Assembly: GCA_046496425.1 (NCBI GenBank)
Contig: JAWOGY010000234.1
Span: 1-24,000, forward strand
DNA length: 24,000 nt
Reading direction: 5' to 3'
Origin: Vicinamibacterales bacterium
GTDB taxonomy: Bacteria; Acidobacteriota; Vicinamibacteria; Vicinamibacterales; JAKQTR01
Shown here: one piece after another, positions 1-24,000 of the stretch
How the letters are laid out: each line of letters begins with the position of its first letter
How positions within the stretch are numbered: position 1 is the first letter of the stretch
Translations under genes and position numbers: made by a program
The notes under the pieces: generated by a model
Seen by the model: only the letters and a program-made list of their open reading frames with translations
Databases searched by the model: none
What the model was told of the DNA's origin: nothing

Positions 1-76
1 ATGATATTAATATAACCAAACTTCTAAATTTACAAGAGGAGATTGTTAAACGAGGTATTAACACTGCCATTCGCTC

Positions 77-784
77 ATGCTGCCCGACAGCGAGCCGGCG
101 TACTATTTCTGGCGCGACCGCCGGACGGGCGCGTTGTCGCGCCGCTCGGAGTGGTTCGTCGCGCGATCGCCCGAGGTGCGCATCGGCGGCCGCCGCGTGT
201 CCCACCTGATCTCCGTCGCACTGCCGCGCTTCTGCGACCAGACGCTGAGAGACACCCACAAGGAGGGCGTCTACGGCCGTGGGAAGGAGTGGGTGGCCAA
301 GCTCGATACGATCGTGCACGAGCTCTACCACGTGGACCCGCACCAGGGAGGCATCCGCCGGAGCGTGAAAGCGGACGGCAGCCCCGCCGGGCAGACGCAC
401 ACGCCGCAGTTCTTTCGAGAGGTCCAGGGCATCGTGCGGGAATACGTGGCCGGCCGGCCCGACCCGGCCGTGTGGGAGTTTCTCACCCTGGACTTCGACG
501 GCCTGGTGAAGCGGTATGGCGGCGTGGCCGGCACCACCTTCCGCGAGTTCCCCGCGTTTCCGCAGCGCTACCGCGAGCGGCTGGCCGACCAGCCCCGCGG
601 GCCGCGCGCCGCCCAGATCGTGCCGCTGCCGCAGCGGCCGCCCCGGCGGCACTTCACCGAAGCCGACCTGGTGATGCGCCAGTTCCTGCCCGGAGCGACG
701 CGGCGGCTCGCACGGGGTCAGACCCCGAGTCCGGGCTCTGACCCCGACACGCGCCGCGCCGCCACGAACCGCGACGCCCAGTAA
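77..784 (+). CDS. HExxH zincin-like metallopeptidase-family protein, function unknown
   Basis: 235-aa ORF starting at the first in-frame ATG after a TAA at 59-61. Contains IVHELYHVDPH (HExxH motif). Composition matches neighbouring genes. The 3' end overlaps the convergent NlpC/P60 gene by 67 nt (718-784). Confidence 0.5.
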   Translation: MLPDSEPAYYFWRDRRTGALSRRSEWFVARSPEVRIGGRRVSHLISVALPRFCDQTLRDTHKEGVYGRGKEWVAKLDTIVHELYHVDPHQGGIRRSVKADGSPAGQTHTPQFFREVQGIVREYVAGRPDPAVWEFLTLDFDGLVKRYGGVAGTTFREFPAFPQRYRERLADQPRGPRAAQIVPLPQRPPRRHFTEADLVMRQFLPGATRRLARGQTPSPGSDPDTRRAATNRDAQ

Positions 785-1275
785 CCGGCCGACATCGACT
801 CGACCCGCACGAGGTCGCCGCGTTTCGGCGCGTGGATGAAGCGGCCGTCGCCCGTCGCGATGCCCACGTGCGTCGGGCCCGAGCCCGTCGTGGCGAAGAA
901 GACGAGGTCGCCCGGCAGGATCTCGCCGCGGGGCACGTCGATGCCGAAGGCGGCCTGCCGCCGGACGTCGCGCGGCACGGCGATGCCCTGGCGCGCGAAG
1001 ATCCACGTCACCAGGCCGCTGCAGTCGAACCCGTCCGGCAGCGCGCCGCCCTCGCGGTAGGGCGCGCCAATCATGGTTTCCGCGAGGCGCACCGCCTCGA
1101 AGCCGGCGGCGGCGGGCTTCGGCGCGGGCGGTGCGGCTGGCGCGGGCTCGTACGCGCCCGCCGGCAGCACCGGCGGCAGCACCCGGATCCGCGGCTGGTG
1201 CTCCGCGCAGGCGGACGCGACGCTTGCCGCCACGGCCGCCGCAAGCACCGTCCTGATGCGTCCTGACATGGTCAT
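718..1275 (-). CDS. NlpC/P60 (C40 family) cell-wall peptidase, probable secreted protein or lipoprotein
   Basis: The C-terminal domain carries the NlpC/P60 signature DCSGLVTWIF...GDLVFF...THVGIATGDGRFIHAP. I chose the start MTMSGRIRTVLAAAVAASVASAC (ATG at 1275, GGAGAGAG upstream) because it gives a signal peptide ending in Cys. The 258-aa track ORF extends further upstream into Arg-rich sequence. Confidence 0.85.
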   Translation of the reverse strand: MTMSGRIRTVLAAAVAASVASACAEHQPRIRVLPPVLPAGAYEPAPAAPPAPKPAAAGFEAVRLAETMIGAPYREGGALPDGFDCSGLVTWIFARQGIAVPRDVRRQAAFGIDVPRGEILPGDLVFFATTGSGPTHVGIATGDGRFIHAPKRGDLVRVESMSAGYWASRFVAARRVSGSEPGLGV

Positions 1276-1381
1276 CTCTCTCCGGGTATCGGCATCCGCG
1301 CGCGGGCGAAACAGCCCGCCGGCCCGCTCCCGCGGCGGCCGGAAGGGCCCGCCGCAGGCCCGGCCACTGCGCCTCTTGTTA

Positions 1382-1387
1382 TACAAT
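1382..1387 (+). promoter_or_regulatory. -10-like hexamer TACAAT exactly 6 nt upstream of the HNH ATG (possible leaderless transcript)
   Basis: TACAAT at 1382-1387, spacer gcgcgc, ATG at 1394. No Shine-Dalgarno fits in 6 nt. No good -35 was seen. Confidence 0.35.
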
Positions 1388-1393
1388 GCGCGC

Positions 1394-1927
1394 ATGGAGC
1401 AGACGCTCCTCCTCAACGCGTCGTTCGAGCCTCTGAAGGTTGTCCATTGGCAGAAGGCAATCACGCTCCTGTGCCAGGGGAAAGTGGAGGTCATCTCCGT
1501 CTACGACCGCGAGGTCCACAGCGTTTCGATCACGTTCAAGCTGCCGTCGGTCATCCGCCTGCTCCGCTACGTCCGCATCCGGCACCGGTTCGACTACGTG
1601 CCGTTCTCGCGGGCGAACATCTACGCGCGCGACGAGCACACGTGCCAGTATTGCGGCCGCGTCCATCCGACCAGCGAGCTGACGTTCGATCACGTGGTGC
1701 CGGTCGCGATGGGCGGCAAGAAGGACTGGGAGAACATCGTCACCTGCTGCGTGGGGTGCAACCGCCGGAAGGGCGGGCGCACGCCGGCGGGCGCGGGCAT
1801 GCACCTGGTCCGGCTGCCGAAGCGGCCGGCGTCGGCGCCCGCGCTGCGCATCACCATCGGGCTTCGCCAGGCCCCCCAGAGCTGGCGCGACTACCTCTAC
1901 TGGAACGTCGAGCTCGAGGACGATTGA
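1394..1927 (+). CDS. HNH endonuclease family protein (McrA-like small HNH)
   Basis: From MEQTLLLNASFEPLKVV. Carries the HNH-type motif CQYCG...LTFDHVVPVAMGG...WENIVTCCVGCNRRKG. The upstream part of the 284-aa track ORF is Ala/Gly/Arg-rich and antisense to the NlpC/P60 gene, so I reject it. Confidence 0.85.
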   Translation: MEQTLLLNASFEPLKVVHWQKAITLLCQGKVEVISVYDREVHSVSITFKLPSVIRLLRYVRIRHRFDYVPFSRANIYARDEHTCQYCGRVHPTSELTFDHVVPVAMGGKKDWENIVTCCVGCNRRKGGRTPAGAGMHLVRLPKRPASAPALRITIGLRQAPQSWRDYLYWNVELEDD

Positions 1928-1951
1928 CGTCCGCGCCGCCCGAAACCACCC

Positions 1952-2968
1952 GTGCCTGATTCCACCTTATCCCTCGTCGACGCCGTTGAGCCGTCTTCCG
2001 CGCTGGTCGGCGCCCGCGTGACGATCCGCGGCCGCGGCCTCGCGCCTGCGGACGGCGGCCTGCCGGAGGCCCGCGTCGGAGGCGTGCGCGCGCAGGTGGT
2101 GATGGCGTCGCCGTCGCGCATCGGGATCATCGTGCCCGCGAAGGCGGCGCGGGGCCGTCAGGCGGCGGCGGTGGCAGGCGCCGGCGGCCACGCGGATCTG
2201 GACGTGGGGACCCCGATGGTGAGCGGGGTGCACCAGGTGGACAACCCCGCGTTCGGCCACGACGGCATGCTCTACGCGACGTTCAGCGGCACGCGTGGGC
2301 AGCGGGTGCCGGTGTCGGTCTTCCGCGTCCCGGGCGAGGGCGAAAAGGCGCCCTTCCTGACCGAGATCACCAACGCCACCTCGATGGCCTGCGACCGCGA
2401 CGGCGTGCTGCACGTCACGAGCCGCTACGACGGCACGGTACGGAAGATCCATGCCGACGGAACCGCCGACATCGTCGCCCACGACCTCGGCGTGGCCTGC
2501 GGCATCGCGTTCGGGTCGGACGGGACAATGTTCGTCGGCGACCGCAGCGGCACGGTGTTCCGCGTCGGATCGTCGGCCCACGTCGTGCCGTTCGTGTCGC
2601 TTCCTCCGAGCCTGGCGGCATTCCACCTGGCGATGGGCCCGGACGATGCGCTGTATGTGACGGGCCCGACCATGGCCACTTACGATCACGTGTACCGCGT
2701 GGATCGTCAGGGCGCGGTCTCGGTGGTGTCGTCCGAGTTCGGCCGGCCCCAGGGGCTGGCGGTCGACGAGGACGGGACGCTGTACGTGGTGGAGGCGCTC
2801 GCGGGAGGCGCGGGGCTCTACCGCGTGCGGGCCGGGGCCCCGCGCGAGCTCGTCGTCGCCGCCGCCACGCTCGTCGGCGTGGCCATCGACCCGCACGGCG
2901 GGCTCGTCGTGGCCTCGAACGACACGATCTACCGTCTCGACATGGGGCTGAAGCCCTGGAGAGCCTGA
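1952..2968 (+). CDS. IPT/TIG-like N-terminal domain plus NHL/SMP-30-like beta-propeller repeat protein
   Basis: 338-aa ORF with a GTG start. The N-terminus (VGARVTIRGRGL...VRAQVVMASPSRIGIIVP) looks like an IPT/TIG Ig fold. Blade-like repeats follow (DGMLYAT, DGVLHVTS, DGTMFVGD, DDALYVTG, DGTLYVVE, GGLVVAS). No obvious signal peptide. Confidence 0.6.
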   Translation: MPDSTLSLVDAVEPSSALVGARVTIRGRGLAPADGGLPEARVGGVRAQVVMASPSRIGIIVPAKAARGRQAAAVAGAGGHADLDVGTPMVSGVHQVDNPAFGHDGMLYATFSGTRGQRVPVSVFRVPGEGEKAPFLTEITNATSMACDRDGVLHVTSRYDGTVRKIHADGTADIVAHDLGVACGIAFGSDGTMFVGDRSGTVFRVGSSAHVVPFVSLPPSLAAFHLAMGPDDALYVTGPTMATYDHVYRVDRQGAVSVVSSEFGRPQGLAVDEDGTLYVVEALAGGAGLYRVRAGAPRELVVAAATLVGVAIDPHGGLVVASNDTIYRLDMGLKPWRA

Positions 2969-4509
2969 TGAAGCATCTGTTCGCCGTCAAGTCGCTCGAC
3001 CAGATCAAGAGAGACAGCGAGGCGCCGGGCCAGCAGCTGAAGCGGACGCTCGGCCCTGTGCAGCTGACGGCGCTCGGCATCGGGGCCATCATGGGCGCCG
3101 GCATCTTCTCGACGATCGGGTCGGCGGCGGCCGGCGGCGGATCGCACGTGGGCGCCGGGCCCGCCATCATCGCGTCGTTCATCCTGACGGCCGTCGCGTG
3201 CGGGTTCGCGGCGCTGTGCTACGCGGAATTCGCCGCGATGGTCCCGATCTCCGGCTCGGCCTACACCTACGCCTACGCGACGCTGGGAGAAGCGGTGGCC
3301 TGGATCATCGGCTGGGACCTCATCCTCGAGTACGCCGTCGGCAACGTCGCCGTCGCGATTTCCTGGTCGGGCTACTTCCGCGAGCTGCTCGCCGGCTTCG
3401 GCATCTTCATCCCCGGCTGGCTGAGCATCGACTACCCGACGGCGGCGGACGCGGCCGAGCACCTGGCCCAGCTCCAGGCGCAGGGCGGCGATGTGGCCTC
3501 GCTCAGCATCGCCGCCACGCGGGCGGCGGAGGCGTTCGCCTCGGCCCCGATTGTCTTCGGCGTCCCGATCATCCTGAACCTGCCGGCGTTCATGATCGTG
3601 ATGGGCATCACGTGGGTGCTCGTCGTGGGCATCCGCGAGAGCGCGTGGCTGACCGGGGCGCTGGCGGTGCTGAATGTCGCCATCCTGATCTTCTTCTGCG
3701 TGGTCGGCGCCTTCTACGTCGAGCCGTCGAACTGGGTGCCGTTCGCGCCCAACGGCTTCCGCGGCATCTCGAGCGCGGCGGCCATCATCTTCTTCGCCTA
3801 CATCGGCTTCGACGCGGTGTCGACGGCGGCCGAGGAAACGAAGAACCCCCAGCGCGACATGCCCATCGCCATGATCGCCAGCCTGGTCATCAGCACGATC
3901 ATCTACGTCGCCGTCGCCATCGTGCTCACCGGCATGCTGCCGTGGACGCAGCTTGGCACCGCCGAGCCGCTGGCCACGGCGTTTTCGGCCAACAACATCA
4001 CCTGGGCGTCCGGCATCATCGCCTTCGGCGCCGTTTGCGCCACCAGCGGCGTCCTGCTGGTGTTCCAGCTCGGCCAGCCGCGCATCTTCTTCTCGATGGC
4101 GCGCGACGGCCTGCTGCCGAAATGGGCGGCCAGGGTGCACCCCAAGTACCGCACGCCGCACGTCACCACCATCCTCACGGGCGTCATCGTGGCGGTGTGC
4201 GCCACGTTCCTGAACATCAACGAGGTGGTCGAGCTCACCAACATCGGCACGCTCTTCGCCTTCGTGCTGGTGTCGGTCGGAATCCTGATGCTGCGCAAGT
4301 CCGACCCGGACCGGCCGCGCCCGTTCCGCACGCCGCTGGTGCCCTGGGTGCCGCTCATCGCGATCGCCATGTGCTCGTACCTGATGCTTCAGCTGCCCCT
4401 GCTCACCTGGATCCGCTTCGTCCTGTGGCTGGGAGTCGGGCTGGTGATGTACGTCCTGTACGGCATGCGCCACAGCATCCTGCAGAAGCGGCTGGCCGGG
4501 AGGCTCTGA
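2968..4509 (+). CDS. APC-superfamily amino acid permease
   Basis: 513 aa and polytopic. The N-terminus LKRTLGPVQLTALGIGAIMGAGIFSTIG and the segment FFAYIGFDAVSTAAEETKNPQRDMP are typical of amino-acid/cationic amino-acid permeases. The ATG shares one nt with the upstream TGA (TGATG at 2966-2970). Confidence 0.85.
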   Translation: MKHLFAVKSLDQIKRDSEAPGQQLKRTLGPVQLTALGIGAIMGAGIFSTIGSAAAGGGSHVGAGPAIIASFILTAVACGFAALCYAEFAAMVPISGSAYTYAYATLGEAVAWIIGWDLILEYAVGNVAVAISWSGYFRELLAGFGIFIPGWLSIDYPTAADAAEHLAQLQAQGGDVASLSIAATRAAEAFASAPIVFGVPIILNLPAFMIVMGITWVLVVGIRESAWLTGALAVLNVAILIFFCVVGAFYVEPSNWVPFAPNGFRGISSAAAIIFFAYIGFDAVSTAAEETKNPQRDMPIAMIASLVISTIIYVAVAIVLTGMLPWTQLGTAEPLATAFSANNITWASGIIAFGAVCATSGVLLVFQLGQPRIFFSMARDGLLPKWAARVHPKYRTPHVTTILTGVIVAVCATFLNINEVVELTNIGTLFAFVLVSVGILMLRKSDPDRPRPFRTPLVPWVPLIAIAMCSYLMLQLPLLTWIRFVLWLGVGLVMYVLYGMRHSILQKRLAGRL

Positions 4510-4537
4510 CCGGGGCCTGGCGCGGTCAGAGCCTCCC
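4498..4537 (+). terminator. Perfect 14-bp stem-loop spanning the permease stop codon (terminator-like, no U-tract)
   Basis: GGGAGGCTCTGACC (4498-4511), a 12-nt loop, then GGTCAGAGCCTCCC (4524-4537). The TGA stop at 4507-4509 lies in the 5' arm. Confidence 0.5.
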
Positions 4538-4653
4538 GGCCTCGCCGAAGCCCGCCCCGCGAAGCCGAGCGGGCGAAGGCGGGCGGCTTGACAATCAATG
4601 GGCGGAGGGGCATCGTTGAACGTGGGCGCGCCGGCCGCGCCGGGAGCACCAGC

Positions 4654-5181
4654 ATGCGCAGCAATCGCGGATTCACCCTCATCGAGCTCCTGATTGTCGT
4701 CGCCATCATCGGCGTCATCGCCGCCGTGGCCGTCCCCGGCCTGCAGCGCGCGCGCCAGTCGGGCAACGAGACGGCGGCCATCGGGTCGCTGCGCGCCGTC
4801 ACGGGCGCGCAGTCGCTCTACGCCGCCGCGTGCGGCAACGGGTTCTTCTCGCCGTCGCTGTCGAACCTGGGCACGCCGCCGGCCGGGGGCCAGGCCTTCA
4901 TCAGCCCCGACCTCAGCACGGGCAACACGGTCTTCAAGAGCGGCTACCAGGTCACGGTGAGCAGTTCGAGCGGCGTGGCGCCGGACGCGCCGCCGACCTG
5001 CAACGGGCTCGCCGCCGGCGCCGCGATGCAGGGCTTTTTCGCCACGGCCACGCCCTCGGCGGGCGGCGGGACCAAGGCCTTCGGCACGAACACGAACCAC
5101 ACGATCTACTGGGCGACGCAGATGACGGCGCTGGCCATGACCGACGACACGGCCCCGGCCGGCACGTTCTCGATTCAGTAG
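4654..5181 (+). CDS. Prepilin-type N-terminal cleavage/methylation domain protein (type IV pilin or T2SS pseudopilin-like)
   Basis: MRSNRGFTLIELLIVVAIIGVIAAVAVP is the class III signal (G/FTLIE) with a hydrophobic helix. GGGAG lies 7 nt upstream of the ATG at 4654. The track ORF start at 4588 is a TTG inside a TTGACA hexamer. Confidence 0.8.
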   Translation: MRSNRGFTLIELLIVVAIIGVIAAVAVPGLQRARQSGNETAAIGSLRAVTGAQSLYAAACGNGFFSPSLSNLGTPPAGGQAFISPDLSTGNTVFKSGYQVTVSSSSGVAPDAPPTCNGLAAGAAMQGFFATATPSAGGGTKAFGTNTNHTIYWATQMTALAMTDDTAPAGTFSIQ

Positions 5182-5200
5182 GATTGCGGGCCCGTCCCCC

Positions 5201-7249
5201 TCAGCGCGCCACCTGGATGCGCACGTAGTCGGTCGCGCCCCCGAGTTCGCGCGCGTCGTTTCCCATGCCCACCGCCGCCGGAACGGCGGCCCCCGTCCAG
5301 ACCAGCTGCACGCGGTTCACGCCCGCCCTCCATGCCGCGGCGTCCGTGGGGAAGTCCACGCGCTGCCAGTCGGCGCCCAGAGGAAAGGGACCGAAACTGC
5401 GGCCGTTGATGCGCACGGCGAGGTTGAGCGACGCCCCGGGATACGAGAACGGCTTCAGCCGGAGCTGGACGATGAGCGGCGCCGGGTGGTCCAGCGGCAG
5501 CAGCACCTCGGCGGTGCCCCGCGACAAGCGGGCCGTCGTGCCGTCTGGCTGCGTGTCGGCCTGGTACCAGCCGTCGCCCAGGTACGCCTCGTCGCGCCAG
5601 CCGATGTCCACCCGGCCGTATGGCCTCTCGGGGTCGCCGAGCATGGGGAACGCGAAGAAGTCGTAGCGGAATGGCGCGACGCCTTCACGGGCCGCGTAGG
5701 CCAGGTTGGCCGGGTAGGAAAACGGGTGCCCGAACCAGCGCGAGAGCGTCCGGGCCTGGTCCACGGCGAGGTCGGCGAACGACTGAGGCACGCTCCCGCC
5801 GAACCGCCCCGCCACGCCGGCCGCGATGGCCGTGATGTTCCAGAGAACGAACAGGCCGAGCAGGGCCGTGACGGCCGCCAGCGGCCGCCGCGCGATCCAC
5901 CGCTTCAGGCCGTCGACGGCCGATGCGAGCCCAACGGCGAGCAGCGGCACCGTGCCGTCGAACCGGCGCGCGCCGAAGGCCGCGCCGCCCCACCAGTCCT
6001 CGACCGAGGCGTTGACGTAGACGGCCAGGGCGAACACCGCGAGGGCGAGCCGGCCGAACGACCGGTCCCGGACGGCGAAGACGACAAGCCCCAGCGCCGC
6101 CAGGTAGGTGACGGGCGAGGTGGAGAACAGCCCGTTTCGCGACGACCAGAGCATGCGCACCGGGTCGGGGCTGAGCCACAGCATCTTCGGCGAGAGGGGC
6201 GACACCGCGATCGGCGAGCCGTAGATGGCGTTCCATGCGACAAGCTGCGGCAGGAAGGCGACAAGCACGCAGGCGCCGAACAGCGCGCCGTGCAGCAGCG
6301 CAGTTCGCCGCTCTCGCGCGCCCGGGCCGGCGGCGAGCGCCGCGGCGATCTCCCAGGCCGGGAAGGCCATGAAGACGAGGTTCTGCCAGCGGATGGCCAG
6401 CATGAGGCCGCCGAGCAGCCCCAGCGCCGCCCATTGCCAGGCCGCGCGGCGGCCCCGGGTGACGGCCCACGCGTAGATGAACGCGGCCACGGCGCACATC
6501 GACGTCGCGTGCGACATGGTCGGCTCCTTCACGACGTACCAGAGCATGAACGAACCGAGCGCGAGGGCCGCGGTCGAGAGGATGGCGAGGCCGCCCGCGA
6601 AGTGCCGCGCCGCGAGCCGGTAACAGAACCAGAAACCCAGGAGGCCGTAGAACAGGCCGGCGATGCAGATGGCCTGCCGGTATGGATACGACGACCCGTC
6701 GGTGGCCGCCTGCACGCCGCGGGCCGACAGGTAGGCGGCTCCGGCGTGGCCGATGGCGTAGAACGGCATCCAGGCGATGGCCGGGCCCACCGACCAGGCC
6801 GTCTGCGCATAGCCCGTCGCGGTCGGCGTCATGATCGCCTCGCCGCCGATGCCAATGAGGCCGTAGTCGTTGGCGAGGCTGACGTCGTGGTCGTTGACGA
6901 TCGACCGGAGGAAGGCGAAGTAGAAGAACCCGTCGCTCTGAAGCCGCGCCCCAAGGCGCTGCTGGGCCGCGAGGCCCGCCACGAAGAGGGCGCAGAGCGC
7001 GAGCGCGACGGCGCGGTTCATGGTGAGGTCCCGGCGCAGGCGCAGCCAGGCGGCGGCGACGAGGGCCGCCGCCGCGGCGAGCGCCACGAGAACAGCGGCC
7101 GGAGGCGGCGCCGCGCCGGTGACGTTCTGTAGCAGCGACTGGCGGATGACCTGCCGGCCGCCCATCTCGGCGGCGAAGGCGAGGATCGCAAGGGCCGCCA
7201 GCCAGACAGGCCAGGTGGCAGCCAGGCGGCGGGTGCTGGAATCCTTCAC
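5201..7249 (-). CDS. Large polytopic membrane protein, candidate GT-C-fold (ArnT/PMT-like) glycosyltransferase with a C-terminal soluble domain
   Basis: 682 aa with many hydrophobic helices across about 500 aa. It has an early loop with acidic/aromatic residues (QSDGFFYFAFLRSIVNDHDVSLANDY), as in GT-C enzymes, and a non-hydrophobic C-terminal region of about 150 aa. The family assignment rests on architecture only. GTG start. Confidence 0.45.
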   Translation of the reverse strand: MKDSSTRRLAATWPVWLAALAILAFAAEMGGRQVIRQSLLQNVTGAAPPPAAVLVALAAAAALVAAAWLRLRRDLTMNRAVALALCALFVAGLAAQQRLGARLQSDGFFYFAFLRSIVNDHDVSLANDYGLIGIGGEAIMTPTATGYAQTAWSVGPAIAWMPFYAIGHAGAAYLSARGVQAATDGSSYPYRQAICIAGLFYGLLGFWFCYRLAARHFAGGLAILSTAALALGSFMLWYVVKEPTMSHATSMCAVAAFIYAWAVTRGRRAAWQWAALGLLGGLMLAIRWQNLVFMAFPAWEIAAALAAGPGARERRTALLHGALFGACVLVAFLPQLVAWNAIYGSPIAVSPLSPKMLWLSPDPVRMLWSSRNGLFSTSPVTYLAALGLVVFAVRDRSFGRLALAVFALAVYVNASVEDWWGGAAFGARRFDGTVPLLAVGLASAVDGLKRWIARRPLAAVTALLGLFVLWNITAIAAGVAGRFGGSVPQSFADLAVDQARTLSRWFGHPFSYPANLAYAAREGVAPFRYDFFAFPMLGDPERPYGRVDIGWRDEAYLGDGWYQADTQPDGTTARLSRGTAEVLLPLDHPAPLIVQLRLKPFSYPGASLNLAVRINGRSFGPFPLGADWQRVDFPTDAAAWRAGVNRVQLVWTGAAVPAAVGMGNDARELGGATDYVRIQVAR

Positions 7250-7255
7250 CCGGCG

Positions 7256-7261
7256 ATTATA
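7256..7261 (-). promoter_or_regulatory. Consensus -10 hexamer TATAAT (minus strand) exactly 6 nt upstream of the GTG start at 7249 (possible leaderless transcript)
   Basis: Plus-strand ATTATA at 7256-7261 is TATAAT on the minus strand. The spacer is 7250-7255 and the GTG is the complement of 7247-7249. Confidence 0.35.
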
Positions 7262-7372
7262 AAGGTGACACCATCCACGCCCCGAACAAGATGAGAGTTC
7301 CTGGGTAACGGTTCCCGCACCGGAAGTGGGACGCGTCGCCTTTTGTATACTGTGCAGCGGAGGACTGGGGCG

Positions 7373-8179
7373 ATGTCCGTGATGAATCCCGACCAGCAGC
7401 CTCGTTCAGGGGGCATGGGCAGATTCCTGCTGATTGGCGCGGCGGCGCTCGCCGTGCTCGCCCTGGCCTACGCCGGCGTCACGATGCTGATGACGCCGGA
7501 GGCGAAGTCCGAGCCGGCACCGGCTGCCCGGGCCGAGCCTGAACCGGAGCCGCCGGCGGCGAAGCCGTCCGAGCCCGAGATGCCCGCCGACGCACCAGCG
7601 GCCCGAAGGCCCCGGCCGCGCAAGGAATCGCTCCCGGCCCCCGAGCCGGCCGCGCCGCCGCCCGCCGGCCCGACGCTCGTTGTCGAAAGCGACGTCCCCG
7701 GCGCCTCGGTGTTCGTCGACCGCAAGTTCGTGGGCACCACGCCGCTGCGCACGACGGACGTGCCAGGCGGGTCCCACCAGCTGAACGCGTCGGCGACGGG
7801 CGAGGACGGCCTGGCGCAGGCCATCGAGATCGCCGAGACAGGGGAGACGACAATCGCGTTGAGGTTCAGGGAGGTGCGGCTGAACGCCTCGGTGGCCGTC
7901 GTGCACAAGCACGGCATGGGCCGATCCTGCGAAGGCCGGCTCGTGGCCACGCCCGAGGGCATCCGCTACGACACCGCCAACAGGAGCGACGCGTTCGCGT
8001 TCCCGTTCAGCGCCCTCGAGGTGTTCGAGATCGACTACCTGAAGAAGGAACTCAAGGTGAAGCAGAAGGGAGGCAAGACCTGGAACTTCACCGACAAGTC
8101 CGACAACGCGGACAAGCTCTTCGTCTTTCACCGCGACGTGACGAAGGCGCGCGAGAAACTGGCCGCCTTGGGGCGGTAG
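7373..8179 (+). CDS. Membrane-anchored PEGA-domain protein with a Pro/Ala/Glu-rich linker
   Basis: ATG at 7373 with GGAGGA 8 nt upstream. TM helix FLLIGAAALAVLALAYAGVTMLM, a P/A/E-rich linker, then the PEGA-like motif PGASVFVDRKFVGTTPL. The C-terminal ~100 aa is an unassigned globular region. Confidence 0.7.
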   Translation: MSVMNPDQQPRSGGMGRFLLIGAAALAVLALAYAGVTMLMTPEAKSEPAPAARAEPEPEPPAAKPSEPEMPADAPAARRPRPRKESLPAPEPAAPPPAGPTLVVESDVPGASVFVDRKFVGTTPLRTTDVPGGSHQLNASATGEDGLAQAIEIAETGETTIALRFREVRLNASVAVVHKHGMGRSCEGRLVATPEGIRYDTANRSDAFAFPFSALEVFEIDYLKKELKVKQKGGKTWNFTDKSDNADKLFVFHRDVTKAREKLAALGR

Positions 8180-8186
8180 AGTGTTT

Positions 8187-8216
8187 GATGGAGCCCGGGG
8201 TCTTCAGACCCCGGGG
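8187..8216. repeat. Hairpin element copy A (GATGGAGCC + 9-bp stem, TTCA loop)
   Basis: CCCGGGGTC (8194-8202), TTCA (8203-8206), GACCCCGGG (8207-8215), preceded by GATGGAG. It is near-identical to 21796-21824. It lies between convergent genes, and the TCA of the loop is the TGA stop of the minus-strand FAD-subunit gene. Confidence 0.85.
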
Positions 8217-9040
8217 GGGCGGCCCGTGTCAGCCCAGAACTGCGCCAGCAGGCGGGCGGCGACCTCGCGCCGGTAGGCGGCGGTCGAGCGGAGGTCGTCG
8301 ATCGGGCTGATGTCCTGCTGCAGGACCTGCTGCGCCTCGGCGAGCGTTGCGCCCGAGGCGAGCGCATCCTCCGTGCGGCGCGCGCGCACGACGGTGGGCG
8401 CCACGCTGCCCAGGGCGATGCGCGGATGTGCGCCGCGGACGGCCGCCATCACGACCTTCGAGATCGACTGGGCCGCGCGCGTCCCCACCTTCCGGAACCA
8501 CTGCGCACCCTCCACGCGGGGCACTTCGATGGCCGTGATGAGTTCGTCCGCCCGCCGGACGCTCGCGCGGTAGCCGGTGTAGAAGTCCGCGAAGGGCACC
8601 TTGCGCGTCCAGTCGAGGCTGCGAAGCTCGACGAACGCCTCCGCGGCCGCAACGACGGGCAGCGTATCACCCGCCGGCGAGCCATTGGCGATGTTGCCGC
8701 CGAGGGTGCCGCGGTTCTGGATCTGCACCGCGCCGATCTCCCGCGCGGCCGCGGCGAGCATGGGCAGGCGACGGCGCACCTGCGCCGATCGGAGGATCTC
8801 GCTGTACGTGGCCAGGGCACCGATGCGGAGCACGTCGCCGCGCACCTCGATCCCGCGGAGCGCATCGAGGCCCCAGAGGTTCAGAAATCGCCGGTCGGCC
8901 AGCGCGCCGGCGTTGAGGCCGACATAGAGGTCCGTGCAGCCGGCCATCGGCGCGATCGGGCCCTCCTCGCGCAGCATCCGGAGCGCTTCGCGCACGGAAC
9001 GCGGCTGCAGCAGGACGAGCGGCGAGATCGCCGTCCTCAC
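8204..9040 (-). CDS. Xanthine dehydrogenase/aldehyde oxidase family FAD-binding (medium) subunit
   Basis: GTG at 9040 with GGAGG 5 nt upstream. Motifs: PMAGCTDLYV and TLGGNIANGSPAGD, typical of CoxM/XdhA FAD domains. GTGA overlap with the stop of the small-subunit gene. The longer 527-aa track ORF is this frame running open through the upstream gene. Confidence 0.85.
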   Translation of the reverse strand: MRTAISPLVLLQPRSVREALRMLREEGPIAPMAGCTDLYVGLNAGALADRRFLNLWGLDALRGIEVRGDVLRIGALATYSEILRSAQVRRRLPMLAAAAREIGAVQIQNRGTLGGNIANGSPAGDTLPVVAAAEAFVELRSLDWTRKVPFADFYTGYRASVRRADELITAIEVPRVEGAQWFRKVGTRAAQSISKVVMAAVRGAHPRIALGSVAPTVVRARRTEDALASGATLAEAQQVLQQDISPIDDLRSTAAYRREVAARLLAQFWADTGRPPGV

Positions 9041-9591
9041 GCTCGCCTCCCGCCTTCGCCGAACGGCCTGCCGGCCGGCTTCGGCGCGGCAAGCCCCCTC
9101 CTGTTTTCTGTCTTCTGTCCTCTGTCTCCTGTCTTCTTGCTTCTTGCTTCTTGCTTCTTGATGGCCCTGTAAATCCCCGCGTACCCCGTGCACCGGCAGA
9201 TGTTGCCGGCGAGCCCCGTGCGCACCTCGTCGAGCGTGGGGCGGGGCCCGAGCGCCGCGGCCGCCATGATCATCCCCGGCGTGCAGATGCCGCATTGCGC
9301 CCCGCCCGATTCGGCGAAGGCGCGCTGCAGCGGATGGCGGCCCTTCAGCCCTTCGATCGTCACCACCCGTGCGCCCGCCGCCTGGGCGACCGGCACGAGG
9401 CACGAGTTGACGGCCCGTCCGTCCAGAAGCACCGTGCACGCGCCGCATTCGCCTTCGCCGCAGCCCTCCTTTGTGCCCGTCAGGCCGCAGTCCTCGCGCA
9501 GGACGTCGAGCAGCCGCTTCAGCGGGTGCACCCGCAGCGACGTGCGTTTCCCGTTCAGCGTGAACACGATGGGCCGATGGGCGGCGGTCAT
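9037..9591 (-). CDS. Xanthine dehydrogenase family [2Fe-2S]-binding small subunit with a low-complexity C-terminal tail
   Basis: Both cluster motifs are present: CGEGECGACTV and CGICTPG...CRCTGY. After ...GYAGIYRAI there is a tail of about 39 aa, rich in K/Q/E/R/G, partly encoded by the heptanucleotide array. Confidence 0.9.
   Translation of the reverse strand: MTAAHRPIVFTLNGKRTSLRVHPLKRLLDVLREDCGLTGTKEGCGEGECGACTVLLDGRAVNSCLVPVAQAAGARVVTIEGLKGRHPLQRAFAESGGAQCGICTPGMIMAAAALGPRPTLDEVRTGLAGNICRCTGYAGIYRAIKKQEARSKKTGDRGQKTENRRGLAAPKPAGRPFGEGGRRA
9101..9163. repeat. Period-7 tandem repeat, about 9 units (CTGTYYY x5, CTTGCTT x3 perfect, CTTGATG)
   Basis: Read directly: ctgtttt ctgtctt ctgtcct ctgtctc ctgtctt cttgctt cttgctt cttgctt cttgatg. 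It lies in the 3' end of the small-subunit gene and is purine-rich on the coding strand. Confidence 0.9.
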
Positions 9592-11741
9592 CGGTGGGCG
9601 CCTTTCCCTCTCGCCTGTCGCCTCTCGCCTCTCGCCTCTGCCCTTCCGGCCGCCATGACCCGCTCCGGCGTGGCCGGCACCTCTCGCATGTCGATGCCCA
9701 GGCTCCGGATGGCATTGACAACCGCCGGCGCCACGCCGTCAAACGGCATTTCGCCCACGCCCTTGGCCCCGTACGGCCCGCGCGCATAGGGCTTCTCGAC
9801 CAGCACCACGTCGATCGGCGGCGTGTCGAGTGTCGTCGGCACGATGTAGTTGGTGAATTGCGCGTTGGCCATGGCGCCGCCGCGCATCACCACCTCCTCG
9901 GTGAGCGCATAGCCGAGCCCCTGCGCGGTGCCGCCCTCGATCTGGCCGCGCACGCCGAGCGGGAAGATGGCCCTGCCGACCTCGTGCGCCGTGGTCACTC
10001 TGACGGGCCGGATCTCCTCCGTCACGGGATCGCGTTCGACCTCCACGACGTCGCACGCCCACCCGTATGTGCCATAGGCGGACCCGCGGTACGTCTCGTC
10101 GTCCCACTCCAGACCCTGGGGAGATTCGTACTCCTTCGTCACGACCAGCGGGCCGTGCCTGCGCAGATACGCGGCGGGCGTCAACCTGCCCAGTGTCGCT
10201 CGCATGTCGGCCGCGCACCGCTTCAGCAGCCCGCCCACCACCATCGTCGTCCGGGACGCGACGGTGGGCCCGCTGTCGGGGACGTGCGAGGTGTCGGCGA
10301 CGGCCACCTCGACCGCGTCGTAGGGGAGGCCGAGGGCATCGGCGACGATCTGGGCGTGCACCGTGCGCTGGCCCTGGCCGATTTCGGTGCTGGCCGCGAG
10401 GATCCGCACGCCCGCCGGCGTCAGTTCCAGCGAGGCCTTCGATCGCAGCATCACTTCGCCGCTGCCGGTGAACCCGGCGCCGTGAAAGAACAAGGACAGG
10501 CCGATGCCGCGGTTCGTGCCGCGGTACTCGCGCCGCTTGCGCCGGTACCCGCTGCGCGCGACGGCGGCGCGCAGCACGTCGATCGCGGCCGCATCCGCGC
10601 CGAGCACCTGGCCCGTGGCGGTCGCATCGCCCGGCCGCAGGGCGTTCAGTTCGCGGAAACGCACGGGGTCGATGCCAATCGCCTCCGCGACGCGATCCAT
10701 CTGCACCTCGGCGGCAAACAGCGTCTGCGGCGCGCCGAACCCCCGGAAGGCCCCGTTCGGCGGCGTGTTCGTCATGACGACACGGCCGTTCACGCGCACG
10801 TGGCCGCAGCGGTAGGGCCCGGTGGCGTGCAGGCAGCCGCGCGAGAGGACGACCGGGCTGAGCGTGCTGTAGGCGCCACCGTCCATCAGTACGTCGATGT
10901 CCATCGCCGTCAGGCGGCCGTCGCGCGTCACGCCGGTGCGATGGCGGACAACGGACGGGTGGCGCTTGGTCGTGGCGAGCATGTCCTCGGCGCGGTCGTA
11001 GACCAGCTTCACCGGCCGGCCCGACTTCAGCGCCAGCAGGCACGCGTGACCGGCGATGATGGATGGGTATTCCTCCTTGCCGCCGAACCCGCCGCCGGTT
11101 TCCGCCTGGACGACGCGGACCCTGTCCTCCGGCATGCCCAGCAGGACCGCGAGCGCCCGATGCACGTAGTAGGGGCACTGCATGGAGCCCACCACGGTGA
11201 TGCCCCCGTCTCCGGGGATGGCCAGCATGCCGTTGGGCTCGATGTAGAGGTGCTCCTGGTGCCACGTCCGGTACTCGCCCTCGACCACGACCTCCGCGCG
11301 TCGGAAACCCTCGTCGAGATCGCCCGTGCCGAGGGCGATCCGCTTGAACACCAGCGGGGAGCGCGCCGGGTCGAGGACGGGTTCACGCGGGCGGTACTCG
11401 ATGTCGACGACGGCGGCGAGCAGCCGCTCCCTGTCCTCGTGGGCGAGGAGCAGGATCGGCTCCGCGACATGGCGGACCTCGCCCTCTGCCAGACACGGCT
11501 GGTCGTCGGTGATGAGCGACACGATGTTGCGGCCCGGGACGTCGCGGGCCTCGACGATGGTGAATCCGGAGGTGTCGAAGCCAAGGCGAAGGCGAATGAT
11601 GTCGCCGCAGGGGATAGCGGACCGGATCGTCCGCGCGTAGAGCAGTCCAGGCAGCGTCAGGTCGTCGACGTAACGCGCTGTACCTGAGGCCTTTGCCGCC
11701 CCGTCCTTGCGAACGACGTTGCGCCCGACGGCTCGGCTCAT
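9588..11741 (-). CDS. Xanthine dehydrogenase/aldehyde oxidase family molybdopterin-binding large subunit
   Basis: Start [14 protein letters not shown] (ATG at 11741). Motifs: GGGFGGKE and [10 protein letters not shown] (XDH/AOX type, not the CODH active-site loop), and [16 protein letters not shown] overlap with the small-subunit start. The substrate cannot be assigned. Confidence 0.9.
9610..9644. repeat. Period-7 tandem repeat, 5 units (CTCGCCT-type)
   Basis: ctcgcct gtcgcct ctcgcct ctcgcct ctgccct. It encodes the large-subunit tail ...[14 protein letters not shown] and lies immediately upstream of the small-subunit ATG. On the coding strand it reads as repeated AGGCGAG (SD-like GAGG). Confidence 0.9.
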
Positions 11742-11790
11742 CCAGACCCCCGGAGCGGATTGGGCCCGGCCAGCGTGCCGGGGTGCGGCG

Positions 11791-11796
11791 ATTATA
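11791..11796 (-). promoter_or_regulatory. Consensus -10 TATAAT (minus strand) upstream of the XDH-family operon
   Basis: Plus-strand ATTATA at 11791-11796. A weak -35-like ATGAAA lies about 18 nt upstream on the minus strand. The ATG is at 11741. Confidence 0.35.
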
Positions 11797-11806
11797 GCGC
11801 CCCGCA

Positions 11807-11815
11807 TGGTAGAAT
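11807..11815 (+). promoter_or_regulatory. Extended -10-like element TGgTAGAAT upstream of uvrA
   Basis: TGGTAGAAT at 11807-11815. It lies back-to-back with the minus-strand TATAAT 11 nt away, in a divergent intergenic region of about 107 bp. Confidence 0.4.
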
Positions 11816-11848
11816 TTCATGTTTGGGCAAGGCCCGATTACCTCTGCA

Positions 11849-14671
<2,823 letters not shown>

Positions 14672-14699
14672 TGTCGGGCGCAGGGGGCAGGCATCAGAT

Positions 14700-14719
14700 A
14701 TGTGGCTGAATCGCCACAT
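14700..14719. promoter_or_regulatory. Perfect inverted repeat ATGTGGC-N6-GCCACAT (function unknown)
   Basis: atgtggc tgaatc gccacat, 29 nt after the uvrA stop. Confidence 0.7.
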
Positions 14720-14734
14720 TCTGTACCCGGGAGG

Positions 14735-14754
14735 CTGTGGCTTTTTGGCCACAG
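14735..14754. promoter_or_regulatory. Perfect inverted repeat CTGTGGC-N6-GCCACAG (function unknown)
   Basis: ctgtggc tttttg gccacag. It has the same TGTGGC/GCCACA core as the repeat at 14700-14719, with centres 35 bp apart. Confidence 0.7.
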
Positions 14755-14905
14755 AACGACCGTCAGGCCGTCTGTCGAGGATTGCTGTAATGTCTATAAG
14801 ATATTGTTCGATATATATTTAGAGTAGAGAAATTCCGGATGCCGCCACCGGTATGGGGATTGCTTCATTACCAGTGGCTCCATCTGCGGAGCTGGCGAGA
14901 GAGCG

Positions 14906-15805
14906 ATGACGTTTCAACGGACCCTTCGACGCCAGGTGGCATGTGCCGGTATCGGCCTCCACTCTGGCCACAAAGTGAACCTGACGCTCAAGCCCGCGGC
15001 GGCCGACACCGGGATCCGGTTCCGGCGCAGCGACCTCGGCATCGACATCCCGGCGTCGGTGGCGCATGTCGGCGGCACCAACCATGCCACGTGCCTGTCG
15101 CACAACGGCGCGGTGGTGGAGACGGTCGAGCACCTGCTGGCGGCGATGACGTGCATGGGTCTCGACAACGCCGTTGTCGAGCTCGACCACCGGGAAGTGC
15201 CGGTGATGGACGGCAGCTCGGCGCCGTTTGTCTACCTGATCCAGGAAGCGGGCCTCCGGACGCTCGGGACGCCGCGGCGGTACCTGAAGGTGCTGCGTCC
15301 GATCACGCTGTCGCGCGGCGACAGGTTGATCTCGCTGTACCCGTCGGACTACTTCAAGGTCACCTACAGCATCAGCTTCGACCACCCGCTGCTGCGGCAC
15401 CAGTCGCACACGCTGCGGGTCGACGAGAACGCGTTTATCGACGACATCGCGCCGGCGCGGACCTTCGGGTTCCTGCACGAGGTGGAACTGCTGCGCCAGC
15501 AGGGCCTCGCGCTGGGCGGGTCGCTCGAGAACGCCATCGTATTGAGCGAGACCGGGGTGCTGAACAACCAACTCCGGTACGACGACGAGTTCGTGCGCCA
15601 CAAGATCCTGGATGCCATCGGGGACCTGTCCCTGGTGGGCTATCCGATCATCGGGCACCTGGTGGCCCACCGGGCCGGCCACGCGCTGCACACGGCCTTC
15701 GCGAAGCGCGTTCTCGACGAGCGCGACGCGTGGAAGGTGGTGGAACTGGTGCCTGAGCAGGCTGCCGCGTTCATGCCGGCGGCCGTCCCGGCGAAAGCCG
15801 GGTAG
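14906..15805 (+). CDS. lpxC: UDP-3-O-acyl-N-acetylglucosamine deacetylase
   Basis: MTFQRTLRRQVACAGIGLHSGHKVNLTLKPA..GIRFRR, TVEHLLAAM, FVRHKILDAIGDLSL.G, HRAGHALH. Colinear with LpxC throughout. Confidence 0.95.
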   Translation: MTFQRTLRRQVACAGIGLHSGHKVNLTLKPAAADTGIRFRRSDLGIDIPASVAHVGGTNHATCLSHNGAVVETVEHLLAAMTCMGLDNAVVELDHREVPVMDGSSAPFVYLIQEAGLRTLGTPRRYLKVLRPITLSRGDRLISLYPSDYFKVTYSISFDHPLLRHQSHTLRVDENAFIDDIAPARTFGFLHEVELLRQQGLALGGSLENAIVLSETGVLNNQLRYDDEFVRHKILDAIGDLSLVGYPIIGHLVAHRAGHALHTAFAKRVLDERDAWKVVELVPEQAAAFMPAAVPAKAG

Positions 15806-15834
15806 TCGACTCCTCCCTCCTCCTCCTGCAGAGA

Positions 15835-15867
15835 CCGGGGCCGCGGCCTGAGCAACCGCGGCCCCGG
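15835..15867. terminator. 12-bp perfect GC-rich stem-loop between convergent lpxC and the radical SAM gene (candidate bidirectional terminator)
   Basis: CCGGGGCCGCGG (15835-15846), a 9-nt loop, then CCGCGGCCCCGG (15856-15867). No U-tract. Confidence 0.55.
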
Positions 15868-15903
15868 GCTTGTACAGGCCGCGTGAAGGCCTTCGTGCGC
15901 GGC

Positions 15904-17265
15904 CTACACGACCCGGAGCGGCTTCAGCGTCGTCTGCGATCCGCAGGCCTCGAACCAGTCGATGCCCTCGCTGACGAGGTCGAACTTGAGCTGGTAGCGG
16001 CCGGGGTGGGCCGGCATGGGAATCTCGATCTCGACAGCGGCCTGCTCGCCGCCTCCGATCGTCTGCGGCAGCCATGCGCGGGCGTGGTCGCGGTTGAGGA
16101 CCGCGCCGCTCACATCGCACAACTGGGCGCCGAGGCGCACGAGGCGCCGGCCGTAGCTGGCCTCGCGCGGGAACGGGCGCATGGAGAGATTCCGCACGCG
16201 CGCCCGGACGGAGAGCGTCTTCCCGCGGCGCGCCACGAGCGGCAGCCCCGGCAGAAGCCCGGGCACCTCGATGCGCGCCCGCGGCATCGCGCCCGAAATG
16301 GCGTTGCCGAGGTTGTTCGTGTCCCAGATCTCGTACCTGACCCGTTCGTAATCGGGCGATCCGGGCACGAAGCGCCGCGAGAACGCGTCTTCGGGATGGT
16401 CCGTAATCTCCCAGGTCAGCCGGTCGGCGCCGAGTTCGGCGGCCATTTCCCGGGCGCGCCGCATCTCGTCGTCGCTGTCGTTCCAGGCGAAGAGGATATA
16501 GCGCCAGTTGATGACGGGGACGTCGCGGCCGGCCTTCCGCTTCTCGTCCGCCATCGCGCGCAAGTTGGCGATGGCCAGGTCGAAGCGGCCGCGCTGCCGG
16601 TAGCGCGCGTACGTCTCCGGCGATGCGCCGTCGATGGAGAAGGTCACCTCGTCGATGCCCGAGCGCGCGAGGCGCCGCGCCGACTCCTCCGTGAACGCCA
16701 AGCCGTTGGTGCTCGTGTAGAGGTAAATGTGCGGAAACGTCGCCTTCACGTACTCGCACATCTCGACGGCCCGCTTGTGCAGGAACGCCTCGCCGTAGTT
16801 GAAGAAATCGACGCGCCCGAGCGTGGGCCCCGCTTCGTCGATCACCCGCGTGAAGAGATCGACGTCGAGCATCCCGGCCTGGCGCGTGCGCGTGATGCCG
16901 GTTTCCGGGGCGCAGCAGGCCTCGAGGCACGAGATGTTGCACGCGGCGGTGCACTCGACGTAGAGGCGCGAGGGCTGCGGCGGCACCTCGAGACCGCGCT
17001 GCAAAGGCGCCTCGCCTTTCGCCAGCGGCAGTTTCAGCGGGCAATCGCCGCAGAACGCCGATCCGCCGCGGTTCAGGTCCTCGCGCAAGGCGGCTATCGC
17101 GGGGCCGGTCCAGATGTCGCGGAGGGACGCCGTGCGGGTGTCGCCCAGCACGCGATTCCCGTACGGATCGGCGCAACCGCAGACGATGCGGCCGTCGCAG
17201 AGCATGACGAGGGTGCTCCAGGGCCAGGAGCAGGTGAAGCGCGTCGCCAGGTGATGGAGGGCCAC
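15904..17265 (-). CDS. Atypical radical SAM protein: N-terminal SPASM/twitch-like Cys-rich region, core domain and C-terminal beta-rich domain
   Basis: 453 aa with a GTG start 5 nt after the upstream stop. Six Cys in the first 76 aa (C..PW....CDGRIVCGC...LRDIW...LR....CGDC). Cluster-site region YVECTAACNISCLEACC. FFNYGEAFLH (GEPLL-like), TFSIDG, and the YILFAWNDSDDEM motif. The C-terminal ~130 aa looks like an Ig-like beta domain (YQLKFDLVSEGIDWF). Confidence 0.75.
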   Translation of the reverse strand: MALHHLATRFTCSWPWSTLVMLCDGRIVCGCADPYGNRVLGDTRTASLRDIWTGPAIAALREDLNRGGSAFCGDCPLKLPLAKGEAPLQRGLEVPPQPSRLYVECTAACNISCLEACCAPETGITRTRQAGMLDVDLFTRVIDEAGPTLGRVDFFNYGEAFLHKRAVEMCEYVKATFPHIYLYTSTNGLAFTEESARRLARSGIDEVTFSIDGASPETYARYRQRGRFDLAIANLRAMADEKRKAGRDVPVINWRYILFAWNDSDDEMRRAREMAAELGADRLTWEITDHPEDAFSRRFVPGSPDYERVRYEIWDTNNLGNAISGAMPRARIEVPGLLPGLPLVARRGKTLSVRARVRNLSMRPFPREASYGRRLVRLGAQLCDVSGAVLNRDHARAWLPQTIGGGEQAAVEIEIPMPAHPGRYQLKFDLVSEGIDWFEACGSQTTLKPLRVV

Positions 17266-17270
17266 CGTCC

Positions 17271-17543
17271 CTACGGGTTCTTCTCGGACAGCTTCCTCAT
17301 GTACGCGCCGAGCCGTTCGTTCTCGTAGGTGACGCTGTTCAGGAAGAGGCTCTCCTGCAGGTAGGTGTCGCGCTCGTCTGGCGTCATCTGGCCGACCAGG
17401 TGGGCAATCTCCCGCGCCATGTCCTCGAACGACCGCTCGAGCTCCCTCCGGGCGGTTACCTCGTGGTACAGCGTCTCCATCACGGTGAGCAGGTCGCCGT
17501 CGAGGGGGATCTCCGCGCCGGTGGTGGTCTTGATGGTCCGCAT
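17271..17543 (-). CDS. Hypothetical 90-aa acidic, Cys-free, probably helical protein
   Basis: ATG at 17543, 1 nt after the STAS stop. The stop lies 5 nt before the radical SAM start. Its lower-GC, non-Arg-rich composition argues for real coding. I recognise no family. Confidence 0.6.
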   Translation of the reverse strand: MRTIKTTTGAEIPLDGDLLTVMETLYHEVTARRELERSFEDMAREIAHLVGQMTPDERDTYLQESLFLNSVTYENERLGAYMRKLSEKNP

Positions 17544-17544
17544 G

Positions 17545-17892
17545 CTACCCCTCGAAACTGGCCAGCGCGGTCGCTTCGTCGGCGTACAACTGGATGAAGT
17601 TGTGCGCCCCGGTCATGGTCAACATCGTTTCGACCCGCTTCTGCACGCCCGCGAGCTTCAGCGACCCGCCGGCCGCCGCCGCCTGACGGTACAGGTCCAT
17701 CAGGCACCCGATCGTCGCGCTATCGATATAGACGACGGGAGCGAGGTCAACGATCACTTTTCGCTCGCCTCCGGCGATCAGGCCCACCACGGCGGTCGAG
17801 AAATCGGACAGGAGGGGGTACATCAGGCGGCTCTCGGCGACGCGGACGACACTGATGTCGCGGACGTGGTCGATGGTCAGCTTCATGCTCAT
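17545..17892 (-). CDS. STAS-domain protein (anti-sigma factor antagonist, SpoIIAA/RsbV-like)
   Basis: 115 aa from MSMKLTIDHV. The VIVDL..VVYIDSATIGCL segment carries the conserved DSxxxG serine. ATGA overlap with the sigma-factor stop. The upstream part of the 299-aa track ORF is rejected. Confidence 0.8.
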   Translation of the reverse strand: MSMKLTIDHVRDISVVRVAESRLMYPLLSDFSTAVVGLIAGGERKVIVDLAPVVYIDSATIGCLMDLYRQAAAAGGSLKLAGVQKRVETMLTMTGAHNFIQLYADEATALASFEG

Positions 17893-18524
17893 ACTCCAGA
17901 ACGGCGGCCGGCCTGCCCGGCGTCCGCTCGCGGGCGCAGGCCCTTCTCTCTGAGACGCGTGATCTGCCGCGCAAGTTCGTGCCGGCCCCGGTTGATCCTC
18001 GACTTCACGGTGCCTTCCGGCAGATGCAGCCGGTCGGCGATCTCCTGGTACGACAGCTCCTGGATGTCGCGCATCACCACCGCCGTCCGGAGCGTCTCGG
18101 GCAGCTGCTGCAGCGCCCGGCGCAGCTCCTGGGCGAGGTCGAGGCGCTCGAGGATGACGTGCGCGCTCGTCTCGACCGACTGCGGCGAGAGGTCGTCGGC
18201 ATTCACGTCGCGGTTGATCGTCTCCCGCTCCTTCCGCACGCTGCGGTAGTGGTCGATGCAGAGGTTCCGGCTGACGCTGACGAGCCAGGTCTGGAAGTTC
18301 GCGCGCCGGTCGAAGGTGGCGAGCGACTTGAACACCTTCAGGAAGACGTCCTGCGTCAGGTCCTCCGCCTCGTCGTGCCGCCCGACGAACTTGTACGCGA
18401 CGTTGAACACCCGCCGCCAGTACTGGCGGACGATCTGCTCCCACGCCTGCTCGTCGCCCCGCAGGCAGCGCTCGATCAGGGTGTCGGGTTCCGCGGGCGT
18501 CGGCGTCGGGTCCATCGGGGTCAT
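17889..18524 (-). CDS. ECF-type sigma-70 family RNA polymerase sigma factor
   Basis: Region 2 (WEQIVRQYWRRVFNVAYKFVGRHDEAEDLTQDVFLKVF) and region 4 (LSYQEIADRLHLPEGTVKSRINRGR). I chose the ATG at 18524 because the track start TTG at 18572 is part of a TTGACA -35 box. Confidence 0.85.
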   Translation of the reverse strand: MTPMDPTPTPAEPDTLIERCLRGDEQAWEQIVRQYWRRVFNVAYKFVGRHDEAEDLTQDVFLKVFKSLATFDRRANFQTWLVSVSRNLCIDHYRSVRKERETINRDVNADDLSPQSVETSAHVILERLDLAQELRRALQQLPETLRTAVVMRDIQELSYQEIADRLHLPEGTVKSRINRGRHELARQITRLREKGLRPRADAGQAGRRSGV

Positions 18525-18543
18525 TGAGACGCAGTAACGTCGC

Positions 18544-18572
18544 AGAATACCGTGAGAAGGAGGGGGTGTCAA
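18544..18572 (-). promoter_or_regulatory. Sigma-70-type promoter TTGACA-N17-TATTCT for the sigma/STAS/small/rSAM operon
   Basis: On the minus strand, TTGACA is the complement of 18567-18572, the spacer is 17 nt, and TATTCT is the complement of 18544-18549. The ATG at 18524 lies about 13 nt after the predicted TSS. Confidence 0.6.
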
Positions 18573-18598
18573 ACCGACGGCGCCTCGGATAAGATGCC

Positions 18599-19846
18599 GT
18601 GATCGTGACCGGATTTGCCCTGCAAGACGGACAACTCGCCTGCGACGGAATCCCGGTGGCGGCGATGGCCGCCGGCGCCGGGACGCCGCTCTACATCTAC
18701 AGCGCCAGCCTCATCCGGGAGGCCTTCACGGCGCTCGATTCGGCCTTCGGCGGCTATCCGCACACGCTGCACTACGCTCTGAAGGCGAACTCGACGCTCG
18801 CCATTCTCCGCCTCCTCCGGGGCCTTGGCACCGGCGCCGACGCGAATTCGGGCGGCGAGATCGAGGCGGCCCTGCGCGCCGGCTTCGAGCCGCCGCAGAT
18901 CGTGTTCACCGGCGTCGGCAAGACGCGCGACGAGCTCGACCACGCGGTCGCCCTCGGCGTGAAGGCCATCAACATCGAGTCGGACGGCGAGGCGGACCGC
19001 ATCGACGCGCTGGCGCGCGCGCGGGGCGTGAAGGCGCGGGTCGCGCTGCGCGTGAACCCCGACATCGACGCCAACACCCACGCGCACATCTCGACCGGGC
19101 AGCGCTTCAACAAGTTCGGTGTGCCCATCGAGTTCGCGGCGCCCCTGCTGCGGCGCCTGGCGCGCATGCCCGGCCTCGAGGTCGCCGGCCTGCACGTCCA
19201 TCTCGGCTCGCAGATGGTCGACGTCGAGCCGCTCGGCAGCGCCGCCTGGGCGCTCGCGGACCTGGCCAGGGACCTGCGCGACGCCGGGCTGCGCCTCGAG
19301 CACCTCGACCTCGGCGGCGGGCTCGGCATCGGGTACGACGGCAGCGCCCACGGCAGCCCCGACGAGTACGCGTCGGCGGTGCTGCCGGCCGTGCGCCAGA
19401 CGGGCCTGCACCTGCTGCTCGAGCCGGGCCGGTTCCTCACGGCGCCGGCGGGAATCCTGGTGGGCCGCGTGGCCGATACAAAGGCGTACACGGGCTGCCC
19501 GCGGTTCGTCATCCTCGACACGGGCATGACGGAACTCATCCGCCCCATGCTGTACGAGGCGTTCCACCGGATCGTCGCCGTCGCCCCGAGGGAGGGCGAG
19601 ACCGGGCACTACGACATCGTCGGCCCACTTTGCGAGACCAGCGACACCCTCGGGTACAAGCGCGAGCTCGGACCGGTCGAGGTCGACGACCTCATCGCGG
19701 TGCTCGACGCGGGCGCGTATGGTTTCGTCATGGCGTCGAACTACAATCGCCGCCGGATGCCGGCCGAAGTGCTCGTCGACGGCGGCGCGTGGCGGGTGAT
19801 CCGGAAGAGGCAGTCGCTTGGGGACCTGTTTCGGAATGAGGAGTAG
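18599..19846 (+). CDS. lysA: Diaminopimelate decarboxylase
   Basis: 415 aa. TPLYIYS, HYALKANS (PLP-Lys), EPGR, CETSD and AGAYGFVMASNYN motifs. GTG start; an in-frame TAA at 18590-18592 bounds the 5' end. Confidence 0.9.
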   Translation: MIVTGFALQDGQLACDGIPVAAMAAGAGTPLYIYSASLIREAFTALDSAFGGYPHTLHYALKANSTLAILRLLRGLGTGADANSGGEIEAALRAGFEPPQIVFTGVGKTRDELDHAVALGVKAINIESDGEADRIDALARARGVKARVALRVNPDIDANTHAHISTGQRFNKFGVPIEFAAPLLRRLARMPGLEVAGLHVHLGSQMVDVEPLGSAAWALADLARDLRDAGLRLEHLDLGGGLGIGYDGSAHGSPDEYASAVLPAVRQTGLHLLLEPGRFLTAPAGILVGRVADTKAYTGCPRFVILDTGMTELIRPMLYEAFHRIVAVAPREGETGHYDIVGPLCETSDTLGYKRELGPVEVDDLIAVLDAGAYGFVMASNYNRRRMPAEVLVDGGAWRVIRKRQSLGDLFRNEE

Positions 19847-19855
19847 GGGCTGCCG

Positions 19856-20449
19856 ATGACCGGAATCCTCATCGTCCTCGAAGGCCTCGATCAGAGCGGG
19901 AAGGAGACGCAGGCGCGGCTCCTTCGCCAGTGGTTCGAATCCGCGGGGCGGCAGGTGGAGTCGCTGGCGTTTCCGGACTACGCGACGCCGATCGGCCTGG
20001 AAATCTGGAAGGGGCTGCACGGCGAGCGGGAGTTCGGCCCCGACACGATCCAGCTGCTGCTCATCGCCAACCGCCACGAATGGAAGCCGAAGATCCAGGC
20101 GTGGCTCGCCGCCGGCCGCGTCGTGATCTGCGACCGTTACCTGGCGTCGAGCGTCGCGTACGGCGAGGCGCAGGGACTCGATCCGCACTGGCTGCTCGGC
20201 GTGCAGGCCTACCTGCCTCAGCCCGATGTGACGGTGCTCCTCGATATCGAGCCGGAGGTGGCCGCGGCCCGCAAGGCGAAGAACCGGGACAGGTTCGAGA
20301 GCGACCTGCCGATGCTCGGCCGCGTGCGGGCGAGCTACCAGCGGCAGGCGGCGGACCTGCTGTGGGTCGTCATCGACGCCGCGCGCCCGGTCGAGGCGGT
20401 GGCCGCCGACGTCGCTAGCGCCGTCGCGCGGCGACTCGGGCCACGGTAA
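19856..20449 (+). CDS. tmk: dTMP (thymidylate) kinase
   Basis: ILIVLEGLDQSGKETQ P-loop, DRY motif (ICDRYLASSVAYG) and a lid region (RKAKNRDRFE). The 3' end overlaps convergent comF by 35 nt. Confidence 0.85.
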   Translation: MTGILIVLEGLDQSGKETQARLLRQWFESAGRQVESLAFPDYATPIGLEIWKGLHGEREFGPDTIQLLLIANRHEWKPKIQAWLAAGRVVICDRYLASSVAYGEAQGLDPHWLLGVQAYLPQPDVTVLLDIEPEVAAARKAKNRDRFESDLPMLGRVRASYQRQAADLLWVVIDAARPVEAVAADVASAVARRLGPR

Positions 20450-21089
20450 GCGTGCGGACTTCGCGCACGCCCGCGGCGACGAGGACCCTGGCGCAGGCGT
20501 CCCCCGTCGCTCCGGTCGTGCACACGTCATCCACCAGCACCACGACGAGCCCGTCGAGGCGCCGCGACGCGCGGCGCGCGAGAAGCGGCCGCCACGGCCA
20601 GCGATAGCGCCAGGCGATCGCGATGGCGCCGGCGAGGTTCGCGCGGCGTTCGCCGGCGTGGAGTCCCGCCTGGGCGCGGGTCCGGCGCGACCGCCGGAGC
20701 GCGTGGCACACGGGAAGCCCGAGCCCGGCGGCGAGGAGCGCGGCCTGGTTGAACCCCCGCCGGCGGCGCCGGAACCAGTGCAGAGGGACCGGGACGGCGG
20801 CGTCCGCGCCCTCGATCACGCCGCGGCCGGCGTCGCGCATCAGCGCCGCGAGCGGCTGCGCCAGTCCTCGCCGCCTGTCGTACTTGAAGGCATGGATGAT
20901 GTCGCGCAGGCGGCCCTCGTAGGGGCCGACCGCGGCCTCGCTGGCGCCGGCCGCCGCGGGAAAGCGGTAAACGGCCGCCCAGCATGCCCGGCACACGGGT
21001 CCGGCGGTGGGCTCGTCGAGCGGACAGCCGCACGCGGCGCACTCGGGCGCGATGACGACGCTGACGAGCGCGTCGAGGACGCGCGCCAG
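20415..21089 (-). CDS. comF: ComF-family phosphoribosyltransferase-domain protein (start codon unresolved)
   Basis: N-terminal Cys pairs (CAACG...CRAC), RGFNQA, and the PRTase motif VVLVDDVCTTGAT. There is no ATG/GTG/TTG between the rsfS stop and the conserved N-terminus. The 5' end is provisionally placed at CTG 21089. The only upstream canonical start (ATG 21242) would overlap rsfS by 140 nt. Confidence 0.7.
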   Translation of the reverse strand: MARVLDALVSVVIAPECAACGCPLDEPTAGPVCRACWAAVYRFPAAAGASEAAVGPYEGRLRDIIHAFKYDRRRGLAQPLAALMRDAGRGVIEGADAAVPVPLHWFRRRRRGFNQAALLAAGLGLPVCHALRRSRRTRAQAGLHAGERRANLAGAIAIAWRYRWPWRPLLARRASRRLDGLVVVLVDDVCTTGATGDACARVLVAAGVREVRTLTVARVAARRR

Positions 21090-21102
21090 GGATTTCCGCG
21101 GC

Positions 21103-21558
21103 TCAGACGGCCGGGTCGGGCATTTCGACGCGCCCGGCGCTGCCCCAGAGCCGCTCGATGTCGTAGAACTCGCGGGCTTCGGGCGCGAACACGTGGACGA
21201 TGAAGGTGAAGTAGTCGAGCAGGATCCAGTTCGCCCGGTCATACCCTTCAACGTGCGCGGCCTTGTGCCCCTCGTTCGCGAGCGCGGCCTCGATGGCGTC
21301 GGCAATGGCCTTCACCTGCCGCGCGTTCTGCCCCGTGCAGATGAAGAAGAAGTCGGTGAACGCCTGCGCCCCGCGCAGGTCCAGCGCCACCACGTCGGTG
21401 GCCTTCTTCTCGTAGGCCGTCCGGGCTGTCAGCGTCAGTTCCCCGGGCAGCCCGGATGGCCGGGCTTCGCCGCCGTCCGCCGCCGCCTTTGTCCGCCGCC
21501 GCGGGCGGGGAGCCGGACTGCCGGCGGTTTTCGCGCGCGCACTCGTCGTTTTACTCAT
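21103..21558 (-). CDS. rsfS: Ribosome silencing factor RsfS with a basic N-terminal extension
   Basis: Core DVVALDLRGAQAFTDFFFICTGQNARQVKAIADAI...WILLDYFTFIVHVF..E.REFYDIERLW. The ATG at 21558 overlaps the nadD stop by 8 nt. About 40 extra basic/Ala/Pro-rich residues at the N-terminus. Confidence 0.85.
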   Translation of the reverse strand: MSKTTSARAKTAGSPAPRPRRRTKAAADGGEARPSGLPGELTLTARTAYEKKATDVVALDLRGAQAFTDFFFICTGQNARQVKAIADAIEAALANEGHKAAHVEGYDRANWILLDYFTFIVHVFAPEAREFYDIERLWGSAGRVEMPDPAV

Positions 21559-22300
21559 GCAAGTTGCCGGCCGCGGGCCTGCCTCCGTGCGCGGCGCCGT
21601 CATCGGCGCCGTACAGACGGTGGCGGCGGATGTAGTCGTCGACTTCGGGCGGCACCAGGCCCGCGAGAGGCCGCCCTGCACGCGCGTCGGCGCGGATGCT
21701 GGTGGACGAGATGTCGGGCGTCGGGCAGTCGAGCAGAAACACGCGTGTTTCAGGGCCCTCTTTGACGACGACGCCGTGGAGCCCCGGGTCTTGAGGATGG
21801 AGCCCCGGGTCTTCAGACCCGGGGACTAGCACGCGGATCATCCTCGGTGCCAGGTCCGGAAGCCTGGCCGGGAGAGCCGTGGCCGCCGCGCCCGCCCGGG
21901 AGCAGACCACGAAGTGCGCGAGGTCGAGCACGGCCGGGTACTCGCGCCACGTGGCAATTTCCGCAAACGCATCGGCCCCGGTGAGGAAAAAAATCTGCCA
22001 CGCCCCGAGGCCCGTCGCGCCGAGGGCGCGAAGCGTGTCGGCCGTGTAGGAGGGGCCCGGCCGGCCCATCTCGAGGTCGCTCGCGACGAGCCGGGCATCG
22101 GCCGAGGCGGCCAGCGCCACCATCGCGAAGCGGTGGTGAAGCGACGCCGACGGGTCCACCGGCCGGTGAGGTGGCGTGCGCGAGGGCAGCAGCAGCACGC
22201 GGTGCAGGCCGAGGGCGTCAGCGGCCTGCCGCGCGACGGCGAGATGCCCCAGGTGGATGGGATCGAAGGTGCCGCCCAGCACGCCGGTCAGGGTCGCCAT
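21551..22300 (-). CDS. nadD: Nicotinate-nucleotide adenylyltransferase
   Basis: From MATLTGVLGGTFDPIHLGHL (the (H/T)xGH motif) to ISSTSIR near the C-terminus. The start lies 2 nt after the obg stop. Contains the in-frame repeat insertion at 21778-21824. The rest of the 573-aa track ORF is off-frame through obg. Confidence 0.85.
   Translation of the reverse strand: MATLTGVLGGTFDPIHLGHLAVARQAADALGLHRVLLLPSRTPPHRPVDPSASLHHRFAMVALAASADARLVASDLEMGRPGPSYTADTLRALGATGLGAWQIFFLTGADAFAEIATWREYPAVLDLAHFVVCSRAGAAATALPARLPDLAPRMIRVLVPGSEDPGLHPQDPGLHGVVVKEGPETRVFLLDCPTPDISSTSIRADARAGRPLAGLVPPEVDDYIRRHRLYGADDGAAHGGRPAAGNLHE
21778..21824. repeat. Hairpin element copy B with a 21-nt partial tandem duplication, inside nadD
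   Basis: GGAGCCCCGGGTCTT occurs at 21778-21792 and 21799-21813. Hairpin: CCCCGGGTC (21803-21811), TTCA, GACCCGGGG (21816-21824). Translated in the nadD frame as PGSEDPGLHPQDPGLH. Confidence 0.85.
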
Positions 22301-22302
22301 CG

Positions 22303-23325
22303 TCACGCGTCCGTCCCGGCCGGGTGCAGGCGGCGCCACATCTCCTCGACAAGCGCGGGCACGCCGTCGCCGGTCACCGCCGAGATCCGGTGGAGCGGGA
22401 TGCCGCGCCGCCGCAAGTGGGCGGCCAGCCGCGTGACCGGGCGGCGATCGGCCACCGCGTCCATCTTGTTGGCGGCGGCGATGGCGGGCTTCTCCGCGAG
22501 CTCGGGCCGGTAGAGCTCGAGCTCGCGCCGGATGGTCTTGAATTCCTCCACGGGGTCGCGTCCAGACTGGCCGGAGACGTCGATCAGGTGCACCAGCAGG
22601 CGGGTGCGCTCGAGGTGCCGGAGGAATTGGTGGCCGAGGCCGAGACCTCGGTGCGCGCCCTCGATGAGGCCCGGCACGTCGGCCACCACGAAGCTGCGGT
22701 CGTCGCCGAGGGCTACCACGCCGAGATTCGGCGTCAGCGTGGTGAAGGGGTAGTCGGCGATTTTCGGCTTGGCCGCCGAGATGCGGGAGATGAGCGTCGA
22801 TTTGCCCGCGTTCGGAAAGCCGACGAGGCCGACATCGGCGAGCAGCTTCAACTGCAGCCGCAGGTGCTTCGCCTCGCCAGGGGTCCCGGGATCCGCGCGG
22901 CGCGGGGCCCTGTTCGTGGCCGAGGCGAACCGGGCGTTGCCGCGGCCGCCCTGGCCGGCGGCCGCGATGCGCACCTTCGTGCCCGCTTCGAGAAGGTCGG
23001 CAACCTGGACCGGCTCGCCGCCTTCCTCGGGCACTTCGTACACGACCGTGCCAATCGGCACCTTGATCACGAGGTGCTTGCCGTTGCGGCCGTGCATGTT
23101 CGATCCCATGCCGTGCTGGCCGCGCTCGGCCTTGAAGTCGGGGTGGAAGCGGAAACTGACGAGCGTGTTCAGGTGCGGGCTGGCGGCGAAGTAGACGGAC
23201 CCGCCGTTGCCGCCGTCGCCGCCGCTCGGACCGCCTCTGGGCACGAACTTCTCGCGCCGGAAGGCGATGCACCCGCGGCCGCCGCTGCCGGCCGCCACGC
23301 GGACTTCCACTTCGTCAACGAACAT
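22303..23325 (-). CDS. obg: GTPase Obg/CgtA
   Basis: [39 protein letters not shown] (Obg fold). G motifs: [18 protein letters not shown] and NKMD. Confidence 0.95.
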
Positions 23326-23454
23326 CCGGCACTACGGTAGCACAGGACGCGCTGGCGGCGGGGCACTCCCGCCGTTGTCTCTCGAAGCGATCGCGACATC
23401 GCGGTAGAATAGGGACGTCCCTTCATCGCGTCGTGCTGTCCCCGAGGTTGTCCC

Positions 23455-24000
23455 GTGTCCGACTTCGATCGCGTCTTCCTGCGCAAGGGTCCGTTCGTTC
23501 CGTCTCGAGACGACGACTTCGACGACCACGACGCCGACCAGCCCGAGCACGAGCAGCCCGAGGCCGACTCCTCGTCGGCCGCTGGCCGGGAAGGACTGCC
23601 GTCGACGTTCCGCATGCGGGCCACCTCGCACTACGTCGATTTGCTGGCCTCGCGCCCGGCGGCCCCGCCGGTCCACCTGATCGCAATCAAGGACATTACC
23701 GGCGCCCGTCCCGCCGGCGACGACGAAGATCTGGGCCAGCTGGCCGAATCGATCCGGTCGGTGGGCGTCGTGCAGCCCCTGCTCGTCAGGCGCCGCAAGG
23801 GCCGGTTCGAGCTCATCGCCGGCTCGAAGCGCCTCGCCGCGGCGGCCGCGGCCGGGCTCACCGAGGTCCCGTGCCTGCTCCGGGACGCCGACGACGAACG
23901 GGCGCGGGCGTTGGCGGAGGCCGAGAACCTGAGGACGGGGAGTGACCGCGTCGCCGAAACGCCCGGGGCGGCCTCGTCGGGCGTGCCGGCGCTGGCGGCG
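23455..24000 (+). CDS. ParB/Srx N-terminal-domain protein, 3'-truncated by the window end
   Basis: Not in the ORF track because it has no stop in the window. My own translation from GTG 23455 (GAGG about 8 nt upstream) gives VSDFDRVFLRKG..., an acidic stretch, then LAESIRSVGVVQPLLVRRRKGRFELIAGSKRLAAAAAAGLTEVPCLL...ALAEAENLR. That matches the ParB-N pattern (QP..VR....Y.lI.G.RR..Aa...G...vP). The frame is open to 24000. Confidence 0.7.
   Translation, partial: MSDFDRVFLRKGPFVPSRDDDFDDHDADQPEHEQPEADSSSAAGREGLPSTFRMRATSHYVDLLASRPAAPPVHLIAIKDITGARPAGDDEDLGQLAESIRSVGVVQPLLVRRRKGRFELIAGSKRLAAAAAAGLTEVPCLLRDADDERARALAEAENLRTGSDRVAETPGAASSGVPALAA

Follow-up and report, generated by a model that had tools for sequence, protein, structure and literature searches.

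Slipped-strand contingency loci are a feature of host-adapted pathogens, with the tetranucleotide repeats of Haemophilus and the pentamers of the Neisseria opa genes as familiar examples. Repeats of another kind, the Rickettsia palindromic elements, are inserted in frame into protein-coding genes. For units of seven nucleotides, the closest description is that of Rehm et al. (2015; PMC4692102), who reported heptameric repeats in Xanthomonas (GGGAATC) and Nostoc (GGGGAYT) that are over-represented in non-coding DNA and lie near or over the stop codon of the upstream gene. Long heptanucleotide SSRs have also been surveyed by Mrazek et al., as cited in PMC4679880, and the citing paper (MacGregor 2015) is itself concerned with direct repeats of TAACTGA in marine Beggiatoaceae, cyanobacteria, and Bacteroidetes. 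Our search of the literature on heptamer repeats in Acidobacteria found no papers. Here, we describe an array at positions 9101 to 9163 that is one instance of a lineage-wide class of heptanucleotide repeats in a family of Acidobacteriota.

The array is located in a three-gene operon on the minus strand of the window, by which we mean the entire 24,000-nt stretch of DNA that was analyzed. Judging from domain content, the operon is predicted to encode a three-subunit molybdo-flavoenzyme of the xanthine dehydrogenase (XDH)/CO dehydrogenase family. Specifically, Mo-cofactor, two [2Fe-2S], and FAD domains are found in adjacent genes, and the Pfam matches of all three subunits exceed the curated cut-offs. 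The Mo-binding large subunit (9588 to 11807; Ald_Xan_dh_C, MoCoBD_1, and MoCoBD_2) has 739 aa when read in the ORF list from the ATG at 11807, while our own gene caller favors a start at 11741. It is followed by the gene for the [2Fe-2S] small subunit (9037 to 9591; 184 aa; Fer2 and Fer2_2) and by that for the FAD-binding medium subunit (8204 to 9040; 278 aa; FAD_binding_5 and CO_deh_flav_C), whose N terminus aligns with those of relatives. Each gene overlaps the next. The stop codon of the large subunit lies on the start codon of the small subunit in an ATGA (9588 to 9591) that is kept in nearly all loci of the family. The stop of the small subunit lies on the start of the FAD subunit in a GTGA (9037 to 9040), in which the TGA (9039-9037) shares bases with the GTG (9040-9038). 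A Shine-Dalgarno-like motif, GGGAGG, is found a few bases upstream of the GTGA. At the other end of the FAD gene, folding and the alignment of 3' ends with relatives point to a 9-bp GC hairpin (8194 to 8215; CCCCGGGGUC-UGAA-GACCCCGGG) that holds the TGA stop codon of the gene in its loop, and related hairpin elements occur within the linkers of relatives.

The small subunit consists of a conserved core (residues 1 to 144; positions 9160 to 9591) and a repeat-derived tail of 40 aa (residues 145 to 184; positions 9040 to 9159). The tail begins after the conserved CRCTGY..IYRAI end, as indicated by Pfam, where the Fer2_2 match stops at residue 145, and by the tails of relatives. With Tandem Repeats Finder (TRF), we detected two abutting arrays of period 7 in this region, one at 9101 to 9137 (5.3 copies, 83% matches) and the other at 9133 to 9160 (4.0 perfect copies of CTTCTTG). 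On the sense (minus) strand, they read as three to four AAGAAGC units followed by units of the AAGACAG type, nine in all, and would be translated as KKQEARSKKTGDRGQKTEN. In 100 dinucleotide-preserving shuffles of the window, a perfect 21-mer of the array was expected 0.00 times. The observations behind the original prediction hold up well. It had described nine 7-nt units within the final ~40 codons of the [2Fe-2S] gene, in a tail beyond the conserved core, and these are recovered by TRF, by the sequence itself, and by the end of the Fer2_2 match. It had also described an FAD reading frame that stays open through the region, and the ORF list contains no stop in that frame over 8204 to 9787. 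Finally, its frame arithmetic was confirmed by simulation: the addition of 7 nt, i.e., one extra heptamer, moves the small-subunit frame into the FAD frame and yields an in-frame FeS-FAD product of 464 aa, the removal of 14 nt yields one of 457 aa, and changes of -7 or +14 nt lead into the third frame. As RNA, the array is essentially unstructured (folding energy of -0.7 kcal/mol). Nothing relevant was found in Rfam over positions 7500 to 12500, and inspection by eye of the small-subunit frame of the array found no canonical X XXY YYZ slippery site of the kind used in programmed -1 ribosomal frameshifting. Neither the AAGAAGC nor the AAGACAG unit contains a GGG tract, and because its unit lacks a G-tract, an AAGAAGC array cannot form a quadruplex.

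The second half of the tail is made up of a different repeat. A GC-rich palindromic element of ~48 nt (9047 to 9094), identified as dispersed with blastn, is read in frame and would contribute approximately RGLAAPKPAGRPFGEGG. There are 20 further blastn matches in the genome, such as C109:42657-42704 and C272:23301-23347, 18 of them 37 to 48 nt long at ~90 to 95% identity, and 17 of the 21 matches (own copy counted) are intergenic. Several copies adjoin heptamer arrays. The same element is present in the linkers of relatives, where it occurs in both orientations.

The Mo/FeS junction of the operon behaves like the FeS/FAD junction. There, TRF and translation identified a second heptamer array (9599 to 9639), with ~6 units that read AGAGGCG in the sense direction, which encodes most of the large-subunit tail after the conserved motif and lies just before the ATGA. 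Simulated addition of 7 nt to this array would join the Mo and FeS subunits into a product of 925 aa. Among relatives, large-subunit tails comprise 16 to 129 aa of repeat-derived sequence, built from quite different units (GGGAYTC and AGGCGAG), and terminate at the xTGA overlap in almost all loci of the family.

Repeats of this kind are found throughout the genome (G000), which is represented by 4.69 Mb in 320 contigs with 69% G+C. TRF detected 307 period-7 arrays, which we merged into 280 blocks. Grouped by canonical unit, the families include AGCCCCT (57 arrays), AAGAAGC (48), ACTCGGG (36), AAGACAG (28), and AGAGGCG (10), along with others. With gene positions taken from our home-made codon-usage caller (3962 genes, 91.5% coding), on which all placement statistics rest, 243 of the 280 blocks (87%) are intergenic, compared with the 8.5% of the DNA that is non-coding. 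The remaining blocks are located in the final 150 nt of a gene (20), inside a gene (15), or at its 5' end (2). Within spacers, arrays are concentrated next to the upstream gene: among the 202 intergenic arrays flanked by the 3' end of a gene, 132 (65%) begin no more than 12 nt from the stop codon, and in co-directional spacers the arrays have a median relative position of 0.09. By gene orientation, 127 are between co-directional genes, 57 between convergent genes, and 25 between divergent genes. For the AAGAAGN and CAGAAGN families, the sense strand carries the purine-rich sequence in 28 of 40 co-directional spacers. The class extends to relatives, with arrays of at least three AAGAAGC units in five of eight genomes of the same genus and in two other genera of the family; none were found in 12 genomes that belong to other families in the order.

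Several further observations were made on the arrays of the family. Units that contain TAG or TAA often provide the stop codon itself in the genome under study, and several of its long arrays are situated at contig ends, which suggests that arrays break the assembly. In the operon of one relative (L082, genome G004), a long CCTATCC/CCTCTCC array starts ~25 nt past the FAD stop codon, the typical location for arrays, beyond a stop, when intergenic space is available. Both genes for PF05635 (23S rRNA intervening-sequence protein) in the genome are flanked by inverted heptamer arrays, with arms of GGGGCTA/TAGCCCC at C249:10295-10760 and AGGCGAG/CTCGCCT at C15:2560-3100. The latter arms use the unit of the 9599 to 9639 array (AGGCGAG), and a PF05635 copy with AAGAAGC arms was not found in the genome.

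To see how the junction varies, we compared orthologous operons from 12 genomes of the family and order, two loci from a genome collection, and 25 JGI metagenome contigs that were retrieved by matching a pattern to the CTGY..YRAI codons. Measured from the cysteine codon of CTGY to the FAD start, the FeS/FAD linker ranges from 59 to 338 nt and is a hypervariable mosaic of heptamer arrays and palindromic elements, with units that include CAGAAGC, CAGAAGA, AAGAAGC, CTCGGGR, CCCGAAT, CCCGAGG, and CCCCAAT. Despite this variation, the frame is conserved. Linker length equals 2 modulo 3 in 35 of 36 loci (33 distinct sequences, 27 distinct lengths), and in 33 of 35 junctions (31 distinct linkers) the small-subunit frame is open and ends precisely at the xTGA shared with the FAD start; since the sampled loci are phylogenetically related, these counts are not independent trials and overstate independence. 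Even so, the 27 distinct linker lengths imply many separate length changes. An early in-frame TAG, derived from a GTAGYCA array, is found in L109 (one of 35 junctions), and L096 appears alike by eye. The FAD gene begins with M-R-T throughout, and this start with an AGR arginine codon is kept in 33 of 35 junctions. Wherever the overlap is present, the second codon is AGR, and in the outgroup L091, where there is no overlap, it is CGA. At this junction, the purine-rich strand is the sense strand in all relatives. The distant orthologues (L003, L004, L085, and L091) have either no tail or one of at most 10 aa, with the two genes already separate. A database look-up for the exact FAD-subunit protein did not find it in other assemblies.

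Linkers that share the architecture of the window differ by multiples of three heptamers. When the window is aligned with L094, the closest relative among the metagenome contigs, the array shows two gaps, of 7 and 14 nt, for a net difference of 21 nt, and loci L100 and L113 are distinguished by a single 21-nt gap. The same periodicity is evident in proteins. A protein search returned at least 113 close small-subunit homologues (71 to 91% identity) with tails of 9 to 88 aa and a median of 47 aa, and tails are present in more than 100 protein clusters. Nine of these proteins, that of the window included, have the same element-coded end, with tails of 33, 40, 47, 47, 54, 54, 54, 61, and 75 aa. 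All nine lengths equal 5 modulo 7, such that each step of 7 aa corresponds to three heptamers, and the tails amount to roughly 6, 9, 12, 12, 15, 15, 15, 18, and 24 heptamers, respectively. No small-subunit homologue among the best 120 exceeds 232 aa, and so no third-frame run-ons were seen in that set. The array is unstable over short evolutionary time, and only frame-preserving outcomes were found among relatives. Copy number does vary among relatives, as the original prediction had suggested it might, but the single-unit changes that would switch the frame do not appear, only three-unit steps.

Fused orthologues, for which the original prediction had suggested a search, do exist in databases, but those that we traced lie in frameshifted or long-read-style assemblies. 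A search designed for fusions retrieved four FeS-FAD fusion proteins at 65 to 72% identity (P0009, P0039, P0095, and P0120). Two of the four, P0009 and P0039, were traced to their contigs. Both were rejected on account of the truncated or split Mo-subunit genes that adjoin them, on long-read-style "contig_N" ENA assemblies. In one genome of the same genus (G007), which accounts for the single in-frame junction of our comparison, the small and FAD subunits are in one frame and the array contains irregular units of 8 and 6 nt. On the 71-kb contig concerned (C18; L117 to L120), 23 of 48 genes orthologous to those of our genome are split over at least two frames. We rejected this in-frame fusion as evidence as well, since it comes from an indel-rich long-read assembly that is untrustworthy at a low-complexity tract. 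In another long-read MAG (L001, genome G003), the Mo subunit is split over three frames. Because frameshifts are frequent in these long-read MAGs, gene fusions and splits in G007 and G003 need to be treated with caution. No fusion was found in short-read assemblies, and the two genes are unfused in all of the short-read metagenome contigs.

We give a probability of roughly 0.78 to the following reading: the array is hypervariable repeat filler of a lineage-wide class that is filtered by frame and tolerated as a protein tail, with strict selection preserving the overlap of stop and start. Heptamer repeats and small palindromic elements would accumulate at the 3' ends of genes in this family of Acidobacteriota, with repeat DNA normally settling just past stop codons and, at overlaps, persisting only within the dispensable C-terminal end of the upstream gene. 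They would be confined to that end because ATGA and GTGA overlaps leave no intergenic space. The AAGAAGC, AAGACAG, and AGAGGCG units are free of stop codons and would therefore be read through as a low-complexity tail. The number of units in an array would rise and fall rapidly, presumably through slippage during replication, and selection would keep only those net changes that end the upstream frame on the xTGA, which in practice are multiples of three units (21 nt). Changes that fuse the upstream gene to the next subunit, or that let its translation run on through the next start, would be removed. Most likely, the frame constraint keeps upstream translation terminating at the next start codon, that is, termination-reinitiation coupling, which would also keep ribosomes from running on into the next gene and prevent unwanted fusions. 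Strict coupling may be unnecessary, because the FAD gene has its own Shine-Dalgarno-like motif, and the frame could have been conserved just as well by selection that disfavors run-on translation or fusion itself.

The original prediction had raised the possibility of a more dynamic role for the array, namely, a copy-number-variable switch between split and fused subunits. In such a contingency locus, single-unit slippage would toggle the FeS and FAD subunits between separate and fused forms, and both states would be used. Some of our observations are what such a switch would produce. The period is not divisible by three, simulated addition of 7 nt leads to a clean fusion of 464 aa, copy number differs among relatives, the subunits are in frame in genome G007, and there are the four fused proteins at 65 to 72% identity. 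Furthermore, fusions in the same domain order are functional in other enzymes of the family; XdhA of Rhodobacter capsulatus is a working FeS-FAD fusion of this type. We nevertheless regard the switch as very unlikely. The subunits are separate in 33 of 35 junctions and in every short-read metagenome contig, and length differences among relatives of the same architecture are quantized in three-unit steps. As for the fused candidates, 23 of 48 orthologous genes on the G007 contig are frameshifted, and P0009 and P0039 come from long-read-style contigs on which the adjoining Mo-subunit gene is truncated or split. In addition, the array is one of ~280 blocks that are mostly non-coding, and the enzyme is a cytoplasmic catabolic one, unlike the surface and restriction functions that are typically phase variable. 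The other possibility raised there, that the tail is the relic of an inter-domain linker from an ancestor in which FeS and FAD formed one protein before it was split, fares worse still, and we consider it extremely doubtful. The tail does occupy the position expected of a linker and contains no stop in the FAD frame, but the relic reading fails because distant orthologues (L003, L004, L085, and L091) have separate genes with no tail or at most 10 aa of one and because the tail is composed of a heptamer array and a palindromic element that are both dispersed at many unrelated loci of the genome. Moreover, the tail of the Mo subunit is built alike, and we know of no fusion in Mo-FeS domain order.

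Alternatively, the tail may have been selected for a role of its own, either as an unstructured, purine-rich mRNA spacer or standby site for reinitiation or as a flexible, basic protein tail that aids assembly. The near absence of structure in the array RNA (-0.7 kcal/mol), the purine-rich sense strand at the junctions of all relatives and in 28 of 40 co-directional AAGAAGN/CAGAAGN spacers, and the retention of tails in more than 100 protein clusters would all fit. Against this, tail length (9 to 88 aa), unit type, and element content vary freely, Mo-subunit tails are based on quite different units (GGGAYTC and AGGCGAG), distant orthologues are tailless, and a shared orientation at a single junction may reflect no more than common descent. 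The data can be accounted for without a spacer or standby role, and a selected function of this sort seems unlikely. That short-read mis-assembly created the array or set its length has next to no probability: several long arrays do lie at contig ends in an assembly of 320 contigs, but the 63-nt array is shorter than a typical read and homologous arrays occupy the same junction in dozens of independent assemblies. Finally, it is conceivable, if quite improbable, that single-unit slippage in both arrays continually yields low-frequency cells with fused FeS-FAD or Mo-FeS subunits, which are tolerated or occasionally useful while the consensus stays coupled, and, more broadly, that stop/start overlaps are preferred landing or growth sites for heptamer and palindrome repeats. 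If overlaps are preferred in this way, then coupled operons would provide a natural read-out of the origin of the repeats.

A switch that fuses subunits would have been a striking finding, but the evidence argues against it. Under the reading that we prefer, hypervariable filler held in register at a stop/start overlap, the locus would instead represent a clean natural example of selection acting as a filter on a hypermutable repeat, in which an array of period 7 grows and shrinks only three units at a time. In both linkers, which are hypervariable and reach ~130 codons, the reading frame stays open and in register such that stops overlap the next starts. As such, the frame filter would be indirect evidence that the overlap of stop and start matters in this enzyme operon, and the junction may be a convenient experimental system for translational coupling over spacers that are long and arbitrary. 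More generally, our findings add a well-documented locus to the still unexplained phenomenon of heptamer repeats in Acidobacteriota, Xanthomonas, and cyanobacteria.

How does this locus compare with the systems that have already been described? Like the contingency loci of pathogens, it has a tandem repeat inside an open reading frame, a period that is not divisible by three, and a copy number that changes on short time scales. Unlike them, it does not alternate between frame states among relatives, where copy number changes only three units at a time, and it involves a metabolic gene and a repeat class that is genome-wide and mostly non-coding. The resemblance to Rickettsia palindromic elements lies in the ~48-nt element, which is tolerated in coding sequence as extra peptide; here, by contrast, the insertions occur exclusively in C-terminal tails at overlaps, and tandem arrays that evolve rapidly are among them. 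Within the genome itself, the inverted arrays that bracket PF05635 genes differ from the operon's arrays, which are single rather than in inverted pairs and carry no gene. The TAACTGA repeats are likewise abundant in intergenic arrays, some of which overlap an upstream stop codon or are situated within ORFs. They are mostly found a few nucleotides upstream of starts, with a unit that contains stops, whereas the arrays described here hug stop codons and the unit is stop-free.

The heptameric repeats of Xanthomonas and Nostoc share several features with the arrays in this genome: units of 7 nt, hundreds of arrays per genome, variable copy number, and an excess in non-coding DNA, between co-directional or convergent genes and less often between divergent ones. 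They are also placed close to the upstream stop, as are the arrays here (132 of 202 within 12 nt; median relative position of 0.09), and even GGGAYTC-type units like theirs are found in the Mo-subunit tails of relatives. There are differences as well. Many unit families coexist in the genome of this acidobacterium, and the G-tracts for quadruplexes of the GGGNATC subclass are found only in the GGGAYTC arrays of relatives, not in AAGAAGC or AAGACAG. In addition, unlike those of Xanthomonas and Nostoc, the arrays of this operon lie within two overlapping gene junctions, where they are probably translated and where a frame filter is visible.

Follow-up and report, generated by a model that had tools for sequence, protein, structure and literature searches.

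Introduction

The classification of ECF sigma factors rests largely on their cognate regulators, and single-domain STAS proteins generally act on an anti-sigma factor or a kinase. Vicinamibacteria are abundant in soil and their regulation has hardly been studied by experiment. Among the described systems that come closest to the locus considered here, PA3347–FlgM–PA3346 shows that the target of a STAS protein can be a small, non-kinase anti-sigma factor, the kinase and phosphatase activities being carried by another protein (PMC8256260). The Bordetella btr system comprises BtrS (ECF), BtrU (PP2C), BtrW (kinase), BtrV (STAS) and BtrA (anti-sigma), and this partner switch is not known to act on BtrS itself (PMC7498569). 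The 2021 reclassification of ECF sigma factors mentions no STAS-based mode of control, and the term "STAS" occurs in it 0 times (PMC7826278).

The locus described here lies in a window of 24,000 nt from a Vicinamibacterales (Acidobacteriota) genome (GCA_046496425.1, JAWOGY010000234.1:1-24000). It comprises four tightly packed genes on the minus strand, encoding an ECF sigma factor, a STAS protein, a 90-aa protein (hereafter p90) and an atypical radical SAM enzyme. As in btr, an ECF sigma factor and a STAS partner-switcher are found in one locus; unlike this locus, btr has the kinase BtrW and a separate anti-sigma factor, BtrA. The original prediction had proposed that the four genes form either a non-canonical partner switch or a regulatory cassette that serves the radical SAM reaction alone. 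Its descriptive claims, namely the promoter, the junctions, the terminal hairpin, the assignments of the proteins and the lack of a recognisable anti-sigma factor, agree with the results given below, and its two interpretations fared differently from one another.

Organization of the operon

The near-consensus promoter that had been claimed was read directly on the minus strand at positions 18544-18572. It is of the sigma-70 type, with TTGACA (18572-18567) and TATTCT (18549-18544) separated by a 17-nt spacer, and is the only sigma-70-like site in the 4.5 kb between 15000 and 19500, where shuffled sequences lead one to expect 0.2. The promoter lies about 20 nt 5' of the sigma start codon, inside a 75-nt divergent region common to lysA. 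Both hexamers are kept in the closest relatives (L007-L015 and L154), and the promoter is housekeeping-like and looks constitutive. A search for an ECF-type promoter common to the regions before the sigma and radical SAM genes found none; these regions hold only sigma-70-like elements and lineage-specific hairpins.

The sigma gene (17889..18524, minus strand) runs from an ATG at 18524 to a TGA at 17891-17889, and the ATG of the STAS gene (17545..17892, minus strand) at 17892 overlaps this stop codon as ATGA. The STAS gene ends in a TAG at 17547-17545, leaving a single nucleotide (17544) before the ATG of p90 at 17543, and p90 (17271..17543, minus strand) ends in a TAG at 17273-17271, 5 nt before the GTG at 17265 with which the radical SAM gene (15904..17265, minus strand) begins. 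Direct reading thus reproduces the overlap and the two short gaps that had been reported, and GGAG/GAGG SD-like motifs lie 5' of all three downstream starts. The operon is flanked by housekeeping genes, with lysA and tmk on one side and lpxC and uvrA on the other. The GC-rich hairpin at which the unit was said to end (15835..15867) is present where the radical SAM and lpxC genes converge. Its stem has 14 pairs, and it folds at -51.3 kcal/mol in its 81-nt context (z = -3.9), with 0 shuffles folding equally well. The terminator scan does not call this hairpin, a U-tract being absent, and it is likely a bidirectional transcript end or stabiliser.

The sigma factor and the STAS protein

Profile-HMM searches support the assignment of the first gene product (211 aa, pI 9.0) as an ECF sigma factor. 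Sigma70_r2 (73 bits) and Sigma70_r4_2 (67.6 bits) both match, TIGR02937 (119 bits, cut-off 42.9) and Sigma70_ECF (35.7 bits, cut-off 21.1) score above their cut-offs, and the protein consists of sigma-2 and sigma-4 domains only, which places it in the ECF superfamily (group IV). Scores against the NCBIfam equivalog models are all far below the cut-offs, for example 131 against 209 for SigW and 115 against 236 for RpoE. In comparison with relatives, the sigma gene exhibits dN/dS values of 0.24-0.33.

The second gene encodes a single-domain STAS protein of the anti-sigma-antagonist type (115 aa), an assignment that likewise rests on profile searches (Pfam STAS 52.8 bits, cut-off 22.6; STAS_2 41.8 bits, cut-off 29.2); the score against TIGR00377 (51.5 bits) falls marginally below the cut-off of 53.45. 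The phosphorylatable serine that it was claimed to retain is found in the motif D57-S58-x3-G62, whose D57, S58 and G62 show no variation across 152 homologues, among them those of lineages in which the STAS and p90 genes stand alone. This invariance hints at a phospho-switch, but an invariant DSxxxG loop could serve binding instead of phosphorylation.

p90, the 90-aa protein

The third gene product was correctly described as Cys-free and acidic: p90 contains 0 Cys and has a pI of 4.85 and a net charge of -6, so that it is acidic where the sigma factor is basic. It belongs to an undescribed family that is an obligate neighbour of the STAS gene. Searches for a known, unrelated family to which p90 might belong found none in Pfam, NCBIfam or the PDB. 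More specifically, p90 has zero matches in Pfam and NCBIfam at E <= 1, no recurring family emerges from a scan of 14 family members at E <= 5, Foldseek returns no match in the PDB at E < 1, and a PDB profile search yields nothing significant. The sole trace, a PDB profile match at E = 0.82 that would make the N-terminus AbrB/VapB-like, was rejected, the SpoVT/AbrB Pfam model being found in 0 of the 14 members. Nor does p90 have a sequence or fold match among the known anti-sigma families (class I ASD/ZAS, RskA, NepR and FlgM).

Homologues of p90 form 6209 clusters at 90% identity and only 277 representatives at 50%. Relatives are present in 407 species-level genomes, and the family is limited to Acidobacteriota as far as the matches carry names. 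One apparent relative of 1844 aa, with 14 matched stretches, was discarded as a TPR low-complexity artefact. The AF2 model of p90 (pLDDT 88) comprises a β-hairpin (residues 3-13) followed by three helices. The protein is conserved over its full length and predicted to be folded, and dN/dS values of 0.1-0.36 indicate purifying selection; p90 is a real, constrained protein that is confidently folded and helical in prediction.

Among the ORFs scanned across the window, none encodes a ZAS protein, a transmembrane anti-sigma factor or a HATPase, and the claim that the locus is missing both an anti-sigma factor of these kinds and an RsbW-type kinase is upheld. No RsbW-type HATPase was found among 80 cluster representatives (94 downstream slots) or 50 small ORFs, and the HATPase domains that were met belong only to histidine kinases (L090, L154). 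No kinase for Ser58 of the STAS protein was identified. The strongest candidate for the anti-sigma factor that the locus otherwise lacks is p90, which would then bind the sigma factor.

Conservation of gene order

The sigma–STAS–p90 trio is kept in about 150 loci of Vicinamibacteria-like clades, including a clade in which the sigma factor is just 57% identical as well as a third clade. The gap between the STAS and p90 genes is usually -14 to +6 nt (about 150 loci), and the start/stop overlap of the sigma and STAS genes is retained in most sigma-linked loci (-4 nt in 63 of them). Conservation of the four-gene order is partial: the first three genes keep their order across these clades, whereas the slot taken by the radical SAM gene is variable.

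One could suppose that the sigma factor of the trio lacks a protein antagonist and is regulated only through transcription or turnover, with the STAS protein and p90 as members of its regulon or as co-transcribed passengers. Anti-sigma factors are absent from several ECF groups (PMC7826278), and neither an ECF-type autoregulatory promoter nor an anti-sigma gene was seen here. However, the sole promoter is housekeeping-like and conserved, which points to control of the sigma factor after translation and not at the level of transcription, and the coupled junctions of the three genes persist across clades as divergent as 57% identity; we give this explanation little credence. Alternatively, the roles may be reversed: the STAS protein would itself bind the ECF sigma factor and inhibit it, and p90 would serve as an antagonist or co-factor of STAS. 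In favour of this, the sigma stop codon is overlapped by the STAS gene; moreover, STAS domains in some unusual systems are able to touch sigma-related proteins, and in Actinoplanes the contact between the sigma factor SsdA and SipA is made via an antagonist domain together with an anti-sigma domain (PMC10733313). The genomic data do not separate such an arrangement from one in which p90 is the anti-sigma factor, but in the reviewed systems the described target of single-domain STAS proteins is an anti-sigma factor or kinase and not sigma directly (PMC8256260), and reversed roles appear distinctly unlikely.

A broader pattern is revealed by the STAS and p90 genes considered together. In 143 of the 145 loci with room upstream, the gene immediately preceding p90 is that of STAS, and the two exceptions are frameshifted assemblies. 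The pair is kept in distant lineages of lower GC content (L004, L086, L087, L089, L090 and L093), and in at least six deep lineages it occurs with neither an adjacent sigma gene nor a nearby radical SAM gene. The neighbours of the stand-alone pair differ from lineage to lineage and include GT87 and RecD2 (L087), DnaB and an HDOD-PAS hybrid kinase (L090), DUF2085 and TPR proteins (L093) and transporters (L086, L089). Gene order across genomes shows the invariant unit to be the STAS–p90 pair, obligate and tightly coupled throughout Acidobacteriota. Because the deep lineages keep the pair without an adjacent sigma gene, p90 cannot be defined as the anti-sigma factor of this ECF from genomics alone, and the pair may originally have served a function unrelated to this ECF sigma factor.

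This distribution gives weight to a further explanation, in which STAS and p90 form a two-protein signalling module with a non-sigma output, p90 serving as adaptor or effector, and are merely housed in and expressed from the ECF operon. In addition to the occurrence of the pair by itself beside unrelated genes, p90 resembles no anti-sigma family, and STAS proteins elsewhere partner with systems other than sigma factors, for example BtrV and MlaB (PMC7498569); a weak MlaB match appeared in the NCBIfam search. Against such a module, the sigma–STAS overlap is preserved in most of the loci where a sigma gene is present, and the sigma factor would be left without visible post-translational control despite its constitutive-looking promoter. 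A non-sigma module is considered unlikely.

Two other lines of comparison concerned p90. Mirror-tree partial correlations over 49 loci, controlled for lpxC and lysA, were 0.10 for sigma–p90 and -0.04 for STAS–p90, values that carry no information on co-evolution for a protein of only 90 aa. Apparent natural fusions, five in all, of STAS to p90 or of p90 to the radical SAM protein proved to be frameshift chimeras in error-prone assemblies, and they therefore provide no evidence that the fused proteins interact.

The radical SAM gene and the downstream slot

The last gene encodes an enzyme, as had been claimed, and an atypical one. The 453-aa protein matches Radical_SAM (PF04055, 42.7 bits, cut-off 29.5) at residues 104-242 and SPASM (34.6 bits) at residues 12-76, so that the SPASM domain is N-terminal rather than C-terminal. 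The cluster motif is C105-x3-C109-x3-C113-x3-C117-C118, in which every Cys is invariant, and its spacing is accordingly CX3CX3C(C) and not CX3CX2C. In the AF2 model, which is of moderate confidence (pLDDT 66.5), residues 100-290 form a partial β/α barrel. Foldseek matches this core best to BlsE and viperin and the C-terminal domain to NBR1/CARDB, giving an architecture of an N-terminal SPASM/twitch-like Cys domain, the core and a C-terminal Ig-like (NBR1/CARDB-like) β-sandwich. With BlsE, its best PDB neighbour (E = 6e-7), and the twitch/SPASM enzymes of N_Twi_rSAM NF033640 it shares a partial TIM-barrel core and an auxiliary Cys-rich domain. It differs from them in scoring far below all NCBIfam cut-offs, in its N-terminal SPASM-like domain and Cys spacing, and in its extra C-terminal Ig domain. 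The structural neighbours being generic and the model moderate, no function was assigned.

The radical SAM gene is limited to one sub-clade; elsewhere the slot is empty or holds the gene of an exported DUF1573 protein. It is absent although p90 is kept in L016, L027, L054, L056, L063 and L079, in the whole DUF1573 clade and in all deep lineages. Comparison of these loci shows the fourth gene of the operon to be interchangeable, a lineage-specific cargo. The second interpretation of the original prediction, a cassette centred on the radical SAM reaction, is not supported, and a form of it with p90 as the substrate (a RiPP-like precursor or protein) or helper of the enzyme and with the sigma factor and STAS as regulators of the reaction is scarcely credible. 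The SPASM-type domain does suggest a possible peptide or protein substrate, and p90 and the radical SAM gene lie a mere 5 nt apart in the window. In relatives, however, these spacers range from 0 to 274 nt and frequently form long hairpins, many loci that keep p90 have no radical SAM gene, and the best structural neighbours of the core, BlsE and viperin, are small-molecule enzymes. A RiPP precursor in particular was rejected as an identity for p90, which persists without the maturase and is conserved along its whole length, predicted to be folded and devoid of Cys.

In L001/L009, L006, L008 and L011 the next gene after radical SAM, lying on the strand of the operon, encodes a PAS–PP2C (SpoIIE-family) protein, and L015 retains a remnant of it. 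The window has no PP2C/SpoIIE gene, this adjacency is confined to four or five close relatives, and the slot is an insertion hot-spot that also receives toxin-antitoxin, restriction-modification and other genes.

Proposed mechanism

The first interpretation of the original prediction, a non-canonical partner switch, is compatible with all of these findings, and one half of it draws strength from p90 being an obligate genomic partner of STAS; the part of it that ties the pair to a sigma factor is weakened by the sigma-less loci of the deep lineages. In the version that we tentatively favour, at a little short of an even chance, p90 would be a kinase-less anti-sigma factor that is captured by STAS, with HsbA–FlgM as the closest precedent. 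The sigma-70-type promoter would drive constitutive, translationally coupled expression of the ECF sigma factor, STAS and p90, followed by one lineage-specific cargo gene. The protein bound by STAS would be p90, which in this lineage would act as a small soluble anti-sigma factor holding the ECF sigma factor until unphosphorylated STAS captures p90 and sigma is released. Ser58 would have its phosphorylation state set in trans, the candidates being a PP2C phosphatase and a kinase from another locus, either a separate HATPase or one of the Hanks type. As an output co-expressed with the regulators, the radical SAM enzyme would stand outside the switch.

A more far-reaching claim, which we regard as somewhat unlikely, is that p90 represents a new class of anti-sigma factor, a small acidic protein of a β-hairpin and three helices with no PDB relative, controlled directly by STAS and without kinase activity of its own. 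The locus would then be the first STAS-based ECF partner switch, and STAS–p90 would be an Acidobacteriota-wide pair that can be plugged onto different outputs. If p90 is an anti-sigma factor, a new anti-sigma fold would be added, and STAS switches would be shown to work even where the anti-sigma factor is no RsbW-type kinase, widening the places in which partner switches may be sought. If it is not, STAS–p90 is still a well-defined protein pair with a simple binding prediction.

Comparison with known partner switches

The RsbV–RsbW–sigma-B and SpoIIAA–SpoIIAB–sigma-F systems of Bacillus resemble the present locus in that a sigma factor is encoded together with a single-domain STAS protein bearing the conserved DSxxxG serine, and a PP2C/SpoIIE-family phosphatase is nearby in some relatives. 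In contrast to these systems, the approximately 170 loci compared here have no HATPase_c kinase/anti-sigma gene, the expected position of the anti-sigma factor is taken by the helical 90-aa p90, which cannot act as a kinase, and the sigma factor belongs to the ECF group (group IV) rather than to group III.

The alphaproteobacterial stress switch PhyR–NepR–sigma-EcfG (ECF15; PMC7826278, PMC4814048) likewise combines an ECF sigma factor with a small soluble anti-sigma factor that is titrated by a phosphorylation-controlled anti-anti-sigma factor, a behaviour that is only proposed for STAS–p90. Here, however, a STAS domain takes the place of the receiver-fused sigma-mimic as antagonist, p90 does not match NepR, and the lineage is Acidobacteriota.

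In function, the proposed mechanism comes closest to HsbA (PA3347, STAS)–FlgM–sigma-28 with HsbR (PA3346) in Pseudomonas aeruginosa (PMC8256260). The two differ in that p90 is unrelated to FlgM (no Pfam match) and is predicted to be folded where FlgM is disordered, that p90 is always encoded beside its STAS gene, and that the sigma factor here is an ECF. The proposed switch would functionally resemble HsbA–FlgM–sigma-28 or PhyR–NepR–sigma-EcfG rather than RsbV–RsbW–sigma-B.

Organization of the operon and its gene products

The four genes lie on the minus strand in the order ECF sigma factor (17889-18524), STAS protein (17545-17892), the 90-aa protein p90 (17271-17543) and radical SAM protein (15904-17265), and the promoter and gene junctions of the original prediction were all borne out when this strand was read. 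A -35 element TTGACA (18572-18567) and, after a 17-nt spacer, a -10 element TATTCT (18549-18544) were found by direct reading about 20 nt upstream of the sigma ATG at 18524; one such promoter-like site occurs in 4.5 kb, against 0.2 in shuffled sequences. The first junction is an overlap between the sigma TGA stop (17891-17889) and the ATG of STAS (17892-17890). Between the STAS stop and the p90 ATG (17543) there is a single base (17544), and five bases part the p90 stop from the radical SAM GTG at 17265. The hairpin at 15835-15867 also stood, with a fold far stabler than that of shuffled sequence (z = −3.9) and no U-tract. The sigma ATG and the start of the divergent lysA (GTG, 18599) are only about 75 nt apart (18525-18598), so that the promoter of the operon overlaps the 5′ region of lysA.

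Profile searches agree with the initial assignment of the genes. The first encodes an ECF sigma factor with r2 and r4_2 domains (TIGR02937 well over cut-off; pI 9.0), the second a STAS protein, and the fourth an atypical radical SAM protein with an N-terminal SPASM-like domain (residues 12-76) and a cluster motif, CX3CX3C(C), in which every cysteine is invariant across orthologues. The third product, p90, is acidic and free of cysteine as first described (pI 4.85, net charge −6). The C-terminus of the radical SAM protein (residues ~330-452, within 15904-16900) is a β-sandwich resembling the Ig-like domains of NBR1 FW and CARDB, which are often joined to glycoside hydrolases and are unusual on a radical SAM enzyme.

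In keeping with the earlier statement that no anti-sigma factor could be recognized, the ORFs scanned across the window included no ZAS protein, membrane anti-sigma factor or HATPase kinase. That the sigma factor works without any protein antagonist is regarded as quite improbable; its promoter is housekeeping-like and kept in close relatives, which fits a constitutively made sigma factor in need of post-translational control.

The operon is flanked by uvrA, lpxC, lysA and tmk. Elsewhere the window encodes an NlpC/P60 protein (718-1494, minus strand), an HNH endonuclease (1073-1927), a Vgb-lyase/SGL-like β-propeller (1952-2968), an amino-acid permease (2968-4509), a pilin-like protein with an N-terminal methylation motif (4588-5181), a PEGA-domain protein (7343-8179) and a two-gene molybdopterin/FAD dehydrogenase (8204-11807, minus strand); the large ORFs 5201-7249 and 5486-7132 gave no family match.

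Conservation of the STAS–p90 pair

Gene order was established by tblastn of the window proteins against 171 loci followed by ORF recovery. Of the 145 loci with upstream room, 143 have the STAS gene as the immediate upstream neighbour of p90, and the other two are frameshifted assemblies; in about 150 loci the distance between the two genes runs from −14 to +6 nt. Sigma and STAS genes are spaced at −4 nt in 63 loci. Throughout the window's clade sigma–STAS–p90 sits between lysA–tmk and lpxC–uvrA, and the same three genes recur in a second clade, where the sigma factor has only some 57% identity, and in a third (represented by database protein P0196). STAS–p90 is tied to an ECF sigma factor at the level of Vicinamibacteria.

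The most divergent members are stand-alone STAS–p90 pairs beside unrelated genes (L004, L086, L087/88, L089, L090/91 and L092-94). No sigma gene adjoins these pairs in loci with readable flanks, and none of the pairs has a radical SAM gene of the window type; at L090, on the opposite strand and some 3.5 kb downstream, there is an unrelated canonical radical SAM/SPASM gene. Since STAS–p90 is kept even here, the pair is the conserved core. The pair is obligate, and in the window lineage it is co-translated with an ECF sigma factor for which no other regulator is visible. The occurrence of the pair on its own favours a target other than the sigma factor, and signaling to such a target is a possible, if unlikely, alternative.

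The p90 protein family

The window's p90 shows 100% identity to a hypothetical protein from a Vicinamibacterales MAG. Its homologues fall into 6209 clusters at the 90% level but only 277 representatives (E ≤ 0.001) at 50% identity, many of these being frameshift chimeras, and the family is thus abundant but phylogenetically narrow. With each species represented by one genome, a scan found relatives in 407 genomes; MAGs of Vicinamibacterales or Acidobacteriota make up all of the best 80, and the divergent members that carry names are also from Acidobacteriota. The DnaB adjoining the most divergent well-sampled member is nearest to Vicinamibacteria and Blastocatellia proteins (56-59% identity). 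Across Acidobacteriota the family is tied to STAS, and its dN/dS of 0.1-0.36 identifies p90 as a constrained coding gene. Apparent STAS–p90 or p90–radical-SAM fusions in the databases (P0133, P0124, P0170, P0203, P0237 and P0270) were rejected as chimeras produced by frameshift or read-through in error-prone assemblies; a search that takes fused domains as a sign of interaction could be misled by such entries.

An AF2 model of p90 built on a 14-sequence alignment is confident (pLDDT 88, pTM 0.69) and consists of a β-hairpin (residues 3-13), two helices (18-32 and 39-51) and a long helix (55-88) that holds the most conserved stretch of the protein, ESLFLNxVTYEN. Foldseek against PDB and BFVD returned nothing at E < 1, a profile search of PDB sequences nothing significant, and Pfam no recurring family across the members, which places p90 outside every described anti-sigma family; nor did the profile check suggested in the original prediction match it to a known unrelated family. 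The N-terminal TIKTTTGAEIPLDGD β-hairpin has a loose likeness to the AbrB/VapB swapped-hairpin start (PDB profile E = 0.82); an AbrB/VapB-type antitoxin start at residues 1-15 (17500-17543) was rejected, having no Pfam support and being acidic, not basic.

The variable fourth gene

Conservation of the four-gene order holds for sigma–STAS–p90, which is kept across the three clades, but not for the fourth gene. The radical SAM gene is confined to the window's sub-clade and is absent from L016, L027, L054, L056, L063 and L079, among other related loci. In the second clade it is replaced by a gene for an exported DUF1573 Ig-like protein, the start of which overlaps the p90 stop (a DUF1573/HYDIN-like Ig-domain gene, L101 6282-6758, with 31 related loci). 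The radical SAM gene is cargo of the operon, and the earlier suggestion of a cassette dedicated to a radical SAM reaction is not supported, given its absence from many p90 loci. This distribution also speaks against p90 being the substrate in a radical SAM cassette, a very improbable reading that is further weakened by the conservation of p90 over its whole length, its predicted folded state, and the small-molecule type of the enzyme's structural neighbours, BlsE and viperin.

Where the radical SAM gene exists, the spacer after p90 ranges from 0 to 274 nt and frequently contains a long lineage-specific hairpin. The spacers in L064, L065, L045, L029, L062, L019, L025 and L023 (48-274 nt) are mutually non-homologous, and most are long hairpins of short tandemly repeated units. 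Such spacers point to structured elements, or attenuators, having been inserted repeatedly at this junction.

A proposed switch with a kinase-less anti-sigma factor

The central claim, that p90 may be the anti-sigma factor, is a genomic inference. In the reading tentatively preferred, p90 would bind STAS and would itself be an anti-sigma factor lacking kinase activity: STAS, when unphosphorylated, would sequester p90 and free the sigma factor, and a kinase and a PP2C phosphatase acting in trans would set the state of STAS Ser58. The converse arrangement, with STAS as the sigma binder and p90 as its antagonist, is improbable. The phosphorylatable serine noted in the window's STAS belongs to a motif (D57-S58-x3-G62) that is invariant in 152 sequences, stand-alone lineages included.

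In four of the closest relatives the next gene after radical SAM on the operon strand, before lpxC, encodes a PAS–PAS–SpoIIE (PP2C) protein (L001 7839-9395, equivalent to L009; also L006, L008 and L011), and a fifth has a remnant (L015 8004-8183). The gene is absent from the window, where the equivalent position is a 98-nt gap (15806-15903). In mycobacteria, STAS homologues of the anti-anti-sigma type can be phosphorylated by Hanks-type kinases, and such an enzyme may be one candidate for the missing STAS kinase. The slot between operon and lpxC, compared in 94 related loci, holds a Hanks-type kinase–TPR gene in L007 (7897-11408) and L061 and a PAS histidine kinase in L154 (7359-9296). It is a general insertion hot-spot that also receives unrelated genes, among them toxin-antitoxin-like genes (HepT, PIN, UPF0150), XhoI together with a methylase (restriction-modification), penicillin amidase, cytochrome c and, in L033 and L139, a second ECF sigma gene; the phosphatase and kinase adjacencies are therefore only suggestive. 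No RsbW-type HATPase was found in 80 cluster representatives from the 94 slots or among 50 small slot ORFs scanned separately.

Comparison with known systems

Literature searches returned no account of an ECF sigma–STAS–p90 system, and the ECF reclassification paper nowhere mentions STAS (PMC7826278). The Bordetella btr locus is an ECF sigma locus with a STAS partner-switcher (PMC7498569); however, it has the BtrW kinase and a separate anti-sigma factor. A kinase-less STAS target is already known in FlgM, the small anti-sigma factor bound by the Pseudomonas aeruginosa STAS protein PA3347, for which PA3346 is the source of both kinase and phosphatase activities (PMC8256260). The proposed p90 switch would resemble this pair in that STAS acts on a small anti-sigma factor, and would share its general scheme with PhyR–NepR–sigma-EcfG, in which a small soluble anti-sigma factor is titrated by a phosphorylation-controlled antagonist (PMC7826278). 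The novelty lies in three elements occurring together: an ECF sigma factor, STAS and a family of small proteins that is undescribed and has no structural match.

Follow-up and report, generated by a model that had tools for sequence, protein, structure and literature searches.

Locus and Gene Product

The window, that is, the whole stretch of 24,000 nucleotides from a Vicinamibacterales bacterium that was analysed here, carries on its minus strand a gene for a radical SAM (rSAM) protein of 453 amino acids at positions 15904–17265. According to the list of open reading frames and its translation, this gene runs from a GTG start codon to a TAG stop codon and encodes a twitch domain, a radical SAM core and an Ig-like domain. 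It is the last gene of an operon that begins with an ECF sigma factor gene (17889–18572, minus strand) and continues with a gene for a STAS protein (17545–17892, minus strand) and a gene for an acidic protein of 90 amino acids (17271–17543, minus strand), all tightly packed, with neighbouring genes overlapping by up to 4 nt or separated by no more than 5 nt. The sigma factor and the STAS protein are recognised through Pfam matches, and the 90-aa protein, encoded 5 nt upstream of the rSAM gene, has no Pfam match. The sole promoter-like site is located ahead of the sigma factor gene (18572–18544), and lpxC converges on the rSAM gene from the other side.

The G+C content of the window is about 70%, which accounts for the long shadow open reading frames that overlap the rSAM gene on both strands. 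The reading frame is settled by homology: of the candidates that were scored, 3444 are homologues of the 453-aa protein (E ≤ 1e-3), and the closest of these, at 88% identity, carry names of radical SAM proteins from Vicinamibacterales (Acidobacteriota). Support for the GTG start comes from the alignment of orthologues with 72–88% identity, in which residues are invariant from position 3 on. For the comparisons described below, the orthologue set comprised 125 full-length proteins of about 450 amino acids with 38–88% identity to the query, and the wider clade was represented by 60 full-length proteins, every one with the N-terminal domain. Distant relatives were gathered through an all-against-library HMMER search, which yielded 314 proteins at E ≤ 1e-30, together with a profile search. 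An AlphaFold2 model of the query, built on the 125 orthologues, reached a mean pLDDT of 93.6 and a pTM of 0.90.

Domain Architecture

The N-terminal part of the protein (residues 10–77; 17035–17238, minus strand) is predicted to be a twitch-type auxiliary [4Fe-4S] domain, based on a Pfam match, conserved cysteines and the structural model. The Pfam SPASM profile PF13186 matches residues 12–76 over its complete length (positions 1–67 of 67) with 34.6 bits against a gathering score of 21.5, in agreement with a preceding sequence-only reading of this DNA, where the first 76 residues had been described as a six-cysteine domain resembling the SPASM/twitch type. The six cysteines are C12, C23, C29, C31, C72 and C75, and the domain is laid out as C12, a beta-hairpin, C29 (or C31), a helix and C72-x2-C75, with the hairpin at residues 18–29 and two helices at residues 48–65 in the AlphaFold2 model. 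C29, C31, C72 and C75 are invariant in all 125 orthologues and C12 in 124 of them; C23 is replaced by serine in 56. Among the 60 representatives of the wider clade, C12, C29, C72 and C75 are kept and C23 and C31 vary. Four to five of the six N-terminal cysteines are therefore conserved, and C23, together with C105, is a clade-specific cysteine.

The seven-cysteine SPASM signature with its CX2CX5CX3C element is absent from this domain. Only the CX2C formed by C72 and C75 stands after the helix, and the next cysteine, C105, is not conserved between the query and the 125 orthologues. The domain is thus assigned to the twitch type, with a single predicted auxiliary cluster, as opposed to the SPASM domain with its two clusters; the resemblance proposed in the sequence-only reading holds for twitch and does not extend to a full two-cluster SPASM domain. 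The three to four conserved cysteines around a beta-hairpin and a helix that mark a twitch domain are present here, and phmmer aligns the N-terminal region of the query with the twitch region of BtrN. An additional third cluster composed of C23, C31, C105 and C117 was considered and ruled out, these residues showing no co-variation in presence or absence across the 125 orthologues.

A partial (beta/alpha)6 radical SAM barrel follows at residues ~98–300 (16366–16974, minus strand), as indicated by Pfam, the model and Foldseek. The Radical_SAM profile PF04055 matches residues 104–242 with 42.7 bits (cut-off 29.5), six beta/alpha units are found at residues 100–287 of the AlphaFold2 model, and the SAM-binding motifs YGE (~156–159), TNG (186–188) and SxDG (210–213) are invariant in the orthologues. 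Foldseek matches this barrel to those of BlsE (PDB 7vob, E 5e-11), viperin, SuiB, anSME, MoaA, NifB and PFL-AE. The profile and structure comparison suggested earlier has therefore placed both PF04055 and PF13186 above their gathering scores and matched the barrel fold. For the core, the top-scoring NCBIfam models all belong to SPASM/twitch families, including those of the tungsten-enzyme maturase, ScmF, MftC, AhbD, NirJ, MoaA, BlsE and PqqE, and all fall far under their cut-offs. Membership in the family with the highest score, TIGR04317 (tungsten cofactor oxidoreductase radical SAM maturase), was ruled out at 86.3 bits against a cut-off of 380, with coverage of the core only (residues 98–283). 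Every match of an NCBIfam model to the query lies far below the curated cut-off, and these profiles assign the protein to none of the curated families.

The C-terminal region (residues ~325–453; 15907–16293, minus strand) probably corresponds to an NBR1-like Ig/beta-sandwich domain, as indicated by the model, Foldseek and Pfam matches in orthologues. It had previously been suspected that the last ~130 amino acids form an Ig-like beta domain, and this is borne out by the AlphaFold2 model, in which a domain at residues ~330–452 is all-beta, and by a Foldseek match to human NBR1 (4ole) with a probability of 1.00 and a target TM-score of 0.59. The tail also matches the Ig-like domains of GH3 glycosidases/glucosidases and of a sialidase. 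The Pfam profile N_BRCA1_IG (PF16158) reaches 14.9–16 bits on the query against a cut-off of 28 bits, which is exceeded by the orthologues P0340 (30.0 bits) and P0309 (28.9 bits). Invariant residues of the tail are N359, G379, D429, E433 and W437. When the whole model was compared with the PDB using Foldseek, only single-domain matches were obtained, with a best query TM-score of 0.36, and no solved structure with the complete architecture was found.

Domain Order and Proposed Permutation

Both Pfam and the model place the SPASM match (residues 12–76) ahead of the barrel (residues 98–300), so that the swapped order, relative to characterised SPASM/twitch enzymes, which had been noticed from the sequence alone is upheld. 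The same genome encodes a radical SAM/twitch paralogue of 317 amino acids (L088:1459-2409, minus strand), whose gene lies next to, and follows, a nucleotide-sugar epimerase/dehydratase gene. The paralogue resembles the query in carrying both a radical SAM core and a twitch domain, but differs in its core-then-twitch order, its CX3CX2C motif (CNAKCTFC) and the lack of an Ig-like tail. BLASTP aligns the core of the query with that of the paralogue at 28% identity (E 2e-20) and the N-terminal domain of the query with the C-terminal twitch domain of the paralogue at 42% identity (E 3e-13). Since the paralogue matches the two domains of the query in swapped order, these alignments support a domain permutation, and they show directly that these two modules exist in both orders.

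The N-terminal placement of a twitch domain is in itself not new, because the same order is found in the NCBIfam family NF033640 ('N_Twi_rSAM'), whose profile positions 5–74 match SPASM/twitch and 107–314 match radical SAM cores. Membership of the query in this family was ruled out, as it scores 28 bits against a cut-off of 170 bits; the best value among 20 members of the clade is E 4e-15 only, and no protein over the cut-off was found in the query's own genome. NF033640 is accordingly regarded, on profile scores, as a different family. The RadicalSAM.org paper mentions N-terminal cysteine domains within the SPASM/twitch megacluster, and full-text literature searches for 'N-terminal SPASM' in connection with radical SAM returned no match. 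The uncharacterised subfamily inferred in the sequence-only reading is thus sustained by the swapped order, the conserved variant motif and the lack of a curated family, with the reservation that the order is not unprecedented.

SAM-Cluster Loop

Radical SAM enzymes are usually recognised by the CX3CX2C rule, and RadicalSAM.org was built on such a rule. The SAM-cluster loop of the query (residues 105–118; 16912–16953, minus strand) reads C105-TAA-C109-NIS-C113-LEA-C117-C118. Alignment of the homologues, which had been proposed as the means of finding the invariant cysteines, singles out C109, C113 and C118, present in 125/125 orthologues, and excludes C117: residue 117 is Cys in 72 orthologues, Val in 47, His in 4 and Ser or Ile in the remainder. 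C105 is likewise not conserved, residue 105 being Cys in 43 orthologues and Pro in 76. Because C118 is invariant while C117 is replaced by Val or His, the conserved motif C109-x3-C113-x4-C118 is best read as CX3CX4C, not as CX3CX3C, with a last turn two residues longer than in CX3CX2C, and C117 is predicted to be a dispensable neighbour of the putative ligand C118. Neither the query nor any of the 125 orthologues contains a CX3CX2C, not even hidden in a different register, and the alignments to BtrN and BlsE place Ala116 at the canonical position of the third cysteine. The non-canonical motif reported earlier is therefore real and conserved; its spacing had been given as CX3CX3C, and this has to be amended in that the third cysteine is C118.

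Among the 60 representatives of the wider clade, the spacing between the second and third cysteines of the loop is X4 in about 40, X2 in 14, X3 in only 4 and X5 in 2. The aromatic residue which is usual between the last two cysteines is missing (C113-L-E-A-C-C), and SAM binding may for this reason differ from the textbook case. Full-text literature searches found no description of CX3CX4C (or CxxxCxxxxC) for a radical SAM enzyme, and CX3CX3C was matched only through a slip concerning NifB and through a peptide motif without relation to it. Non-canonical SAM-cluster motifs do have precedents in ThiC and in the variants given by RadicalSAM.org. The motif of ThiC, CX2CX4C, has four residues ahead of its last cysteine, as does that of the query, but the ThiC cluster is carried by a separate domain of unrelated fold. 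ThiC is named in the RadicalSAM.org paper as a radical SAM family without CX3CX2C, and the variant motifs listed there all take the form CXnCX2C, with the first spacing altered and the final CX2C kept, whereas the query retains the canonical first spacing and has a longer last one. On a bolder interpretation, which is put forward as speculation and considered unlikely, CX3CX4C would constitute a genuine, hitherto undescribed motif class that dominates the large clade with an N-terminal twitch domain, the spacing of the third cysteine being plastic (X2–X5), and the lengthened loop, combined with the shift of the auxiliary cluster, would bring about a different geometry of SAM binding or electron transfer, possibly serving a new chemistry on envelope sugars or lipids.

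Closest Characterised Relatives

The best sequence match to the query in the PDB is shared by BtrN (PDB 4m7t/4m7s) and BlsE, at E 1.8e-5. BtrN is the 2-deoxy-scyllo-inosamine dehydrogenase of butirosin biosynthesis and the founding twitch radical SAM enzyme. Its core and its twitch region both align with the query, with C12, C72 and C75 paired with cysteines of the BtrN auxiliary cluster, and the two proteins have in common a single auxiliary cluster, predicted in the case of the query, and a compact (beta/alpha)6 barrel. BtrN differs in having the twitch domain after the barrel, a CX3CX2C motif and no Ig-like tail, and identity between the two is low. BlsE (PDB 7vob) is a cytosylglucuronate decarboxylase, whose substrate is a sugar derivative. 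It provides the best structural match to the query model (Foldseek E 5e-11, 216 columns, 20% identity), in which the barrel alone aligns (query TM-score 0.36), and it differs from the query in its canonical motif and usual domain order. The NCBIfam model for BlsE scores 27 bits on the query against a cut-off of 400.

Genomic Context and Distribution

The rSAM gene was found in 39 of the 301 Acidobacteriota genomes sampled, in a patchy distribution. Several complete genomes of the same order lack it, and a few copies are broken; it is an accessory gene. Within Vicinamibacterales, the order sigma factor, STAS protein, 90-aa protein and rSAM protein is kept in 76/80 loci, and the association of the rSAM gene with this operon is confined to that order. 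The synteny of lysA, uvrA and lpxC is kept in these loci as well, so that the conservation of the operon within one order may be plain inheritance. Neither the ECF sigma factor nor the STAS protein nor the 90-aa protein is encoded beside the orthologues of 38–48% identity, and all three are equally absent beside two copies of 72% identity (L048 and L064). The 90-aa protein is free of cysteine and is conserved evenly along its full length. As the main explanation, a role of this protein as a RiPP-type substrate was ruled out on account of its absence beside distant orthologues, its even conservation and its lack of cysteine.

Other clades present different surroundings. An Aminicenantes-like clade (57–60% identical to P0123) has the rSAM gene inside a row of four GT4 glycosyltransferase genes together with a Bac_transf gene, and in seven genomes of one family it lies directly 3' of a polysaccharide deacetylase gene. 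It overlaps an SGNH/GDSL hydrolase gene in another clade, and in further loci it adjoins heptose/LPS-core genes or stands near genes for inositol-1-phosphate synthase or CDP-alcohol transferases. In a less selective sample, ten additional loci of other families were examined with Pfam and gave unrelated neighbours: peptidases, catalase, Band 7 proteins, MFS transporters, a ParA-like ATPase and a small GTPase with a Roadblock protein. In view of these ten loci the link to envelope glycans is not general; it is a recurring theme, though not a rule, and as a clue to function it is put forward only tentatively and seems somewhat doubtful. A tblastn search with 26 neighbour proteins of annotated loci and 7 proteins of the window in 20 further genomes recovered synteny within families only (PCMT, polysaccharide deacetylase, rSAM and DUF2851), and neither this search nor the Pfam annotation of the ten loci identified a partner gene conserved across clades. 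That no neighbour is conserved speaks for a substrate generally present in cells rather than for a dedicated peptide.

Proposed Function and Alternative Explanations

On the evidence of its sequence, the 453-aa protein is a real radical SAM enzyme with a swapped domain order and a variant cluster motif. The favoured reading, to which a probability of roughly one half is given, is that of an active radical SAM enzyme with two clusters, an N-terminal twitch domain and a SAM site at C109, C113 and C118, whose substrate, as a best guess, would be an envelope molecule of the sugar, cyclitol or glycan type. These three cysteines would hold the SAM-binding [4Fe-4S] cluster, which would cleave SAM and generate a 5'-deoxyadenosyl radical able to abstract a hydrogen atom from the substrate. 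The twitch domain, presumably relocated from its usual C-terminal position to the N-terminus, would carry an auxiliary [4Fe-4S] cluster on C12, C29 (or C31), C72 and C75, which by analogy with BtrN may pass on or accept an electron during turnover, and the conserved Ig-like tail probably holds or caps the substrate. The latter is probably not a peptide encoded next door and may instead be a common molecule of the cell envelope, such as a sugar, a cyclitol or a glycan. Among the observations that touch on this guess, the closest relatives of solved structure speak for a sugar-type substrate, BlsE using a sugar and BtrN a cyclitol, and a glycan is favoured by the glycan-related neighbours in other clades, by the position of the rSAM gene facing lpxC and by that of the canonical paralogue behind a nucleotide-sugar epimerase/dehydratase gene. 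Counted against it were the unrelated neighbours in the ten additional loci, the general frequency of glycosyltransferases in these genomes and the fact that peptides or proteins are the substrates of most characterised SPASM/twitch enzymes.

The same preference for peptides and proteins, the best-known targets of SPASM/twitch enzymes, underlies the possibility that the protein is a maturase, whose target in Vicinamibacterales would be the 90-aa protein or some other component of the ECF sigma-STAS module, and which would tie radical modification to sigma-factor control. Such a role would suit the tight junctions of the operon and the retention of its order in 76/80 loci, as well as other clades in which the rSAM gene lies directly 3' of small regulatory genes such as those for a GTPase and a Roadblock protein. 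The proposed partners are, however, not found beside the orthologues of 38–48% identity or beside L048 and L064, and their synteny in Vicinamibacterales may, as with lysA, uvrA and lpxC, be inherited. It is also seen in part that the enzyme stays fully conserved where the 90-aa gene is missing from the genome. Moreover, the even conservation and lack of cysteine in the 90-aa protein resemble a folded protein rather than a precursor with leader and core, and a Pfam scan of the query detected no RRE-like peptide-binding domain. A maturase function is accordingly considered unlikely, although it retains some weight.

Two further alternatives concern the loop itself. The third ligand in this clade could be C117, which would restore CX3CX3C, or C117 and C118 could both take part, for instance if C117 served as a fourth, removable ligand of the unique iron. 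All close Vicinamibacterales orthologues have C117, as do 72/125 orthologues overall, a cysteine at X3 spacing alone occurs in a few distant relatives (4 of the 60 representatives), and a fourth cysteine on a radical SAM cluster has a precedent in NifB, as described in a review. Against this stand the invariance of C118 in 125/125 orthologues, the presence of Val, His, Ser or Ile at position 117 in 53 of them and the sequence AVC at this point of the loop in two close relatives; since Val is tolerated there, C117 is not an essential ligand of the family, and its participation is thought quite improbable. It could also be argued that the altered loop has abolished SAM cleavage and left a pseudo-radical-SAM protein, non-catalytic or with a purely redox iron-sulfur function, considering that the motif deviates from CX3CX2C, that the aromatic residue usually stacked against SAM is absent, and that the query has a weak match (30.5 bits) to an NCBIfam pseudo-SAM/SPASM family. 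This is judged very improbable, as no variation is seen over 38–88% identity in the three loop cysteines or in any of the remaining SAM-binding motifs, and the X4 spacing forms the majority in a large clade that also holds canonical X2 members, which points to a tolerated change in loop length and not to decay.

If the preferred reading of an active two-cluster enzyme is correct, its significance lies in the fact that a whole clade keeps CX3C, lengthens the last spacing and carries the twitch domain ahead of the barrel. Activity of these enzymes would imply that the structure can do without the last CX2C turn and its aromatic residue, and that an auxiliary-cluster domain is able to function at the N-terminal as well as at the C-terminal end. 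Annotation rules would benefit from both points, as would the understanding of electron delivery to the active site; the practical stakes are modest until the substrate is found. The family is widespread, and common among the Acidobacteriota of soils, which are abundant and biochemically poorly known.

Genomic neighborhood of radical SAM orthologues

Besides the ECF sigma, STAS and 90-aa genes that lie upstream of the radical SAM gene in its operon, a second small regulatory module is coupled to the enzyme in one Acidobacteriota family. At locus L100, a Pfam scan identified genes for a small Ras/Arf-like GTPase and a Roadblock/LC7 protein, which precede the orthologue (9318-10399, reverse strand) with zero gap. 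In the same family, the orthologue at locus L105 (1523-2604, forward strand) has the same arrangement, with ORF sizes and layout that agree with L100, the locus that the Pfam scan covered. The pair is MglA/MglB-like.

In some members of one family the gene appears to be in decay, with orthologues split between two frames or interrupted by an in-frame TAG detected in three genomes (G082:C2:2266235-2267541, G130:C15:1988962-1990264 and G069:C7:132574-133875). Such partial decay fits an accessory role.

Domain architecture and paralogy

Domain shuffling is frequent in the clade of relatives carrying a twitch domain ahead of the radical SAM core. Within it, P0233 has two SPASM-type segments ahead of the core and P0161 has such segments C-terminal of it, and four longer members, distant homologues of 680-975 aa (P0195, P0200, P0253, and P0255), carry two to four DUF4214 repeats C-terminal of the core. 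The genome of the window also encodes a canonical 317-aa radical SAM/twitch paralogue with a CX3CX2C motif (contig C96, L088:1459-2409, reverse strand), whose gene follows that of a nucleotide-sugar epimerase/dehydratase after 3 nt, an arrangement suggestive of a radical SAM pair that modifies sugars.

The intergenic region between the radical SAM and lpxC genes

A simple terminator scan of the region between the stop codons of these convergent genes (window 15835-15905) called no terminator, and neither of the two GC-rich hairpins found there, immediately 3' of the radical SAM stop codon, is followed by a U-tract. The region has a predicted fold energy of -51.9 kcal/mol (z = -3.2 against shuffles), and the hairpin at 15835-15867 has a 14-pair stem comprising 12 exact G-C pairs and two others, one of them G-U. 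The two hairpins may constitute a two-way terminator serving both genes.
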